Made by a program: the position numbers and the translations under genes
IMG/VR virus record: IMGVR_UViG_3300009768_000006
Location: 1-64,000 of that record
Length of the DNA: 64,000 bases
Reading direction: 5' to 3' (one strand)
Source of the DNA: a virus
Taxonomy: Duplodnaviria; Caudoviricetes
The notes under the pieces: generated by a model
Databases searched by the model: none
Seen by the model: only the letters and a program-made list of their open reading frames with translations
What the model was told of the DNA's origin: nothing
Shown: in pieces, positions 1-64,000 of the stretch
Layout: each line of letters starts with the position of its first letter
How positions within the stretch are numbered: the first letter of the stretch is position 1

Positions 1-552
1 CCTAATAGTGTAACTAGTATAGGTGATTATGCTTTCGATGGATGTAAATCACTTAAATCTATTAACATCCCTAATAGTGTAACTAGTATAGGTGAAGGAG
101 CTTTCGATGGATGTAAATCACTTAAATCTATTAACATTCCTAATAGTGTAACTAGTATAGGTATATGTGCTTTCGAAAATTGTGACTCCTTAACATCTAT
201 AACTATCCCTAATAGTGTAACTAGGATAGGTATATGTGCTTTCGAAAATTGTGGCTCCTTAACATCTATAACTATTCCTAATAGTGTAACTAGTATAGGC
301 GCTTTCACTTTCAGAGAGTGTAAATCATTTAAGTCTATTACTATCCCTAATAGTGTAACTAGGATAGGTAAAGGAGCTTTCTATGAGTGTGCATCACTTA
401 AATCTATAGATATCCCTAATAGTGTAACTAGTATAGGTAAGTATGCTTTCTGCAATTGTGACTCCTTAACATCTATTAACATTCCTAATAGTGTGACTAG
501 TATAGGTGAAGGAGCTTTTAACCGTTGTGTATCACTTACGGATTTAAAATTT
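1..552 (+). repeat. Eight tandem 69-bp coding repeats of the LRR gene
   Basis: CCTAATAGTGT recurs at 1, 70, 139, 208, 277, 346, 415 and 484. Confidence 0.95.
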
Positions 553-624
553 GAAGGAGATCCTAAGGATATTGAAATAGGTAAAGATGTATTCCTAGGA
601 ACTCCACTTGAAGGAGTTTATTAA
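1..624 (+). CDS. BspA/LRR_5 (TpLRR) leucine-rich repeat protein, 3' part (5'-truncated by window edge)
   Basis: Frame +1 reads [35 protein letters not shown]... ending ...[21 protein letters not shown](622-624). 23-aa repeats of consensus [22 protein letters not shown]. Missed by the ORF track, which reports the antisense shadow 27..308. Confidence 0.92.
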
Positions 625-678
625 CTAGATATAGTTATTTAGAAATCCATAAACTATATATACATAAGGAGAATTATT

Positions 679-1891
679 ATGGAAGAAATCATCAGCCGTT
701 TAGAAGATAGAAGAACTGTAAGTGCCGCCAAAATGCTTCTAGGAAGCAAAGGCTACAAGGTTGTAAAGAATGATAGGATTAGAACTAATAGAAATGTTAA
801 ATTAGCTGAATCTAAAAAAACTTCAAGAAAGTTCATCTTCTAATACTATAAAATTTAATGTAGCTTATAGAGCTATGTTAGAAATAGACGCAGATGATGA
901 TTATTTAGAAGATGAAGAAGAGTATGGTAATTATGCTGGTGATTATACAGTAGAGTATGAATATCCTCCATTTAGTGATATGGAATATGACATGGATGAA
1001 GTAATTAAATCAGCAGCAGAAGATTTTAATAATACTCAACTACATAAATATGCTGCTAATGATAGTCGTACTAAAGATCTATCCATAAAATCCATCACTA
1101 TGGGTTTTCATGGTAAAGACTATAAGTGTATAATATATGTAGTTACTGAGAAGCATTTAACTGATGATGATATCAAGAATGTTATAAGTTATCTAGAAGG
1201 TCAGATGTCTGATGGATGGGGAGAAGGATATTCTCAGAAAAATTTAGCAGAATCTATGCATAATTCAGATCATACTGCATTGTATTTACAATTCTGGTGG
1301 AATGATAAGTATCATCCTTGGAAAATCACTGCTGTAGATATAGAAGATGATATGTATGAATCCACTAATATTAGTAAAGAAGTTGATAGCTCAAGAGATC
1401 TTAGTGAGATTATCTATAATAAGATTAGAGAGTCTAAGATTAAGAAGTTACACGAATCTACTGATGATCTATATGTACTATTGTATGAGGATCCTGAAGC
1501 TGGTATGACTAGCTATGATGAGGATAATGCTCTATTTAAGTTCAGAGCTCCTAATAGAGCTACTGCAGATAAATGGCTAGAAGATTATCTTGATGAGTTG
1601 ATGGTTCCTCGTAGAGCTCGTAATAACTATCATATAGTAGAAGATAGTCCTGAGCTTACTGCTTATAAAGATATTGAGATTCTTGGTGAGAGTACTGATC
1701 ATGATGATAGAGCTAAACTAGGTAAGAGAGTTAAACAAGTTAAAGGCTGGAAGATATATCAAGGTACAGATGCAGAAGGCAATGGAGTATTCAGACTATT
1801 CACTCCAGATGAAGATCATCCAGCTATTGGCTATGAGGATTGGCAGACTGATAGTATGGAAGAAGCAGAGGAATGGATATCTAATTATTAG
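679..1891 (+). CDS. Putative internal head/cargo protein, split by a +1 frameshift at an A7 run (679..843 plus the frame of 875..1891)
   Basis: ATG at 679 has the RBS AAGGAG. Its frame stops at 841-843, but removing one A from A7 (814-820) joins it to the open frame containing 875..1891, reading ...LAESKKLQESSSSNTIKFNVAYRAMLEID... Many [LIMV]xES motifs. Confidence 0.65.
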
Positions 1892-2003
1892 GAATCTTGA
1901 AGATGTGATGATATTGAAATAGGTTATGAGGCATTTCCTGAAGGCTTGTTAGATAGTAGGAGGATTATTGATCACCACTAATCACTATAAGGGAGGATTA
2001 CTT

Positions 2004-2942
2004 ATGAGCGTATATGAAGAAGATGTATCATTCAGAGAGCCTATTGTAGATCCTAGAACTGTCATTCCTAATATAAGTGGACCTGTTGAGAAGCAACAGA
2101 TAGATGACGATGTAGTACAGAATGTTGAACTATCTAGATCTAATGCAAGTATGAAACAGTATGTGGATAACATTGCTAATACGTTGAGGACACATGCTAA
2201 TCAAGCAGCTGCTGCAGTAGCTGTACCTATCATCGCAAATAATCTATCAATGTCTCAAGAAGTACCAGAAGAGTCTGAAGATAATATAGCAAATGGATCC
2301 TCTGCTATAGCTCTAGGAGAAGGTACTAAAGCTCTTGGTGATCTATCTATAACTACAGGTTCAGGTAGTGCACAATTATGTACTGTAGAAGTTGAAGGAG
2401 AAGATGTAAATGTAGTAGCATCAGCAGCAGATGCAGAAGCTACAGAAATTACTATCTCTGTGGCTCATCCTCTGATAGGTATCAACAGTATAATATCATT
2501 CAATGACTCTCCTTATCTGTATAAAGTACAAGCAGTGAATGATTTAGTACTTACTATTACTCCTGCATTAATAGAAGCTATAGAAGCTGATAGCACTATC
2601 ATATCACATCGAGGAGTAGCTTATGGTAAAGCCTCTCAGATCATAGGTACTAATAATATAAATCTAGGAGATAACAGTCTAGTAGTAGGATCTGATCTAG
2701 TAGGTGATGCTCCTGAAGCTATAATCCTAGGTAAATATAATGAACGTCATACTGTAGATAAAGCGTTTGTTATAGGTGGAGGTACTGGAGATCTAGCAAG
2801 GAAGAATATATTCTCTGTGGATACTGATGGTGTCGCTGAGTGCTTAGGTATCATAGTGAAATCCTCTACAGCAGAAAGCACTAAGAGATTCAGAATCACA
2901 GTAGATGACACAGGAGCAATTACTGCTACAGAGGTAGTATGA
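2004..2942 (+). CDS. Putative virion fibre/decoration protein with YadA-head-like (Hep_Hag-like) repeats
   Basis: ATG 2004 follows GGGAGG. Repeats SSAIALGEGTKALG, ASQIIGTNNINLG, NSLVVGSDL and AFVIGGG. Confidence 0.5.
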   Translation: MSVYEEDVSFREPIVDPRTVIPNISGPVEKQQIDDDVVQNVELSRSNASMKQYVDNIANTLRTHANQAAAAVAVPIIANNLSMSQEVPEESEDNIANGSSAIALGEGTKALGDLSITTGSGSAQLCTVEVEGEDVNVVASAADAEATEITISVAHPLIGINSIISFNDSPYLYKVQAVNDLVLTITPALIEAIEADSTIISHRGVAYGKASQIIGTNNINLGDNSLVVGSDLVGDAPEAIILGKYNERHTVDKAFVIGGGTGDLARKNIFSVDTDGVAECLGIIVKSSTAESTKRFRITVDDTGAITATEVV

Positions 2943-2968
2943 TAGTATAGTGATAGGCTGGTGAGACG

Positions 2969-4885
2969 GTGGCTAATATACCTCAGATAAATAATCTGAC
3001 AGATGAAGAGAAGAAAATATTCTATAGCTTATTGAAAGCCTCTAATCAGAAAGATAGTATAGACTTAAACCCTATACTATCTTTCTATGAGTTGGATTAT
3101 GAAGAAGTACCTGTTAATGTAATAGAGTTCATTACTAATGAGAATTATATGGGGAAAGTATATGATAATGGTAATGGTGTATATCCTTATTGGAAATCAC
3201 TATTACAGAACTTCTTCCATAATAATCCTAACAAAGCATTCGAGCTCATGATAACAGGAGCTATAGGTATAGGTAAAACTACTATAGCATCTATAGCATT
3301 GACTTATGTATTATATAGGACTATGTGTCTTAAAGATCCTCAGAAGTTTTATGGTCTCACAAGTAACTCTATAATAGCTTTCTTAGTAATGAACTTAACA
3401 TTAGATCTAGCATATGATGGTCTATATACTATGATAGTAGAAGCTATAAAACTATCACCATGGTTCATGCAGAGAGTTACTATAAGAGGTAAGTATGAGT
3501 ATGTTATAGAGTTCCCTAAGAATATAGTACTCATGGCCGGGTCGCAAACCACTCATACTATAGGTAAGAATATACTAGTAGCTATACTAGATGAAGTCAA
3601 CTTCAGTAAAGCTCCTAAGGGTAGTAAGAACTCTGTAATGGATATGTACAGAAACATAAGACGTAGATTAGAGTCTCGATTCCTTAAACAAGGTCGTATC
3701 CCAGGATTACTTATGATGATATCCTCTAAGAATGATGAGCTAGACTTCTTAGAGCAATATATACAGAGTGTTAAGTATCAACCTACTACTTGGGTAGTTG
3801 ATAAACCTATATATGAGATTAAACCTCCTGATACATATAAGGGAGATACGTTTAATGTAGCTGTAGGAGATAAGACTAAAGAGAGCAAGATACTGACGGA
3901 TACTGATAATATAGATCTATATATAGAGAATGGCTATCGTATTATCTCAGTACCTACTGAGTATTATGTAGCATTCAAGTCAGACATAAATGAAGCACTG
4001 AAGGATATAGCAGGGATCAGTAGTGTATCTACTAATAAATTGATACCTTATGTAGGTAAGATAGAAGCTTGTATAGATACTAAGGCTAAATCTCCTTTTA
4101 TGGTAGATACGATACAGTTAAGTTTAGAGTCTATAGAAGACATAATAGATTACTTAGATGATATAAGAATACTGAAGAAAGATATCCATAAGCCTAGGTT
4201 CGCTCATATAGATATAGGATTAAAAGGAGATAAATTAGGATTAGCTGTAGTACATGAAGAAGCAGAAGTAGCAGTAGATAGATATGAGATAGTTACAGGT
4301 AAAAAATCTACTGTATTAGATAGAAAGTATGTGGTAGATATCTTATTATCTATACAAGCTGTATCAGGTAGTGAAATACCTCTATATAAAGTAAGAGAAT
4401 TCATCATGTGGCTCAAAGACGTCATAGGATATAAGATGGAACTAGTAACATATGACGGATTCCAATCAGCTGATAGTATACAGCTACTTAAGATGTCTAG
4501 AATAAATGCAGCATTGCTATCTGTAGATAGAACTGCTATCCCTTATCTTAATCTCAGATCATGTATACTAGAGAACAGGCTAACTATGTACCACAACACG
4601 TTGTTAGTAAGGGAGTTACGAGACTTGGAGTATAGCAGGAAGGATAATAAAGTAGATCATCCTGCATTATCTGAGAATAACTCGGAAGGCAGTAAAGACT
4701 TATCTGATGCTCTATGTGGAGCTATAAATAATGCTCAAGATTATTACACTAAGAACCTCAGACAATCACCTAGTACTAAGAGAAATGTCAATGCTGCTAT
4801 AGAGAACATAAGAGCTATAAATGCTAAACGAGAATTAGCTAAATATAGAAATACTATAACTCATGATAACGATTGGATACTATAA
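2969..4885 (+). CDS. Terminase large subunit
   Basis: Walker A GAIGIGKT, Walker B ILDEV, RNase H-like nuclease motifs (HIDIG, YDGFQS, KVDHP...SKDLSDA); lies upstream of the portal gene. Confidence 0.92.
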   Translation: MANIPQINNLTDEEKKIFYSLLKASNQKDSIDLNPILSFYELDYEEVPVNVIEFITNENYMGKVYDNGNGVYPYWKSLLQNFFHNNPNKAFELMITGAIGIGKTTIASIALTYVLYRTMCLKDPQKFYGLTSNSIIAFLVMNLTLDLAYDGLYTMIVEAIKLSPWFMQRVTIRGKYEYVIEFPKNIVLMAGSQTTHTIGKNILVAILDEVNFSKAPKGSKNSVMDMYRNIRRRLESRFLKQGRIPGLLMMISSKNDELDFLEQYIQSVKYQPTTWVVDKPIYEIKPPDTYKGDTFNVAVGDKTKESKILTDTDNIDLYIENGYRIISVPTEYYVAFKSDINEALKDIAGISSVSTNKLIPYVGKIEACIDTKAKSPFMVDTIQLSLESIEDIIDYLDDIRILKKDIHKPRFAHIDIGLKGDKLGLAVVHEEAEVAVDRYEIVTGKKSTVLDRKYVVDILLSIQAVSGSEIPLYKVREFIMWLKDVIGYKMELVTYDGFQSADSIQLLKMSRINAALLSVDRTAIPYLNLRSCILENRLTMYHNTLLVRELRDLEYSRKDNKVDHPALSENNSEGSKDLSDALCGAINNAQDYYTKNLRQSPSTKRNVNAAIENIRAINAKRELAKYRNTITHDNDWIL

Positions 4886-5304
4886 TGGAGAGAAACAAAA
4901 GATTAGGATCCTACTGGATGGAGTCATCTGAAGATGGTAGACTATGGATGCTAAGACAAGGAGCAGGAGTCTTAGCATATAGTACTAATGAGAATATAAC
5001 CATCGAAGAGTTCATATCAGAGTATGAGAGTAAGCATGCTACTGATCCATACAAGTATAATCCTGATAAGAAAGACTACTATATATACAGGATCACTGAC
5101 ATCAATCCTAGTAAGTACTACAAAGTAAAGATAGGTTCTCGTACTTATTATAAACCTAATGCTGAGTTCAGTACTGTAATCAAGTATACTGAACATGATG
5201 CTAAGTCTATAGTAGATAAAGAGAATAAGAAAGAGAAGTTATATCATCAAGATCCTCGAAACAAGAATGATGTAACTTATATTTATAAATATAGCAATGA
5301 ATAA
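4873..5304 (+). CDS. Hypothetical protein (start may be ATG 4885, overlapping the terminase stop)
   Basis: ORF track; TAATG stop/start coupling at 4883-4887. Confidence 0.7.
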   Translation: MDTIMERNKRLGSYWMESSEDGRLWMLRQGAGVLAYSTNENITIEEFISEYESKHATDPYKYNPDKKDYYIYRITDINPSKYYKVKIGSRTYYKPNAEFSTVIKYTEHDAKSIVDKENKKEKLYHQDPRNKNDVTYIYKYSNE

Positions 5305-5319
5305 TAGGAGGTACATATC

Positions 5320-5748
5320 ATGCTATCAGGTAACATAGGAGTATTCTATCTTCTGAAGGATAAATTAGTCTATACTATGATTTCTATTGAAGACTATATG
5401 ACGCATATAATGAATGAAGATCCTAAGGATGTATTAGACTCTGGTACTGTTCTAATGTATGGTAGACTGCCTGATCTATGGGATCAGTTTAAGAGATCAT
5501 ACAAACATAATGCAGCTATCATACCTGATTATCTAGATATGAATAGAGGAGCTGTATACTATGATACGTACAAATCTAGATATATAATATCAGTCCCAGC
5601 TATTCTAGATAAAGAAGAGTATATAAACATTATAATAGATAGGTTCGGATTGAAAGGTAGTAACTTTATTGTAGATACTGATATGGATGACTTTGATGCG
5701 AAAGTATCTGTAAATTCTTATTATATAAGCAAGGATCACAAGTATTAG
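5320..5748 (+). CDS. Hypothetical protein
   Basis: ORF with strong RBS AAGGAGGT. Confidence 0.75.
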   Translation: MLSGNIGVFYLLKDKLVYTMISIEDYMTHIMNEDPKDVLDSGTVLMYGRLPDLWDQFKRSYKHNAAIIPDYLDMNRGAVYYDTYKSRYIISVPAILDKEEYINIIIDRFGLKGSNFIVDTDMDDFDAKVSVNSYYISKDHKY

Positions 5749-5840
5749 TACAGTACGGTTGTTCCTTATATATATAATAGAAGATTACACTTTAATGATG
5801 TACTTATTCGTATACAAGTATACCTGTATAGGAGGTATAA

Positions 5841-7460
5841 ATGGGACTATTTGATAGAAAACCTAAACCTACTGATAACTATGAAGCTTCATTATTGAGG
5901 CTACTAGGTAATCTAACTCCTTCAGATATAGATAGGCTAGAATCTATCATAAAGAATGTATCTGCATCAGGAGAGAATAAAGTAGATAATCCGATACTTA
6001 ACAATTACTTAGGCATATTACGGAAGCTATACAGTAATAATATATATGATATAGAGAACAATCCAGTAACTAGAGATAGACGTTATGAGATATATGATGA
6101 GATGGATGAATCTACTGCTTATATCTCATCTGCTCTAGATATACTGTCTGATGATGCTACTCAGCCAGATGAGAATGGAGATATAATTCATATAAAGTCT
6201 GACAATGAGAAAGTAATAGCATTAGTAGAGGAATTGTTTGATACTTATGATATAAAAGATAAGGTAGCTAAGTGGGCTAGAGCAATAGCTAAGTATGGAG
6301 ACCTTTTTGTGAAACTTGAAGGAGTAGTAGGAGAAGGTATAATATTCATAAACGATTCTTTATACCCTAGTACGGTAACTCGTAGAGATTATAATGGTAA
6401 GCTATTAGCATTCAATTATAATCCTTATAATACTTTATCTAATACTAATGATCTAGATAATATGTATGCTCCATGGGAGTTTGTTCATTTTAGACATAAA
6501 GGTGATATATATAGAGAGGAAAGAAAAGTCCTATCTAATAGTACTAATGCTGATGACAATACTCTATCTTATTATGGTCAGTCTATACTAAGACCTGCTA
6601 TTAAAGTATATGCTCAACTACGATTTGTAGAGAATATGATGATACTCTCTAGATTCACTAACTCTATAAAACGTAACATATTCCTGATCAATGTAGGAGA
6701 TCTACCTCCAGAGAAGTCATTTGATGCAATAGATGTATACAGTAAGTTATTGAAGAAGGATGTATCATTAGATATAGAGTCTAGTGCATACAACGCTCAG
6801 AAACATACTGTAACATTTGATGAAGATATATTCATTCCTGTAGGAGATCCTCAGAATGATGTGAAGATAGAGCAAGTAGGAGGGGATGCTGAGATATCTA
6901 GACAGTATGATCTAGAGTATATACTCAATAAACTATTTGCAGCTCTTAAAGTACCTAAGGCTTATCTAAACTATGAGCAAGATCTCAACGCTCGATCCAC
7001 ATTAATACAACTAGATATAAGATATGCTAGATCAGTTAGTCAAATTCAGAATACAATAGAAAGTGGACTAATGAAGATAGCTCGTACTCATCTAGCATAT
7101 AAAGGTCTAGATGCTGACATGCTTAATCTAGAAATAAGTCTTACTAATGTATCTTCTATAGATGAAGAGTCTAGGATGGACCAATTAGATAAGAAAGTTA
7201 GTTTAGCTAAGTCTATATGGGATCTTACTTCAGATATGTTAGGAGAAGAAGTTGATAAATCTGTACTCGTAGACCATATACTTACAAATTATGTAGGTAT
7301 GGATAAAAGTACTGTTAATAAACTACTAGGAATAAAAGATGATGAACTAAATAATCTAACTGAGAAACATACATATAAGTACTATGTTAACGATGGTGCA
7401 TATCCTACAGATAAAAAAGCTTATCTAAGTAGGATATTAGATAGCAAACAAATTCAATAA
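5841..7460 (+). CDS. Portal protein (T4 gp20-like)
   Basis: Motifs YDEMD...ISSALDILSDDAT, VHFR, YGQSIL.PA, DEDIFIP, LFAALKVPKAYL and DIRYAR; position between terminase and head genes. Confidence 0.9.
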   Translation: MGLFDRKPKPTDNYEASLLRLLGNLTPSDIDRLESIIKNVSASGENKVDNPILNNYLGILRKLYSNNIYDIENNPVTRDRRYEIYDEMDESTAYISSALDILSDDATQPDENGDIIHIKSDNEKVIALVEELFDTYDIKDKVAKWARAIAKYGDLFVKLEGVVGEGIIFINDSLYPSTVTRRDYNGKLLAFNYNPYNTLSNTNDLDNMYAPWEFVHFRHKGDIYREERKVLSNSTNADDNTLSYYGQSILRPAIKVYAQLRFVENMMILSRFTNSIKRNIFLINVGDLPPEKSFDAIDVYSKLLKKDVSLDIESSAYNAQKHTVTFDEDIFIPVGDPQNDVKIEQVGGDAEISRQYDLEYILNKLFAALKVPKAYLNYEQDLNARSTLIQLDIRYARSVSQIQNTIESGLMKIARTHLAYKGLDADMLNLEISLTNVSSIDEESRMDQLDKKVSLAKSIWDLTSDMLGEEVDKSVLVDHILTNYVGMDKSTVNKLLGIKDDELNNLTEKHTYKYYVNDGAYPTDKKAYLSRILDSKQIQ

Positions 7461-7478
7461 TCTTAGGAGGATAGATAC

Positions 7479-9791
7479 ATGAACATATATTCCAGGTTAA
7501 ATGAACAATACAAGATAGCTCCTGTAGCTAGACGTTATATGCTAGCTGACCTGCTATCAGAAAGCTACAGATGTCTGTATAATGAGAGTAGTGGTACTAA
7601 TCTTTATAAGCTGTATGAGAATTTTATAGCTGAGGTTAAATCATCAGCTAATCCTAATACATCTTTACTCTCTAGTAAACTATCTACTCTTAAACAAGTA
7701 AAATCATTGATAGAGTCTAATAGTATCTTAGATAAAGATCTTGATAAATACTTGACAGAAGAGGAAGATTTAGGATATAATCCTACTGGTACTAAACTAC
7801 ATTTTAAACATACTAATCGAGCAGCAGAGTCTCCTGATACTAGTGGATCTATAAAACTAGATGAATCTACTTATGAAGATTATGAGTGGGAGCCTGAGTG
7901 GCATAAAGAATATATGGTACCTACAAGACTGAAGTACTATACTAATAAATTAGGAGATGAATATTCAGGAGTTTTTGGTACAATATATGAACCATATGGT
8001 AAAGAATTCACTAGCTATGGCGCTGATATCTATGATAATGAGAAGGCTGATGTAGTTGCCAATATGAATGGATTTTCTACAGAAGATGAAGCAAAAAAGT
8101 GGGTAGAGAATTGGTTCAAGGAACATCCTCAGAATAATGAGATTAGTACTAATGAGAATAAAGCTCCTCGTAGGAAAAGATCAGTACTCGAATCCTCTGA
8201 TGACACTAATAAACTAGTATATGTGAATGTTGCACAAGCTAGTAAATTGTATGGATTAGATATAGACCATGGAACGTTAGTATATGAGTATCCTGATGAT
8301 TCAGGGATTATACTATTAAGTGAATCTCCATCGAAGCCTGACATGTACTATATATATGCTGTACCTTCTGCTGATGAATCACAAGCAGAATATACTAGTG
8401 GAAAATGCTATAGTTGGAAAGAGGCTAGTAGAATACTAGCAACTATAGCTGATAGCACTAATACATTTGATAATGCTATATCTAATAATGCTTATGGTTT
8501 TTTCAATATATTTGAAAATGTGAATGTATACGATACCAATACTAACGAATCTACGCAGCTAGATGAAGCAGCAGATCAAGAATCTTTCCAGAATGCAGGT
8601 TTTGATTGGGATATACTAGATACTAAAGGAGACTACACTTTAGTACATGCTGCAGAGAAGCAACTTACTCCTTATGTAGTAGCTTATAAACTAGACGCTA
8701 AGGATCCTTCCAACAATAAAAGATCTTGGGGACAAGGCCATTACTTCGATACAGAGAAAGCAGCTAGAAAGTATCTAGAGAAGCTATCTACTAAAGAATC
8801 TAGAAATATCTCTATTAGGAAGAAACTAAAGATAGTTAATGAAGCTACAACTACTAGAGTTAATATTAACTCTAATCCTATATTGCAGTCTATAAAATCA
8901 ATATGTGATAAGTATAAATTTAAATTCTATTTAACTAAATCTGTAGATAAGGATACTAATAATAAACCTAGTTATAATATACTTATAGTATCTAGTATGA
9001 CTTATGGTCCTTCACTATATAGTAGTAGTTTAATATCTAATCCTACTATGAATGATCTTAGAATTAGAGTAAGTAATATAGAAGAGGTAGAGGAAAGTGA
9101 TTATGAGAATTATGCTAATGCTCTATTAGATGCTACGAAGTTAAAATCGGAATTAGCTAGTATAGACATAACTAAAGTCTATGAATCTAAGAAAATATAT
9201 AAGTATAAGAAGCTTAGAGAATCTTTAGATAATTTCAGAGCTATGTCTAAGGATAAGTCTTTCTATAAGACACTGAGAACTTTGATAGAATCATTAGATA
9301 AACTAGATGAATCTAAGTGCATTAAACTGCATAAAGCTCTGACATCTGCACTAACTCATCTTACTGTAGAGCTAGAACATAATCCTGAATTCAAGACTAC
9401 TTTCAGTGAGTGCTCTACTATTATAAGCAATATCAATAAAGCTATTACTAAGAAGATTACTGAGTCTGTAGAAATTAGCGATGAAGTACTTGATGGGTTG
9501 AAGAGGTTCGTAGATGTTATCATGAATGCATCTGCTGAAGCTGCTTATCCTGATGATGAAGTAGTAGCAGAAAATCCTCCTGCTGAAGATGAAACTACTG
9601 AATCCGAGGAAGCTGAAGATGACTTGGATGATAGTGAGGATACTGAAGATGATAATCTATCATTAGGAGACGACGAGGAGTCTGATGAAGATCCTGATGA
9701 AGTGACAGATGAAGAAGTAGAAGAGATAAAGAAGCAACTAGAGGAATGCGATAAACCTACTCGCAAATTAAAGTTCAAAAAATCTAAGTAA
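7479..9791 (+). CDS. Large internal head/scaffold-like protein with acidic C-terminus
   Basis: Between portal and prohead protease. Numerous [LIV]xE[SA] motifs and an Asp/Glu-rich tail. Confidence 0.6.
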   Translation: MNIYSRLNEQYKIAPVARRYMLADLLSESYRCLYNESSGTNLYKLYENFIAEVKSSANPNTSLLSSKLSTLKQVKSLIESNSILDKDLDKYLTEEEDLGYNPTGTKLHFKHTNRAAESPDTSGSIKLDESTYEDYEWEPEWHKEYMVPTRLKYYTNKLGDEYSGVFGTIYEPYGKEFTSYGADIYDNEKADVVANMNGFSTEDEAKKWVENWFKEHPQNNEISTNENKAPRRKRSVLESSDDTNKLVYVNVAQASKLYGLDIDHGTLVYEYPDDSGIILLSESPSKPDMYYIYAVPSADESQAEYTSGKCYSWKEASRILATIADSTNTFDNAISNNAYGFFNIFENVNVYDTNTNESTQLDEAADQESFQNAGFDWDILDTKGDYTLVHAAEKQLTPYVVAYKLDAKDPSNNKRSWGQGHYFDTEKAARKYLEKLSTKESRNISIRKKLKIVNEATTTRVNINSNPILQSIKSICDKYKFKFYLTKSVDKDTNNKPSYNILIVSSMTYGPSLYSSSLISNPTMNDLRIRVSNIEEVEESDYENYANALLDATKLKSELASIDITKVYESKKIYKYKKLRESLDNFRAMSKDKSFYKTLRTLIESLDKLDESKCIKLHKALTSALTHLTVELEHNPEFKTTFSECSTIISNINKAITKKITESVEISDEVLDGLKRFVDVIMNASAEAAYPDDEVVAENPPAEDETTESEEAEDDLDDSEDTEDDNLSLGDDEESDEDPDEVTDEEVEEIKKQLEECDKPTRKLKFKKSK

Positions 9792-9820
9792 TATATTATT
9801 ATATAAGGAGAATTATAATT

Positions 9821-10198
9821 ATGACTAATGAAGAACGTATTGAACAACTACTGGACTACTATGACGAGTCAGTGGAAAATGGAGAACGTTTAGAGACAGC
9901 TATACTAGATATATTAAATATAGACTTATATAGTCCTGAATATTTTGATGTAGTTGATTTAGATGTATTCTTTAATGAATATCTAACTCCAGATCAAGTA
10001 CTTAAACTATATAACTATATAAATCCTACTAATATAAGAAATGTTGCTATTATAGCTGATAAGTTATTAGAATTCTTTAAATCTGATGGAGCTATCAGAG
10101 CAAAGATTAGGAACTCCAGTAAATACTCATCAATCATAGACATAGATTACAATAATGACGCATTTGATTCATTCACTATTCAGATATACAAGTCTTAA
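9821..10198 (+). CDS. Hypothetical protein
   Basis: ORF with RBS AAGGAG. Confidence 0.7.
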   Translation: MTNEERIEQLLDYYDESVENGERLETAILDILNIDLYSPEYFDVVDLDVFFNEYLTPDQVLKLYNYINPTNIRNVAIIADKLLEFFKSDGAIRAKIRNSSKYSSIIDIDYNNDAFDSFTIQIYKS

Positions 10199-10287
10199 TA
10201 TTAATATTAACTAAATACAGTATAGTACGTAAATTACTATTCAGTAAGATCCATCTAGTTACTTATAGATTGACGAGGTGATTTTGA

Positions 10288-11406
10288 TTGTTGATATGCG
10301 AATTAAGTAGCAAGCCTATGAAGTCTATGGATGCTAATAACCCTAAGCTTCTTTCAGGTATATTCACGGAACTGGATACTTGGAATCAGAATACTCGTCG
10401 ATATAAGTATCCAGTATATGAATCAGCCTATCAGAAGATAGTTAGTAAAATAAAAGAAAGGAAACTATTAGGTGAGCTAGATCATCCTATAGATTACGAT
10501 GAAGTTAGATTAAGTAATGTATCTCATGTTATAGTAGACTGTAGGATAGTAGATAGAGGTTCTATAAAAGTAGTAGAAGGTACTATAGAACTTCTAGATA
10601 CTCCTAGTGGCCTGATAGCACAAGCACTGAATAAGGCTGGTGTTCCTTTAGGTATTTCTTCTAGAGGCATGGGTGAATTGATACCTTGTAAAGAAGGAAC
10701 AGATGTAAAAGATTACACTATAATTACTTATGATCTAGTAGCAGATCCTTCTTTTGCTAATGCTTATCTGAATAAGTCTACAATGGACACACTAGATTCA
10801 GATCTTAAGTATGTAGAGAGTAAGCTACCTGTTACTGAATCTAAAGACTATGAATCGATAAGAAATACGATCAAAAGTATACGAGAATCTATCATCAATC
10901 GTCCAGAGACTTCAACTGGACCAGATGTAGATAATAAAGTAGCTAACTTAGAATCTATAGTAGAATCTCAGAAGGCTACAATAGAATCAGATACGAAGGT
11001 AATGAAAGAACATCGTACTCTCATAAAGTCAGTGAAGATGAAACTCGATGAAGCTAACAGAAAGAACTCTACTTTAACTACTGACTATAGGAAATTAAAA
11101 GAGAGTTATAATGAATTAGCTACTGAAACTGACAATTATGTAGCCCAGATATCAGAGCTTAATGAGACTATCTTAGATCTGAACAAACGGCTACTAGTTG
11201 AACGCAGAGGTCTTTCATATGACAGAGTATCTAAGATTCTAGAAGGTGCTACTGATGTGGCTAGTATAGAGAGGACCTTAGATGAATTCATTAGAGCTAG
11301 TAGGAAGACTTCTCCGATTAGCGATAAGAAATTATCTGATATTCCTATCAATGAGTCTACATCTGATGGCAAATACTCGTTATCCAGAATTATCGCAAGT
11401 GTATAA
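10288..11406 (+). CDS. Prohead core protease (T4 gp21-like) fused to a coiled-coil scaffold region
   Basis: Motifs N.N.R.Y, LGELDHP, VSH, GISSRGMG and YDLVADPS; C-terminal coiled coil. Confidence 0.9.
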   Translation: MLICELSSKPMKSMDANNPKLLSGIFTELDTWNQNTRRYKYPVYESAYQKIVSKIKERKLLGELDHPIDYDEVRLSNVSHVIVDCRIVDRGSIKVVEGTIELLDTPSGLIAQALNKAGVPLGISSRGMGELIPCKEGTDVKDYTIITYDLVADPSFANAYLNKSTMDTLDSDLKYVESKLPVTESKDYESIRNTIKSIRESIINRPETSTGPDVDNKVANLESIVESQKATIESDTKVMKEHRTLIKSVKMKLDEANRKNSTLTTDYRKLKESYNELATETDNYVAQISELNETILDLNKRLLVERRGLSYDRVSKILEGATDVASIERTLDEFIRASRKTSPISDKKLSDIPINESTSDGKYSLSRIIASV

Positions 11407-11421
11407 GTTATAAATATAGGA

Positions 11422-12891
11422 GTGACATATATGAAGTTCGAATCTAATAATAAGCGCCTTGCTGAAGGCGTCATCTCTAGAGGCCTATCTCTTGCTGAGT
11501 CCCGGAGATGGAAGGACTTTACTGTAAGCATTAAAGAAGGCTACAAGGAAAAGTACAAGACTAGTATTCCTGAGAATATCGTTTCTACGACAGCTATTCT
11601 GCTTGAGAATACTTACGACTATGTGAAGCGTATGGACGAAACTACTCGTGTTGTTAACATGGGTTCTTTCGTTGACTACGGGTTTGACGTTATCTCAGCT
11701 ACAGTTCCTAATCTAGTAGCCCATGAGGTCGTATCTGTTCAGCCTATGAATGCCCAGCATGCTGCTATCTTCTATCTCCAGTATCTCGCTGGTAACTCGA
11801 AGGGTGGCCTTGCAGCTGGTACTGCTCTCAACTCTCCTTTCACTGGAGTTGCAGATAACGTCAACTTCTCTAATGAAGTAGTAAGCGGTGAAGTAGTTGG
11901 TACTGGTGATGCTACTGAAGTCGAGTTCACTACCTCCTTAGCTTATACTCCTATCAAGCCTGGTACTGTGGTCATCACTGCTGGCTCTATCATTGCAGCT
12001 GATGATGGTGAAGGTGGATTCACTGGTACTGGCATTGTAGTCGCTGATAGTGAGATAGACTATAATGAAGGTACTGTCACCATCAAGTTCAGTACTGCTC
12101 CTGCAGCTGCTGCTAGTATTATAGCGGATTACCGTTATGATATGAACCTCACTACTGTTGGTTACTCTCAGGTGGATCTGGACCTCCAGTCTGTTGGTAT
12201 TGAAGCTCATCCTCGTAAGCTCAGATCCCGCTGGTTACTGGATGCTGCCTTCGAGCTGCAGAAGATGAAGGGCATAGATGCTGAAGCAGAGCTCGTCAAG
12301 GCTATGAGCTCTGAGATCAAGTACGAGACTGACGGTGAGATTCTTAGAGAGATCTATAAGTTAGCTGGTAATACTGGCTTCACTTGGAGTTGCCAGAATC
12401 CTACTAGCTCACTGAGCTACATGGAGTACAAGCGTACTCTCATCGACGTCTTCGTTGAAGCTAGCAATAAGATCTTCACGCAGACTAAGAGGGTGGGCGC
12501 TAACTTCATCGTCGCTGGCGTCAACGTCTGTAACATCATCGAAACTCTGCCTGAATTCGTTGCTGACAGTATCGGCACTAAGCAGATCAATGGTCCTCAT
12601 TACATTGGTATGCTAGCTGGTAAGTGGAAGGTTTACAAGAATCCTTTCTATAACGAGAATCAGTTCGTGCTAGGCTACAAGGGTAACAGCTGGCTGGATG
12701 CTGGATTCGTCTATGCTCCTTACATGCCTCTTTACACTACGCCTACTCAGGTAATGGACGATTTCGTCTTCAGGAAGGGCCTTGCTACTTCTTATGGTCA
12801 GGTAATGCTGAATAATAAGCTGTATGCTAAGGGATCTATCACTGACTTCTCTGCGACTCGTATGGTTCCTGCTGCTGTAGAAGAGGCCTAA
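11422..12891 (+). CDS. Major capsid protein (T4 gp23-like)
   Basis: VSVQPM, RKLRSRW, GIDAEAEL, GYKG...DAGFVYAPYMPL. Higher GC and optimal-looking codons. Start may be ATG 11431. Confidence 0.93.
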   Translation: MTYMKFESNNKRLAEGVISRGLSLAESRRWKDFTVSIKEGYKEKYKTSIPENIVSTTAILLENTYDYVKRMDETTRVVNMGSFVDYGFDVISATVPNLVAHEVVSVQPMNAQHAAIFYLQYLAGNSKGGLAAGTALNSPFTGVADNVNFSNEVVSGEVVGTGDATEVEFTTSLAYTPIKPGTVVITAGSIIAADDGEGGFTGTGIVVADSEIDYNEGTVTIKFSTAPAAAASIIADYRYDMNLTTVGYSQVDLDLQSVGIEAHPRKLRSRWLLDAAFELQKMKGIDAEAELVKAMSSEIKYETDGEILREIYKLAGNTGFTWSCQNPTSSLSYMEYKRTLIDVFVEASNKIFTQTKRVGANFIVAGVNVCNIIETLPEFVADSIGTKQINGPHYIGMLAGKWKVYKNPFYNENQFVLGYKGNSWLDAGFVYAPYMPLYTTPTQVMDDFVFRKGLATSYGQVMLNNKLYAKGSITDFSATRMVPAAVEEA

Positions 12892-12912
12892 GAATCTCGT
12901 TAACTGACATCC

Positions 12913-12941
12913 TATGAGGGAGGGGAAATCCCTCCCTCATA
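12913..12941 (+). terminator. Strong hairpin downstream of the major capsid gene (terminator or mRNA stabiliser)
   Basis: TATGAGGGAGGGG-AAA-TCCCTCCCTCATA, 13-bp stem with no U-tract. Confidence 0.65.
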
Positions 12942-12962
12942 TAATATAAGAAAGGAGCTTCT

Positions 12963-13655
12963 ATGATAGTATCTGATTTAGTAGAAGAGATAAAAGTAGA
13001 TCTAGGATCTGATGTCAATTCATTAGGTATCAGTGATAGTTCTATAGAGATGAAGATAGAAGAAGCTCTAAGAAAAATAAGTGTGTATGCTCCATACATA
13101 GAGATAGGACAATTCGACGTAGTCAACAATACAGTAGAATTACCTGTAGATACTATCATGGTAGCTGAGATATTAACTACTCCAGGTATTGTTAAAGATC
13201 AGCATAATATGGAGCTAGACACTGACTTATTCTCCGCTAGTAGATACTTATACAACTATAATGATCTATCAGATCCTTTCATATATCTCATGCAAAGAAA
13301 TTCACTGAATACGATAAAGAATTTCGTTAGCATGTCAGACTATACCTTTAACAGGTCTACAAGAAAATTATACTTCGCTAACTTCAATAGCAATAAAGTA
13401 ACAGTCAAGTATCTTCGTAAATACAGAACTGTTGATGAGATAATAGATGATGATATCCTTCAGAGAGTAAAAGAGTATGCATTAGCTCTATGTAAGATCA
13501 TCGAAGGTAATATAAGAAGGAAGCTATCCAATGCTCCTGGCGCCATTCCTATGGATGGTGATAGCTTAGTCAGTGAAGGATTAGGAGAGAAAGCTTCTAT
13601 AGAAGAGAAACTCATAAGAGAATTCAGAAATCTAAGATTTGGTAGGAGATCATAA
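12963..13655 (+). CDS. Neck/head-completion protein (gp13-like)
   Basis: C-terminal VKEYALALCKIIEG.IRRK...IPMDGDSL..EG motif typical of T4 gp13-like proteins; follows the capsid gene. Confidence 0.75.
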   Translation: MIVSDLVEEIKVDLGSDVNSLGISDSSIEMKIEEALRKISVYAPYIEIGQFDVVNNTVELPVDTIMVAEILTTPGIVKDQHNMELDTDLFSASRYLYNYNDLSDPFIYLMQRNSLNTIKNFVSMSDYTFNRSTRKLYFANFNSNKVTVKYLRKYRTVDEIIDDDILQRVKEYALALCKIIEGNIRRKLSNAPGAIPMDGDSLVSEGLGEKASIEEKLIREFRNLRFGRRS

Positions 13656-14140
13656 TGAATAGATATGATGAACTCACCAGACAAGATTTAGTATCTGATA
13701 CTGAGAATAAAGTCAAGAAAAGATCTAACTTTGTAGGAGCTCCTAAATATATAGGGATTACTAAAGATTATACTGTAAAATTGCATGTAAGATCTGCTAC
13801 TAAATATACTCACTCTTATGTAGTGAGTATAAACCTAACTGAGTATGCAGATATAGCAGATGATGAAGATATGACTGTCAAAGATAAAGTCTTATTGAGT
13901 CTAGCAGGAGATCTTAAAATAGGATGTGAATGTCCTGCATTCTTATATTGGGGATATAAATATATAACTACTGAATTAGATGTCAATGCTATAGATCCTG
14001 AATCTAGGTTCCCTAAGATAAGGAATCCTAAATTAGATGGTGTGATGTGTAAGCATTGCTACAAGGCTATAACTAAGTTTGGTAGTCTATGGAGTAGCAT
14101 AGCTAAAGATATATTACATGAGAACTTCGTGGAGGATTAA
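13655..14140 (+). CDS. SWIM-type zinc-finger-like protein
   Basis: CECPAFLYWG...CKHC pattern (CxC...CxH). Confidence 0.6.
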   Translation: MNRYDELTRQDLVSDTENKVKKRSNFVGAPKYIGITKDYTVKLHVRSATKYTHSYVVSINLTEYADIADDEDMTVKDKVLLSLAGDLKIGCECPAFLYWGYKYITTELDVNAIDPESRFPKIRNPKLDGVMCKHCYKAITKFGSLWSSIAKDILHENFVED

Positions 14141-14143
14141 TCT

Positions 14144-14620
14144 ATGATATTACAGATGACAGATAGAGAAACTAGATATCATAGACTACAGTACTATGAG
14201 CTACTCAAGGTACATGGTATAGAAGCTACAATAACTCCTATCAAAAGAGATAACCATGAGGAAGCATATAACTTCTATAGCGATGTAGATGATCCTGTCA
14301 CATCTTATAATGAATCTTTTAACACTTGGGTAGCTTATAATGAACGGCCTAACATCAAAACTCTAAAGGCTCTCGGTTGGTACATAGAAACTGATCAATA
14401 TCCTATCTTAATAACTCTACCAGTAGCATATATGGATGTAGATGGAGTTATGAAGGAATTCGCTCCTGTAGTAGATGATAAGATTAGCATAACAGTTAAT
14501 CCTATAGATAACAATTCTAGTACTAGAGATTTCCTGATAACTGATTTCCAAGGGCAAGGATTTCCTAATGTAATATATCATGTATGTAAAGTAGTTCCTT
14601 ATAGAGTGGATAGTAAGTAG
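14144..14620 (+). CDS. Putative neck/head-tail protein (gp14-like)
   Basis: Synteny and size only. Confidence 0.45.
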   Translation: MILQMTDRETRYHRLQYYELLKVHGIEATITPIKRDNHEEAYNFYSDVDDPVTSYNESFNTWVAYNERPNIKTLKALGWYIETDQYPILITLPVAYMDVDGVMKEFAPVVDDKISITVNPIDNNSSTRDFLITDFQGQGFPNVIYHVCKVVPYRVDSK

Positions 14621-15100
14621 ATGCTAAAATATAGAATAGATATAAAATATGTCATATACAAGAATCTAGGAGTCAATCATAAGGAACTATCAGAGGAAGA
14701 TAAGAATAATATCCTGATAGATTTTACTAGATATGTAAGATCACTCTATGTAGAAATGATAGCTGAAAAATTCAGTGATAGATATTACAGAGAGAACTGG
14801 ATTATAGAAAGTAAAGAGTTATTATCTAAGTTGAAGATAGATAATGTAGAAAGATTACCTATTGTATTGATGAATAACATATCTACAGAATATGCCTATG
14901 AATCATCATCTGTAGGTATAGATAAAGAAATTATGTATCCTAATAGTGATGTACCTCTGCATATAATAGTAGCTATGGTAGAAGAAGGTACTAGTAAGAC
15001 TAGATCCAGAAGATTAGTTACTACTATAATAAATCAGATAAAGAATAACTTGAAGACTTATTATTTAGGATATCTAACAATGAAAGGATATATAGTATGA
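14621..15100 (+). CDS. Hypothetical virion morphogenesis protein
   Basis: ORF in the neck region. Confidence 0.5.
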   Translation: MLKYRIDIKYVIYKNLGVNHKELSEEDKNNILIDFTRYVRSLYVEMIAEKFSDRYYRENWIIESKELLSKLKIDNVERLPIVLMNNISTEYAYESSSVGIDKEIMYPNSDVPLHIIVAMVEEGTSKTRSRRLVTTIINQIKNNLKTYYLGYLTMKGYIV

Positions 15101-15687
15101 CAGATATAGAAATATATGATAGAGCAGTCTATAGTTACCTGTATACTATATCAGATAAAATAGTATATGCTACTACGGAGAATGCTAAAAGATCTATAGC
15201 GAAGAATCCTGAATATGCTGATAGCAAGCCATGGAGTTTCATATCATATTGTAGGGATAATCAATTTAATATAGATTGGAGTTTGATGAATAAACCTGCT
15301 GCATTGATAGGTGACTTCACTAAGATGAGATCGATTGATGGTAATCGTGTAGCTACTTATGTACACAACATACCGGTTACTTTAGTTTATTATGTAGATA
15401 TATGGGCTTCTACTAATCCTCGTGTACAAGAATTAGCTATAGATCTCATATCTAAACTCTACATGAAAGAACAAGTATTAGTAGCTCCTATGAATCCTGA
15501 TGGTGAGGGAGGCCGATTCAATTTCAGTAATATAACTTGGAGAGATAATTCAGATATAGAAAGAGAAGTTGATATAGGTAGGATATACAGACATACTATA
15601 TCATTTGAGATAGATTCTAGGATAAAACTAGTGAGAGAAATGGATACTACAGAGATAACATGTATCCCTGTAAATATATATGAATAA
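15097..15687 (+). CDS. Putative tail terminator/sheath stabiliser (gp15-like)
   Basis: PV.L.Y.VDIWA and RIYRHTISF patterns; position upstream of the sheath gene. Confidence 0.55.
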   Translation: MTDIEIYDRAVYSYLYTISDKIVYATTENAKRSIAKNPEYADSKPWSFISYCRDNQFNIDWSLMNKPAALIGDFTKMRSIDGNRVATYVHNIPVTLVYYVDIWASTNPRVQELAIDLISKLYMKEQVLVAPMNPDGEGGRFNFSNITWRDNSDIEREVDIGRIYRHTISFEIDSRIKLVREMDTTEITCIPVNIYE

Positions 15688-15698
15688 GGAGAAAATCT

Positions 15699-16091
15699 AT
15701 GCGGAAGATCATTAACAATACAAATTCAGATGGTGTCATTATAGTAAAGCCTAGAGGATCAACTATAGAATATGAAATTATAGTAAAAGCTCACAGCTAC
15801 ACTGAGCTTGATGATTCATTAATCCTGCTGAAGAATAGAATAACTAATGAAGTAACTCCTAAAATACTCACTGAGGAACTCTCTAAGTCTACTATAGAAA
15901 TAACAGAGGATCCTGTAATTAATGAGGAAGCTCCTAAGTATCCTGATGATGAGGCTCCTATGTATCAGCATACGCCTATCGTAGAAGAGAATAAACCTAC
16001 TGAACCTGATGATTATATATGTAGTATATGTGGATCTCAGTTCGCATCAGCTAGAGGTCTTAATATGCATATGAAGTCTCATAAAGAATAA
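15699..16091 (+). CDS. Small protein with a C-terminal classical C2H2 zinc finger
   Basis: YICSICGSQFASARGLNMHMKSH. Confidence 0.75.
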   Translation: MRKIINNTNSDGVIIVKPRGSTIEYEIIVKAHSYTELDDSLILLKNRITNEVTPKILTEELSKSTIEITEDPVINEEAPKYPDDEAPMYQHTPIVEENKPTEPDDYICSICGSQFASARGLNMHMKSHKE

Positions 16092-16106
16092 TAAGGAGGT
16101 AACAAG

Positions 16107-17576
16107 ATGAAGATAGGTCCTTATGCTATAGAACAGAATTATTCACAGTATGCAGCTAGTGCTTCTAATACTATTTTAGCTATTATAGGTACTGCTACTA
16201 AAGGCCCTCTGAATCATGTGGAAATCTGCACTAGTACTCAAGATAGGCTGAATAAATTTGGTAAATTAAATCCTGATTGCTTAGGACTGTATGCAGCTCA
16301 GTACTTCTTGAGTCAGGCGTCTAAACTATACTATATCAGAGTAGCATCTGATTCAGCTGCTGAAGCTACTGTTGTTGTGAAGGGTTTGAATTCATCTGAT
16401 GTAGAGGTATCAGATGCACTATCACTGAAAGCTCTAGAACCTGGTACCTATATGAATGGTAGCTACGTAGTTATTACAGCAGGTACAGAGGAAGACACAT
16501 TTACTATAACAGTCAAAAATGCTAATAACATAACTCTAGAAACTATAAAGAATATCGAATTCGATGATTTAGTAGTAGGATACAAGTCAGCCTACTTTGA
16601 AGTTTCTGCTGCATCTCTTGTAGCTGTTTCATTATCTGCAGGGACTTACACTTTTGCAGGTGGCAATGATGGTCTAGAAGATATAGATAGTAATGCATAT
16701 ATAAATGCACTAGAGCTGCTAGTACCCGAATCTATTGATGCTAATCTGCTAGCCATTCCAGGTGTATCTGATCCTGAGGTAATAGAAGCTGGACTTACAT
16801 TCGCTCAGACTAGAGGAGACATATTCTACCTTGTAGATCCTCCTCAAGGCCTAACTAGAGACGGTGTAGTTGCATGGCATAATGGTGGAGAAGATTATGT
16901 ACACACGAAGTTTAACTCCAGCTATGGTGGACTTTATTATCCTTGGGTGCAGATTTATGATACTGTAAGTAGATCTTACCAGTATGTACCTCCTAGCACT
17001 GTGGTAGCTCCTTCTATCGCTTATAGTGATAGAATAAGTGAGCTATGGTACGCTCCTGCAGGTCTGAATAGAGGCATTATCAGAGGAGCGATAGGTGTAG
17101 AGGAGAAATTATCTGCTGCAGATGTTGAACTACTGTACAGTGAAGATAATAATATAAACTGCATCTACAATGATCCTCAGGTAGGCTTGGTAATATGGGG
17201 TCAGAAAACTCTAGATAGAGTAGATAGTGCGCTGAATAGAGTTAATGTAAGGAGACTTTTAAATTACCTAAAGAGAGTAGTAGTAGCAGCTTGCAGGACT
17301 CTCACATTTGATCCTAATGACTATATAACTTGGAATAGCTTCGAGCTATTAGTAGATCCTATTCTGCGCAGCATTAAGTCTAGACGTGGTGTCTATGAGT
17401 ATAGTATAGTGAAAGGTGAGCGCATAGTTACTGATAATGATATCGATAACTATAGGATGCCTTGTATGGTTCTCATCAGACCTACGAAAGCTGCTGAAAC
17501 TATTCCAATCTACTTCGCTATCACTAGTACTGGAGCTGATTTCAATGATGTACTAGACACGATAGGGTTAGAATAA
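16107..17576 (+). CDS. Tail sheath protein
   Basis: GTATKGP, YYPWV, WYAPAGLNRG, WGQKTL, RVNVRRL and TFDPND. Confidence 0.95.
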   Translation: MKIGPYAIEQNYSQYAASASNTILAIIGTATKGPLNHVEICTSTQDRLNKFGKLNPDCLGLYAAQYFLSQASKLYYIRVASDSAAEATVVVKGLNSSDVEVSDALSLKALEPGTYMNGSYVVITAGTEEDTFTITVKNANNITLETIKNIEFDDLVVGYKSAYFEVSAASLVAVSLSAGTYTFAGGNDGLEDIDSNAYINALELLVPESIDANLLAIPGVSDPEVIEAGLTFAQTRGDIFYLVDPPQGLTRDGVVAWHNGGEDYVHTKFNSSYGGLYYPWVQIYDTVSRSYQYVPPSTVVAPSIAYSDRISELWYAPAGLNRGIIRGAIGVEEKLSAADVELLYSEDNNINCIYNDPQVGLVIWGQKTLDRVDSALNRVNVRRLLNYLKRVVVAACRTLTFDPNDYITWNSFELLVDPILRSIKSRRGVYEYSIVKGERIVTDNDIDNYRMPCMVLIRPTKAAETIPIYFAITSTGADFNDVLDTIGLE

Positions 17577-17597
17577 GGACAAGAAGGAGGATAAGAT

Positions 17598-18131
17598 ATG
17601 GCTATTATAGAAACTTTAGGAGCTTCTCATCTAGCTACGGAGCATTGGGATGTTCAGCGTACCAATAACTTCCAGATTCAGATAGAAGGAGTCACTCCAG
17701 AAACTCGTACTCTAATACTATCAATAGCAAGTGGATTCTTACCTACTGAATCCAATGAAGTTATTAATCTTTCGTATGGTAACACTACAGTTACTGTTGC
17801 AGGTGCTATTAACTTCCACGGATCTGGTTCATTAGTAATCAGAGATATAGTAGAAAAGGATATAGAAGGTGCTATAGATACTTGGAGATCTAAAGTAGCT
17901 GATAAGGAGACTGATGCTGTCCATCTAGTGCATAACTATAAGATGGCAGGTAAAATAATCCAGTATGCATCTGATGGTACCATGATAAGGACATGGGATG
18001 TAGAAGGATTATGGCCTTCTGCTGTAGACTATGGTCAGCTTAGTTATGAAGGTAGTTCTGTTAAGACTATTAGTGTAACTCTTCAGTATGACAAGTGTAG
18101 GATCAACAGGAAAGACTTTAACTTAAAGTAA
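17598..18131 (+). CDS. Tail tube protein (gp19-like)
   Basis: Follows the sheath gene; R.NNF, W...GLWPS.V..G.LSY and VTLQYD. Confidence 0.88.
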   Translation: MAIIETLGASHLATEHWDVQRTNNFQIQIEGVTPETRTLILSIASGFLPTESNEVINLSYGNTTVTVAGAINFHGSGSLVIRDIVEKDIEGAIDTWRSKVADKETDAVHLVHNYKMAGKIIQYASDGTMIRTWDVEGLWPSAVDYGQLSYEGSSVKTISVTLQYDKCRINRKDFNLK

Positions 18132-18149
18132 TAAATACTATATAACATT

Positions 18150-18187
18150 ATAACTCTAGATAGGATTATTCTATCTAGAGTTATTTT
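18150..18187 (+). terminator. Rho-independent terminator after the tail tube gene
   Basis: ATAACTCTAGATAGGA-TTA-TTCTATCTAGAGTTAT-TTT. Confidence 0.75.
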
Positions 18188-18267
18188 ATAGTATAGTACT
18201 TATCTAAATATCTAATATATCTCGATGCATTACTTATATTGTATCAATCTGGTGGAGGTGTATAGTT

Positions 18268-19029
18268 TTGGAGGCTATTTATCAACATGAATTCATATTA
18301 CCGTCATTAGGTAAGTATAACCCGGAAATCCCTGGAGGTAAGATAGTGCAGAGATGCATGATGCTCAAAGATCAACTATCTCTAAGAGGATCTAATGCTC
18401 CTGCTACAGAGAAACTTAATCAATTGATACAGAAGACTACTATAAGCCCTGAAGGTTTTGATGTATATAAATTGACTATACCTGATCTAATCTTCATGAT
18501 ATTCAAGCTCAGGATTATATCAAGAGGATCTTCCTACAATGTAAGCACTAAATGTCCTCTATGCAGTAATTCTATAGTAGCTGATATAGATTTATCTAAT
18601 CTCAATGTAGCTTATGTAGATTCAGAAGATGCAGAGGATAAGTATGTAACATTACCACATAGAGGAGATAAAGTTTATCTGCGTAGGACTACTGTAAGAG
18701 ATCTAGATGATATACAGAAAACTATCAAAAAACGTAAATCTCCTGCTATGGATGAAGGTAGTTTGAAATATCTATTTGACATAGTGTATTCAATAGATAG
18801 GATAGAGTTAGACAAACCTAATGCTGATGGTAAACGTACTCTAAAAAATCTAATAGATATAGAGATTTACGTTATGGAGTTGACAGACTTAGATGCCAGC
18901 ACCATACTAGATGGAGTGAATGATACTAAAATATATGGTGTATCAGATGAGCTAGCATACGAGTGTCCTAATTGTCGAGGAGAAATTATGATACCTATCA
19001 CTTATGCAGCTGAATTTTTTCGTAGATAA
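18268..19029 (+). CDS. Baseplate hub/tail assembly chaperone (T4 gp26-like)
   Basis: LPS.G, D...M...LRIISRG, two CxxC pairs and a C-terminal EFF; lies between tube and tape measure. Confidence 0.75.
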   Translation: MEAIYQHEFILPSLGKYNPEIPGGKIVQRCMMLKDQLSLRGSNAPATEKLNQLIQKTTISPEGFDVYKLTIPDLIFMIFKLRIISRGSSYNVSTKCPLCSNSIVADIDLSNLNVAYVDSEDAEDKYVTLPHRGDKVYLRRTTVRDLDDIQKTIKKRKSPAMDEGSLKYLFDIVYSIDRIELDKPNADGKRTLKNLIDIEIYVMELTDLDASTILDGVNDTKIYGVSDELAYECPNCRGEIMIPITYAAEFFRR

Positions 19030-19207
19030 GTTACTTAGCGAAGATATAGATATTATACTGAAGAATAAATATTTGATGATGGAACTGCTCCATATTCAGC
19101 CTAGTGAACTGGATAATCTAAGTACCTACGAATATTATAGTTATATAAAAATAGCTAATAAGCTTAATGAAGAGAGAAGCCAGCAAAATCCTCTAAATAG
19201 GAAGTAG
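19004..19207 (+). CDS. gp51-like small tail/baseplate assembly protein, probably also made as a frameshift extension of 18268..19029
   Basis: YLM..L...PSELDNL..YE pattern; overlaps the upstream gene at a T6 run; no clear RBS. Confidence 0.55.
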   Translation: MQLNFFVDKLLSEDIDIILKNKYLMMELLHIQPSELDNLSTYEYYSYIKIANKLNEERSQQNPLNRK

Positions 19208-19218
19208 GATAGATAATT

Positions 19219-21849
19219 ATGGAGTTTGGCAAGAAAGAACTAAATTGGGGATCTTATCAAGATAAGCAGCTTAAGGCATTAGAGTCTATAAGTCAAACTT
19301 TAGATCTGAATGTCCGTACTAGTGCTATAGTTCGAGACAATCTACTAGATATAGCTACATCTTTGAATAGCTTAGCTAAAGCTTTTGGTAAAGATTTCAA
19401 TCCTAATATAACTAATGCAGGTAAAAGTCTACTAGGAATCACTAATAGCTATGCCAATGCTGTGAAAGGTCATATAGTATTAGCGAATAGTTATGGAGCT
19501 ATAATAGAAGATCTTACAGAAGCTAAACAGAAAGAATTAAAAGCTATACAAGATGCAGAAGATGCTAAGAAGAAACAAGCAGAAGATGACAAACTTAGAC
19601 GAGAAGCTGCTATCAAAAATCTTCAATTGTTAGAGTCCAAGATATCTAACTTTGGTATATATTATCTAAGACAATTAGGTAGAAGTACTGAGAAATATTC
19701 AGACTTATCCGATACATTAATGAAATCTACAGGAGCCAGCAGATATGATGTAGATGAATTAAGAAATACCATAGCTAATAGTATAGTCAAACAACTTAAT
19801 GCTGATACTAGGAATTTCTTCAATAGTCAAGAAGCTTATTCTACTATGGTAACTATAGCAGGCCAAGTAGGATTAGGTAATGTAGAAGCTATAGAAAAGT
19901 TAGCTAGGCCTATACTGATAGCTAGTGAATCCACTGATATGAATATAGGTCAGCTATCTAAATTATTGAATAAGTGGAGTATAAGATCTAATATGTCCTC
20001 AGTAACTATGGAGATATTAGTAGATCAGATTCGAAATTCCACTTCCAATAACATGGCTACTACTGCATCTGTCCTAAGCAATATAGAGACTTTAGAGAAA
20101 TGGATTACTAAGTACTCAGCAGGGAATGATGAAGTACTCTTAGCTATGACTCAATCTATCTCTGATAGTTCAGCATGGATAGAATCTATGGGATTATCCA
20201 GTGATAGATACACGAGTTATATAGATGAAATAATCAAAGGTAATGCTTATCAAGATACTCAGTTGCTAACTTTACTGAATGAAGTAGGATTGACTGTAGC
20301 TGAAGCTCAGGATATAGCTAGATCTACAGACATAGGATCATTGTATGAATACTTATTTGAAGCTGAAGCTAGTCTGCTATCAGAATGGGAGAAGAACTCT
20401 GATAGGCTACTAGGTATAATAGCTAAAGAGTATTCTATGAATATAGATGATATGGAGATGATAGCTCAAGCAGCATCATCTAGTAATTATAAGACTAGAG
20501 ATCAATTCATATCTGGTATAGATAGAACTGTCAAAGCTACTGATACTATTGCTGAACAATTCACTACGGTAGAAGAAAGAATATCTAATCAACTATCAGG
20601 TATAGCAGCTACTGTAGCAGATATATCTGAAACTTTAGGTATAGGCTTGTCTGATATAGCAGGAGCATGGCTATTATCCAGATCTGCTGTAGATATCATA
20701 ACTAATATATCTAAGATATCAGGGAAGAATTTTACTCTACTAGACATGATCGCGGCAGCGTTTGGTATAAAAGGAACTACTGCTACTGTTGCAGGAGGTA
20801 CTGCAGTGGCAGGTGGTGGATCAGCAGCTGCAGGAGTATTAGGATCTTTAGGATCATTAGCAGCTATATTAGCAGCAGTATTAGGAGTAGCTAATAGTAT
20901 CTATGATATAATAGAAGAGAAACAATCAAGAGATAGAGAAAGTTACAATAGGACTGTAGATTCTGCTGGTAATATAGTAGAAGGGCAAGGAGTAGGTGTA
21001 GAAAAGACTGTATCTGTAGATAGTAAAGGTAATGTAACTACTTCTTATAGAATGGTAGCTAAAGATAAATCTACTATAGATACTAATGCAGATAAGGCAA
21101 TAATGAAAGAGCAGTATGAAAAAGATATGAAGGATTATAAGACTGAGTGGGATAATCCTTTAACTTATCTAGGGATGATAACAGGAACAGGAGGAGAGTA
21201 TGATAAATGGTACAAATTCATACCATTTATAGGTAATGCTATTCAAAATATGGAGAATGAAATTGGAAGGATGGGAACTTCATCTAATTATAATAAAGAG
21301 CTTGCCTATTATGATAAGATTAATAATTTTACATCTGATGAACTCAGGCTTTACACAGCTTATAGATCACAAGGGCTCATAAATGATGTAAAAAAGAGAG
21401 AGTTCCTACTAGACAATTGGGATAAATTCTATGCTCTTAACACTATGGATCCTCCTATGGCCGCTGAGATATCGAAGAAAGGATTGAAAACTCCTATAGA
21501 TAGACTAGGATTGTTAGGTTACAAGAAAGGTACGAACTACATAACTGAAGATAGTGTCGTAGTAGTACATGAAGGTGAGAGTATTACTCCTAAGCAATAC
21601 AATCCTAGTGCCAATAAGAATGAACTAGAAGTCCTTAGAGATAGGTATAGCAGAGATATGGAGAAAGATAATAAATCTGCTAATGAAATGAAGCAGCTTA
21701 TGAATGATGCAATAGTCACTATGAAGAGTATACAAGAATTCCTAGTATACTGGCAAGAAGATAATAATACTAGAGAAGATAGGAAGTTAGCTATGTCTAG
21801 ATATGAAAGTATATCTAACAAAGTAGCTGCCTATATGTCTGGAGGTTAA
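19219..21849 (+). CDS. Tape measure protein
   Basis: Long helical protein with an Ala/Gly-rich hydrophobic segment and the C-terminal G..Y......VHEGE.I.P motif; canonical position. Confidence 0.85.
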   Translation: MEFGKKELNWGSYQDKQLKALESISQTLDLNVRTSAIVRDNLLDIATSLNSLAKAFGKDFNPNITNAGKSLLGITNSYANAVKGHIVLANSYGAIIEDLTEAKQKELKAIQDAEDAKKKQAEDDKLRREAAIKNLQLLESKISNFGIYYLRQLGRSTEKYSDLSDTLMKSTGASRYDVDELRNTIANSIVKQLNADTRNFFNSQEAYSTMVTIAGQVGLGNVEAIEKLARPILIASESTDMNIGQLSKLLNKWSIRSNMSSVTMEILVDQIRNSTSNNMATTASVLSNIETLEKWITKYSAGNDEVLLAMTQSISDSSAWIESMGLSSDRYTSYIDEIIKGNAYQDTQLLTLLNEVGLTVAEAQDIARSTDIGSLYEYLFEAEASLLSEWEKNSDRLLGIIAKEYSMNIDDMEMIAQAASSSNYKTRDQFISGIDRTVKATDTIAEQFTTVEERISNQLSGIAATVADISETLGIGLSDIAGAWLLSRSAVDIITNISKISGKNFTLLDMIAAAFGIKGTTATVAGGTAVAGGGSAAAGVLGSLGSLAAILAAVLGVANSIYDIIEEKQSRDRESYNRTVDSAGNIVEGQGVGVEKTVSVDSKGNVTTSYRMVAKDKSTIDTNADKAIMKEQYEKDMKDYKTEWDNPLTYLGMITGTGGEYDKWYKFIPFIGNAIQNMENEIGRMGTSSNYNKELAYYDKINNFTSDELRLYTAYRSQGLINDVKKREFLLDNWDKFYALNTMDPPMAAEISKKGLKTPIDRLGLLGYKKGTNYITEDSVVVVHEGESITPKQYNPSANKNELEVLRDRYSRDMEKDNKSANEMKQLMNDAIVTMKSIQEFLVYWQEDNNTREDRKLAMSRYESISNKVAAYMSGG

Positions 21850-21851
21850 CT

Positions 21852-23660
21852 ATGGCTCTATATATAAAAGTACTTAGAGGAGCTACTAATGTCATAGAAA
21901 CTCTAGAGATAGAAACATATATAAAAGGAGTAGTAGCAGGTGAGGTGCCTAGTACATGGAGAGCTGAAGCTCTTAAAGCTCAGGCTATAGCCTCTAGAAC
22001 ATATGCTTGTGCTAAGATAACAGCTAATTCTAATAAATCCTATCACATAGCGGATAATAGTAACGAGATGGCTTATGTACCTAACAATATATCTAGCAAT
22101 GTAGCTAGCGCTGTGGAAAGTACAGCAGGTAAAGTGCTTACATACACAGGATCTGTGCTAGATACTTGTGTCTACAGTGCTAGCAATGGAGGATACACAG
22201 TTGATGCTGGCGATGTGTGGGTATCTAGTAGGCCTTATTTGGTTGCGAAATATGATCCTTACGACTCTGCGGCAAATGGTCAAGCAGGCTACTCAGGCAA
22301 GAATGGCCATGGTGTAGGCATGAGCCAGTGGGGAGCAGAAATGGCTGCGAGGCAAGGACTATCTTCATCAGCAATACTAAACTTCTATTATCCTGGTACT
22401 ACTATAGTCAGTAATTACAATGGACTATATAACTCTAGTAGCAGTACATCTACAGGTAATGTTGGTACACCTGTTACTGAAGGTAGACCTGCTACTAATA
22501 TAGGAGCTACCATAGTAGCTATAGCCAGGAGCAAAATAGGTACGCCATATAGCATGGATACAGATAAAAGATTAGGACCTGCTTATTTTGATTGTTCTGG
22601 CTTATGCTTGTATTGTTATGAAACAGCAGGTGTTCCTCTAGAAGGAGGTAATACTGTAAGTATCTATGATAGTTATGTGAATAGATGCCAGAATGTATCA
22701 GCTGATGCTACTAAAGCAGGAGATTTAATATTCTACCAAAATACTAGTCAGAATTTAGCATCTATGAGACCTGGTAATCCTATAACTCACATGGCTATAG
22801 CTAATGGATCAGGAGGTAAAATCCATGCTAGTAGCTCAAGAGGAGTCGTAGAAGAATCTAATCTACTAGCTTATAGCTATCTTACTAATGCTCAAGACAA
22901 TAAACCATTCGCTATATTAAGAGTATTATCAGATTCTGAAACTACAGGAGTATCTTCTCCTGCTGGATTTGTAGAGGATTATGTAAGCAATAGTGATGTT
23001 TACAGTAGCACAAATCTATCAGGAACTGTTGGATCTCTATATGAAGATAGGTATGCTGAGGATATTACTGCTAACTTATCTAGAGTAGAAGCAGCTGGAT
23101 ATGATTATGGATATCTTATAGATCTAGCTAATGGTGGAGAGTTTAGATTCCCTATACCTGAATTCAGTGAAGGTGTAAATGCTAACTGGTCAGATATAAG
23201 TATATTAGGTAGATCTGTATCAGTTAAAAGCTATGAGAGTACAAGCTCTAGATCTATAACTGTAGATTTAGACTTGTATGCAGGAGAGGGATTATATAAG
23301 AAAGTATCAGAGGATATAGTAGGAGATATGTATAAAGATATATACTTTGTAAAGTCTCTAGAATATCCTGATTACAGTGATGCAGCTATTCTGCCTCCTC
23401 CTAATGTGCAGCTCATCATGGGTCCTCATATATGCATAGAAGGTGTAATAACTAATGTGAACATAAATTATCTTAAGCCTATGGATACTCAGAAGAGATC
23501 TATGTATGTCAAATTATCTTTCACAATAGTAGAAATAGCTACTAATCCTCCAGATCTCTATGATATAAGAAATACTAGCATAGGCATATCCAGCAATGCT
23601 AACAAAGAAGCCTATAATAGAGGTGGTAGCAGCTCTGGATATAAGTATTATAATTACTAA
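21852..23660 (+). CDS. Tail-associated peptidoglycan hydrolase: SpoIID/LytB domain + NlpC/P60 domain + C-terminal baseplate tube-initiator-like domain
   Basis: YIKGVVAGE...EALKAQAIASRTY and GHGVGMSQWGA...ILNFYYPG (SpoIID); GTPY...FDCSGL...GDLIFY...HMAI (NlpC/P60); W....ILGRS and LEYP (baseplate). Confidence 0.85.
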   Translation: MALYIKVLRGATNVIETLEIETYIKGVVAGEVPSTWRAEALKAQAIASRTYACAKITANSNKSYHIADNSNEMAYVPNNISSNVASAVESTAGKVLTYTGSVLDTCVYSASNGGYTVDAGDVWVSSRPYLVAKYDPYDSAANGQAGYSGKNGHGVGMSQWGAEMAARQGLSSSAILNFYYPGTTIVSNYNGLYNSSSSTSTGNVGTPVTEGRPATNIGATIVAIARSKIGTPYSMDTDKRLGPAYFDCSGLCLYCYETAGVPLEGGNTVSIYDSYVNRCQNVSADATKAGDLIFYQNTSQNLASMRPGNPITHMAIANGSGGKIHASSSRGVVEESNLLAYSYLTNAQDNKPFAILRVLSDSETTGVSSPAGFVEDYVSNSDVYSSTNLSGTVGSLYEDRYAEDITANLSRVEAAGYDYGYLIDLANGGEFRFPIPEFSEGVNANWSDISILGRSVSVKSYESTSSRSITVDLDLYAGEGLYKKVSEDIVGDMYKDIYFVKSLEYPDYSDAAILPPPNVQLIMGPHICIEGVITNVNINYLKPMDTQKRSMYVKLSFTIVEIATNPPDLYDIRNTSIGISSNANKEAYNRGGSSSGYKYYNY

Positions 23661-23665
23661 AGGAG

Positions 23666-24019
23666 GTGTCTATTATTAGCGAATTCTATAATATAAAAGA
23701 TGTAGTAGATACTGATAGATCAAATAGATATAGAAATTGTAAGATATTAAGTGACAAGATTACTAATGAATCCTTCTTATCTACCAGAGAAATAATCGAT
23801 ATACCTATATCTAGTAATGATATCTATCATGAGATTAAGACTAATGAAAGTACTAGGTTGGATATTCTGGCAAATATATATTATAGGAATCCTCTATTAT
23901 GGTGGGTAATAGCTCAAGCTAATAATATATACAATCCTATACTACCTATAAGACCTGGTACCATAGTAAGAATACCTGCCTTAGATACTCTTTACGGATA
24001 TAATGGTGTGCTACTATGA
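23666..24019 (+). CDS. LysM-type baseplate wedge protein (gp53-like)
   Basis: RLDILANIYY.NP.LWWVIA.AN...P....PG..VRIP. Confidence 0.85.
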   Translation: MSIISEFYNIKDVVDTDRSNRYRNCKILSDKITNESFLSTREIIDIPISSNDIYHEIKTNESTRLDILANIYYRNPLLWWVIAQANNIYNPILPIRPGTIVRIPALDTLYGYNGVLL

Positions 24020-24030
24020 GGATAATATAG

Positions 24031-25251
24031 ATGGAAAGAGTATATAATAGGAGAGTATTACATACAACTCCTCAAGCATCTAAGCCTTTCATGAAAATAT
24101 GGATAGGTGATAGATTACTATCTTATACTATGGACAATGATAGGAAAGTTCATACACCTAACATATACCAGAATTTAACTCTTACTAGACTAGAGGATGC
24201 AGGTAGTAGATTAGGATTATCTCTTTATGACAGAGAATGGGAAACTATAGAATCCGATCTCTCTAAGAATTATAACAATACTAGAGTTCAGTATGGATTC
24301 GTAGATGGTGCAGTGTCTCCTATATACAAGATGATAATGCTTAACTATAACATAGACTATAGAATGAGCGGTATAATCTTAACTACTAATGGTATGTCTA
24401 CAGGAGCTGTAGATAATCTAGAGGATATAGATATAGATACAGGAGGTACACTAAATCCTACAGAAGCTGTTAAAAGTATATGTAAGAGTATGGGTTGGAA
24501 AGTAGTAGATAGTAATTTTGATAGCTCTTCTGATGCTGTACTAACTACTACTGATAGCTTCGATACTATACAAGAGAATCCTATAAAATATATAAAAGAG
24601 TATATTATCCCTAACATACCTGGTGATGATAACTATTACTTCTATTTAGATGATAGCACTGATCCTCCTACAGCCTACTTTAAGAAATACACATACAATA
24701 ATACCGAAGCTACCAAAACCTACGTCTACATGAGAGGATATGATACTCCAGTATTAAGTTTATCTATGGATGTAAATGGATTATTAGGAGGGATGGAACT
24801 AACTCCTGTAACTAATATGATTAGTGGAGTAATAGATCCTTATACTAAAGAGCAATCCACTGTTACTCAAGATATAGATGCTGTACGAACTACTGTTACA
24901 GGTACCTATAGTCACACTCCTAAGTATGTAGCAGATGCTAAGTATAATTCAGTAGGATACAATAAAGCTCAGACTAATACTATCCTTAAATATAGTATGA
25001 AAAGGACTAGTGATAGGATATATACAGGTAACATGACTATAGTAGGAGATCCTACGATGAAAATGCTAGATACTATTAGGATTATAGTTATAACAGATAA
25101 AGGAAATCTACACCATACTTCTGGATTGTATATAGTAACAGGTATAACTGATAATGTGTCAAGTACATTTACTACTACATTGAAATTTATACGTAACGGA
25201 GATATAGAGACAGGGATAGAGCTCGTGAATTATAGGAACCTTGTTAGATAG
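24031..25251 (+). CDS. Baseplate hub protein (gp27/gpD-like)
   Basis: C-terminal IVGDP...SGLYIVTGITD...FTTTL; synteny. Confidence 0.75.
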   Translation: MERVYNRRVLHTTPQASKPFMKIWIGDRLLSYTMDNDRKVHTPNIYQNLTLTRLEDAGSRLGLSLYDREWETIESDLSKNYNNTRVQYGFVDGAVSPIYKMIMLNYNIDYRMSGIILTTNGMSTGAVDNLEDIDIDTGGTLNPTEAVKSICKSMGWKVVDSNFDSSSDAVLTTTDSFDTIQENPIKYIKEYIIPNIPGDDNYYFYLDDSTDPPTAYFKKYTYNNTEATKTYVYMRGYDTPVLSLSMDVNGLLGGMELTPVTNMISGVIDPYTKEQSTVTQDIDAVRTTVTGTYSHTPKYVADAKYNSVGYNKAQTNTILKYSMKRTSDRIYTGNMTIVGDPTMKMLDTIRIIVITDKGNLHHTSGLYIVTGITDNVSSTFTTTLKFIRNGDIETGIELVNYRNLVR

Positions 25252-25885
25252 GAGTACTATGTATAACAGTATATATAAAGGTATTATCAAATTAATAGAT
25301 GACCCTATGAATTTAGGTAGGTGCAAGGTGCAGATTCCTGCTATACATACGCTAAATTCTATAGATGTAAATGCTCTACCATGGGCTAGACCTATAGCTC
25401 CTAATGTGGTGAATAGTAATCGAAGTGCTTATAATCTACCAGATTTAGAAGACATAGTATGGGTATTATTCGAAGGTGGAGATATTAGATGTCCTCTATA
25501 TATAGGAGGTACATATGCTACTTCAGATATTGTTATAGATGATAAATTAGTAGTATTATATGTTGAAGGAGAGAATATAATACTATACAACAGAGAAGAA
25601 GAATTATATATGATAAGAATTAATGAAGTATATATAGAAGTTAACAAAGATAAAATAAAACTTATCGGCAATACCTACATAAGTGAGAACTTAGAAGTAG
25701 AGAAGAATGTGTCTATAAAAGGATCTTTAAAAGTACATGGTAATACTGAGTTAGATAAGAATCTTCTTGTACATGGTAATATATTAGTAGAAGGAGCTAT
25801 AGAAGCTGCTAATATGATTGTTAGAGGAAATACTACATTGAACAATGTTACAATAAATGGAGAAATCACAGGTTTACCTGAATAA
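25241..25885 (+). CDS. Baseplate spike (gp5/VgrG OB-fold, gpV-like); start probably ATG 25259
   Basis: DDP..LGR.KV.IP, LPWA.P, P...D.VWV.FEGGD...P...G, then beta-helix repeats. Confidence 0.88.
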   Translation: MLDRSTMYNSIYKGIIKLIDDPMNLGRCKVQIPAIHTLNSIDVNALPWARPIAPNVVNSNRSAYNLPDLEDIVWVLFEGGDIRCPLYIGGTYATSDIVIDDKLVVLYVEGENIILYNREEELYMIRINEVYIEVNKDKIKLIGNTYISENLEVEKNVSIKGSLKVHGNTELDKNLLVHGNILVEGAIEAANMIVRGNTTLNNVTINGEITGLPE

Positions 25886-25897
25886 GTAGGTGAATAT

Positions 25898-26320
25898 ATG
25901 AACGATAATAATATCACTAGGATTATAGGATCTGGTATAAGATTTCCTATAGTCCCTAACAACAATAAAGGAGTAGCTACGTCTATATATTTAGACAGGA
26001 TAAATCAGAGTCTATCTATATTATTCAGCACTCCTAAGGGATCTAGATTAATGCTACCTGATTTCGGATCAGATATATATAAGTACAGATTCGATCCGTT
26101 AGATAGAGTACTTATGGAGAAATTAAGATACACTATCACTGAGGACATTAGACGATGGGAGCCTAGGATAAGATTAAATAGCGTAGAATTTCTTACTGAT
26201 GACCATTTCATAGAGAACAGTACTTTATACATCTCTATATATTATAGTATATTGAATACTCCTGTAACTGGCAACTATGTCTATCCTTATAGATTAGTTA
26301 GCTATCCTACGAATATATGA
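25898..26320 (+). CDS. Baseplate wedge/sheath initiator (gp25/GPW family)
   Basis: I.QS..IL.T..GSR.MLPDFGS...WEPRI. Confidence 0.92.
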   Translation: MNDNNITRIIGSGIRFPIVPNNNKGVATSIYLDRINQSLSILFSTPKGSRLMLPDFGSDIYKYRFDPLDRVLMEKLRYTITEDIRRWEPRIRLNSVEFLTDDHFIENSTLYISIYYSILNTPVTGNYVYPYRLVSYPTNI

Positions 26321-26324
26321 AGAG

Positions 26325-27767
26325 GTGATGACTATGTCAAATAATCCTATATTTAGCTTCACTAGGAGAGATTATGAAGGATTAAGAGTAGAAGGTCTAT
26401 CAAAGATACCTATAAGAAGTAAAGGTATATGGACTGATCTGAATGCTACTGATCCAGGTATTATACTATTAGATTATGTACATGCTCTAGTAGATATGAT
26501 ACAATTTTATCAGGATCATCAAGCATTAGAAGCATTTATAAGTACTGCTAAAGAAAGAGAAAATCTATTCAGATTAGCGAAGCAACTATCTTATAAAGTA
26601 AGATCATCTAAAGGATCATTGGCTACAGTGAAATTTACTAGCAAATCTGCCTATAGCTATGCTATAAAGATTCCTAGATATACGAAGCTGACTAGTAAGA
26701 ATAATATACCTTATCTTACTATAGAGGATACATATCTAGCTCCTAACACTACTATGGTTGATGTAAAATGTATGCAAGGAGAAGTTAGAAGTACAGTTTA
26801 TCACGGTACTGCTATAACTAGATATTCTGACGTAGAGAACGCTGTTAATCAATCCATCACTCTCACAGATAAGAATATAGACACTACTACTATAGAGATT
26901 AAAGATAATAATAATCAAGTATGGAATCAGTTGGAATATATAATATTCAGTGATAGCAATACGAAAGCATATGAAGTAGTGCTGAATCATGATGATACCG
27001 TAACTATTAATTTCGGAGATGGAGAAAGAGGTATTGCTCCTAGTATAGCTGATACTTTGATTATATCTTATGTAGTCAATCTAGCTTCAGAAGGTAGAGT
27101 AGGAGTAGGAGATTTATCTAAACTATCAAGTCCTATATATGACAAACGAGGGAATATAGTAGAGTTTACGCTATATAATATCAACATTAGCTCTGGAGGT
27201 ATAGAGTCAGAATCCAGCTCAGAGATACGATACAGAGCTCCAGGCATCATTAAATCACAAGATAGAGCAGTAACTATAAATGATTACAAATACTTAGCAG
27301 AATCTATAGATGGAGTAAGCCATGCTGTAGTATATGATATAAATAATGCTCCAGACCTATGCTTACATCATGAAGTAAAAGTTATCATAGTACCTGATAA
27401 TATTGTCTCTGATGAGGAAACTTTGATACAAGTAGTGTATAATTATCTATATCAACGAATGATACCTCCTACTAATCTACAAGCTATAGTACCAGCGAAG
27501 ATACCTATTAATATACATGTTAGAGTTAAAGTTATGAGTAATCTGCCTGAAGGAGGTATAGATTACTCAATCAGAGAATCACTATATAAATTCTTTAATA
27601 ATCGTAAATCTAATATAGGTGAATCAATCTATCCATCGGAAATATCCTCTGTGATAACTAATGTAGCAGGAGTAAGATATATAATATCTATGACACCTAC
27701 AGATGTTGTTCATATGAGTTCACTATCTATAGCTACCTTAGGAGACGTTATTATAGAAATCGAATAA
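26325..27767 (+). CDS. Baseplate wedge protein (gp6/gpJ-like)
   Basis: RDY, WTD.N.TDPG..L, FGDG..G..P, GG...ES and QDRAVT..DY. Confidence 0.9.
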   Translation: MMTMSNNPIFSFTRRDYEGLRVEGLSKIPIRSKGIWTDLNATDPGIILLDYVHALVDMIQFYQDHQALEAFISTAKERENLFRLAKQLSYKVRSSKGSLATVKFTSKSAYSYAIKIPRYTKLTSKNNIPYLTIEDTYLAPNTTMVDVKCMQGEVRSTVYHGTAITRYSDVENAVNQSITLTDKNIDTTTIEIKDNNNQVWNQLEYIIFSDSNTKAYEVVLNHDDTVTINFGDGERGIAPSIADTLIISYVVNLASEGRVGVGDLSKLSSPIYDKRGNIVEFTLYNINISSGGIESESSSEIRYRAPGIIKSQDRAVTINDYKYLAESIDGVSHAVVYDINNAPDLCLHHEVKVIIVPDNIVSDEETLIQVVYNYLYQRMIPPTNLQAIVPAKIPINIHVRVKVMSNLPEGGIDYSIRESLYKFFNNRKSNIGESIYPSEISSVITNVAGVRYIISMTPTDVVHMSSLSIATLGDVIIEIE

Positions 27768-27776
27768 GGAGATAAT

Positions 27777-28793
27777 ATGAGTACTATAAGAAATTATATA
27801 AGAGATAATCTATTAGCTCCTCTTAAGCAGTATCCTACAGTAATACAAGATACTATGCTAAATAATATAGCTGATAGATTAGAGCAACTCTATGACTATA
27901 CACTATTATTACCTAGCATAGTATCACCTAATAAGAATAGGCTAGATATAATAAAAGCTATAGCAGATCAATTTCTATTTACAGTTAGGAATGATGGGTC
28001 TATAGAAGAACAGGTAGATATATTAACAAATATACTAGTAGTTTACAGCAAACGAGGATCTATAGATACTATAGAAAACATGTGGCAATACTATGGAGGT
28101 AAATTACCTAAAGACGTACAAGTAATCATACCTTCATATGAATTATTTAGATATAGTATATCTAAATTCTCTGGTACTCATAGATATCAAGATAATGAAA
28201 CTTACAGACCTGGAGTCTATGAGATAAAACTAGTAAATAATACTTATCCTATATCAGATTTAAAGAAATTTCTACTAGAGGAATTAGTAGCCGCTGGTAA
28301 CTATATATACTTCACTAACTCTGCTCATATAAGCATACTAGGAGATAATGATACTCATTATAAGTATAATGTTGATCGAGAAATAATGAAAGAAATCAGA
28401 ATAGCTATACTAAAACAGTACCAAGGATTTACGTACAGTGGCCACAATCAATTAAGTAGAAAGTCAGAAGATTCTGCTTGGTCAGGTAGAGCTTCATTAT
28501 TCTTAGAATTGACTATATCACTATTGTTAGGTACTATAGATTTCTTAGGTTTTAATGCATATGATGATGAAGGATTCATAGTAACTTATATGAATTCTAT
28601 ATCCGATATACTTTATAGGATTGTTCCTTACACTCAAACAGATATAATTAAGCAGTATTATTTGTACTGTACTGACTTCGGAAATAACGTATATATATCC
28701 AGGGACTTATATGATGCGGAGGGGAACCTCGTTACATCGCCATACCCAGGATATTTTGTACTTAACTATTCTCTTCTAGGTAGGGAGGTTTAA
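27777..28793 (+). CDS. Baseplate wedge protein (gp7/gpI-like)
   Basis: Follows the gpJ-like gene; Y..RGS...IE and AAG motifs. Confidence 0.6.
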   Translation: MSTIRNYIRDNLLAPLKQYPTVIQDTMLNNIADRLEQLYDYTLLLPSIVSPNKNRLDIIKAIADQFLFTVRNDGSIEEQVDILTNILVVYSKRGSIDTIENMWQYYGGKLPKDVQVIIPSYELFRYSISKFSGTHRYQDNETYRPGVYEIKLVNNTYPISDLKKFLLEELVAAGNYIYFTNSAHISILGDNDTHYKYNVDREIMKEIRIAILKQYQGFTYSGHNQLSRKSEDSAWSGRASLFLELTISLLLGTIDFLGFNAYDDEGFIVTYMNSISDILYRIVPYTQTDIIKQYYLYCTDFGNNVYISRDLYDAEGNLVTSPYPGYFVLNYSLLGREV

Positions 28794-28795
28794 TA

Positions 28796-30178
28796 GTGAT
28801 AATAGGTAATAGGCATAGTATAAATAAATTATATGCTGCTATAGTAAACTCAGATGGATTACCATTACCTGCGTCAGATATAATTGAGACAGCAGATACT
28901 ATCAGGACTAAAAATGCTCTGCTATATAATCAATTATTAGGATCAGGAGTATTAAATCAACCTACATTAAGTATATCTGGAACTGGTGTATCCGTAGCAA
29001 GTCCTATATATCTACATGTAGACGGAGAAATGGTAATCATACAACCATCCACTGGATTAAATCTAGTAAATAAAGCTACTTTAGATGCTGTTGGTACAGC
29101 TGATGTAGTAGTATGGGCTTTAATATGGTATCAGCATCTAACTACTACTAGCACTCTTAGAGAGTATGGAGGAGTTAATAATACTATACTAACTAATGAT
29201 ATACTTCATCCTACATTAGGTATGCAAGCATCTTCAAGATATCAATTAAGGTGGGATATAGTAGCTACATCTAAAGCTAACTATGAATCTGCTAATAGTA
29301 TATCTGTTACAGTTCCTATAAGGGATGCCACAGGATTAGCTACAGGATCTACTGTAGCAGTTAGCACTATAAGTAAATCTGGGACTATGAGACGTACAAA
29401 TATTCCTTCGTTCATGTCAGGATTCACTGCAGATAATCCATATCTTATTCCATTAGCTCATATCACAAGAAATACATCTACTCAAGCGATTACTGGAGCA
29501 TCTATGCACGGGATAGTAATTCCTGTAAGTCTACAATATAATTGGAATGGTACTCAATTAGGTATCAAAAGAGCAGATGAAGCTTCTTATGTATATGTAG
29601 ATTTAAAAGGTGCTACCGGTACAGCCGGCACTAATGGATTATCTGTTGAATTAAGATTGTATAATGGATACATACAATGGAGACAGACTGGAGGTACATG
29701 GGCTAACTTAGTACCATTAACAGATATAACTGGTACTGATGGACTTCCTGGAGCTAAAGGTGATAAAGGTGACACAGGTCCTACAGGTCCAGGAATAGCA
29801 GCAGGTGGCGTAGCAGGTCAGATGCTTATGAAAAGCAGTAGCACTGATTACGCTACTACGTGGTCTTATCCTCATGCTAGTGTAGTAAATGTAACTACCA
29901 ATACTACATTATCATTGACTCATATGAATTGTATGCTAGTAGTGAATAGTTCTAGTAATCTAACTATTACAGTTCCTCAGAATACTAGCGTAGCATTTCC
30001 TATAGGTACTGAATTAGAAGTCTATAGAGCAGGATCAGGTACAGTAACTTTCAATGGACAAACTAATGTGGTATTGAATGCTAGGACTACTCCTAAGGCT
30101 ATAGCTAACCAGTATAGTTCTGTAGTACTGAAGAAACTAGACACTAATACGTGGGCTCTCGTAGGAGATATAGGATAA
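28796..30178 (+). CDS. Tail fibre protein with a short collagen-like segment
   Basis: G-X-Y run GLPGAKGDKGDTGPTGPG; GG.AGQ.L.K.S..DY...W linker; C-terminal T.TVP...FPIGT...W.L.GD domain. Confidence 0.75.
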   Translation: MIIGNRHSINKLYAAIVNSDGLPLPASDIIETADTIRTKNALLYNQLLGSGVLNQPTLSISGTGVSVASPIYLHVDGEMVIIQPSTGLNLVNKATLDAVGTADVVVWALIWYQHLTTTSTLREYGGVNNTILTNDILHPTLGMQASSRYQLRWDIVATSKANYESANSISVTVPIRDATGLATGSTVAVSTISKSGTMRRTNIPSFMSGFTADNPYLIPLAHITRNTSTQAITGASMHGIVIPVSLQYNWNGTQLGIKRADEASYVYVDLKGATGTAGTNGLSVELRLYNGYIQWRQTGGTWANLVPLTDITGTDGLPGAKGDKGDTGPTGPGIAAGGVAGQMLMKSSSTDYATTWSYPHASVVNVTTNTTLSLTHMNCMLVVNSSSNLTITVPQNTSVAFPIGTELEVYRAGSGTVTFNGQTNVVLNARTTPKAIANQYSSVVLKKLDTNTWALVGDIG

Positions 30179-30180
30179 TT

Positions 30181-31053
30181 ATGAGAATAGCTAGAAAATT
30201 TGGTATATATTCGCAAAGTACTAAACCTACTAGTTTCGTATACAATAAACATTCTATAGTAACAACTACAGGCACTACTACTATATCTATAACTACTACT
30301 GGGTGGTATAGAATAATTGTTATAGGTAAAGGTGGTAATGGAGGAGCAGGCGCAGATGGAGCTTACATTGAAAGTCCTGAGAGTATAAGATCAGGTGGTG
30401 GAGGTGGAGGTGGAGCATCAGGAGGATGTTGTATACACTTAGTTCGATTGACTTCAGGTAATAGCTTGTCAGTATATTATAACTCTAATGCATCTATAGG
30501 AGGTATAACAGTAACGTTACCTGACTCCTCTACATTATATGCTCCTAATGGTAATAATGGAGGTAATGCTAGTAGCAGTAGCATCACAGGAGGATCTGCA
30601 GGAGCTGCAAAGAATACTACTGCTGGTGGAAACATACTGAATATAGCTTCATTAGCAGGCTACTCAGGATCAAGTGGTACGTCTAAAAGTAATCTAGGTA
30701 CAGGATGGACATTGATAAACGGAGGAAAAGGTGGAGGTACTAGGTTATCAGTTGATTCTTTGTATATGTTAGGCACTGCTAAAGAGGGTGGAGCAGGAGG
30801 AGTACCTGATTATTCGGATTCACCTCCAGGAGATCCTGGTCCTAGCGGTGACTATTCATCTACTGCTCCAGGGTTGATATTAGGTAATGCTGGAGCAGGA
30901 GGTGGCGGAAATGGCTGGAGATATTATGGTGAAAGTGGTGGAGGTGCTAGTTTGATTATTCCTGATAAATTCTACAGTAAGCTAGAAGCATCTGCAGGAT
31001 CTGGAGGTACTGGTCGTTCAGGAGGTGTCGTACTGGAGTTAGGAGTATATTAA
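30181..31053 (+). CDS. Glycine-rich tail-associated protein
   Basis: GKGGNGGAG, GGGGGGGASGG and G.GG.G..G.V motifs. ATG 30181 directly follows the upstream stop. Confidence 0.7.
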   Translation: MRIARKFGIYSQSTKPTSFVYNKHSIVTTTGTTTISITTTGWYRIIVIGKGGNGGAGADGAYIESPESIRSGGGGGGGASGGCCIHLVRLTSGNSLSVYYNSNASIGGITVTLPDSSTLYAPNGNNGGNASSSSITGGSAGAAKNTTAGGNILNIASLAGYSGSSGTSKSNLGTGWTLINGGKGGGTRLSVDSLYMLGTAKEGGAGGVPDYSDSPPGDPGPSGDYSSTAPGLILGNAGAGGGGNGWRYYGESGGGASLIIPDKFYSKLEASAGSGGTGRSGGVVLELGVY

Positions 31054-31054
31054 T

Positions 31055-31966
31055 ATGTATGAGTATCTAAGCACTAGTATGCTACAACAATTTAAAACTA
31101 CTAAAGTCAATAGATACTGGAATAGAGATATAAAAGGCAAAGGTGTTACTGTAGCTGTCTTAGATTCAGGTGTGCATGATCATAAAGATTTTAAAGGCAG
31201 ACTGCATGAACAATATGATCTATTGACTGACAAAGTATTACCTGTAGCAGATTATGATATATATGGTCATGGGACTCATGTAGCAGGATTAATAGCAGGT
31301 AGTGTTACAGGAATAGCTCCTGAAGCTGATATATTACCTATATCTGTATATGATGATCATAGATGCATCATAGAAGATATGAGCAATGCTATAGACTATA
31401 TAATTTCTTGGAGGCATCCTGTAACTAACAGGCCTGTAGATATAGTTAATATGTCTTTCACTAATTTCTACAAAATTAACTGGGATATATTAATGGATAA
31501 ACTAAAGCAGAATGGTATAACTTGTGTATGTAGTATAGGAAACTATGATAAACAAATCCCTCCTATCACAGATCAATTATTGAAAAATGATTATGTAGAT
31601 AGCAGAAAATATGATATAGAAGTTGCTAGGTATCCTGCATATCTACATTATCCTATAGTAGTAGGAGCTGTTGATGTATATGGATGTCTAACTTCTTATA
31701 CTTCTAGTTTACGTCAAGTGGATACATGTCAATTAGGTATGGATGTAATCAGCTGCTGCAATAATCCTAGGAAAGGATTGTATAGTAGTAAGTCAGGTAC
31801 TTCTATGTCTACTGCTATAGTATCAGGTATGCTAGCTCTCTACAAATGTGAAAATAATAATAGGACAGATGAAGATCTTTATAATTTATTAGTGAATAAT
31901 TATGATTCTAAATATATAGTAGACAATAAACAATACATAGTAAGTACTATGAAATTGAGAGGATGA
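31055..31966 (+). CDS. Subtilisin-like serine protease (peptidase S8)
   Basis: Catalytic triad motifs VAVLDSG, HGTHVAG and SGTSMST; oxyanion-hole GN. Confidence 0.93.
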   Translation: MYEYLSTSMLQQFKTTKVNRYWNRDIKGKGVTVAVLDSGVHDHKDFKGRLHEQYDLLTDKVLPVADYDIYGHGTHVAGLIAGSVTGIAPEADILPISVYDDHRCIIEDMSNAIDYIISWRHPVTNRPVDIVNMSFTNFYKINWDILMDKLKQNGITCVCSIGNYDKQIPPITDQLLKNDYVDSRKYDIEVARYPAYLHYPIVVGAVDVYGCLTSYTSSLRQVDTCQLGMDVISCCNNPRKGLYSSKSGTSMSTAIVSGMLALYKCENNNRTDEDLYNLLVNNYDSKYIVDNKQYIVSTMKLRG

Positions 31967-31973
31967 TATATAC

Positions 31974-32348
31974 ATGAACCTAATAGTTAATGGTAACATC
32001 ACGTTTGCAGTAGCTGAGACTGACAGAGTACCTATTAATGTATATACTAAGAATACTAGAGAATGGTATCAGCTTCATATAGTAGGTACTTACTCTGATA
32101 TACTCGCTGCGTTTACTGATTACACTTCTGTAAGATATGAATGGGAAAGTCAAGTGTATGATGTAGAAGGTAATCTATTAGAAACTAATACAGAGACAAG
32201 AGATATTAGTGAATATACTGTTCCTGGTGATATAGTAGATATGAGGGATGGTACTTTCTTCGTTTATATAGGTAAGCCTACAGAGGTGGAATTATTGCAA
32301 GAGACTATAGACAACCTAGTACTAGAGATATTATTAGGAGGAGAATAA
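31974..32348 (+). CDS. Putative tail fibre assembly protein
   Basis: Precedes an XkdX-like gene; short C-terminal coiled coil. Confidence 0.5.
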   Translation: MNLIVNGNITFAVAETDRVPINVYTKNTREWYQLHIVGTYSDILAAFTDYTSVRYEWESQVYDVEGNLLETNTETRDISEYTVPGDIVDMRDGTFFVYIGKPTEVELLQETIDNLVLEILLGGE

Positions 32349-32349
32349 T

Positions 32350-32472
32350 ATGTTATACGAGTCGCTTAGAAGACTATACAAAGCTAATAAAATCACTATT
32401 GTAGAATTGGATATAGCTATAAGCAAAGGATGGATTACTGAGATACAGAAACAATCAATCATAGACGAATAG
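32350..32472 (+). CDS. XkdX-family small protein (40 aa)
   Basis: MLYESLRRLYKANKITIVELDIAISKGWITEIQKQSIIDE, with the KGWIT motif and RBS AGGAGGAG. Below the ORF-track size cutoff. Confidence 0.8.
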   Translation: MLYESLRRLYKANKITIVELDIAISKGWITEIQKQSIIDE

Positions 32473-32485
32473 TAGGTGGAGGATT

Positions 32486-32671
32486 ATGGAATACAAGATA
32501 GGTATGCGAGTTATGCATAAATATACTAAGGATGACTTATGGATCATTCGTATAGGTAAAGAGCAGATACTATGTAGAACTCAAGATTTACGAGAAATAT
32601 GGTTCTATAAATATGAACTTGCTGAAGCTCCTAGCTACCGTATTGAATCAAAATCTACTAGATTCATATAA
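32486..32671 (+). CDS. Small hypothetical protein (SH3/Tudor-like barrel?)
   Basis: 61-aa ORF with RBS GGTGGGA; (F/Y)K.G..V...F...EL pattern. Confidence 0.55.
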   Translation: MEYKIGMRVMHKYTKDDLWIIRIGKEQILCRTQDLREIWFYKYELAEAPSYRIESKSTRFI

Positions 32672-32685
32672 TTCAGGAGGTTTCT

Positions 32686-34326
32686 ATGGAATCTCTTACG
32701 ATAATCATAAGCAATAATAGGATCAATTATAAAATAAATTCCGCTATTATAAGAAATAGTGTGAATGTGTGTACATTCAGAGTTACTTATAATGAATCAG
32801 ATTATCCTTGGCAAGATATGATAATTACAGCTCAATTTAGATCTAGGAACAATGTTGTAGCAGTAGCTCCTATAGCTAAAGATGAGATATACTCTATACC
32901 ATGGGAAGTACTTACAGATAAATCTTTTGGTATATGTTTGTATGGATCCAAAGATGCTAGCACTGCTAATTACAAGCTATATCCTACAGAAGAGACTGCT
33001 ATACCTACAGATATCTCTGGATATGATCCTGATAACGTAGGCCATCATCCTGTAAATCCTACTCCTGAAATTTACATGAGAGTATTAGAATCTGTAGAAG
33101 AGTATCAACAATTAGCAGAGCAAATATCACAGGATAAAGAGATAGTATTATCATCAAAAGAAGATACACTATCTGCTAGAGATATAGCACTAGCTGCTGC
33201 TAATGATGCATTAGTTAGCGCTAGTTATTCTACGCATCCTCCTCTTTATAATCCTGATACTGAGACATGGATGATGTGGAATGGCGAGCAGTATATTACT
33301 ACAGGATATGCAGCTAGAGGTCCACAAGGTTTATCTGGTGTATATACAGGTGAAGGAAATATAGATAATTTTAATGTAGTAATAGATGCAGCTGGACAAC
33401 CTGATATAGTTATAGATCCTCAAGGTGGCGCTGATATAGTTATAGATCCTAATGGTGATCCTGAAATACCTCATTGGAATCCTGAACTAGTAGGTACTAC
33501 TCTAACAGTAGGAACACATGGTAAGCTACGTTGGTATGGTAAGGGTGTTACATCTATCCTGCGTACAAGTGGTGACGGTAGTCCTGGTACTACTGATACT
33601 TATACGATTACTTACACAGATGGGACTACTCATGATTTCTACATAACAAATGGTCATGTTACTCCGGAAGATAGAGCGTATTTAGATGGATTACGCACGC
33701 AAGCTGCTCAATATGCTCAGGATGCTCTAGCACAAGCTACTATCGCTATGCAGAAAGCATCAGAAGCATCTGATAATAAGAACTTAGCCTATCAGTATCA
33801 GCAACAAGCTCTTATACATCAGCAAACCGCATATCAGAACATGTTAGCGGCTCAACAGGCTTCATTAATAGCGCAGCAAGCTATGTCAGATATATTAGCT
33901 ATGCTTGATGAAGATATACCTTTGATGATTGGTGGAAAAATCCAGCGTAAAAATTTAGATTCTATTTCTTTGATACGTACCGTTACAGCTAATACAAGAG
34001 CAGATATGTTAGCGCTAACATCATCTGATGTGCAAATTGGCGACGGTTGTAGGCTATTGATGGATGAAGATGGATACTCACATCTATATCAATTACAAGC
34101 TGATGATCCTAGTGTGTATGAAAATTGGCTGAAAATATCAATGCCTGACGAATATGCTAGTGAAGCTGGTCATGCTCGATCTGCTGATGAAGCTGTTAAT
34201 TCTTTGAAAACTAACGGTCATCGATTTGTGGTGATGGAACACGATCAATATGATAATGCTGTAGTAGATACAAGTGTGACTATATACTTAGTGTTTCCTA
34301 ATGGTACACAGCAAGTTCCTACATAG
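32686..34326 (+). CDS. Tail fibre/upper-baseplate-like (BppU-like) protein
   Basis: N-terminal IPWEVL...G domain, GPQG linker, GTTDTYTITYTDG module and an Ala/Gln coiled coil. Confidence 0.6.
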   Translation: MESLTIIISNNRINYKINSAIIRNSVNVCTFRVTYNESDYPWQDMIITAQFRSRNNVVAVAPIAKDEIYSIPWEVLTDKSFGICLYGSKDASTANYKLYPTEETAIPTDISGYDPDNVGHHPVNPTPEIYMRVLESVEEYQQLAEQISQDKEIVLSSKEDTLSARDIALAAANDALVSASYSTHPPLYNPDTETWMMWNGEQYITTGYAARGPQGLSGVYTGEGNIDNFNVVIDAAGQPDIVIDPQGGADIVIDPNGDPEIPHWNPELVGTTLTVGTHGKLRWYGKGVTSILRTSGDGSPGTTDTYTITYTDGTTHDFYITNGHVTPEDRAYLDGLRTQAAQYAQDALAQATIAMQKASEASDNKNLAYQYQQQALIHQQTAYQNMLAAQQASLIAQQAMSDILAMLDEDIPLMIGGKIQRKNLDSISLIRTVTANTRADMLALTSSDVQIGDGCRLLMDEDGYSHLYQLQADDPSVYENWLKISMPDEYASEAGHARSADEAVNSLKTNGHRFVVMEHDQYDNAVVDTSVTIYLVFPNGTQQVPT

Positions 34327-34376
34327 TATATATAGACACAGTACCTTCTAATAGGACGTAAGAGGTGGTTTAGCAT

Positions 34377-37300
34377 ATGCCTATTTATAGTAAGCATGCA
34401 AAAGGTATTCCTTTTATTGATACAGAGTATGGACATTTTGGCCCTGCTAAAATTTGTGCAGGAGCAGATAAAGTTAAGGCTGCTGGTTATGAGATTGTAC
34501 AAACATCTGGTAAGAATTTAAATTTAGAGAACACTTATAACTGGAAATTCGAGGATTTTAAAATTCAAGGCGGCACTGAGCAAAAGGCTGATTATCATGA
34601 AGCGTCTGGTTTGTCTGAACAAAAAGACGATGGCTATTATGAAGTAGAAGCGGAGTATACGCAAAATACGGCTTTTACGCATGAGATTGATCCTGATTAT
34701 CCTCATGGTGTTTATCCAAGTATTCCAGCAGATGATTACTCTTTTGAAATTGACGAAAAAGAATATGATGTAAGTGTACCTTTTGATTTAGGTTCTGTTG
34801 ATGATGCAAAAGACAGTATTATTTTCGATAAGTATTCTGAATTAGGATGGATTGAGAAAGATACTTGGTCTTATATTTTCGATGGGTTTGAAGATGGTTG
34901 GGATATTTACAGTTATGATGCTACCTATACGACATATAAAATTAAATTAAATTCTATATCTGCAACAAGAGTAATCACAAAATGCTACTGCAAATATTTT
35001 GAGTTTGATGTAGATTTACTTTCTAAAAATAAAGAAGGATTTTTATATGCAGAAAACCTTAGTGATGGATATGGAGTTTTATATCTTAAAATTTTAAATT
35101 CAAGATTCTCTGGTGTAGACGGACTTAGAAATTGGCTTGCGAGTTTAGAAGATAAATTAAAAATTATTATACCTTTATCTGAAACTCAATTATATAATGG
35201 CAATCAAGAAGTCTTGGTTTCAGGAGAACAGGTTTGGCTACAAGATACTATTGAAGATGAAGAATTAAGCACTCTTAAAATTGAGGGCGGCACGACACAA
35301 GTGGCTGATTATCGGGCGTGCGAGGGTGAGAGTACGCAGGACGGTGTGCCGAATCCGGGCGCGCCTGTTGACATTGAGCCATATGTCGCGGCTGGCACAT
35401 ACCGCTTCCCCGGCACAACGCTAGAGGTCACCATCCCCGCATTGCACGGCAAGGACGATGTGCGGGATATGGTGGTGTGGGATAGGCTGAGCGGGATTGC
35501 GTGGGTATACAAGCCGCTAAAATACGACACACTCACGGCTGGAAACGGCTGGACGATCACAGACGCGGCACAGGATAGCCCGTACATGTGTACGCACTTA
35601 CCGCAAGGGACGCTGGACGGTCAGACGTTGAACGGCACGATTGGGGAGAGTTTCGGAATCTTGTATCAACTAGCTACCCCCACCCGCACCCCTCTAACCG
35701 TCACGGACAACCCCGAATCGACCGCGCCCGAACTGCCGATGGAGGCTATCAGTCCTGTTTTATCACCTGACTATCCTCAATATTGGTATGACAAGGGGCT
35801 TAATAATATAGTAATACAGGGAAAAAATCAACTAGATTGTAATGGGTTGGAGGCAATGGGTGGCGCGCTTATAACCGTTGGATGCATAGCGGCAATAGCG
35901 GCGGTAATTACTTGTATGGGCGTTGCGATTATAAACGATACCGACAGGGTAACGGCTGTAAATATAGTATGGGATAACATGTCAAGTGCTCTCAAAGATT
36001 ATTTTTTGACTCAGACGGCCTTATATACTGTTGGTGTAACATCAATCATAAATATCACAAGACCTGTTTGGGATGATTTGTGCGCGTTGATTGCATCTAT
36101 TTTTACGTATGACCCTCAAACAAATACCGGGAGTATAGGTGATGTTGCTGCTCCAAAAGCGATACAAATAACAACAGAAATAGCTGATAATTTAACAATA
36201 GATAATTTTTATAATTATACTCAAGTGGCAGCCGAAGGTTTTACTTTACCATTTGATTATAAATTAAATTCGGAAACAACATTACGGATATTGGGAACAG
36301 GAAGTTATCCATATTTTAGATTTATACATAATAATGGTGATTATGTAGGTTATACACAAAGTATGATAGCAACATATAAGATATTATTTTTGCCAATGTG
36401 GGATAATTGTCCAACAGGAAATCGGTTATTTTTAGGTTGGGACACTAAAACAAGTCAATCATCAACAACACATTATTATGGATTTTTAAGGGGTGAATTA
36501 CATCCGCAAGTATTTTATAATTCGGAGAATGGAATAACTTATAGCTTGAGGATAAAATCAAACGGCGATGTAATAGCTTACAAGCAAGGATATCCGGATA
36601 TATTATTAGGTCAGAGTGTGGACAGTTGGCCAGAATTTTATTATTTATGGGTAGTCGGTAGTGTAGATCAACCAATTTTAAGTGATTCGGTCTCTTATGA
36701 AATAGATACAGATTATTTTCCAGTTGCGGGAGAATCAGCTATAGACATACCAGTTCAAGGAAGCGTTGATATTTATATTCCGGCTGATTTGGATGATTTG
36801 ACGGATATGGCGGCATCTGATTTGATAGCCTGTGTAAAACCTCCAACCATCCCAATCCCGCGACTGGCAGAAGGTGAGGTGTACGACGTGGGGACAGGGG
36901 CGTGTGATGGGCTGTGGGGAGAGAAGGTGTTTGATGGGACGGAAACAGGCTGGGCAAAATCTGGCACTTATACTGATCAAACAAGATTTTATTTCAGTGT
37001 ACCTGATGCTCTTGACAATAATGCAACAAATAATTGCCGGTGTAGTCATGTGCAGTCTTATGCGTTTGATTCCCTTCCAAGCGGAAATTTTGTTTCCGTA
37101 AACTCCTCTCCTAGAATTTATTTGCGGCTTGATGATGCATTGCTTGGTATTTTGCCAACAGATGATGACGCTACGAGGGTAGTAAAACTCAACGCTTGGT
37201 TTGCCGCCGAATACGCCGCAAATCGCCCTGTCAAAGTCCGCTACCTCCGCGCTACTCCGCTCTCCAACCCGCAGGAGCCAATCACGGCACTATGTACACA

Positions 37301-37406
37301 AAATCAAACCCGCATTTCACAAGATGGTTCATCGAATATACGTTGCAAAATCACAGCGGGTATAAAGCATCCTAAACTTAATTTTACAGAATCGGTAGGT
37401 GACTAA
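34377..37406 (+). CDS. Mosaic tail fibre/receptor-binding protein
   Basis: Repeated G.T.Q...P(D/N)YP modules, GKN[LQ]L, FDG.E.W, W......V.Y..ATP; base composition differs from the flanks. Confidence 0.7.
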   Translation: MPIYSKHAKGIPFIDTEYGHFGPAKICAGADKVKAAGYEIVQTSGKNLNLENTYNWKFEDFKIQGGTEQKADYHEASGLSEQKDDGYYEVEAEYTQNTAFTHEIDPDYPHGVYPSIPADDYSFEIDEKEYDVSVPFDLGSVDDAKDSIIFDKYSELGWIEKDTWSYIFDGFEDGWDIYSYDATYTTYKIKLNSISATRVITKCYCKYFEFDVDLLSKNKEGFLYAENLSDGYGVLYLKILNSRFSGVDGLRNWLASLEDKLKIIIPLSETQLYNGNQEVLVSGEQVWLQDTIEDEELSTLKIEGGTTQVADYRACEGESTQDGVPNPGAPVDIEPYVAAGTYRFPGTTLEVTIPALHGKDDVRDMVVWDRLSGIAWVYKPLKYDTLTAGNGWTITDAAQDSPYMCTHLPQGTLDGQTLNGTIGESFGILYQLATPTRTPLTVTDNPESTAPELPMEAISPVLSPDYPQYWYDKGLNNIVIQGKNQLDCNGLEAMGGALITVGCIAAIAAVITCMGVAIINDTDRVTAVNIVWDNMSSALKDYFLTQTALYTVGVTSIINITRPVWDDLCALIASIFTYDPQTNTGSIGDVAAPKAIQITTEIADNLTIDNFYNYTQVAAEGFTLPFDYKLNSETTLRILGTGSYPYFRFIHNNGDYVGYTQSMIATYKILFLPMWDNCPTGNRLFLGWDTKTSQSSTTHYYGFLRGELHPQVFYNSENGITYSLRIKSNGDVIAYKQGYPDILLGQSVDSWPEFYYLWVVGSVDQPILSDSVSYEIDTDYFPVAGESAIDIPVQGSVDIYIPADLDDLTDMAASDLIACVKPPTIPIPRLAEGEVYDVGTGACDGLWGEKVFDGTETGWAKSGTYTDQTRFYFSVPDALDNNATNNCRCSHVQSYAFDSLPSGNFVSVNSSPRIYLRLDDALLGILPTDDDATRVVKLNAWFAAEYAANRPVKVRYLRATPLSNPQEPITALCTQNQTRISQDGSSNIRCKITAGIKHPKLNFTESVGD

Positions 37407-37409
37407 CAT

Positions 37410-38489
37410 ATGTGTGCAGTTTTAAATTTTACGCCAACCACAAAAGAGTTATCACCTACATATCCAAGACCAATAGAGCCTTATGTAAAAGCAGGTTTTT
37501 ATAGACTACCCGGCACCAATAAAGAGATAAATATACCTGATTTATATGGTATGAGTACCGAGTTAGACATGGTAGCGTGGGATAGACTTAGTGGAATTGC
37601 ATGGGTAAACAAACTATTAAAGTATGATATGCTCGTTGCTGGTAACACTTGGGCATTATCTGATGCAATGATAAACAGCCCATATTTGTGTACTCACTTG
37701 CCACAAGGGAATTTAAGTGGGCAGAGTTTAACAGGAGAAATCCAAGAGAATTTTTACATTTTGTATCAACTCGCTACCCCCACCCGCACCCCTCTTACAA
37801 TCACAGAAAATCTATCATCCACAGCTCCATATCTACCAATGGAGGCGTTATCAGTAGATTTAAGCCCTAATTATCCTCAATATTGGTATGACAAAGGCGA
37901 GAACAACGTGCTTATAAAAGACCAATTTGGCGTAACACAACAGACCATCCCTATTCCAAAACTGGCAGAGGATGAAATATATAATACTGATTCAGAAGTG
38001 ATGGATGGACTGTGGATTGATTTGCTATTGCTAGATTTAGCATGGGATAGAGTTACAGACTTTGTGGAGGTAGTAGGATACAAAACGTTTATCTGTTCCA
38101 CTTTACCAGAACCGCTAGATAGCAGTATGTCTGGTTATTGTTCTCATTTTACAGTAGGGTCTACGCCAATATATAATGCACCATATTGTTGTATTTATTA
38201 TACTCCAACTGGTGCAATAAATATTACAATTCAAGATTCCTTGACTGGCATAACATCGACCGATTCAAACGCTCAAATGGTCACTAAGTTCGTAGCATGG
38301 ATGACAGCGGAATCAACGGCTGGTCGCCCTGTCAAAGTCCGCTACCGTCGCGCCACACCGCTATCCACCCCCCAGACCCCCATTATAGTACGAACACATT
38401 ATCCAGAAACAATCATTAGGCAAGATGGTAATGATGAAATCCAGTCTGAAATTACTGCGACGTATAAGGTAATTGATTTAGAAGCGTAG
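37410..38489 (+). CDS. Tail fibre/RBP paralog of parts of 34377..37406
   Basis: Shares IEPYV, WDRLSGIAWV, SPY.CTHLPQG, ILYQLATPTRTPL, YPQYWYDKG and RPVKVRY.RATPLS. Confidence 0.75.
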   Translation: MCAVLNFTPTTKELSPTYPRPIEPYVKAGFYRLPGTNKEINIPDLYGMSTELDMVAWDRLSGIAWVNKLLKYDMLVAGNTWALSDAMINSPYLCTHLPQGNLSGQSLTGEIQENFYILYQLATPTRTPLTITENLSSTAPYLPMEALSVDLSPNYPQYWYDKGENNVLIKDQFGVTQQTIPIPKLAEDEIYNTDSEVMDGLWIDLLLLDLAWDRVTDFVEVVGYKTFICSTLPEPLDSSMSGYCSHFTVGSTPIYNAPYCCIYYTPTGAINITIQDSLTGITSTDSNAQMVTKFVAWMTAESTAGRPVKVRYRRATPLSTPQTPIIVRTHYPETIIRQDGNDEIQSEITATYKVIDLEA

Positions 38490-38577
38490 CATACAAGTAG
38501 TACTATACTAATATTTATGTATTGTATATAATCTAGTAGAACTATCATTATGTACTCTTAAAAAGGGGGACGTATAA

Positions 38578-40578
38578 ATGGCTGTATTAAAAATAAGAGA
38601 TGCTAGTGGCAATTTAATAGATATACCTACTATAAAAGGAGCAGATGGTAGAGGTATCGTATCTGTGAATAGGACAGCAGGTAATGGAGCTCCTGGTACT
38701 ACTGACACTTATACTATTACATATACTGATAATACTACTAGTATCTTCTATATATATAATGGAGTTGATGGAGTAGGAATTGTTAGCATCGATAAGACAT
38801 CTACTCAAGGGTTAACAGATATATATACTATAGGATTATCAGATAATTCATCTCATACATTTACAGTTCATAATGGTATGTCCGGAATTACATTACCTAT
38901 TGTGAATATTACAGGTGATTATCTAACGGATTGGGTAGGTAAAGAAGAACGAGAGGCTTTCTTAGAGTACAATAGCAAAGAGCTGGATTTTAAAGCTCAT
39001 ATACTGATGAAACCTCAAGGTACTTCTTCTCTTGTTTATCCTAAGAAAAACTTCAATATAAAGATGTATAGTGACCATGATTTTACTACTAAATACAATG
39101 TTTCTATAAAGTCTAATTGGGGTCCTCATAATAAATACACATTAAAAGCAGACTATATCGATAAAACACATGCTTGTAATGTCGTATCTGCTCAAATAGC
39201 TGGTGAGATGGGTGATAAATATGATATATTACCTGATGCACCTAATCACGGACTTATTGAAGGATTCCCTGTTATAGTATACTTTAATGGAGATTATCAA
39301 GGTATATATAATTGGAATATTCCTAAAGATGGCTGGATGCTAGGCTTCGATGATGAAGAAAATAACTTGATATTGTGTGCTGAAGTACATGCAGGTGTAG
39401 GATCTTTCAGAGAATCCTTAATATCCTTTGGCGATACTTCATGGTCTCTAGAGTATGGTGGTGAAGATGAAGAAGCAGCGATAACTTCTTTCAATAGGTT
39501 AATCACATTTATAAAGGATTCTAGTGATGCAGATTTTAGGACTAATTTTTCAGATTACTTAGATCTTGATTCGGCATTAAACTATTATTGTTTCTGCTAT
39601 CTATCAGCTGCTATCGATAACTTAGGGAAGAATATGCTGATGGTCACTAATGATAGATTAGTTTGGCATCCTGTACTATATGACTTGGATTCCTTATGGG
39701 GAGTATCATATGATGGTACTACAGCGATAGCCGCTGATTACAAATGTCCTGATGATTACGAATGCTCTACAAGCTTATTATGGGAAAAGTTAGTAAGATG
39801 CTTTCCTAATGAACTTGCTACTCGATACTTTGATCTACGTAAGGATGTACTCAGTCAAGGTAATATTATAGGAGCTTTCAGAGAATATATAGCTCAGATA
39901 CCTAAATGGGAATATGCAGATGAAGTAACTCTATGGACTGGTATGGCTGATATGATTAGATCTATGGAGCAAATATCTACATGGCTACCTAAGCGTATCA
40001 GGTATGTTGATTATATGTTTAGACAAATGTTCACAGTGACTGATGAGGATTATGGTCGTTGTCTTTATGATTTGCCAGAGACTTTTATAGGCGATGGTAT
40101 ATCAGCAGTCATAAATACTGGCGTAGCTCTTTATAATAATGTAGATAGGGATTGGACAGTTATTATGAGAGCGCCAAATGTACCTAAAACAGCAGGATTT
40201 GGCTATTTTGTGGCAGCACTTACAGATGGTGGCTTTGGCATTCAAGCATCTAGTGAAGTAGACAGCTCGGCAATAGTACACTTTGGCTATAATAGCTATG
40301 TTGAAACGTATCCTAGTGAAGATGAACATGACTATTTTACGATTGCTGTAGTTAAACAAGGTATTAATTATACAATATATCGTGATGGGGTACAGGTTGG
40401 AGATGTTGTAGTTAGCGATTTACAAATTCCTAATTTAATTCCTCTTAGAATTGGCGCTAATGGAAGTCAGTCAGATACCTGGCAATATAGTAATGTTACT
40501 GTAAATAATCTAAGAATATATCGTAAGGCTTTAGGTAAAGCTGATATTCAAGGAATTATTACTGAAATGTTAAGCTGA
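38578..40578 (+). CDS. CotH-kinase-family protein with an N-terminal tail-fibre-type module and a C-terminal LamG/ConA-like domain
   Basis: QGTSSL.YPKKNF.IK, LKADYID, NG.Y.GIY, DNLGKNM and YDLDS.WG (CotH); C-terminal IYRDG...LRIG...LRIYRKAL (LamG). Confidence 0.85.
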   Translation: MAVLKIRDASGNLIDIPTIKGADGRGIVSVNRTAGNGAPGTTDTYTITYTDNTTSIFYIYNGVDGVGIVSIDKTSTQGLTDIYTIGLSDNSSHTFTVHNGMSGITLPIVNITGDYLTDWVGKEEREAFLEYNSKELDFKAHILMKPQGTSSLVYPKKNFNIKMYSDHDFTTKYNVSIKSNWGPHNKYTLKADYIDKTHACNVVSAQIAGEMGDKYDILPDAPNHGLIEGFPVIVYFNGDYQGIYNWNIPKDGWMLGFDDEENNLILCAEVHAGVGSFRESLISFGDTSWSLEYGGEDEEAAITSFNRLITFIKDSSDADFRTNFSDYLDLDSALNYYCFCYLSAAIDNLGKNMLMVTNDRLVWHPVLYDLDSLWGVSYDGTTAIAADYKCPDDYECSTSLLWEKLVRCFPNELATRYFDLRKDVLSQGNIIGAFREYIAQIPKWEYADEVTLWTGMADMIRSMEQISTWLPKRIRYVDYMFRQMFTVTDEDYGRCLYDLPETFIGDGISAVINTGVALYNNVDRDWTVIMRAPNVPKTAGFGYFVAALTDGGFGIQASSEVDSSAIVHFGYNSYVETYPSEDEHDYFTIAVVKQGINYTIYRDGVQVGDVVVSDLQIPNLIPLRIGANGSQSDTWQYSNVTVNNLRIYRKALGKADIQGIITEMLS

Positions 40579-40602
40579 TATCGAAGGAGGTGTATTTAGT
40601 AG

Positions 40603-40911
40603 ATGGAAATAATAGCTTCTTGGCTAGAAATGTTAGGCTTCGGAGGATTTTTAGTATCTATAATAATGTGGAGAATAAATAAAATGGATAAGTCTCAACG
40701 TGCTAGAGAAGCTGCTAGAATAAGTGAGAATATAATTATTATGAGAGGTTTACAGGCTATAGGTAATTTATCTGAGGCTTCTGCAATAGCTATTAAACTC
40801 CAGAAATGTAATGGAGAGACTGATAGATCATTAGCAGAGTATGGTCTTTACAAGCATGATCTAAACAATTATCTATTAAATCAGAATGCACTAAGGAATG
40901 AAGGTAAATAG
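40603..40911 (+). CDS. Small membrane protein (holin-like)
   Basis: N-terminal TM helix; CNG motif; start of the lysis cassette. Confidence 0.55.
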   Translation: MEIIASWLEMLGFGGFLVSIIMWRINKMDKSQRAREAARISENIIIMRGLQAIGNLSEASAIAIKLQKCNGETDRSLAEYGLYKHDLNNYLLNQNALRNEGK

Positions 40912-40922
40912 GAGGATATATC

Positions 40923-41252
40923 ATGGAAATCGATATCACTACAGTTGTAATAGCAATCATAGGTCTACTAGGCACTATCATATCAGCATTGATAGCTGCT
41001 GCTGCTCCTCATCTAATAAACTTAATAAAGAGTAAAGTATCTGAAGCTAATTTTAATAGACTCAAAAAATATGCTGTATCTGCGGTGGAAGCAGCTGAGC
41101 AGATCATAACTGGTACTAAAGTAGGTGCAGAGAGAAAGAAGAAAGTTGAAGAATGGCTTAAGTCTCTTAATCTTACAGCTAATCTTGATGAAATAGAAAT
41201 AGCTATAGAATCCGCAGTTAAGTCTATGAATGACAAGCTCATAGAGAAGTAA
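40923..41252 (+). CDS. Phage holin, LL-H family
   Basis: TM helix, then AV.AAEQ...G..RK..V...L...IESAV..M. Confidence 0.85.
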   Translation: MEIDITTVVIAIIGLLGTIISALIAAAAPHLINLIKSKVSEANFNRLKKYAVSAVEAAEQIITGTKVGAERKKKVEEWLKSLNLTANLDEIEIAIESAVKSMNDKLIEK

Positions 41253-41255
41253 TCT

Positions 41256-41636
41256 GTGAAGAAACCTCCTTATTCACAAATACTCACTGCTAGTGTAGTT
41301 ATACTCGTATTTGGATTTGTAATATTTACATGCGTAGAGATGCATATCCAACAAGATCTATCACCTTTAAATTCTATAGGACCTTATGTGATAGGTCTAT
41401 TAGCTACAGTAGTTAGTGCTTATATGTGGAGGGCTAAACAAAGTGATCAGTACACTCTAGACTTAATGAAATCAGAAGAAATGGCAAAAGGTAGACAACA
41501 ATATGGTACTAACTATAAAAGTGAAACTGTTAACCATAATGATGAAGATAATAGCTATTCCTCTAACTATAGTAGATATAGTAATAATGGAGGCTATACT
41601 AATTATCCATCAGATGGTGAAGATCCTAGTGGTTAA
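41256..41636 (+). CDS. Two-TM membrane protein (lysis cassette)
   Basis: Two hydrophobic segments followed by YMWRAK. Confidence 0.65.
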   Translation: MKKPPYSQILTASVVILVFGFVIFTCVEMHIQQDLSPLNSIGPYVIGLLATVVSAYMWRAKQSDQYTLDLMKSEEMAKGRQQYGTNYKSETVNHNDEDNSYSSNYSRYSNNGGYTNYPSDGEDPSG

Positions 41637-41650
41637 GGAGGTACTATAAT

Positions 41651-42529
41651 ATGGCTGTCGAACTAGTAAAAGGTATAGACGTATCTAAATATCAGACTAA
41701 AACTGATTGGAATATATTAAAACAAGCTGGATATAAGTGGATCATAATTAGAGTAGGCTATCAAGGATATGGATCAGGAGGATTTGCAGAAGATCCTTTA
41801 TTCAAACGTCATATCGATGATGCTCTAGCTGCAGATATACCTGTAGGATTGTATTGGATTTGTCAGTCTATCACAGTTCAGGAAGCTATCAATGCTGCTA
41901 AGTATATATTGGCTATCTTAGATAAGTACAAAATTCCTCTGTCTAAGATACCTCTAGGTGTATGGTGGGATAATGAACCTACTACAGTATATCCTAAAGG
42001 AAGAGCTGATAAACTAGATAAGAATTTGAGGACTGATATAGGATTAGCATTCTTAGATACTATAGCATCAGCAGGATTGGTAGCAGGTATCTATACTAAT
42101 CTACAGTATATCAATCATGAGCTAAATTTTGAGCAATTCGCTAAGTATCCTCTATGGTTAGCTCAATGGAATGCTAAAGGTCCTAGTAGGGAGTGTGCTA
42201 TATGGCAGCATGGATCTATCAAGAACCTTCCTGGCGTAGTTGGAGAATGTGATGTAAATGTGCTATATGATACTAGATTGTTAGGAGAGGTTAAGCCACC
42301 CATCGCTAATGAGAAAATCCCTGAAGGATTCATCCCTTATCCTGCGGTAGTTACTGCGAAGAATGGACTAAATGTTAGAGCAGGTGCTGGAGTTAATTTC
42401 AGCATAAGAGGAGTATTAAAATATAATAGTGAAATTGTTATATTAAAGGAATCAAATGGATGGGGTAGAGTAGCACTAAGAGATAACTATTATGGTTGGA
42501 TAAGTCTTAATTATACTAAACGTAGATAA
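41651..42529 (+). CDS. Endolysin: GH25 muramidase + SH3b cell-wall-binding domain
   Basis: GIDVSKYQ, WDNE (DxE), LWLAQW, WQ...D.N; LNVR.G.G...GWISL.Y. Confidence 0.92.
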   Translation: MAVELVKGIDVSKYQTKTDWNILKQAGYKWIIIRVGYQGYGSGGFAEDPLFKRHIDDALAADIPVGLYWICQSITVQEAINAAKYILAILDKYKIPLSKIPLGVWWDNEPTTVYPKGRADKLDKNLRTDIGLAFLDTIASAGLVAGIYTNLQYINHELNFEQFAKYPLWLAQWNAKGPSRECAIWQHGSIKNLPGVVGECDVNVLYDTRLLGEVKPPIANEKIPEGFIPYPAVVTAKNGLNVRAGAGVNFSIRGVLKYNSEIVILKESNGWGRVALRDNYYGWISLNYTKRR

Positions 42530-42565
42530 TAAGGAGCGTATAGTATATTAGAATATCGAAAGGTA

Positions 42566-43291
42566 GTGATTAAAATAGCTATAGCAGTTAATGGAGGACA
42601 TGTCTCCAGAGCGATAGATTTCTATAACAAGGCAGGTAAGTACTTTATTATAGGTGGTACTACACCGTGGAGTAATGAAGCATCTCCTGATGTTCCTAAT
42701 ATATCAGATTTCAAACTGATGAACGTAGTAGGACTTAAGAAGGTAGATAATACTTATATGGTAATACCTGATGATGCAGGTACTATAAACTATAGAAATC
42801 AGAACTGGAAAATTGTACCTCTCGAGATAAATACTAATGTAGGAGCATCAGGAGTAAGCTCAGGATCATTAGTGGTCACTGTAACTAGCCTTGCTGGATT
42901 AGTGGTAGGATCTAAGATACGTGTAAATAATATATATGATGCACGTATTGTTTCTATATCCAGCAATTCATTAACATTAGACACACCTGCTCCTGTAGCT
43001 ATAGTAGCAGGTTCTCCTGTATTAGGAGGAGCTCATCCTGAAGGAGCCAAATATGTATATGTAGAAAGCTATCTTAACTATGATGATTTTCCTTTAGTAA
43101 CTTATAGGCAATTAGGATTATGTAGTGGAGTAACTCCTAATACGGATGATATATTGCTATCAGCTGCTTATGCTGCTACAGGGAACAATGAGTATACATC
43201 TCTAGGAACTTTGGAAATCTTAGATAATAGAGTACCTAGTACTAGAGATGCTAATCAAAGAGAGCTTGTCAGTATTATCCTTGAGTTCTAA
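42566..43291 (+). CDS. Baseplate structural protein (gp8-like)
   Basis: IG.TTPW.NE..P, GAKYVY, YRQ.G, DNR.P..R...QRE...ILEF; precedes the DUF4815-like gene. Confidence 0.6.
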   Translation: MIKIAIAVNGGHVSRAIDFYNKAGKYFIIGGTTPWSNEASPDVPNISDFKLMNVVGLKKVDNTYMVIPDDAGTINYRNQNWKIVPLEINTNVGASGVSSGSLVVTVTSLAGLVVGSKIRVNNIYDARIVSISSNSLTLDTPAPVAIVAGSPVLGGAHPEGAKYVYVESYLNYDDFPLVTYRQLGLCSGVTPNTDDILLSAAYAATGNNEYTSLGTLEILDNRVPSTRDANQRELVSIILEF

Positions 43292-43334
43292 CTTGTATAT
43301 TGTATTATAATTATGAAGTATAAACTAGGAGGAT

Positions 43335-46300
43335 ATGTCTATGGCTAGGGTTAATATAAATCAAGCTCCTTACTATGATGACTACGATAGTAGTAAACAA
43401 TACACACAATTACTAGCTCTTCCAGGTAGAGTAGCACAAGCTAGAGAATTCACACAATTACAGTCTACTCTTAAAAATTCTATAAAAGAGCTAGGAAATT
43501 CTATATTCAAAGATGGTAATGTTGTAGAAGGTTGTCAAGTCATCGTAAATGAAGCTAAAACTAGTGCTACTGTGACTAGTGGTAGAGTTTACCTTAATGG
43601 CATGATACTAGAAGTCTCTGAGACTTCTGTACCTATATCAGGGACTGGTACAGAAATTATAGGAGCTAAATTGATGGAAGCTATCATAACTGAAGCTGAT
43701 GATAATACTCTAAAAGATCCTGCTCAAGGATATGATAACTATAATCAACCTGGATGCCATAGAGTAAGAAGCTGGATCACGATTACTGTAAATGATAATG
43801 AAGCCTCTGCTTTAGCCACTCTTGTGGATGGTGAGTTGTCTATAGAGACATATGCTCCTAATTATGATACACTAACTCAAACATTAGCTAGACGTACTCA
43901 TGATGAATCTGGATCATATATAGTCGATGGATTGACTGTGAGAATAGAGGCTTCAGATAATCCTAGTAACTTCACAGTAGTAGTAGAACCCGGAAAAGCT
44001 TATGTGCTAGGCTATGAACTACGTATATTAACTCCTAAGAAATACTCTATAGGAAGATCCACGACTTATGATCCTGTACTAGCTACAAACTATTGGTATG
44101 ATGAAGATGTCGATGATTATCTATTAGCTAGTGCTCCATATGTAAAAGAAATTACGCAGGTGAAGGGATTTGTTAGCAAAACTGTTAATCAGACTATATC
44201 AAATAATACTGATCGAGTATTATTTGATGAGCTAGAAGTATCTCAGATATCTTCTGTTACGCAAGGAGCTACTACTTATACTGTAGGCAATAGCGATAGT
44301 ACAGGTGACTGCTATCTGCAGAGAGAAGGTAGTAGGTATTATCTGAAGTGGAATGGTACAGCTAACTATCCTACTTTAAATACTAGCTACTCTGTAACCT
44401 ACATATATAATCATACATTTATTAACAATACTGACTATGAATTATCGTTAGTAGATGATAAGCATTATCTGAGCTGGTTAGGCGCTAGTACTCCTATAGA
44501 TGGTACTAACTTTACTGTAGCATATAATCAATATCTTGCTAGAAAAGATAGTGTATATATAGACAGATATGGTAATATAAACATCACTAGAGGTATTCCT
44601 GCTGAATATGGTTTTGAGGTATTGCCTGATAAATCTGCTAATACTCTAGAACTAGCTCACATCTATAATCCTCCTGGTGGATTAGTAACTAGTAATTCTT
44701 CTCAAAGCATTCAGGTATATAATGTAGGTCTTACTAGGTTCACCATGAATGATATCCAAAATCTACTAAATAGAATCAGGACTATCGAGTATGATCAAAC
44801 AGTACTGAGCTTAAATGATGAAGCTAGACAGTATGAGACAGCTACTAGCAAGCGTGGTATATTCACTGATCCTCTTGTAGACTTAGCTAGGATTGACTAC
44901 TATTATAACATGTCAGGTTCTACTGTAGTAGATCCTTCTAAGCCTGTATACGATGTTACTATAGATACACTTAAGAATATCTGCTACCTGCCTACTGCTG
45001 TAGATATGCAGGATATGATAGCTAGCAATACTAGTACAGCTAAGCTATACAACAAAGCAGCTACATTATCTAAATCTGGAGAATCTGTTATACTTACGCA
45101 GCTGAAAGCTACTAAGTCATATCAGATAAATCCTTACAGTGTGTTCCCTCAACTACCTGAGATTAGCTTATCTCCTTCATCTGACTCATGGGTAGAAGAT
45201 AATGTAATCACAGTACCAGTATCTCATAGTACTACAGAGATATTAACTACTTCTACTAGGAACATAGAGTTAACCTCTGTGATATCAGGTAGGTTCACAT
45301 CTTATAAGGAGTCTACTACAGCTACAGTTGATACAGCTATAGGAGTTAAAGTATCTACAAGCTCTCAGGAATCTGTAATAAATCAGGAATCTGTAATGTA
45401 CATAAGACAAAGAGAGATAACTGTAGAAGGTATAAACTTTCCTCCTACTGTAGATAATATAAGATGCTACTTTGATGGAGTACTAGTAGCACTTACTCCT
45501 ACAGGATCTACGTTAGCAGGTACTATGTCAGGATCAGTTAAAGCTGATAATAATGGATACTTATCTGCTAAATTCACTATACCTGCTAATATTCTGACAG
45601 GTATAAGAGAAGTCAAACTAGAGTCTGCTGCAGAAGTTGCCGGGTACAATAAATCAGCTTCAGCATTATATCAAGCAAATGGTACTATCAGGAATATCCG
45701 TAGGACTATAACTACATTAACTACTATACTGCTTAATAGAGTAACTACTATTAGTACTCGTAATTATGTGGATCCTGTAGGTCAGACATTTGTTCTAGAT
45801 AAAATGACTATTATAAATGCTATAGATTTATACTTTGAAGCTAAACCTGCAGGATCTGTACCAGTAACATGTGAGATACGAGAAGTAGTAAATGGATCTA
45901 TATCTAGTACCATATATGGACATAAGACTCTAGCTGCATCTGAAGTATCTGTAAGTAGTGATAGTAGGACTGCTACTAGATTCGTTTTCGAAAATCCTGT
46001 ATTATTAGAAGAGAATATAGAGTATGCATTTGTTATAAGATCTACATCTCCTTCATACAGAATATGGGTAGCAGATCTAGGAGGTCTAGATATCATATCT
46101 GGTGACGTAGTATTAGCTAACCCTTATCTTATAGGTGTTATGATGAGCTCCTCTAACAATTCATCTTGGAGTATGCATCAAACAACAGATGTAAAGTTTA
46201 GGCTTATAGCTGATACTTATGCTCAATCTTCTGATCTGATATTCAATCAGATAGCAGGACTGGATTTCAGTAGAATATATCTGCTAGCTGATTACATCAC

Positions 46301-46811
46301 TCCTAGTGGTACGAGCATTGATTGGTATTATAGCGTAGATGGAGGAGTTAATTATAAGACTATAAGTCCTTATAATATTATACTACTTGATCAACTTAAG
46401 ACTACATTTGATGTTAAAGCAACATTACGTAGAGATTCTAATAGTACTCTGTCTCCTATCGTGGCATTGGATACCATAGGATGCTCAGTATCTAAGTATG
46501 ATACAGAAGGATATTATATAACTCAGAATATATCAGGATTAGATGCTTACACGAAGGTTGATATAATCCTAGACACTTACATACCTAGTAATACTTCCTT
46601 GACTGTCTATGTTAGTAATGATAATGGAACTACATTAGAAGCAGCTACATTAGATAATCTATCAGTCAAGACTCTAAACTTCGGATGGAAAGAGCAGACT
46701 TATAAGGCTACAGTATCTAGTGCTACTCAGTGCAAGTTGTTCATAAAACTGGAATCTGATTATGAATATTTTACTCCTTCATTCAGAAGAGTAAGGATGG
46801 TAATGTATTAA
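43335..46811 (+). CDS. DUF4815-like large virion/tail structural protein
   Basis: PYYDDY...PGR..QARE.TQLQ, LARRT.DESG.Y, PGKAYV.GYE, DPVGQTF and SSN...W.....D.KF. Confidence 0.85.
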   Translation: MSMARVNINQAPYYDDYDSSKQYTQLLALPGRVAQAREFTQLQSTLKNSIKELGNSIFKDGNVVEGCQVIVNEAKTSATVTSGRVYLNGMILEVSETSVPISGTGTEIIGAKLMEAIITEADDNTLKDPAQGYDNYNQPGCHRVRSWITITVNDNEASALATLVDGELSIETYAPNYDTLTQTLARRTHDESGSYIVDGLTVRIEASDNPSNFTVVVEPGKAYVLGYELRILTPKKYSIGRSTTYDPVLATNYWYDEDVDDYLLASAPYVKEITQVKGFVSKTVNQTISNNTDRVLFDELEVSQISSVTQGATTYTVGNSDSTGDCYLQREGSRYYLKWNGTANYPTLNTSYSVTYIYNHTFINNTDYELSLVDDKHYLSWLGASTPIDGTNFTVAYNQYLARKDSVYIDRYGNINITRGIPAEYGFEVLPDKSANTLELAHIYNPPGGLVTSNSSQSIQVYNVGLTRFTMNDIQNLLNRIRTIEYDQTVLSLNDEARQYETATSKRGIFTDPLVDLARIDYYYNMSGSTVVDPSKPVYDVTIDTLKNICYLPTAVDMQDMIASNTSTAKLYNKAATLSKSGESVILTQLKATKSYQINPYSVFPQLPEISLSPSSDSWVEDNVITVPVSHSTTEILTTSTRNIELTSVISGRFTSYKESTTATVDTAIGVKVSTSSQESVINQESVMYIRQREITVEGINFPPTVDNIRCYFDGVLVALTPTGSTLAGTMSGSVKADNNGYLSAKFTIPANILTGIREVKLESAAEVAGYNKSASALYQANGTIRNIRRTITTLTTILLNRVTTISTRNYVDPVGQTFVLDKMTIINAIDLYFEAKPAGSVPVTCEIREVVNGSISSTIYGHKTLAASEVSVSSDSRTATRFVFENPVLLEENIEYAFVIRSTSPSYRIWVADLGGLDIISGDVVLANPYLIGVMMSSSNNSSWSMHQTTDVKFRLIADTYAQSSDLIFNQIAGLDFSRIYLLADYITPSGTSIDWYYSVDGGVNYKTISPYNIILLDQLKTTFDVKATLRRDSNSTLSPIVALDTIGCSVSKYDTEGYYITQNISGLDAYTKVDIILDTYIPSNTSLTVYVSNDNGTTLEAATLDNLSVKTLNFGWKEQTYKATVSSATQCKLFIKLESDYEYFTPSFRRVRMVMY

Positions 46812-46969
46812 TGAAAGAAATAAAAGACACTAGAACTGGAGCTATAATATTCAAGAAAGATGATAACGAATTAGCGATGGATAGATTACTAGAAGATATT
46901 AAGAATCTTAAACTTCGTATTGAAGCTCTAGAAAAGCTAGCAGCAGAAAAAACAAGAAAAAAAGTTTAA
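46811..46969 (+). CDS. Small coiled-coil protein (52 aa)
   Basis: TAATG-coupled ORF MKEIKDTRTGAIIFKK...LEKLAAEKTRKKV; below the ORF-track size cutoff. Confidence 0.65.
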   Translation: MKEIKDTRTGAIIFKKDDNELAMDRLLEDIKNLKLRIEALEKLAAEKTRKKV

Positions 46970-47033
46970 AAATTTTTAAAAAAATTTTAAAAACAGGCAG
47001 GTCTTTTATATCTTTTGGCGAACTATATATAAT
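46965..47033 (+). promoter_or_regulatory. Probable host sigma-A-type early promoter with A/T-tract UP element
   Basis: TATAAT at 47028-47033; TTTATA at 47005-47010 (17-bp spacer); A/T tracts at 46965-46993. Confidence 0.55.
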
Positions 47034-47077
47034 GAAAGGGAAAAATTCCCTAAAGAATTAACAAAGGAGAATTAACT

Positions 47078-47719
47078 ATGGAAAAGAAGATTAAGCTCGC
47101 CAGCAACGGTAAAGAGGTAGACTGGGAAGAAGTAGAAAAAACAGTAAGCATCATCTGCAGGAAGTTCAACAACATTAACTCTCGCTACATTGAAGATCTC
47201 GCTCAAGAACTTAGAATTCATGCTTTCTACGTTTCCAATAACTATTACGACTTATATCGTAAGGCCATTGATTTCTGGAGGACTCTGACCGTTAGAGTTT
47301 ATCCAGAAATCCCTACATTTGACATGGAAATGAACCGCAGCGCGGAAATGGTGGAAAAGGCCAGTGAAATTAACTACAAGAGTCTCCTCGCTTCCGTCAT
47401 GAAAGAACTTAATCGTCCTGGTGAGAACTTAGCTGATAAGAAAAAGAAGGATCTTGCCATTCAAATCATGATGTTGATTGTTGAGGATATTGACGAAAAT
47501 ATGGAAGTAACTGAGGATATTAACCTCGATGGAAACGAGGCTGACAGAAAGTACATTGGAGCAAAGTTGAATGCTTCTTGGGTTTCTGAGAGGTTGCACG
47601 TCAGCTACAAAGCTGTAATGGCTGCAATGAGAGAACTGGAAGAGACCTTCGTAGGACTGGCTATGATGGGTAAAGTAGTTCTTGATGATCAGTATCGTGA
47701 AAATTACAGATTACGTTAA
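47078..47719 (+). CDS. Putative phage-encoded ECF-like sigma-70 family factor
   Basis: Region-2-like EDLAQELRIHAF...LYRKAIDFWRT; C-terminal HTH-like LNASWVSERLHVSYKAVMAAM; has its own promoter and terminator. Confidence 0.6.
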   Translation: MEKKIKLASNGKEVDWEEVEKTVSIICRKFNNINSRYIEDLAQELRIHAFYVSNNYYDLYRKAIDFWRTLTVRVYPEIPTFDMEMNRSAEMVEKASEINYKSLLASVMKELNRPGENLADKKKKDLAIQIMMLIVEDIDENMEVTEDINLDGNEADRKYIGAKLNASWVSERLHVSYKAVMAAMRELEETFVGLAMMGKVVLDDQYRENYRLR

Positions 47720-47725
47720 ATCATT

Positions 47726-47756
47726 AAACCTCCTGGTTGATAATCAGGAGGTTTTT
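47726..47756 (+). terminator. Rho-independent terminator
   Basis: AAACCTCCTGGTT-GAT-AATCAGGAGGTTT-TT. Confidence 0.9.
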
Positions 47757-47832
47757 CACATAAAAGGAGGAATTTTTAATTAATTTTCGTATTTTCATCA
47801 AAATATACGTACTGTACGTGTGATAAATAGGG

Positions 47833-47855
47833 CCAACTCTCGAGTCTCAAACGTC
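47833..47855 (+). promoter_or_regulatory. Phage promoter motif copy 1
   Basis: CCAACT-N11-AACGTC. Confidence 0.7.
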
Positions 47856-47974
47856 TCTTACGCTGAAGCGTAAGCTTCCGGAGCGTATAAGCGAAGAGTA
47901 GGCGTAGCAGCGTAGGTTAAGCGTCCGCAAAGCGGACATAAGCGCAAGCGCAAGAGACGGCCGTAGGCCGGAAG
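47852..47974. other. GC/CpG-rich multi-hairpin element (candidate replication origin/primer RNA or ncRNA)
   Basis: Outer inverted repeat 47852-47864 / 47947-47959, several mini-hairpins and nine RGCG units; no ORF. Confidence 0.55.
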
Positions 47975-48034
47975 TATATATAAAATTATCTTATATCTAT
48001 CGAGCTATATGTAGATATGAATCTAGATAATTTC

Positions 48035-48057
48035 CTAACTCTATGACATCTAACGTT
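48035..48057 (+). promoter_or_regulatory. Phage promoter motif copy 2
   Basis: CTAACT-N11-AACGTT, upstream of the HD gene. Confidence 0.8.
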
Positions 48058-48082
48058 ACTTATTACGAAGGAGAGATTTAAT

Positions 48083-48784
48083 ATGTATGAAAATCTTAGT
48101 AAGCTTTTATCCTCACCTCTTATGAATCTAGATCATGTCTATAGATATAGTGGTATTAAACAACAAGAGATGGAATCTATAGCTATCCATACTTTTGAAG
48201 TTCAAATGCTAGGTACTATGATTATAGATACTCTCCAGAATTATCATAATGAGAAAGACCTAGATATTAATAAATTTCTTAATCTAGCTTTTCATCATGA
48301 TTTAGAAGAAGCTATTACAGGTGATATACCTAGACCTCTTAAGTATCATGATAGTAATATTCATGAATCTTTAAATTCTATAGCTGAGCTAGTAGCTAAG
48401 GATCTATTCAGAAATAACTTCTTGGATTGTTCTTCTCATTATAAATCTTGGTCAGATGCTAAATCAGGTAAAGAAGGTCTTATTGTAAAATTAGCTGATA
48501 CTCTTACAGTAGTATCTAAGACTATAAAAGAAATAGAGTTACTAGGTAATAAGTATTTTCTTAAAGTAGCTCTAGAAGTAAGATATTACTTAAATGAATT
48601 GGCTAAGAATATAGCTTGTACTGAATTAGACTTCAATTATCATAGCAAAATGTATATGAATGATCTACTTTTAGAAGCTTCTAATCATCTAGGAAATATA
48701 CTTTCTAAATATAGTGAGATAATTGATACGTGTATAACTATTGATAATACTATGATAAATAATAATAAAGGAGAATGTGAATGA
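48083..48784 (+). CDS. HD-domain phosphohydrolase (YfbR-like 5'-deoxynucleotidase)
   Basis: RY...ES.A.H, HHDL.EA.TGDIP.P.K and VKLAD. Confidence 0.88.
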   Translation: MYENLSKLLSSPLMNLDHVYRYSGIKQQEMESIAIHTFEVQMLGTMIIDTLQNYHNEKDLDINKFLNLAFHHDLEEAITGDIPRPLKYHDSNIHESLNSIAELVAKDLFRNNFLDCSSHYKSWSDAKSGKEGLIVKLADTLTVVSKTIKEIELLGNKYFLKVALEVRYYLNELAKNIACTELDFNYHSKMYMNDLLLEASNHLGNILSKYSEIIDTCITIDNTMINNNKGECE

Positions 48785-49539
48785 CCAACATAACTATCTT
48801 TGAGCCTCATGGTGATGATGCTCTTATATCTTGCTATAAATTATTAAGATCGGAGGATAATAATAAGCACATAATCACTTTCTCTGACAGATCTTCTAAT
48901 AAACTAGAGGATAGACCAGAATTACCTAATGTTACTACTCAATTCCTAAATATCCCTGATGTACATTATGACAATCGTATCAAGTATAATACCTATGAAT
49001 TGAAAAGATTGCTAAGCTCTAATGTAGACATCTACAGTTCCTATATAAATGACTCAGATAAATTCTATAGTAAAGATATAGGAATAGACTTCGTAGATAA
49101 TTATAGTAGGCATAAAGCTGCTATAATGGAGAAACTGGATAATACTGATGTAATTTTACTACCTTTCGGATTATTCCATCCTAACCATTTCATGACCAGA
49201 GATGTATTGGAAAGATTAATCTACTCTATGGATCTACAAGATAAACTTCTATACTACATAGACAAACCTTACATAGAGAAGAAATATGTACAATACATGT
49301 TGACTTCAGCTATGAATAATATGCATTATACGTCTAATACAGTATTAGACTATGATAAAGAAGATCCTGAAATCAAACTAGACATATTCAGAGAATGCTA
49401 TCCTACTGAACAAGGATTGCTTAGATACTCTAGAAATACAGTATTGAATAGTCCTGATATGATAGTAAGCACAATCATCAACAATACTAAAGTAAGAGTA
49501 TTCTTAGATACACTTATGATAGAAGGAGTAAGATTGTAA
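48781..49539 (+). CDS. PIG-L/LmbE-family de-N-acetylase
   Basis: FEPHGDDA (PHxDD) and HPNH (HxxH) metal-binding motifs; D.PY. Confidence 0.8.
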   Translation: MTNITIFEPHGDDALISCYKLLRSEDNNKHIITFSDRSSNKLEDRPELPNVTTQFLNIPDVHYDNRIKYNTYELKRLLSSNVDIYSSYINDSDKFYSKDIGIDFVDNYSRHKAAIMEKLDNTDVILLPFGLFHPNHFMTRDVLERLIYSMDLQDKLLYYIDKPYIEKKYVQYMLTSAMNNMHYTSNTVLDYDKEDPEIKLDIFRECYPTEQGLLRYSRNTVLNSPDMIVSTIINNTKVRVFLDTLMIEGVRL

Positions 49540-49540
49540 C

Positions 49541-50683
49541 ATGAAAGTATTATACTTTTGCTACTTGAAAAGTGATCCTAAGCTATGGCCTACTCTAGGA
49601 GATATGAGAATGGCTGTAGAAATGAGTAGAGCTCTAGGAAATAACTATGGCATAATCCTAGCAGGAGATTTTAGATCCTTTACTGCAGATGAAGCCTATG
49701 AGTTGTGTAGTTCATACAATGCTATAGATTATCTGGACCTAGGTGAGTATTGTGACAGTGCTAGGTACATTAGTAATTCCGCTAAATCTCTCAAGAATAT
49801 CATAGATAACTATGATCTTATCCATGTTCATACATCTAAGTTAGGTGTCATGAGTACTATAAGAAGATTATATCCTAATATTCCAATGGTTGTATCTTAT
49901 CATAGTCCTCCTGAGACATCAGAAGTAGGTCATTTCTATAAAGATGATCTACTGAAATTCCTCAATCAGTCTGATTTCAGATTCGTATGTAACAGTAAGT
50001 CTCATAAACAACGTATGATAAATACTCTAAATGTACCAGTGCATACTGTAACTAGCTTAACCTATGCCTATAATGCAATTACTGATATATATAATGTAGA
50101 TAATACTACTAAAATATATAATACTGGTACTATAGGTAGAATAACCTCTGTGAAACGGATGCTTGATTTGGTGAAGTATTTTAAGTATCTGTATGAGAGG
50201 ACAGGTGTGCAGTCTTATTATGTAGGAGATATAGGTCCTTATGAAAAGTCTCCTGATGCTATCAAGTACTATGAAGACTGTAAATATTATCTAGAATCTC
50301 CTGCTATAGACTGGATAAAATTTGCTACTCCTATTGAAATAGGACATATAGTGAAACAAGCTTATACATATACTACATTCAGTCAAGTAGAAACGTTTGG
50401 ATTGACTCTACTAGAAGCTGGATTATCAGGTATACCTAGTGTAGTATTTGATGTAGCAGGACACGGTGAGATTATAGATACAGGATGCAATGGGTATAAA
50501 TTGAGTATCCCAGACAAGAAACGTTATAAAATATCAGATCTTCATGGAGATTTCTATCAACTTGATACTATGGCTAGGGAACTTGATCCAGTTAAAGTAA
50601 GAGAGTATACTAAGAATAAATTCAATATGGATAAACTCTATAAAGACTTCGATAGGATATACAAGGAGGTATTAAATGGATAA
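49541..50683 (+). CDS. GT-B glycosyltransferase, family 4
   Basis: DLIHVH, GRI...KR and SQVETFGLTLLEAGLSGIP...EII..G.NG (EX7E motif). Confidence 0.92.
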   Translation: MKVLYFCYLKSDPKLWPTLGDMRMAVEMSRALGNNYGIILAGDFRSFTADEAYELCSSYNAIDYLDLGEYCDSARYISNSAKSLKNIIDNYDLIHVHTSKLGVMSTIRRLYPNIPMVVSYHSPPETSEVGHFYKDDLLKFLNQSDFRFVCNSKSHKQRMINTLNVPVHTVTSLTYAYNAITDIYNVDNTTKIYNTGTIGRITSVKRMLDLVKYFKYLYERTGVQSYYVGDIGPYEKSPDAIKYYEDCKYYLESPAIDWIKFATPIEIGHIVKQAYTYTTFSQVETFGLTLLEAGLSGIPSVVFDVAGHGEIIDTGCNGYKLSIPDKKRYKISDLHGDFYQLDTMARELDPVKVREYTKNKFNMDKLYKDFDRIYKEVLNG

Positions 50684-51365
50684 TTTAGTGCAACGAGACT
50701 ACAATGAGCATCTCAGGATTAACTCTGAGAAATCTAATGTCATGGATGATAAGTATAAACTCTCTGACGATCCGTGGGGTAATGGTGCTAGAGACTTATA
50801 CACAATACCTATGAGTAGAGTGGTTAGTCTCGTGAAGAATCATATAAGCTATCAAGATAGCAAGAATAATATCACCTGGTTAGATATAGGATGTGGTGGT
50901 GGATTTGTAGGTAGAGCTATTCGAAAGGCTCTCGTAGAAAATAATATGAATATCTGTATGGAAGGCTACGATATTTCTGATACAGCTATAAATAGGCTTT
51001 ATGATAATCCTTCTCATAATCCCTATGATATATTATCAGTAGTTGATATGGAAGAAGTGACTGATGGTAGTTGCTATAAGCATGCGACCATAGTATCATT
51101 AGTAGAAGTGCTCTATTACTTAGGTACTAAGAGACCTTGGAAGAAGTCTGTAGATATGCTATGGGATTCATTACCTATAGGAGCTATAGTGGTAGTAGCA
51201 GATGGTCTTATCCCTTATCAATATAGAGATTATCTGAAAACTAAAGCAGATGCTTCTCTATTACACAGCTATACAGATCCTGATACAGTAGTGAGTGAGG
51301 AAACTACATCAGCTGGTAAAAAGTGGAAACGTAATCTAAAAGTACGTATCTATCAAAAGGGCTAA
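50676..51365 (+). CDS. Class I SAM-dependent methyltransferase, NodS-like
   Basis: DDPW near the N-terminus, WLDIGCGGG, GYDIS..A and EVLYYL. Confidence 0.8.
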   Translation: MDNLVQRDYNEHLRINSEKSNVMDDKYKLSDDPWGNGARDLYTIPMSRVVSLVKNHISYQDSKNNITWLDIGCGGGFVGRAIRKALVENNMNICMEGYDISDTAINRLYDNPSHNPYDILSVVDMEEVTDGSCYKHATIVSLVEVLYYLGTKRPWKKSVDMLWDSLPIGAIVVVADGLIPYQYRDYLKTKADASLLHSYTDPDTVVSEETTSAGKKWKRNLKVRIYQKG

Positions 51366-51384
51366 CTCATAGCATCTGAACGTT
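51362..51384 (+). promoter_or_regulatory. Phage promoter motif copy 3
   Basis: CTAACT-N11-AACGTT. Confidence 0.8.
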
Positions 51385-51390
51385 TATATA

Positions 51391-51535
51391 GTTGTAAGTG
51401 GTCGCTCAAGTAAGTCAAATGATCCGATGAAAGTGGACAATCTGGACGAGTTGAGAAAGGGTGAGTTCCGATGCAGTAGGTAGTATTATAAAATGCTTTA
51501 TAGATAAAATGAGGACGCTCTTTCGCCCTCAACCA
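51391..51535 (+). ncRNA. Candidate structured small RNA of unknown family
   Basis: Bounded by promoter copy 3 and a terminator; no credible ORF; several complementary segments. Confidence 0.5.
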
Positions 51536-51569
51536 ATAAGCCTCCTACAAGTTAGAGGAGGCTTATTTT
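51535..51569 (+). terminator. Rho-independent terminator
   Basis: AATAAGCCTCCT-ACAAGTTAG-AGGAGGCTTATT-TT. Confidence 0.88.
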
Positions 51570-51580
51570 ATAATAATTGC

Positions 51581-51603
51581 CTAACTTAATAGAGTACAAC
51601 GTC
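51581..51603 (+). promoter_or_regulatory. Phage promoter motif copy 4
   Basis: CTAACT-N11-AACGTC. Confidence 0.8.
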
Positions 51604-51635
51604 TTTATAGTTGCTTACAAAGGAGGTTCAAAATT

Positions 51636-51965
51636 ATGAACAAAAAGTGCTTGGCAAGTCCCGTCTTGGTGGATGCAGTACTGATCAAAGACATTGTAGA
51701 TGCAGCTAAAATCGACGAGTATGAGTCTATGCCTGTGTGGGTTCGTAGAGCATTGGACGACGGTAGGCTGGTTATTAACGCTAAAGGAGTCGCTGTTGAA
51801 AGATATCAAGGAGAAATCTTGTATGGTAAGATGAGCGACTACTTGGTAAAAGGCTTGAACAATGACATTATCACTGTGAAAAGTACCATGTTCAGTGTCT
51901 ATTACAGTGTGGTGGATTACAAATCTCTCAACAAACAATTTCGAGAAGAGTCAGGTGTGATCTAA
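51636..51965 (+). CDS. Hypothetical phage protein
   Basis: Strong RBS AAGGAGGT; V.VDA...P.W...DYLVKG pattern common in small phage proteins. Confidence 0.75.
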   Translation: MNKKCLASPVLVDAVLIKDIVDAAKIDEYESMPVWVRRALDDGRLVINAKGVAVERYQGEILYGKMSDYLVKGLNNDIITVKSTMFSVYYSVVDYKSLNKQFREESGVI

Positions 51966-51966
51966 G

Positions 51967-53754
51967 TTGACTAATTATGACGATAAGTCTATCAGAGTCT
52001 TAGGGGACATAGAGCATGTAAGACTTCGCCCAACTATGTATATAAACACGGATAGGCCTAGTTTCCAGATGTTCGATGAAATATTCTCTAACGCTCTTGA
52101 TGAAGCTATAAATGGCTATGCTACGGAATTATCTGTAGAAATAGACTATAAACAATCGAAGATAACTGTTACAGATAACGGTAGAGGCTTGCCACAAGGA
52201 ATCAATGAAGAGACAGGTAAGCCTACTATCGTTATAATCTATAGCAAGCTCAATTCAGGAGGTAAGTATAACCAAGATAGCTATGGTATATCTGGAGGAT
52301 TAAATGGAGTAGGATCTTGCGTAGTGAATGCTCTATCAAAACGTCTAGATGTAGTAACATGGAGAGATAAAATAGCTAAACATGCATCATTCAGTGAAGG
52401 TATCTTGACAGTATATGAGTCTATAGGAAATTACAAGTCCAAATCCAAATCTGGTACTATCGTATCATATTTTATAGATACTGATCACAAAATATTCACT
52501 AGTGATAGTCTTAGTACATATGAGCAAGACATATTAAACAAATTTAGGTTGGTTAAGACTTTAAGACCTGATATTAACTTAGTTTATAATGGGTCTGCTG
52601 TAGATCCTGTAGAATTAGATAAGTTCCTAGTATTCACTAAATCTACACTTTTAGATAATTCTATCATATACAATTCTAAAGACATTAAGTTAGCTATCAA
52701 CTGGAGCATAGATACTAATGTATTGCATCAGCAAACTTACTGTAATTTCATCCACAATATATTAGGCGGAGATAATGAAAAAGGATTAGAAGATGCTCTT
52801 GTAGAGTATTTTAATAATCGTGATATATTATTAGGATTACGTCTAGTAATTTCTACTATGTATCCTAATGTAGAATATGATTCTCAAGCGAAGCTAAAAG
52901 CTGTATCTAAAGACATGAGATTGTATGTAAAGGATAAAGTCCTAGCATATCTTAAGAATTATTTTAAATCAAATCCTGATGATAAAGAGAAGATAATTCA
53001 ACTCATCAATACTAAACGAGTTGATATGAATAAAAGGAACAATAAGAGCAATGTTCGCAGGGATAGGAAAACAGCCTATTTGAATGCTCTAGGAGTAAAT
53101 GGTTTTGCTGATTGTACAACGAAGTGTAGGGATGATGCTGAGCTTTACATATGTGAAGGTGAGTCAGCTGCGGGGTCTTTGAAGCAAGCTAGGGACGTCT
53201 TAACTCAGGCAATCATGCCCTTGAGAGGGAAGTTCATTAATGCTTACACTGCTGATGTCTCCTCATTATTGAAGAATGCGGAAGTAGCTACACTATTATC
53301 CAGTATTAATACAGGAATATATGAAGAAGCTAATATAGTAAAGTCTAGATATGGTAAGATAATAATAACTACAGACGCAGATGAAGATGGTAAGAATATT
53401 GCTTGTCTGCTTATAGCATTCTTCGCTAATACCATACCAGATTTACTGAGGAATGGTCTAATATACTTAGCATTGCCTCCACTATACGGTACTAATATTA
53501 AGAATACATTTATCCCTATATATACTGAATTAGAGAAGGATAGATATTTAGCCCAAGGTGCATATGTACAACGTTATAAAGGTTTGGGTGAAATGTCCGT
53601 CCCTCAGATAAGTCTCTCCTGCATGAATAAGGAGACTAGAAAAATACTGCAATTAGTATCTACTGACGCATGTATGAAAGTGGTGGCTGATATTATGGGT
53701 AGTAATTCAGATTACAGAAGAGATCTTCTTAAGAAAGTAGGTGTACTGCTATGA
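51967..53754 (+). CDS. Type IIA DNA topoisomerase, B subunit (GyrB/ParE-like)
   Basis: HVRLRPTMYI, EIFSNALDE, DNGRGLP, GLNGVG..VVNALS, EGESA, PLRGK, DADEDG and RYKGLGEM. Confidence 0.95.
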   Translation: MTNYDDKSIRVLGDIEHVRLRPTMYINTDRPSFQMFDEIFSNALDEAINGYATELSVEIDYKQSKITVTDNGRGLPQGINEETGKPTIVIIYSKLNSGGKYNQDSYGISGGLNGVGSCVVNALSKRLDVVTWRDKIAKHASFSEGILTVYESIGNYKSKSKSGTIVSYFIDTDHKIFTSDSLSTYEQDILNKFRLVKTLRPDINLVYNGSAVDPVELDKFLVFTKSTLLDNSIIYNSKDIKLAINWSIDTNVLHQQTYCNFIHNILGGDNEKGLEDALVEYFNNRDILLGLRLVISTMYPNVEYDSQAKLKAVSKDMRLYVKDKVLAYLKNYFKSNPDDKEKIIQLINTKRVDMNKRNNKSNVRRDRKTAYLNALGVNGFADCTTKCRDDAELYICEGESAAGSLKQARDVLTQAIMPLRGKFINAYTADVSSLLKNAEVATLLSSINTGIYEEANIVKSRYGKIIITTDADEDGKNIACLLIAFFANTIPDLLRNGLIYLALPPLYGTNIKNTFIPIYTELEKDRYLAQGAYVQRYKGLGEMSVPQISLSCMNKETRKILQLVSTDACMKVVADIMGSNSDYRRDLLKKVGVLL

Positions 53755-53811
53755 TAGTGATGTTATTGCTCCTGTTATTAGCGATAATTACCTGCATAGT
53801 GGAGAGTCATT

Positions 53812-55632
53812 ATGAATAAGTCTAACTTAGTAGGAGATATAGTTACAGATTATACTGCTAGTTACGCTAAATACGTAGCTACATCTAGAGCTATTCCCTC
53901 TCTTATGGATGGCTTGAAGCCTGTAGCTAGAAGATGCATTAATAGTGCAGATGATTTGAAGATATATCATGACAAGAAATTTCTTAAAGTAGCTAAATTA
54001 GAAGGACAAGTAATGGGTGACTATCATCCTCATGGAGGAGCATCCATGGTGCAGTTAGCTCAACCATTCAAGACTAGATATCCATTGTTCGATGGACAAG
54101 GTAATTTTGGCTGTGCTGATCTACCAAATTCAGTAGCAGCTTCTAGATACATAGAGACGAAGCTGTCTAAATTCTGCGAGGATTTCTATCTTAAAGATGC
54201 TGAATTCGCAGATATCGATGATAATTATGACGGTAGATTGAAGGAGAAAGTACTATACTATCCAGATTTACCTGGAGTGATGTTCACAGGAGCATCTGGT
54301 ATAGCTGTAGGATTATCAACTAGTATCCCTATTCATACGATTACTGATGTAGCTAACTCATTGCTACTATATATAAAGAATAATTATAACAATACTGACA
54401 GTAATGAAGAGTACATTTCAGTACTTATGCCTGAGACTTGTGAGAAATCTATAATAGCTACAGACAAAGTAGAAATAGCCTCTATGTATAAAAATGGAGA
54501 AGGATCTATAGTTTATAAAGCAGCTACTCATAGAGAGACTATAGATGGAGTTCCTGCATTGGTAGTAGATGCATTTCCTCCAGATTACTCTAAGAAGCGT
54601 CTTGATAATAGCATTATCCTTGATGCTGTAGAGAATAATATGCTTACATTACTTAATGAATCCTCTGTGAATGTAAGATATGTTTTCATATCTTCTGATA
54701 GTAATCTTCTGGATACTATAGAGAATAAGCTAGACACTAGAATTAGCTATAGGTTCTACATAGAACATAGAGGAGTAATCAAAAAGTATAAATTAGCTGA
54801 GATCTATGACACATTTATAGTAGAAAAACTAGGGTTCATAGATAGAAAGTATAAAGTACTGCTAGCTAAAGTAGAAAATCAATTAAAATATTATGAAGCT
54901 CTATTAAAATTTAGAAGTGGTAATTACGCTAAGAAGGTAATTAGTATGGATGAGCAGGATGCTATATCTTATCTTAGTACTGAACTGAGAATAGATAAAA
55001 CTGTGGCTTCTAGTATTTTAAGCTCTACTATAAGAGAATTGCTATCCTCTAATCTGGATAATATAAACAGAAAATTATCAGATCTCAGAGATAAGAAACT
55101 TAATTATGAATCATTCATCGCTAATCCTCTGAATAAGCTGATCAATGACATAGAAGTACTTAAGAGTAATTATTTAGGAGAAGTCCGTAATGCTGTGCAT
55201 ATCTCAGACATAATAGATAAGGTAGACATAGATACTCAGCTAGGACATATGAGTATCAATAAAACATCTAGATATCTGGTAGCTACGAAAGATAATAATA
55301 TTATCTGTGTCTATGGTAGTGATTTAGTTTCAGATGCGGCAGTATCTACTAAATTAGTAATATCTGCAGAATACAATTATTATTTGCTAGTAGCTCCTAA
55401 GGGATTCATAGTTATGAGACTTGAAGATATTATCTCCAAGGGTAGTAAACTAAATTCTGGTGTATTAGCTAATATATTAGGATTCAATAATCTCAAGAAT
55501 AGCATAGTGTACATGACCAGTGATAGTAGAAGGAAGTACAGCATAGCATTAGATGATACATTCTTACGTACTAGATTGTCTATAATATATCCTGATAGGG
55601 TAGTGACAGGCGCCTCCTTCTCATTTGCCTAA
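53812..55632 (+). CDS. Type IIA DNA topoisomerase, A subunit (GyrA/ParC-like)
   Basis: RAIP..DGLKPV.RR, YHPHG, GQGNFG, AASRY (catalytic Tyr) and GIAVG.ST.IP.H. Confidence 0.95.
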   Translation: MNKSNLVGDIVTDYTASYAKYVATSRAIPSLMDGLKPVARRCINSADDLKIYHDKKFLKVAKLEGQVMGDYHPHGGASMVQLAQPFKTRYPLFDGQGNFGCADLPNSVAASRYIETKLSKFCEDFYLKDAEFADIDDNYDGRLKEKVLYYPDLPGVMFTGASGIAVGLSTSIPIHTITDVANSLLLYIKNNYNNTDSNEEYISVLMPETCEKSIIATDKVEIASMYKNGEGSIVYKAATHRETIDGVPALVVDAFPPDYSKKRLDNSIILDAVENNMLTLLNESSVNVRYVFISSDSNLLDTIENKLDTRISYRFYIEHRGVIKKYKLAEIYDTFIVEKLGFIDRKYKVLLAKVENQLKYYEALLKFRSGNYAKKVISMDEQDAISYLSTELRIDKTVASSILSSTIRELLSSNLDNINRKLSDLRDKKLNYESFIANPLNKLINDIEVLKSNYLGEVRNAVHISDIIDKVDIDTQLGHMSINKTSRYLVATKDNNIICVYGSDLVSDAAVSTKLVISAEYNYYLLVAPKGFIVMRLEDIISKGSKLNSGVLANILGFNNLKNSIVYMTSDSRRKYSIALDDTFLRTRLSIIYPDRVVTGASFSFA

Positions 55633-55651
55633 CTCTTGAGGATTGAACGTT
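55629..55651 (+). promoter_or_regulatory. Phage promoter motif copy 5
   Basis: CTAACT-N11-AACGTT. Confidence 0.8.
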
Positions 55652-55672
55652 GTTTATGTTGAGGTGAGGAAA

Positions 55673-56515
55673 ATGTGCAAAGTATATTTAGCTTCTGGTT
55701 GGTTCGACGAAATTTCTATGAGAGACATCAATGTACTAGAAGATACATTGTTATCACTTCCTGTCGATGCTTACCTGCCTAGGATTCATGGGAAGCTACT
55801 GAATGCAGGAGAGAAGAATGATGCTTCAGTCCGCAAGTCTATATATGAAGAGAACATGAAACATATAGACGAAGCAGATATAGTAGTAGCCAATGTTAAT
55901 TCTGCTGTGAAGTATTATGATCAAGGAACTATGTATGAGCTAGGATACGCATTAGCTGAGAACAAGCACGTAATCTGCGTGAATCTCAATAAGAATCCAC
56001 CTAAGTACGAGTCTATACACGTAAATACTGTATATAGCCTGCATGAGTTAAAGCAGGCTATCAGACGATATATTGAAAGAATTGACTATGATCGTAAAGG
56101 TACGATCTATTACATCAGCGATTCTTCTCTATATGAAGAACCAGATTATTTCGATAATATGTCTATACTTAAGTTGTTAGATTATTATGAGATTGTATGC
56201 CTGGATGAGAATATTAAATATGCTCAGTCAACTATAGCGAAGCTGAAACGGTTCACTAATAAAGATTTACTGTTCGCTGTGATAGATAATAGGCATCCTG
56301 TAGTATCAATGGCTATAGGAGCAGCAAAGTCTGTAGGGTTGCCTGTAGTAACTTATACTAATCATGATTATGGAGTAAATGTCATGCTCCTCGAGTCCAT
56401 TCACTCTCATATAAAAGGATCTGAAGAATTGGTGAAGTTCGTAGAAGCATTGAAATCAGAAGGAGGTATCAATAGTCTTGATAGGAGTGATACGAAGAAT
56501 ATTCGTACTTATTAA
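55673..56515 (+). CDS. Nucleoside 2-deoxyribosyltransferase-fold N-glycosidase, apparently two tandem domains
   Basis: VYLASGWF, I...N..HI..AD.VVA and D.GT.YELGYA.A; second degenerate copy (IG.A...G.PVV...N.ML). ATG 55673 follows GAGGTGAGG, and the track's TTG start lies inside the promoter motif. Confidence 0.82.
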   Translation: MCKVYLASGWFDEISMRDINVLEDTLLSLPVDAYLPRIHGKLLNAGEKNDASVRKSIYEENMKHIDEADIVVANVNSAVKYYDQGTMYELGYALAENKHVICVNLNKNPPKYESIHVNTVYSLHELKQAIRRYIERIDYDRKGTIYYISDSSLYEEPDYFDNMSILKLLDYYEIVCLDENIKYAQSTIAKLKRFTNKDLLFAVIDNRHPVVSMAIGAAKSVGLPVVTYTNHDYGVNVMLLESIHSHIKGSEELVKFVEALKSEGGINSLDRSDTKNIRTY

Positions 56516-56526
56516 GACATAATGTT

Positions 56527-58050
56527 ATGAAGCTATATCAGAAAGCAGAATATCCTTACAGGATATATTTAGGAGGAGAGGATGCAGAATTATATACAGT
56601 AGTATCTAATATAACTAGTAAATATTCTAAAGAAACTCAGGATAGTGATGAGTTATCTACGATAATACTTTTGGATAAAGATAATGATCCTTATACTTAT
56701 ATAGGATTATATAGTATCTTGAAAGCAGAGATACTCACAATGGGTTTCTCAGTAACTATAGATCTAGACTTACCTTCTTCGTTCAGTACTAAGTTAGCTA
56801 ATATTGATAATAATTATCTCGATGGTATTACTTTACGAGACTATCAAATAGAAGCTATAAAGACTTGCTTAGATATCAAACGAGGGCTTGTCCAATCTCC
56901 TACGGGGAGTGGTAAGTCTGAAATGATAGCAGGTGTGTGTAAGTACTTGCTTTTGAATAAACAAGGTAATATACTTATATGTGTGCCTACTACGAATCTT
57001 CTATATCAGACAGTAGATAGATTAGAGCTACGTGGTATAGATAAGGATGATATATCAGCATTTGGCGATGGTAATACAATAGACTTCAATAGAAGAGTAC
57101 TGGTAGCTACAGTAGCTTCTGTATACAATAGTATTGTGAAGGAATCTATTACTCACAATGATTGGTACAAGAATGTGCTATGCACTATAATGGATGAAGC
57201 ACATCATAGTCACTGTAGAACTTGGAGTACTATCATAGATAGTATAGCTCCTGAATATATATTAGGATTTTCTGCAGAACCATTCAATCGTACAGAGGAT
57301 TATTTAGTCACTGATCTGATACTTAGAGGAATAGTAGGATCTATTATATACTCTGTATCTATCGATAAGCTAGTAAAAGCAGGATATTTATCGAAGCCTT
57401 ATGTTATAGCTCTAGATACTACTTATAATGGAAACATTATGAATATCATAGATTGGCAAGTAGTTAACAAGCTAGGAATAATTACAAATAAAAGTAGAAA
57501 TGAATCTATCGTAACTATAGCTAATTATCTAGTAAGCATAAATAAGAATCCTATAATATTAGTAGCACAGATAGCTCATGGTGAAACTATAGCTAAGATG
57601 ATATCTAGCTATGGATATAAAGTAGCATTTATTACAGGAGGTCTTAATACTACTATATATTTGGATGGTAGAGATATAGACAATTACAAAGATAAAGATG
57701 GTATAGTCAAAACTTTGTTCATGGAAAATGCTATAGATGTATTAATAGGTACTTCTACTATGGATGAAGGTGTAGATTTACCATCGCTAAGTTCTGTGAT
57801 ATTAGCAGGAGGTAGTAAGAGTAAACTACGCATAATCCAAAGAATAGGTAGAGGATTAAGACCTAAGAAAGATGATAATACTACAGTGATTATAGACTTC
57901 AGAGATAGATTCAATGTAGTGTTAGCTAAGCATCATAGATTACGTAAAGAAATGTTTGATTCACTTAATATCCCTGTCTATTATGGTAAAACTATAGAGA
58001 ATATAGCAGAAATAATAAAGAATTTCAGCGAGGCCAACTCTCATACCTAG
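56527..58050 (+). CDS. SF2 DEAH helicase (UvsW-like)
   Basis: LRDYQ, PTGSGKS, DEAHH, EGVDLP and QRIGRGLR. Confidence 0.93.
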   Translation: MKLYQKAEYPYRIYLGGEDAELYTVVSNITSKYSKETQDSDELSTIILLDKDNDPYTYIGLYSILKAEILTMGFSVTIDLDLPSSFSTKLANIDNNYLDGITLRDYQIEAIKTCLDIKRGLVQSPTGSGKSEMIAGVCKYLLLNKQGNILICVPTTNLLYQTVDRLELRGIDKDDISAFGDGNTIDFNRRVLVATVASVYNSIVKESITHNDWYKNVLCTIMDEAHHSHCRTWSTIIDSIAPEYILGFSAEPFNRTEDYLVTDLILRGIVGSIIYSVSIDKLVKAGYLSKPYVIALDTTYNGNIMNIIDWQVVNKLGIITNKSRNESIVTIANYLVSINKNPIILVAQIAHGETIAKMISSYGYKVAFITGGLNTTIYLDGRDIDNYKDKDGIVKTLFMENAIDVLIGTSTMDEGVDLPSLSSVILAGGSKSKLRIIQRIGRGLRPKKDDNTTVIIDFRDRFNVVLAKHHRLRKEMFDSLNIPVYYGKTIENIAEIIKNFSEANSHT

Positions 58051-58056
58051 AACGTT
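58034..58056 (+). promoter_or_regulatory. Phage promoter motif copy 6
   Basis: CCAACT-N11-AACGTT. Confidence 0.8.
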
Positions 58057-58078
58057 CTAATAGTTAGAGGTAGAAATT

Positions 58079-59467
58079 ATGACAATGGATGACATCATAC
58101 TAGCAGCATTTCTAAGAGAACCACTATTCTACGCTAACTACAGTTCTATAGTAGATAGCAGTATGTTTGATGGTTCTACTCATCGGATAGCTATTAATCT
58201 TTATGTAGATTATATAAATACCTACATGAGAATGCCTACTGAAGATGAGATGTATGCAGATCTCACAAGATATTGTACTAAGTATGGCATAGATGCATCT
58301 ATGAAGCAAGCAACTATCGAGCAGCTACAACGATGCTATAAGATGAACTATAATGTCAACTATGCTAAAGACAATTTCATAAAGTATGCTACTAAGAATA
58401 AATTAACTGCTGCTGTAATAAAGGCAGCAGAGACTATAAAGGGTAAAGATGATGAATTAAGTGAGAAAGACTATAACTCGATTCTAGAGAATATACAAGA
58501 AGCTATAACTATAAGATCTAGAAGTACTGAAGGAGTAAGTCTGGCTGATGTAGCAGATGATCCTGTCAAATACATACAAGACAATAACAGATATGATGTA
58601 AACAAGATAGTGAAAACTGGGATACCTACTCTTGATGCAGCTCATATAGCGGGAGGGCCTTTGCCTGGAGAACTTTGCGTAGTAGCAGCTCCTCCTGGTA
58701 GAGGTAAATCCACTTTATTAATTAATGTAGGAGCTCATGCTATACTTTCAGGTCATGATGTAATTCATATATTCGTAGGTGATAACACTGAAGCTGACGG
58801 AGTATTGAGATATTGCGCTAGGCTTACAGGTGTGAGTATGCCTCAGATAATGCTCAAATCTTCACAGTATGTAGAAACTTGGAAGTACATGAAGGAAAAC
58901 TTCCACATAGGTAATCTAATATTAGGTGCTTATCCTATAGGTAGTCCTACTATGTCAGATATAAGATCATTCATAACTAAGAATATGATACGAAGATCAA
59001 TCGTACCTAAATTACTTATTATAGACTACATCGATAACTGTAGAAGAGATGATGATGATAATTCTTATGAGTCTTTAGGAGTTCTTTATACTCAAATGAA
59101 GAATATATGTGAAGAAATGCAGCTAGTAGGATGGACTGCATCACAGCCTAAAGTAGATACATGGGATACAGACATAAATGCAGGATTGTCTAGTCTAGCT
59201 GAAAGCTCTAAGAAACAACACGTATTGGATATACTTATTACCATGAATAAACGTAATGATCAAAACTATAGCATATATGTCCCTAAGTTTAGACGTGGTA
59301 GAAGTGACTTCAGTGTAGATCTTATTGTAGATTACGAACGTATGCTCATAAAAGAATCACTAGTTAGCAGAGCAAACGTACCTAGTAGCTCTGGGGTTAA
59401 TCCAACTACTTATAATCAACAAGCTAATAATGCTAATTTGCCTCCTAGTCCATTTACAGGTAAGTAA
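58079..59467 (+). CDS. DnaB-like (SF4) replicative helicase
   Basis: TG...LD, GEL.V..APPGRGKS, IIDYID, WTASQ, AES..K and K.R.G. Confidence 0.9.
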   Translation: MTMDDIILAAFLREPLFYANYSSIVDSSMFDGSTHRIAINLYVDYINTYMRMPTEDEMYADLTRYCTKYGIDASMKQATIEQLQRCYKMNYNVNYAKDNFIKYATKNKLTAAVIKAAETIKGKDDELSEKDYNSILENIQEAITIRSRSTEGVSLADVADDPVKYIQDNNRYDVNKIVKTGIPTLDAAHIAGGPLPGELCVVAAPPGRGKSTLLINVGAHAILSGHDVIHIFVGDNTEADGVLRYCARLTGVSMPQIMLKSSQYVETWKYMKENFHIGNLILGAYPIGSPTMSDIRSFITKNMIRRSIVPKLLIIDYIDNCRRDDDDNSYESLGVLYTQMKNICEEMQLVGWTASQPKVDTWDTDINAGLSSLAESSKKQHVLDILITMNKRNDQNYSIYVPKFRRGRSDFSVDLIVDYERMLIKESLVSRANVPSSSGVNPTTYNQQANNANLPPSPFTGK

Positions 59468-59469
59468 TT

Positions 59470-60519
59470 ATGAGAGATGATTACAAGATATTAGTAGAGA
59501 GTAAACTCACTCCTGTAGGTATTAATGGTGATGATGTAATCTACAGATGTCCTGTATGTGAAGCTGTAAAAGGATCTGGTCATCTTCAGGTAAATTATAA
59601 AATAAATAAATATAATTGCTTTAAGTGTGATGTAGGAGGTTCTGATATAAAGAATCTACTGCACTTACTTAAAGTAGACGTGAGCATGGATTATGATGCT
59701 CTTTACAGTAGTTATGAGAAGAAATTAGACAATATCATATCATCTAAGTCAGCTAAGAAGCAGGTAACTACAATAAAAGATTATAGTAGAGATCTTAAGG
59801 TACTAACGTCCTATTATGATCAGCATACAAAACCATTAACTCCTGTAGCTAGGAGTTATTTAATATCTAGAGGATTAACTGATGATATAATAATGAAGCT
59901 ACGAATATCTGAAGGAGTGAATAGATATAACGAGATTATTAAGATAAATAATAAAGAATATCTAGGTAGAGATTATAGTGGTAGAGTGATGGTACCTTCT
60001 ATATACGAAGATAATACTATATCATTCTTCGTAGGTAGGGATTACACAAATACTAAAAATAATAAGTATCTTAATCCTCCTAAGGATCTAGCATTCTCCT
60101 CTGAAGATGTATACAATTTGAACTTAGTAGAATCTAATTCAGTTATTATATGTGAAGGTGTATTTACAGCTATAACTGTGATAGCAGGTTCAGGTAAAAT
60201 AAATGCTGTAGCTACCTATGGTAAATCTATAAGCAGTAAATCTAACTCAAATGAATCGGTAACTAGTCAAGGTGAGAAATTACTAGCTAGAAAGTTCCAT
60301 ACATATTATATAGCTTATGATGCAGATGCAATGAAGAATTCTATAGAGTCTGCTAAATATCTTAATGATAGAGGAGCTAATGTTAAAGTAGTACTAATTG
60401 ATCCTCTAGTTTATGGAGCGAAAGCTGATATAAATGATATAGGTTATCAAGAATTCGTAAAACTTCTAAATAATTCGTTAACTTATGATAAGTACATTAG
60501 GCTAACTTTACTGAATTGA
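59470..60519 (+). CDS. DNA primase (DnaG-like)
   Basis: Zn finger CPVC...H...CFKC, YL..RG, GR...KYLN and TOPRIM motifs CEG.F.A and YDAD. Confidence 0.9.
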   Translation: MRDDYKILVESKLTPVGINGDDVIYRCPVCEAVKGSGHLQVNYKINKYNCFKCDVGGSDIKNLLHLLKVDVSMDYDALYSSYEKKLDNIISSKSAKKQVTTIKDYSRDLKVLTSYYDQHTKPLTPVARSYLISRGLTDDIIMKLRISEGVNRYNEIIKINNKEYLGRDYSGRVMVPSIYEDNTISFFVGRDYTNTKNNKYLNPPKDLAFSSEDVYNLNLVESNSVIICEGVFTAITVIAGSGKINAVATYGKSISSKSNSNESVTSQGEKLLARKFHTYYIAYDADAMKNSIESAKYLNDRGANVKVVLIDPLVYGAKADINDIGYQEFVKLLNNSLTYDKYIRLTLLN

Positions 60520-60524
60520 ACGTT
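60502..60524 (+). promoter_or_regulatory. Phage promoter motif copy 7
   Basis: CTAACT-N11-AACGTT. Confidence 0.8.
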
Positions 60525-60560
60525 TCTATATACGTAAGAATTGTAATGGAGGTATTACTA

Positions 60561-61046
60561 ATGATAATGAGTTTCTCGGTGGACCATACAAAATTAGTAC
60601 CAGGACTCTATCTTTCAGAGAAGATAGGTAACATCTCTATCTGGGATATCAGGATGGTGGCTCCTTCATCTAAGAAGAAGCTCACAGGTCCTGTAGTTCA
60701 CACTTTGGAGCACCTCCTAGCATTCTATATTAGATTGCATTTAGGAGAGAAGAAAGTCATAGGGTTGTATCCTATGGGATGCAAAACAGGATTCTATCTG
60801 GTTACTAAAAGAGCTAGTAAACATCAAGTATTGGAAGCGATGAAAGATGTCTTCCATATATTCTATACGAATGCTCAAGGGAGTTGGGAGGATAGAAATA
60901 TTATAGCTATCCCTGGAGCTACAGAGAAAAGTTGTGGGAATCCTAACTACCACAATCTTCCTGAAGCTCTGAAAGAAGCAGCTAAGTACTATGATAAGCT
61001 GTATATGCTGTACACTGTAGATATGGACTATGATAACTTAGTATAA
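60561..61046 (+). CDS. luxS: S-ribosylhomocysteine lyase LuxS
   Basis: SF.VDHTK, HTLEHL, PMGCKTGFY and IPGA....CGN...H.L; ATG 60561 follows GGAGGT. Confidence 0.92.
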   Translation: MIMSFSVDHTKLVPGLYLSEKIGNISIWDIRMVAPSSKKKLTGPVVHTLEHLLAFYIRLHLGEKKVIGLYPMGCKTGFYLVTKRASKHQVLEAMKDVFHIFYTNAQGSWEDRNIIAIPGATEKSCGNPNYHNLPEALKEAAKYYDKLYMLYTVDMDYDNLV

Positions 61047-61061
61047 AGGAGAATATTACTA

Positions 61062-62111
61062 ATGAAGAGTGATAGGTTGGTACAAGGTAATTTTACAGGT
61101 CCTATAAGACCTACAGCTAAAATCATAAGTCATACTAGTTATCCTATCGGTACTTTGTATACTGTATGGACAGGTACTAGATATGGTAGATGTCTGGATC
61201 CTAAGGTAGTTCAGGAGATTTATGATGGTAATTGGACAGAGGATCGCAGGGACGAAGTTGAATTCATCTGTAAATGCTATCCTGAGTATACTGGTAGTTG
61301 GACTAGTAGGAAGACGCAGGCTTCCTCTGTGATTCTAGCGATTGCTCAGAAAGTCATAGAGTCAAATGTTCCTGCAGGAGAAGCGGTTCATCTTAATATC
61401 CAGATAGACAATGCTAGTGTTGCATGGCGTGAGCAGCTAGTCAGAGGTAGGATATCTCAACAATTCTGGACTATGTCTACTAGGATCATGGACATGACGT
61501 CTATGGATGTGAACATGAATGATAGCATAAATCTTATCGGTGGTGAAGAAGCTGTAAAAATTTATGAGGATACTGTTCAGACTATCAGAGATGCTTATAC
61601 TAAACTGATTGACCTAGGTATCCCTGTAGAGGATATCAGACTGCAACCTCAGAATCATGTTCATAGAGTGTACTGGATGGTTCCTCTACGTACGTTGGTA
61701 ACTATTCTGAATAAACGTAGTGACTGGATCGCACAAGGATCTCTTTGGACTCCTATTGTATCCAGTATCATCTTAGCTCTAAGACAGATAGGGCTTTACA
61801 ATGTTATAGCTCCGTTCATAGGGAAGCCTATGGTTGAGTTCTCAAAGGATCCTGAAGGGAACTATTTTGTTTCTAAATATATAATGGAAGCAGATAATGA
61901 AGATAGGTATAGTGGGAGAGATAAACTTCCATGTGATCCTCTATGGCTAGCATACAGACATAAAACGATGCCAGCTCATACTAACATAGAGCATTATGAT
62001 TATCTGAAGTCTGTCTACATGAATATTTGGTCTGATGAATATTTGGAAATACTAGGATGGGATAGGGAGAATCCTGAGCAGTTAGGTTACTACGATAGAC
62101 CTCAGGCATAA
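61062..62111 (+). CDS. Divergent ThyX-like (flavin-dependent thymidylate synthase fold) protein
   Basis: EQLVRGR...MSTR (cf. RHRx7SxR), Y..L...G.P.ED.R and R.L......R....AQ. Confidence 0.7.
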   Translation: MKSDRLVQGNFTGPIRPTAKIISHTSYPIGTLYTVWTGTRYGRCLDPKVVQEIYDGNWTEDRRDEVEFICKCYPEYTGSWTSRKTQASSVILAIAQKVIESNVPAGEAVHLNIQIDNASVAWREQLVRGRISQQFWTMSTRIMDMTSMDVNMNDSINLIGGEEAVKIYEDTVQTIRDAYTKLIDLGIPVEDIRLQPQNHVHRVYWMVPLRTLVTILNKRSDWIAQGSLWTPIVSSIILALRQIGLYNVIAPFIGKPMVEFSKDPEGNYFVSKYIMEADNEDRYSGRDKLPCDPLWLAYRHKTMPAHTNIEHYDYLKSVYMNIWSDEYLEILGWDRENPEQLGYYDRPQA

Positions 62112-62123
62112 CAAAAGATAGGA

Positions 62124-62747
62124 GTGTTCTTACAAATGAGCAAGTTTATAGGGATATCAGGTCCTACATGTACTTACAAAAGTACTATACATGCCTTATT
62201 GAAGAAAGTACTGCCTACGGATCCTAAAATAGTATACCTGGATGATATCCATGATACTGTATGGAATAACTTGGTAAAGAGTGGTGTATTCTTTAACTAT
62301 CAAGAACTGACTAGCGATAGAGATTACTTACTCATGTACATATCCAAGCTGATAGATTACTATGCTAGTCAGATAGAGAAATACAAATACACTGATAACA
62401 TTGTAATCATGGATGGGTGTATCGTAGACATATTAGTCTACAGTATGTTGAATACCTGGTATCATTATCCAGTGAAAGAGTATACAGAGAAACTGATGGA
62501 AAAACTACTGAAGTATATGGATTACATAGACAATGTATTCATCACTATTCCTGATAAGAATAACGAAGAGAAACTTCAGTACAGCAGAAGAGCTCAACAA
62601 ACTGCATTTAAGAAGAACAGGCCTCTAGAATGTTCATACTACAACATAGCTGGAGGTTTGCGTATATGTACGAAGCTTACATCAGACATAGTAAGTAATG
62701 CTAATATTATAAAAGAAAAAGTGCTAGAGTATGTAGCCTTACTGTGA
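62124..62747 (+). CDS. P-loop nucleoside/nucleotide kinase-like protein (AAA_28/dNK-like); start may be ATG 62136
   Basis: Degenerate Walker A ISGPTCTYKST; D....D..VY. Confidence 0.6.
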   Translation: MFLQMSKFIGISGPTCTYKSTIHALLKKVLPTDPKIVYLDDIHDTVWNNLVKSGVFFNYQELTSDRDYLLMYISKLIDYYASQIEKYKYTDNIVIMDGCIVDILVYSMLNTWYHYPVKEYTEKLMEKLLKYMDYIDNVFITIPDKNNEEKLQYSRRAQQTAFKKNRPLECSYYNIAGGLRICTKLTSDIVSNANIIKEKVLEYVALL

Positions 62748-62760
62748 GCATCATAACGTT
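62738..62760 (+). promoter_or_regulatory. Phage promoter motif copy 8
   Basis: CTTACT-N11-AACGTT. Confidence 0.72.
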
Positions 62761-62783
62761 CTATATAATGGAGGTGATTACAC

Positions 62784-63509
62784 ATGCTCATAATAGATTC
62801 CATGGATAAACTACTAAACCACATAATAACAAATTGTTTTGAATATGACGGAATAGTAGTAGAAGGCTATGATTGTGTAGGTAAAGGTAGAGTACTAACT
62901 GATATAGCCTATGGATTAAATACTACTGTATATAGACCTGATTATACTGTATGGACTCCTGAATTCTTAGGGAAAGAGGAAAGATGGAAGCTATCAGCTT
63001 ACTATTTGGATATATGTTCTAAGCTTCATATTCCTAGAAAATCATTGAATATCCAGGAATTCAGGAATAATCCTATAGACATATTTGATAGAGGAGTATT
63101 GTCAGGATATGTTTATAACCATGTAGATATAAGAAAATTCTACAAGGAGATATTAAGAGACTACAGACTACTTCATGTGATAGTGACCTGTGATGAATAT
63201 AGTTTCTTCAAATACTTAGAATCTAGAAATAATAATATCACTGAGCAGCAGAAGCATGAGGAATTATTTAAATTAGCAGTTTACACTGAGTCATATGTTA
63301 ATATTGCGAAGGAATTAGACCTATTAGCTTGTGTCTATATTAACAGTTATGATCAATGCAAAGATAATTCTAATACTTGTGAAGGCTGTGGGCATTATAG
63401 CTATGGTGTATGTAAGAATCCTAGAAGTGATTATTATAACAATACAGTTAATGATAATTTGAGCAGATGTAAAGTATCTAATGACGAGGAGATACAAGAT
63501 GTACAATAA
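62784..63509 (+). CDS. Thymidylate/dNMP kinase-like protein with a C-terminal Cys cluster
   Basis: VVEGYDCVGK (EG.D..GK), FDRG..S..VY; C-terminal CEGCGH....C...C. Confidence 0.7.
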   Translation: MLIIDSMDKLLNHIITNCFEYDGIVVEGYDCVGKGRVLTDIAYGLNTTVYRPDYTVWTPEFLGKEERWKLSAYYLDICSKLHIPRKSLNIQEFRNNPIDIFDRGVLSGYVYNHVDIRKFYKEILRDYRLLHVIVTCDEYSFFKYLESRNNNITEQQKHEELFKLAVYTESYVNIAKELDLLACVYINSYDQCKDNSNTCEGCGHYSYGVCKNPRSDYYNNTVNDNLSRCKVSNDEEIQDVQ

Positions 63510-64000
63510 ATGTGACCTTTGTAATTATAGTCAAGGAGCTTTTCATCAGATTGAGCCTATAGGGAACTGCCAAGATGATGAGTGTGAGCTCCTGATTATA
63601 GGAGATTATCCTAAGGCTGAAGATGATGCTTCAGGATATCCATTGTCAAATAGTAATCTTCAATTTTATTGGGAATTACTAAATGATCTTAAAGTAAAAT
63701 ATAAAGTAGTGTATGCTATGAAATGCATACCTATAGATTATAGAAATCGTAGGTATATGAAACCTACTATAAGTGACTTCGATACATGCATAAGGAATAA
63801 CCTCGTAAATTATATAGTTAAAGTAGCTCCTGAGTGTATCCTGACATTAGGACAGTTGGCTTTAGAAATTATGCTTGGCGAGGGTAAGAAGATAGGAGAT
63901 TACAGAGAAAGAGCTGCTACGATTAGGATTCCTAATAAATCAGTGAAACTTATCTCTACTTATAGCCCTTCTTATGCAGTTGATAATGAATCTACTATGT
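63499..64000 (+). CDS. Family-4 uracil-DNA-glycosylase-like (Fe-S) domain, 3'-truncated; possibly the N-terminus of a DNA polymerase
   Basis: Open to the window end: MYNKCDLC...LLIIGDYPKAEDD..G.PL...KCIP...P...C...P.CILTLG..A...STYSPSY. Not in the ORF track because it has no stop in the window. Confidence 0.75.
   Translation, partial: MYNKCDLCNYSQGAFHQIEPIGNCQDDECELLIIGDYPKAEDDASGYPLSNSNLQFYWELLNDLKVKYKVVYAMKCIPIDYRNRRYMKPTISDFDTCIRNNLVNYIVKVAPECILTLGQLALEIMLGEGKKIGDYRERAATIRIPNKSVKLISTYSPSYAVDNESTM

Follow-up and report, generated by a model that had tools for sequence, protein, structure and literature searches.

A fixed-spacing bipartite motif heads the non-structural operons of an uncultured phage and may define a promoter class read by a sigma-like protein

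We identified a bipartite motif, CYWACT-N11-AACGTY, whose copies head essentially every non-structural operon and tRNA cluster, together with two short non-coding units, in an uncultured phage, probably one of a Gram-positive gut bacterium. On balance we favour, with some reservation, a scheme in which the motif is a promoter of a pre-late (delayed-early/middle) class, read by host core polymerase together with a phage protein, P0010. It is rare that sequence by itself reveals the promoter classes of an uncultured phage; in this case, a single motif defines operon structure and corrects gene starts over half of a 102-kb genome, and it suggests that the specificity factor is likely to come from a protein family that has no annotation.

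Within the window (the whole stretch of DNA analysed, 64,000 nucleotides), the strict pattern occurs exactly eight times, always on the + strand (Table 1), a count reached in 0/100 dinucleotide shuffles (shuffle mean 0.03). Across the 102,551-bp genome it matches 20 times in the forward direction and never in reverse, a reversed control pattern has no match in the whole genome record, and one further site with 1 mismatch brings the total to 21, all on the + strand and at gene boundaries from 47.8 to 99.4 kb. A PWM scan separates these 21 sites (scores of at least 26.8) from the next best (14.8) and from the top of the reverse strand (-0.3); the motif is absent from the 47-kb structural module, where the best score in 1-47 kb is 4.7. 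A hypothesis-free dyad count over the genome ranked CTAAC-N12-AACGT first (17 observed vs 0.085 expected) and yielded no second bipartite motif, and no convincing late-promoter word was found in the structural module. The original prediction had described eight + strand copies with an exact 11-bp spacer, placed at gene boundaries and missing from the structural module, and each of these features holds genome-wide, with copies neither inside genes nor on the minus strand; the eight are not the whole regulon, however, which comprises 21 copies over 52 kb.

Alignment of the sites gives a fuller consensus, T-n-G-S-CTAACT-y-N10-AACGTY, followed by an AT-rich block and then Y32/R33. All 20 strict sites have the AAC and CGT cores unchanged and the 21st keeps both, with a gap of exactly 14 nt between them in 21/21. 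The earlier description was sound as to the two cores and their spacing, but incomplete in lacking the upstream G-S, the AT block and the Y32/R33 step. The TA-rich stretch that it had noted after the motif is evident at positions 26-28, which are A/T in 21/21 sites, while position 32 is always a pyrimidine (21/21) and position 33 nearly always a purine (20/21).

Table 1. Coordinates of the motif copies in the window and of the P0010 unit upstream of them.
Feature	Coordinates	Strand	Description
SigmaA-like promoter TTTATA-N17-TATAAT	47005..47033	+	A/T tract upstream; 45 nt before P0010 start codon
P0010, candidate sigma-like specificity factor	47078..47719	+	213 aa; family of >100 members; no Pfam/PHROG match
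Terminator-like hairpin closing one-gene P0010 unit	47726..47756	+	CCTCCTG/CAGGAGG stem, 9-nt loop, T5; read from sequence
Motif copy 1	47833..47855	+	CCAACT-N11-AACGTC; then GC-rich non-coding stretch, no CDS; PWM 35.7; fold z -1.8
Motif copy 2	48035..48057	+	Heads operon 48083-51365: HD nucleotidase, unknown ORF, GT4 glycosyltransferase, methyltransferase
Motif copy 3	51362..51384	+	Then ~180 nt non-coding, ending in terminator hairpin (about 51536-51572)
Motif copy 4	51581..51603	+	Directly 3' of that hairpin; precedes ORF 51636 and two topoisomerase II subunits
Motif copy 5	55629..55651	+	Precedes nucleoside deoxyribosyltransferase-like gene (true start ATG 55673) and helicase
Motif copy 6	58034..58056	+	Precedes DnaB-like helicase and primase
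Motif copy 7	60502..60524	+	Precedes LuxS (true start ATG 60561), ThyX-like gene, kinase
Motif copy 8	62738..62760	+	Precedes ORF 62784, UDG-PolA DNA polymerase; past the window, canonical sigma gene (genome 66428-66937)

In the six window copies that precede a coding sequence, 21-36 nt separate the motif end from the ATG, in keeping with the predicted ribosome-binding site and start some 20-40 bp downstream. Two gene starts corrected in that prediction also stand: both ATGs (Table 1, copies 5 and 7) are preceded by a Shine-Dalgarno sequence, the longer TTG ORFs would start within the motif, and in the long form of LuxS the Pfam match starts at residue 17. Terminator hairpins lie directly 5' of several copies (51581, 73531). 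An Rfam search of 46.9-64 kb gave no match.

This arrangement suggests that the motif is a promoter, probably with pre-late timing. The likely transcription start is G33, because Shine-Dalgarno sequences (in four sites) begin at motif position 32-34 and the 5' end of tRNA-Ser falls exactly at position 33. Like ECF-type promoters, the motif carries AAC in its -35-like and CGT in its -10-like element, though 14 nt apart rather than the 16-17 nt of characterised ECF promoters such as those of Bacillus sigmaW/X/M. It does not have the form of a housekeeping sigmaA/sigma70 promoter (TTGACA-like -35, TAnnnT -10, 16-18 bp): CTAACT agrees with TTGACA at 3/6 positions, and the hexamer 17 bp past CTAACT has A at the -11 equivalent in 6/20 sites and T at the -7 equivalent in 8/20. 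A sigmaA scan picked up 0/21 motif sites, and sigmaA-like hexamer pairs are not enriched in 46.5-64 kb (81 vs 82.7 in shuffles). Two other candidate elements were rejected: the AT hexamer as a canonical -10, for its degeneracy and the Shine-Dalgarno/tRNA constraints, and TGTAAG as a phiEco32-like single -10, for which the start would fall past the Shine-Dalgarno sequences.

The candidate reader, P0010, is encoded by a one-gene unit whose promoter is the only intergenic coding-strand sigmaA-like promoter in the whole genome; the hairpin that closes the unit was missed by our terminator scan because its loop limit was 8. By sequence models P0010 falls outside the sigma70 family as defined by Sigma70 regions 2 and 4. 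Neither Pfam nor PHROG matched it, Pfam matched none of 45 family members, and no sigma domain was found in 10 more distant members; hhalign against a sigma alignment gave a probability of 0.9%, a PDB profile search returned nothing relevant, and tblastn against 50,697 phage records had no match at E 1e-3. A lone Sigma70_r2 signal (10 bits, E 0.07) appears in its homologue from a related phage, G002. Invariant residues of the family cluster in residues 16-84. An AlphaFold2 model built from 45 sequences is all-helical (pLDDT 84), while the single-sequence model is unusable (pLDDT 41). When the former was searched with Foldseek against the PDB and BFVD, the best matches were ECF sigma factors at E 0.07 or higher, which is below significance. 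VIA-align paired the N-terminal domain with sigma domain 2 (RpoE, SigW, SigR, SigC) and the C-terminal one with sigma domain 4 (SigH, SigB, SigD, SigL), at Z of 5.7-6.6 in a range (below 8) that is common among helical proteins, and language-model neighbours of P0010 include viral Sigma70_r2 + r4 clusters at 0.92-0.94. The model thus suggests a weak resemblance to ECF sigma domains 2 and 4. The original prediction had singled out this 47078 protein as the candidate factor, a choice favoured by its unique promoter, by weak but consistent fold matches and by a parallel between its domains and the motif halves, and P0010 may accordingly be a sigma-like reader of the motif.

That parallel comes from G002 (112 kb), the one relative that the P0010 family alignment retrieved from IMG/VR, which is syntenic with this phage at 35-73% amino-acid identity. 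CYWACT-N11-AACGTY has 0 copies in G002, and AGGGA-N14-ACGTATTATAATAATGTAAGG occurs there 16 times, always on the + strand; six or seven of these occurrences fall at junctions with an orthologous counterpart (before ligase, FEN, DUF932, DUF2786 and topoisomerase; after RuvC and DUF2786). Between the two phages, then, one half of the motif (ACGT) is retained and the other (-35-like) has been replaced; because the upstream half differs at orthologous junctions of a syntenic genome, the motif behind the proposed phage-specific promoter class is lineage-specific. P0010 and its homologue are 68% identical in the N-terminal domain and 33% in the remainder, and in this comparison of two genomes domain conservation seems to parallel motif-half conservation. 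In G002 the factor gene has a motif copy 5' of it and no separate sigmaA promoter, so the cascade there would need basal or self-primed expression; its motifs include an exact TATAAT that host sigmaA could use as well. We propose more tentatively, with slightly less than even confidence, that P0010 is the founding member of an orphan sequence family of phage sigma factors, which would redirect host core polymerase by way of a three-block promoter and whose -35 specificity would have been swapped regulon-wide between sister phages. Of the three blocks, the -35 box varies and the ACGT box is conserved; the third is an AT/TG start region.

The genome also encodes a canonical sigma factor of 169 aa at 66428-66937, the only product with significant sigma domains: Sigma70_r2 at 52.6 bits (4e-14; cut-off 24) and r4 at 27.5 bits (2e-6; cut-off 24.1), both regions above the curated cut-off and placing it in the sigma70 family, with a PHROG 351 match at 2e-32. 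This gene lay beyond the view on which the original prediction was made and has to be fitted into any scheme. It is the third gene of an operon that has a motif copy as its sole promoter candidate, on a 66.4-70.7 kb segment missing from the equivalent place in G002, whose own canonical sigma (369 aa) lies at a different locus and shares 27% identity over 51 aa. The two are non-orthologous and each lies 3' of a motif copy, and they therefore fit targets, rather than readers, of the conserved motif half. The sigma of this phage is probably a late factor.

We hypothesize that host sigmaA RNA polymerase transcribes the isolated P0010 gene, whose two-domain, sigma-like product would bind host core polymerase. 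Its conserved N-terminal domain would read the ACGT-centred -10-like block (AACGTY, about -15 to -10) and its variable C-terminal helix-turn-helix domain the -35-like block (G-S-CTAACT, about -34 to -27), with transcription beginning 10 nt past AACGTY, where the Y32/R33 step is conserved. The canonical sigma made from one of the motif operons would then probably switch on the motif-free structural module. A beta-prime RNA polymerase domain (PF00623) was found in neither this phage nor G002, in a search positive for 14/14 control genomes, and a search for a T7-like polymerase (PF00940), run without a positive control, gave no match. Three large ORFs of the structural module are without a family match.

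The alternative that survives best, though we consider it unlikely, is sigma appropriation as in T4 middle promoters (PMC2988021), whereby host sigmaA would read the AT-rich hexamer (positions 24-29) as its -10 and P0010 would be an activator whose binding to the upstream and ACGT blocks substitutes for recognition of a -35. The exact 17-bp spacer from CTAACT to positions 24-29, the perfect TATAAT at the equivalent place in the G002 motif and the purines at positions 35 and 36 in 20/21 sites are all consistent with this. So is the size of P0010, about that of T4 MotA (211 aa). In the MotA/AsiA system a phage-specific upstream box replaces -35 recognition at pre-replicative genes, and the factor has two domains and ~210 aa. 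Unlike in T4, however, the hexamer here is degenerate; a start at positions 35-36 would fall in tRNA-Ser and clip the Shine-Dalgarno of four genes, and P0010 is modelled as all-helical, its matches being sigma-like. It is less probable still that the canonical sigma70-family protein reads the motif and P0010 has another role: that protein is the sole one with significant sigma domains, and ECF sigmas commonly autoregulate, but it cannot start the motif class because of the place of its own gene within a motif-driven operon, and the ACGT half is conserved in G002 despite a non-orthologous sigma and the missing segment. We give slightly less credence again to a hijacked host alternative (ECF-type) sigma, with the differing upstream halves reflecting differing hosts. 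The AAC...CGT core does resemble ECF promoters, yet nearly all non-structural expression would then depend on a stress sigma, and neither the separate P0010 unit with its sigmaA-like promoter nor the parallel in conservation between P0010 domains and motif halves would be explained. Least probable is that the motif serves as an operator for a repressor or as a signal for RNA processing, anti-termination, DNA modification or replication; AACGTT forms a palindrome and DNA-modification enzymes are among the gene products of this phage, but the halves are unable to pair, the spacer is fixed in length and free in sequence, orientation is strict, copies lie just 5' of Shine-Dalgarno sequences or a tRNA and just 3' of terminators, and these operons have no other promoter candidate.

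Under our preferred scheme of host core polymerase and P0010, the regulon most likely follows a regulatory strategy already familiar from other phages, with a factor from a new family. In SPO1, an early gene transcribed by host sigmaA yields a small divergent sigma that directs host core to bipartite middle promoters, and a further phage sigma for late genes is made from middle transcripts (PMC13401047). The proposed order here, sigmaA, P0010 and then the canonical sigma, resembles that cascade (sigmaA, gp28, gp33/gp34). It differs in that P0010 has no sequence similarity to any phage record by tblastn and so is not identifiable as a gp28 homologue, and in that the virion module has its relatives among T4/SP-15-type capsids and not in SPO1; the motif consensus is also unlike the SPO1 middle consensus, AGGAGA / TTT-TTT. 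Between phiEco32 and 7-11 (gp36/gp47), promoter positions are kept while promoter sequence and phage sigma diverge, 7-11 having a bipartite GTAAtg-N16-aCTA consensus (PMC8948821). The same pattern is seen between our phage and G002, although the phages of that pair are podoviruses of enterobacteria whose recognisable sigma homologues serve middle/late or late genes, whereas the class described here covers non-structural genes and its candidate factor is an orphan in sequence. Group 4 (ECF) systems share the AAC and CGT elements and have a minimal two-domain reader, as P0010 may be, and the nearest fold matches of P0010 are SigH, sigmaE, SigW and SigK. The motif departs from them in its shorter gap, the G-S 5' of the -35 block and the conserved AT block and TG step 3' of the -10 block, and there is no evident anti-sigma factor.

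Should P0010 prove to be a sigma factor, its family would extend sigma70-like proteins past sequence-model detection, and this phage and G002 would form a natural pair for mapping domain against promoter half; motif and factor could also serve as an orthogonal expression switch in Gram-positive hosts. Megablast of 46.8-64 kb against phages gave no match, and related loci were found neither in viral contigs (searched with the helicase, canonical sigma and capsid protein), nor in metagenome contigs (DNA polymerase or P0010 family alignment), nor in GTDB genomes (P0010 family alignment). Phages with the nearest canonical sigma (CB473P1, MT8354xx/MT8355xx records) are without the motif, and those with the nearest capsid (HSE3, LIS04, SP-15, GXN1) are without motif or sigma. 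An IMG/VR scan with GGCTAACT-N11-AACGTT gave single chance matches among the matches listed; the one multi-match locus among them, L066, was rejected because it is a repeat within coding sequence of a phage with 51% GC. The canonical sigma has distant relatives, at about 30% identity, in SPO1-like phages, and the P0010 family sits on 90-122 kb contigs of uncultured phages.

Within the window, a search with CYWACT-N11-AACGTY returned exactly the eight plus-strand sites of the original prediction, against a mean of 0.03 matches in dinucleotide-preserving shuffles of the window and never more than one in any of 100 shuffles. Across the whole 102,551-bp record, the genome-wide search proposed with that prediction found 20 matches, all of them forward; a reversed control pattern had no match. 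A dyad count made without assumptions about the motif ranked CTAAC-N12-AACGT first genome-wide (17 copies vs. 0.085 expected). A weight matrix trained on the 20 strict sites recovered these and one variant copy, with all 21 scoring at least 26.8, the next best position 14.8 and the best reverse-strand position -0.3. The 47-kb structural module, judged by eye to be free of copies, reached only 4.7. Copies are confined to 47,833-99,400 of a genome whose genes are on the plus strand throughout, and all 21 lie at gene boundaries, as had been claimed for the first eight. The motif is real and far above chance, and we consider its pattern of occurrence almost certain to reflect a promoter class.

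The predicted pattern stands as a conserved core, although conservation reaches further on both sides. Numbering from the start of CTAACT, a T at -4, a G at -2 and a G or C at -1 are conserved upstream; within the motif these are joined by a pyrimidine at position 7, a T at position 15 and AACGTY at positions 18-23. Downstream, only A or T occurs at 26-28, all 21 sites have a pyrimidine at 32, 20 of the 21 have a purine at 33 (G in 18), and purines are again conserved at 35 and 36. Bacterial promoters usually have a pyrimidine-purine step at -1/+1. The start is bounded by the Shine-Dalgarno sequence, which begins at position 32-34 in four sites, and by tRNA-Ser, whose 5' end coincides exactly with position 33 of copy 90,002; on these grounds we assign the predicted transcription start to G33. 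With this start, AACGTY would span roughly -15 to -10 and G-S-CTAACT roughly -34 to -27. Alternatively, positions 24-29, an AT hexamer spaced 17 bp from CTAACT, could be a sigmaA-type -10 element with a start at position 35-36. This is less likely because the key positions of the hexamer are poorly kept (second-position A in 6/20 sites, sixth-position T in 8/20) and such a start would cut into the tRNA and into several Shine-Dalgarno sequences. The consensus and short geometry of the motif are new, while the kind of system is known.

Features of the phage genome and units associated with motif copies
Feature	Position	Strand	Remark
Major capsid protein	11422-12891		T4 gp23 type
Tail-associated lysin	21852-23660		SpoIID and NlpC/P60 domains
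CotH-like protein	38578-40578
GH25 endolysin	41651-42529		SH3 domain
SigmaA-like promoter TTTATA-N17-TATAAT	47,005-47,033	+	A/T tract upstream; serves P0010 gene only
P0010 gene	47,078-47,719	+	single-gene unit
Hairpin and five T	47,726-47,756	+	closes P0010 unit; read from sequence
Two non-coding stretches			after copies 47,833 and 51,362
DNA polymerase and canonical sigma operon			headed by copy 62,738
Extra motif copy	73,531		CACGTC variant; 5' of gp32-like single-strand binding gene
Single-strand binding protein and RecA-like gene			headed by copy at 73,531
HD nucleotidase/glycosyltransferase/methyltransferase operon			headed by motif copy
Two topoisomerase II subunits			headed by motif copy
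Deoxyribosyltransferase-like gene and helicase			headed by motif copy
DnaB-like helicase and primase			headed by motif copy
LuxS, ThyX-like gene, kinase			headed by motif copy
Ligase			headed by motif copy
FEN, Mre11-like and Rad50-like genes			headed by motif copy
DUF932 and DUF2786 genes			headed by motif copies
MetK			headed by motif copy
Several small-ORF blocks			headed by motif copies
Three tRNA clusters			headed by motif copies

Terminator hairpins lie directly 5' of copies 51,581 and 73,531. The start codons reassigned in the original prediction, at 55,673 and 60,561, are sound: a Shine-Dalgarno sequence accompanies each ATG, whereas initiation at the TTG of the longer ORFs would place the start codon within the motif. 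The two non-coding stretches have no match in Rfam; one (47856-47990) is a CpG-rich hairpin cluster with a fold z-score of only -1.8, and the other (51385-51572) comprises about 180 nt with a strong terminator at its end and a fold z-score of only -1.6.

As to the polymerase, no beta-prime-type domain was detected in this phage or in its syntenic relative, the IMG/VR contig G002, by a search positive in 14/14 control genomes; a search run without a positive control found no T7-like polymerase. SigmaA hexamer pairs show no excess in 46.5-64 kb (81 vs. 82.7 in shuffles), and only one pair of 10/12 quality in the whole genome is intergenic on the coding strand. This lone promoter serves the gene for P0010, a 213-aa protein, and nothing else, which argues that P0010 should be the one gene that unmodified host polymerase reads by itself. 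Pairs of this quality number 17 on the coding strand and 39 on the opposite strand genome-wide, a deficit that may reflect selection against sense host promoters or a strand-composition effect. Immediately 3' of the TATAAT, the inverted repeat AGGGAAAAATTCCCT (47037-47051) might serve as an operator through which the P0010 gene is shut off. The P0010, DUF932 and DUF2786 genes have a direct repeat, AATTAAC-N4-7-AATTAAC, overlapping their ribosome-binding sites (47056-47076, and genome 88042-88059 and 98642-98659). This repeat may be an operator common to the three genes, acting on translation or transcription; AATTAAC itself occurs 14 times in the genome, 10 of them intergenic.

P0010 had no match in Pfam, PHROG, PDB-sequence or phage tblastn searches, and its 108 homologues at 32-50% identity, several of them on 90-122 kb contigs, represent a new, sequence-orphan candidate-factor family. 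The family alignment contains an almost invariant segment, DDLAQELRIHAYYVSDNYYDLYRKAIDFWR, which we likened by eye to the DLxQE core of sigma region 2.2. None of the profile methods linked the family to sigma factors, and the only sequence signal was a correctly placed 10-bit Sigma70_r2 match in the G002 homologue. AlphaFold2, given the family alignment, predicted two all-helical domains with confidence (pLDDT 84). For this model the best Foldseek matches were the ECF sigmas SigH, sigmaE, SigK, AlgU and SigW in the PDB and phage ECF-type sigmas among viral structures, with E values of at least 0.07 in both. VIA-align placed residues 1-84 on domain 2 of several sigmas and residues 85-205 on domain 4, with Z of 5.7-6.6, not a decisive range for helical proteins. 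Viral Sigma70_r2 and r4 clusters are among the language-model neighbours of P0010 (0.92-0.94). This evidence is consistent but sub-threshold, and does not amount to proven membership of the sigma70 family. We lean modestly towards P0010 as the reader of the motif, in which role it would act like a sigma factor; that P0010 is instead a MotA-like activator working with host sigmaA is a real alternative.

G002 (112,222 bp) was the one IMG/VR contig retrieved with the P0010 family alignment, and its proteins are 35-73% identical to those of this phage (capsid protein, 68%). It has no copy of the present motif. There the highest-ranking dyad is AGGGA-N14-ACGTATTATAATAATGTAAGG, which occurs 16 times and always on the plus strand. 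When the two motifs are anchored on ACGT, the upstream box begins at offset -18 in both phages, and the downstream TG/TGTAAG step is shifted by a single base. Six or seven G002 copies coincide with copies in this phage at orthologous junctions (5' of ligase, FEN, DUF932 and the topoisomerase B subunit, 3' of RuvC, and both 5' and 3' of DUF2786), which argues that the two motifs are functional equivalents. The ACGT half is conserved between them, while the upstream half has been replaced regulon-wide. In these two genomes, the factor shows the same split: P0010 and its G002 homologue are 68% identical in the N-terminal domain and 33% identical in the rest. A motif copy is the only visible promoter of the G002 factor gene, and therefore self-priming or basal sigmaA use of TATAAT would be required there. 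About 40 nt of identical leader with a small hairpin follow several G002 copies (e.g. 16901, 26005, 51943, and 92635), which indicates that promoter-leader cassettes were duplicated around that genome.

The P0010 gene, originally put forward as encoding the motif's factor, has the lone sigmaA promoter. The sigma70-family gene recognized by Pfam lies outside the window, at 66,428-66,937 (169 aa), as the third gene of its operon. It is part of a segment at 66.4-70.7 kb (66428-70710) between the DNA polymerase and ligase genes, which are adjacent in G002. Besides the sigma gene, this segment contains small ORFs over about 3.8 kb, with a GC-rich stretch (67146-67484), and it looks like a lineage-specific insertion. 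G002 encodes a different, ECF-type sigma of 369 aa, directly 3' of a motif copy and just 5' of the packaging genes, and the two canonical sigmas share 27% identity over 51 residues only. Since both stand behind motif copies and are not mutually conserved, it is easier to account for them as proteins made under the motif class, probably late-gene sigmas, than as the factors that recognize its conserved half.

The relation between this phage and G002 mirrors that of phiEco32 and 7-11, in which promoters at equal genome positions differ in sequence alongside a diverged phage sigma (PMC8948821), and the scheme as a whole is similar to the SPO1 cascade (PMC13401047).

The capsid protein is closest (36-40%) to those of Bacillus phages vB_BceM-HSE3 and SP-15 and Listeria phage LIS04, in which neither the motif nor the sigma was found. 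The lysin domains, CotH-like protein and GH25 endolysin, together with strong GGAGG ribosome-binding sites and an anaerobic NrdD, suggest that the host is an anaerobic Gram-positive bacterium that may form spores. At the record ends (window 1-492 and genome 101370-102551), a 95-bp "direct terminal repeat" falls within BspA-type leucine-rich repeats encoded by a gene that spans both ends. It could be an assembly overlap caused by these repeats and not mark genuine phage termini.

Follow-up and report, generated by a model that had tools for sequence, protein, structure and literature searches.

Four translationally coupled genes of a metagenome-derived phage appear to form an amino-sugar tailoring line, whose most likely target, in a judgment that falls a shade short of even, is the phage's own DNA. 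The window analyzed here comprises the first 64,000 nt of the 102.5-kb genome, and the operon occupies positions 48083–51365 on the plus strand, with open reading frames that fill exactly the bounds given by an earlier sequence-only reading. The four genes and their flanking signals are as follows.

47729..47756, plus strand: terminator closing the preceding tail-gene unit (hairpin and T-run)
48034..48056, plus strand: first copy along the genome of the phage promoter motif CCTAACT-N11-AACGT
48083..48784, plus strand: gene 1, HD 5'-deoxynucleotidase, YfbR-like (233 aa)
48781..49539, plus strand: gene 2, predicted PIG-L/LmbE-family zinc de-N-acetylase, divergent (252 aa)
49541..50683, plus strand: gene 3, GT4-type GT-B glycosyltransferase with an EX7E motif (380 aa)
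50676..51365, plus strand: gene 4, class I SAM-dependent methyltransferase with a NodS-like layout (229 aa)
51540..51569, plus strand: hairpin and T-rich tail, read from the sequence; the first terminator-like element past the operon

Genes 1 and 2 overlap by ATGA, genes 2 and 3 are 1 nt apart, and genes 3 and 4 overlap by 8 nt; terminators bound the operon on both sides (47729–47756 and 51540–51569). The upstream one, a G+C-rich 7-bp stem with a 9-nt loop followed by TTTTT, is absent from the consensus scan output and was identified by reading the letters directly. The promoter motif CTAACT-N11-AACGT, which starts at 48035 at the operon, occurs in 17 copies in the genome, all on the plus strand and spread from 48035 to 99378; shuffled sequences gave an expectation of 0 copies, and a genome scan found none in the structural half. 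The upstream neighbor of the operon is an SPO1 gp16.2-like tail protein, and topoisomerase II, helicases, primase, and polymerase lie downstream. The sequence-only reading had described four coupled genes behind one promoter-motif copy at the head of the replication module, and the reading frames, junctions, motif position, and downstream genes all agree with it; its enzyme assignments and every motif it quoted (HD, PHxDD/HxxH, EX7E, and DDPW/EVLYYL) were likewise borne out. Co-regulation of the operon with the replication genes is supported by their common promoter class. No membrane-type segment was found in any of the four proteins.

By sequence profile and structural model, the gene 2 product, though divergent, is a true PIG-L/LmbE-family protein, a predicted zinc de-N-acetylase of a mainly viral clade. 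It carries PHGDD at residues 9–13 and HPNH at 133–136; H10, D12, D13, H133, and H136 are near-invariant (at least 90% conserved) among 104 relatives, and both zinc motifs align with those of Dbv21 and Orf2*. In this family, the first motif provides the zinc-binding His and Asp along with the catalytic Asp. The single sequence had no match in Pfam; 40 of the 104 relatives match PF02585 at E ≤ 0.01 (best 3.8e-7), and the 104-sequence profile retrieved Dbv21 (1.6e-11) and Orf2* (6e-9) from the PDB. The predicted structure (pLDDT 72, pTM 0.77) was ambiguous in Foldseek by itself. VIA-align placed it in the LmbE-type Rossmann-like fold, superposing it on Dbv21 with a Z score of 9.7 (175 residues aligned, rmsd 4.1, identity ~15%), followed by diacetylchitobiose deacetylase (3we7, Z 8.9), BC1534 (2ixd, Z 8.8), 1uan (Z 8.1), and MshB (Z 7.8). 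Viral members make up 93% and 71% of the nearest Atlas clusters, and the viral PIG-L clade counts 239 representatives at 50% identity.

The glycosyltransferase matches Glyco_transf_4 (40.2 bits, Pfam cut-off 28.5) and Glycos_transf_1 (38.1 bits, cut-off 26.4), two domains that the L005 and L016 orthologues also carry, and its EX7E motif (E284-X7-E292) falls in the C-terminal domain. Its top PDB and NCBIfam neighbors, all well under equivalog cut-offs, are BshA, Gtf1/GtfA, and SdgA/B. BshA gives the best full-length match (5d00, residues 89–376; TIGR03999, 1.1e-10), and at 41 bits against an equivalog cut-off of 273.7 the protein was rejected as a BshA equivalog; the Gtf1/GtfA and SdgA/SdgB matches lie mainly in the shared C-terminal donor-binding half (residues 252–324). 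All these neighbors use UDP-GlcNAc, and the donor here is probably a UDP-HexNAc. The nearest characterized relatives act on malate or proteins, not on DNA, which counts against a DNA acceptor.

The methyltransferase, with DDPW at residues 31–34 and EVLYYL at 144–149, found in Pfam only generic class I matches, all sub-threshold. Its profile reached the BpumL/BamL N-methyltransferases (6e-7), NodS (3ofj, 1.1e-4, residues 22–162), and a sugar N,N-dimethyltransferase (3bxo, 4e-4) in the PDB, and the sequence suggests an N- rather than an O-methyltransferase. The likeness to NodS proposed earlier stands in the motifs, in the 3ofj match, and in three NodS clusters that figure in the top ten Atlas structure matches (best TM 0.74), but Foldseek ranks METTL6, RlmA, and TehB first and many others equal to NodS. 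Membership of the NodS family itself did not hold: PF05401 gave no match at E ≤ 1 and was matched by 2 of 13 close homologues (best 0.063). The substrate class is not readable from the modeled fold.

The HD protein is a clear match to the YfbR-like family PF12917 (1e-24; 87.7 bits against a cut-off of 25.9), with metal ligands H36, H72-D73, and D139 aligned with those of YfbR, and it also matches E. coli YfbR (2paq, 5e-10) and phrog_7076 (1.3e-34), whose label, "dATP triphosphohydrolase", is an annotation only. It scores below threshold for the NCBIfam YfbR equivalog (58.3 vs. 122 bits) and also resembles OxsA, an enzyme of a nucleoside-analogue pathway. The DatZ-type dATPase considered in the sequence-only reading was rejected, since the protein is nearer the dNMP nucleotidase YfbR and PurZ (PF00709) had no match in the 102.5-kb genome, with 14 of 14 control genomes matched. 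The closest phage homologues are those of LIS04, SP-15, HSE3, YerA41, and Carin-5, and others occur in EP_H11 and IME392. In SP-15 and HSE3, the homologue stands alone between helicase and primase; thus, nothing inherent ties this gene to a sugar module, and finding it here tells little about the sugar genes.

The three remaining genes are tied to one another by gene fusions. In the natural protein P0039, a member of the deacetylase clade is fused with a methyltransferase that shares 36% identity with the operon enzyme (3e-35), and in P0139 and P0154 the clade is fused with GT-B transferases. A survey of gene neighborhoods showed that the operon genes co-occur, with the order HD, PIG-L, glycosyltransferase, methyltransferase, topoisomerase II, and Ndt kept in two IMG/VR contigs at ~30–40% identity. 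Homologues of different operon genes also have longest contigs of the same 4453, 5475, and 16,269 bp, which suggests that they share contigs. Fusions and synteny together support the reaction order put forward earlier, in which HexNAc would be added, de-N-acetylated, and then N-methylated.

We propose that the operon encodes a soluble, cytoplasmic amino-sugar tailoring line transcribed together with the replication genes. In the first step, the retaining GT4 enzyme would move an N-acetyl-hexosamine from a UDP-sugar onto a hydroxyl, the PIG-L-type zinc amidase would strip the N-acetyl group, and the NodS-like methyltransferase would methylate the freed amine once or more. That the acceptor is DNA we consider about evenly balanced; it would most likely be newly replicated phage DNA, at a C5-modified uracil or thymine whose precursor may come from a divergent ThyX and a dTMP-kinase-like gene. 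The HD nucleotidase, and perhaps an Ndt-fold protein, may lower the pool of competing canonical deoxynucleotide. The phage DNA would end up bearing a positively charged sugar, as a block to restriction or CRISPR nucleases. Five genes downstream of the operon bear on this proposal.

55643..56515, plus strand: Ndt-fold protein, possible dNMP/nucleoside N-glycosidase (290 aa; PF05014, 9e-19)
60516..61046, plus strand: LuxS, S-ribosylhomocysteinase (PF02664, 2.9e-35)
61062..62111, plus strand: ThyX-like protein, divergent (349 aa; PF02511, 1.2e-12)
62124..62747, plus strand: P-loop dTMP-kinase-like protein (207 aa; AAA_28, 1.5e-6)
63481..64000, plus strand: beginning of a UDG-fused A-family DNA polymerase, the UDG domain at its N terminus (980 aa in total; runs off the window)

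The Ndt-fold gene, which has its own promoter copy at 55628 and phage homologues only in LIS04 and SP-15, may be functionally linked to the operon. The ThyX-like protein matches PF02511 over profile positions 54–171 only; it is 43% identical to LIS04_124, has RHR changed to RGR, and is encoded in both relative contigs. Neither ThyA nor TET, enzymes that might install a hydroxyl handle, has a homologue in the phage, a point against the DNA reading, and the divergent ThyX is left as the only handle-making candidate. It may make a modified pyrimidine nucleotide, or may instead serve simple dTMP synthesis. The kinase-like protein falls under the cut-off of the dTMP kinase model TIGR00041 (2.1e-5). 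The UDG domain of the polymerase (PF03167, 1.5e-11, above cut-off) spans 63568–64008 within one 986-aa open frame; the polymerase best matches the SPO1/SP-10 type at 25–27% identity and has 980 aa, against 1306 aa for that of YerA41 (PMC13697223). MetK and a Pfs-like nucleosidase (PNP_UDP_1) are encoded elsewhere in the genome, the latter under the cut-off of MTA/SAH nucleosidase models (1.5e-12); with LuxS, they can supply SAM and remove SAH, which fits a high methyl flux. Protein-family scans of the genome returned no sugar-nucleotide synthesis gene.

The case for DNA as the target is circumstantial. It draws on the confinement of the promoter class to the replication half, the closest cultured relatives of the HD and Ndt-fold genes, which fall in the SP-15/LIS04 group (for HD also in YerA41 and Carin-5), the UDG-fused polymerase, the divergent ThyX, and the phage's own MetK, Pfs, and LuxS. 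By analogy, it also draws on a distant deacetylase homologue in the Pseudomonas phage QdP_Psa3, set in a block of thymidylate synthase, glycosyltransferase, and sugar-nucleotide genes. There, the homologue's gene comes after that for the DNA polymerase and is followed by genes for a GT4, an epimerase, and another glycosyltransferase; genes for a divergent thymidylate synthase and a UDP-glucose dehydrogenase are nearby. A more specific version, which we regard as possible but doubtful, is that the phage has a pyrimidine of its DNA replaced by, or decorated with, one bearing an N-methylated (possibly di- or trimethylated) hexosamine on a C5 side chain made by the divergent ThyX. This would give the first cationic amino-sugar DNA base. 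The MetK/Pfs/LuxS cycle would pay for stoichiometric methylation, and the viral PIG-L clade would be the general means of unmasking HexNAc on DNA across several lineages of phage, the cultured QdP_Psa3 group among them.

Phage DNA that carries glycans withstands restriction enzymes, many CRISPR nucleases, and standard sequencing methods. If confirmed, the operon would represent a new kind of DNA armor; its methylated amino sugar would bring positive charge, fixed or titratable, into the major groove, where known DNA glycans are neutral or anionic. It would also give phage-borne MetK, Pfs, and LuxS a reason besides interference with quorum signals. New DNA chemistries have each yielded tools and explained phage host-range failures, the viral PIG-L clade, with its fusions, could be searched for as a marker of such pathways, and the QdP_Psa3 group, being cultured Pseudomonas phages, would already allow the idea to be tested.

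Known DNA glycosylation systems resemble the proposed one in part. LIS04, SP-15, YerA41, Carin-5, EP_H11, and IME392 have been grouped as SP15-like (PMC13697223), with glycosylated thymine derivatives reported for three of them (SP-15, YerA41, and Carin-5) and expected by inference in the others. All six have an HD homologue, and the Ndt-fold gene is found in LIS04 and SP-15 as well. A UDG-fused polymerase is also common to both sides (PMC13697223), but the best matches of the one here are of the SPO1/SP-10 rather than the SP15 type. Both sides have a glycosyltransferase block among the replication genes; here, the block includes a methyltransferase, and the scans returned no sugar-nucleotide synthesis gene. 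The HD homologue of Carin-5 lies next to the polymerase, on whose other side is a block with GlcNAc N-deacetylase-like and HexNAc-transferase-like genes that its authors assign to the making of the thymidine glycan (PMC12686479). No homology of the operon transferase and deacetylase to these enzymes was found, so the parallel is one of analogy only. YerA41 and Carin-5 resisted standard sequencing, unlike the present genome, which was assembled completely from ordinary metagenome data; this counts against a modified DNA.

In T4 (glucosyl-hmC), GlcNAc-5hmC, and RB69/DLP3 (arabinosyl-5hoC), a sugar is added after replication to the hydroxyl of a modified pyrimidine, as proposed here, whereas this phage lacks a ThyA or TET handle-maker. 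BshA-like GT4 enzymes have been assigned as DNA arabinosyltransferases in DLP3 and RB69, two of the DLP3 enzymes with experimental confirmation (PMC13326640). The chemistry, which the sequence-only reading took as not known from phage DNA, is not wholly unprecedented, because GlcNAc on 5hmC is a proven, TET-linked DNA adduct (PMC8256090) and Carin-5 has its deacetylase/transferase block (PMC12686479). The literature covered on T4, TET, RB69, and DLP3 DNA glycosylation describes neither deacetylation nor methylation of the sugar.

Outside DNA, the chemical logic is identical to that of NodB/NodS, in which a terminal GlcNAc is de-N-acetylated and the amine N-methylated, and DPW and EVLYYL are common to both methyltransferases; NodB is a CE4 enzyme, however, whereas the deacetylase here is PIG-L, and PF05401 is unmatched. 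Orf2* and Dbv21, the teicoplanin and A40926 pseudoaglycone deacetylases and the best profile and structure matches to the gene 2 product, similarly remove N-acetyl from a GlcNAc already on a large acceptor, whose amine is then re-derivatized, but by acylation rather than methylation; sequence identity to them is only ~15%.

The strongest alternative, which we consider unlikely, is that the product is a soluble small molecule or tailored nucleotide, akin to bacillithiol, mycothiol, or an aminoglycoside, with a role in infection as metabolite, signal, or inhibitor, and with the HD enzyme acting on a phosphorylated intermediate. GT4 and PIG-L pairs define the MshA/MshB, BshA/BshB, and BtrM/BtrD steps, and BshA/BshB and MshA/MshB show the same two families in the same order, with the HxDD and HxxH zinc motifs kept here. 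BshA is the best full-length match of the transferase, Dbv21 and Orf2* work on small glycopeptide aglycones, and the HD protein resembles OxsA. Every score, however, is far under its equivalog cut-off (BshA being the case in point), and Pfam, PHROG, and NCBIfam scans of neighboring genes returned no BshC/MshC-type cysteine ligase, as the sequence-only reading had noted for BshC. The deacetylases form a separate, mainly viral clade, found within the replication modules of four unrelated or distant phages, and the phage-encoded methyl cycle would suggest stoichiometric rather than catalytic-scale use. Malate or inositol phosphate is probably not the acceptor.

Less probable still is modification of a host envelope glycopolymer (wall teichoic acid, a lipoteichoic acid anchor, or a glycolipid) on the cytoplasmic face, to block superinfection or reduce progeny loss on debris, on the model of TarM/TarP-type GlcNAc transferases. 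Teichoic-acid GlcNAc transferases are found among GT4 enzymes, the operon transferase is a weak match to a model for N-acetylglucosaminyl phosphatidylglycerol synthase (4.6e-4), and the phage lineage is related to phages of Gram-positive hosts. The SP-15 modification cluster, moreover, resembles teichuronic-acid genes (PMC5977210). Against this, the operon proteins are soluble, with no membrane-type segment; the promoter class is common to the operon and the replication genes; the first gene is a nucleotidase; and the fusion and synteny partners all have cytoplasmic tailoring or replication functions.

Protein O-glycosylation, in which a sugar, perhaps on virion proteins, would be trimmed and methylated, is very unlikely: the operon directly follows tail genes, and Gtf1/GtfA and SdgA/SdgB, of which GtfA, SdgA, and SdgB O-glycosylate serine-rich proteins, are among the top transferase matches, but mainly in the shared donor-binding half, a terminator separates the tail genes from the operon, its promoter class is missing from the structural half, and we know of no protein-linked GlcNAc that is de-N-acetylated and then N-methylated.

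As a minor point in favor of DNA as the target, and one of little evidential weight, palindromes are not strongly avoided, with 444 GATC sites and a median O/E of 0.94–0.96.

The IMG/VR virus record (whole genome, G000) is 102,551 bp long with direct terminal repeats, and the window is its first 64 kb. Its G+C content is ~34%, and the + strand carries all long ORFs. The phage is predicted to be a distant SPO1/Herelleviridae-like myovirus because its large tail protein (43335-46811) is 33–34% identical to SPO1 gp16.2 and relatives. ORF calling placed the four proposed genes exactly at 48083-51365, as claimed in the sequence-only reading. The first junction is an ATGA overlap, the second a 1-nt gap, and the third an overlap of 8 nt. 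The layout is as follows:

47729-47756: hairpin and T-run terminator that closes the tail-gene unit, upstream of the operon
48034 (start), + strand: promoter motif CCTAACT-N11-AACGT, 49 nt 5' of the first operon start codon
48083-48784, + strand: HD protein
48781-49539, + strand: deacetylase
49541-50683, + strand: transferase
50676-51365, + strand: methyltransferase
51540-51569: hairpin and T-run terminator, 3' of the fourth operon gene

The promoter core CTAACT-N11-AACGT occurs 17 times, always on the + strand and between 48035 and 99378, with no copy in the structural half or in shuffled sequence. Because the core recurs from 48035 onward, the operon is the predicted first unit of a regulon that would also drive topoisomerase II, an Ndt-fold gene, LuxS/ThyX, an exonuclease, and others; the phage encodes a sigma factor of its own. 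A blastn search of the operon region against phage genomes found no match, and an Rfam scan of 46800-52000 returned a single match at chance level. The intergenic region separating the tail-unit terminator from the operon promoter includes a G+C-rich, repeat-like stretch (47820-47970; GCGTAAGC/AGCG), conspicuous in a genome of 34% G+C, that contains a looser promoter-like copy at 47834, has no Rfam match, and may be a structured RNA. A possible small RNA unit lies at the other end (51362-51580): there, a second copy of the promoter motif overlaps the stop codon of the methyltransferase gene, and ~180 nt with two hairpins and the terminator come next, ahead of a third copy at 51581.

The deacetylase alone matched no Pfam or PDB entry. 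An exhaustive profile search collected 239 representatives of its clade, and a 104-sequence profile matched the PIG-L structures Dbv21 (1.6e-11) and Orf2* (6e-9), as well as diacetylchitobiose deacetylase and, weakly, MshB, with both the HxDD and HxxH motifs aligned in the matches to PIG-L structures. PF02585 was matched by 40 of the 104 relatives, and H10, D12, D13, H133, and H136 are nearly invariant. Foldseek on the AlphaFold model (pLDDT 72) was ambiguous, returning many Rossmann folds, and the fold was resolved by VIA-align, whose best matches were LmbE-fold chains (Z 9.7 to 7.8). Viral members make up 93% and 71% of the nearest ESM-Atlas clusters. The PIG-L de-N-acetylase identity originally read from motifs is thus borne out in both fold and motifs by the profile, PF02585-matching relatives, and VIA-align, and the protein is confidently predicted to be a real PIG-L-fold enzyme of a mainly viral clade. 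Among phages, tblastn found a homologue only in the cultured Pseudomonas phage QdP_Psa3, and a metagenome scan for related loci returned only contigs of 1.6–2.3 kb.

The transferase was assigned to GT4 from the outset, and both Pfam domains, together with E284-X7-E292, identify it as a GT4 GT-B enzyme. Its best characterised neighbours are BshA (over the full length), Gtf1/GtfA, SdgA/SdgB, and GlcNAc-phosphatidylglycerol synthase, all of which use UDP-GlcNAc. A UDP-GlcNAc-type donor is only a moderate inference, because the scores against all these models are far below equivalog cut-offs. In phages, tblastn of the transferase gave one short match.

Family models identify the fourth protein as a class I methyltransferase. 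A 13-sequence profile matched the N-methyltransferases BpumL/BamL (6e-7), NodS (1.1e-4, with the match extending over the N-terminal DPW region), and the sugar N,N-dimethyltransferase 3bxo (4e-4), along with RlmA and Hen1; NodS clusters are among the nearest Atlas structures (TM 0.74). The protein does not match the PF05401 (NodS) model, and Foldseek on its structural model did not discriminate between substrates, so the ‘NodS-like’ label is best read as resemblance and not as family membership.

Three lines argue that the operon enzymes act together: natural fusions, synteny and, by inference, shared contigs. In P0039 (449 aa), a deacetylase-clade domain is fused to a methyltransferase 36% identical to that of the operon (3e-35), and in P0139 and P0154 the same clade is fused to GT-B transferases. 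The gene order (tail protein, HD, deacetylase, GT4, methyltransferase, topoisomerase II, Ndt) is preserved on two related IMG/VR contigs, L005 and L016, although their proteins are only ~30–40% identical. Homologues of two or three operon genes have longest contigs of matching length (4453, 5475, and 16269 bp), which suggests that these homologues share contigs. Deacetylation generates a single new functional group, a free amine, and the simplest role for a methyltransferase fused to the deacetylase would be to methylate it. A predicted complex of deacetylase and methyltransferase scored 0.00, which counts neither for nor against. In both relatives an extra ~380-aa gene lies after the methyltransferase and before topoisomerase II (L005:3450-4586, L016:9072-10220); Pfam, NCBIfam, and PDB yielded no match for it, and this phage genome lacks a copy, with a 109-aa ORF (51636-51965) in the corresponding position. 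L016 has an additional 150-aa ORF between HD and deacetylase.

The HD protein matches PF12917 (YfbR-like, 1e-24), E. coli YfbR (5e-10), and OxsA, and keeps the H...HD...D ligands. Its PHROG label, ‘dATP triphosphohydrolase’, is annotation only, and a Z-genome is ruled out because PurZ is absent from the genome. Among cultured phages, the nearest HD homologues occur in LIS04 (44%), SP-15 (38.5%), HSE3, YerA41, Carin-5, EP_H11, and IME392.

What the pathway acts upon is a closer call, and we regard phage DNA as the acceptor at roughly even chances, on a circumstantial case made of several independent strands. The operon is under a replication-type promoter, with a terminator between it and the tail genes, and the phage homologues of the Ndt-fold gene are confined to LIS04 and SP-15. 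The following genes also bear on this point (L002 and L003 are stretches of G000):

61062-62111, + strand: ThyX-like protein, 349 aa, divergent, with a Thy1 profile match confined to the profile's centre
63481-64000 and onward (L002:481-3423), + strand: A-family DNA polymerase, 980 aa, with an N-terminal UDG domain
60516-61046, + strand: LuxS
G000 93165-94292 (L003:11165-12292): MetK (SAM synthetase)
G000 95634-96239 (L003:13634-14239): Pfs-like MTA/SAH nucleosidase

Both relatives retain the ThyX-like gene, which shares 43% identity with LIS04_124 and has a dTMP-kinase-like gene after it; the ThyX motif of the encoded protein is the RGR..S..STR version (RHR to RGR), and its similarity to the divergent Thy1 gp130 of SP-15 is not significant (E 0.073). 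Cultured carriers of UDG-polymerase fusions include hmU-containing and T-hypermodified phages. Together, LuxS, MetK, and the Pfs-like nucleosidase can provide SAM and clear SAH, which is what one would expect were a large share of the bases each to consume a methyl group; LuxS would additionally release an AI-2 precursor. Palindrome avoidance is not strong, which is weak evidence and not decisive for DNA modification.

Against DNA, neither of the classical handle makers, ThyA and TET, was found in the genome; the ThyX-like protein may function as a conventional thymidylate synthase; the HD homologue stands on its own among the replication genes of SP-15 and HSE3; known relatives of the transferase act on malate or proteins; and the genome was assembled from ordinary metagenome reads. 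A small molecule or nucleotide as the operon's product seems rather unlikely. Modification of an envelope glycopolymer is more improbable still, to be set between the GlcNAc-phosphatidylglycerol synthase resemblance and the finding that none of the four operon proteins has a membrane-type segment. Protein glycosylation, which the protein-directed relatives would allow, is the most doubtful for an operon separated from the tail genes.

DNA as the acceptor also has parallels in cultured phages. SP-15, LIS04, YerA41, Carin-5, EP_H11, and IME392, all among the phages with the nearest HD homologues, were grouped as SP15-like by Missoury et al., with T-glycosylation measured in some and inferred for the rest (PMC13697223). 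A thymidine glycan was measured in Carin-5 by mass spectrometry. Its polymerase has the HD homologue on one side and, on the other, a block of glycosyltransferases with a GlcNAc-deacetylase-like gene, a block that the authors assigned to the glycan (PMC12686479). Neither the deacetylase nor the transferase of Carin-5 is a homologue of its operon counterpart, so the parallel is one of convergent logic, not orthology. The QdP_Psa3 locus contains a member of the deacetylase clade itself:

PV055685.1, 108-114.8 kb and 1-12 kb (L001, L022): cluster that begins with the polymerase, the PIG-L-clade gene, a GT4, an epimerase, and a second GT

The PIG-L-clade member (23% identity) follows the DNA polymerase, and the cluster continues across the genome ends with a divergent thymidylate synthase, a second epimerase, UDP-glucose dehydrogenase, and a nucleotidyltransferase. 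This is a probable DNA-glycosylation cluster, with a layout resembling those of RB69, DLP3, and RL38J1; in DLP3 and RB69, BshA-like GT4 enzymes were assigned as DNA arabinosyltransferases, two confirmed experimentally (PMC13326640).

For phage DNA, this chemistry was new to the sequence-only reading. Full-text literature searches found no paper in which phage DNA is associated with PIG-L/LmbE enzymes or with N-methylated amino sugars; GlcNAc on 5hmC is already known (PMC8256090), as is the deacetylase gene of the Carin-5 block. For these two reasons, the pathway predicted for this uncultured phage would belong within phage DNA glyco-hypermodification and would not be a new category.

Elsewhere in the genome, a second class I methyltransferase (182 aa, G000 89126-89674, L003:7126-7674; Methyltransf_23 1.6e-9) adjoins a DUF932 gene. 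The anaerobic ribonucleotide reductase NrdD and a small radical-SAM activase-like gene (G000 96640-98487 and 100486-100944; L003:14640-16487 and 18486-18944) suggest an anaerobic or facultative host.
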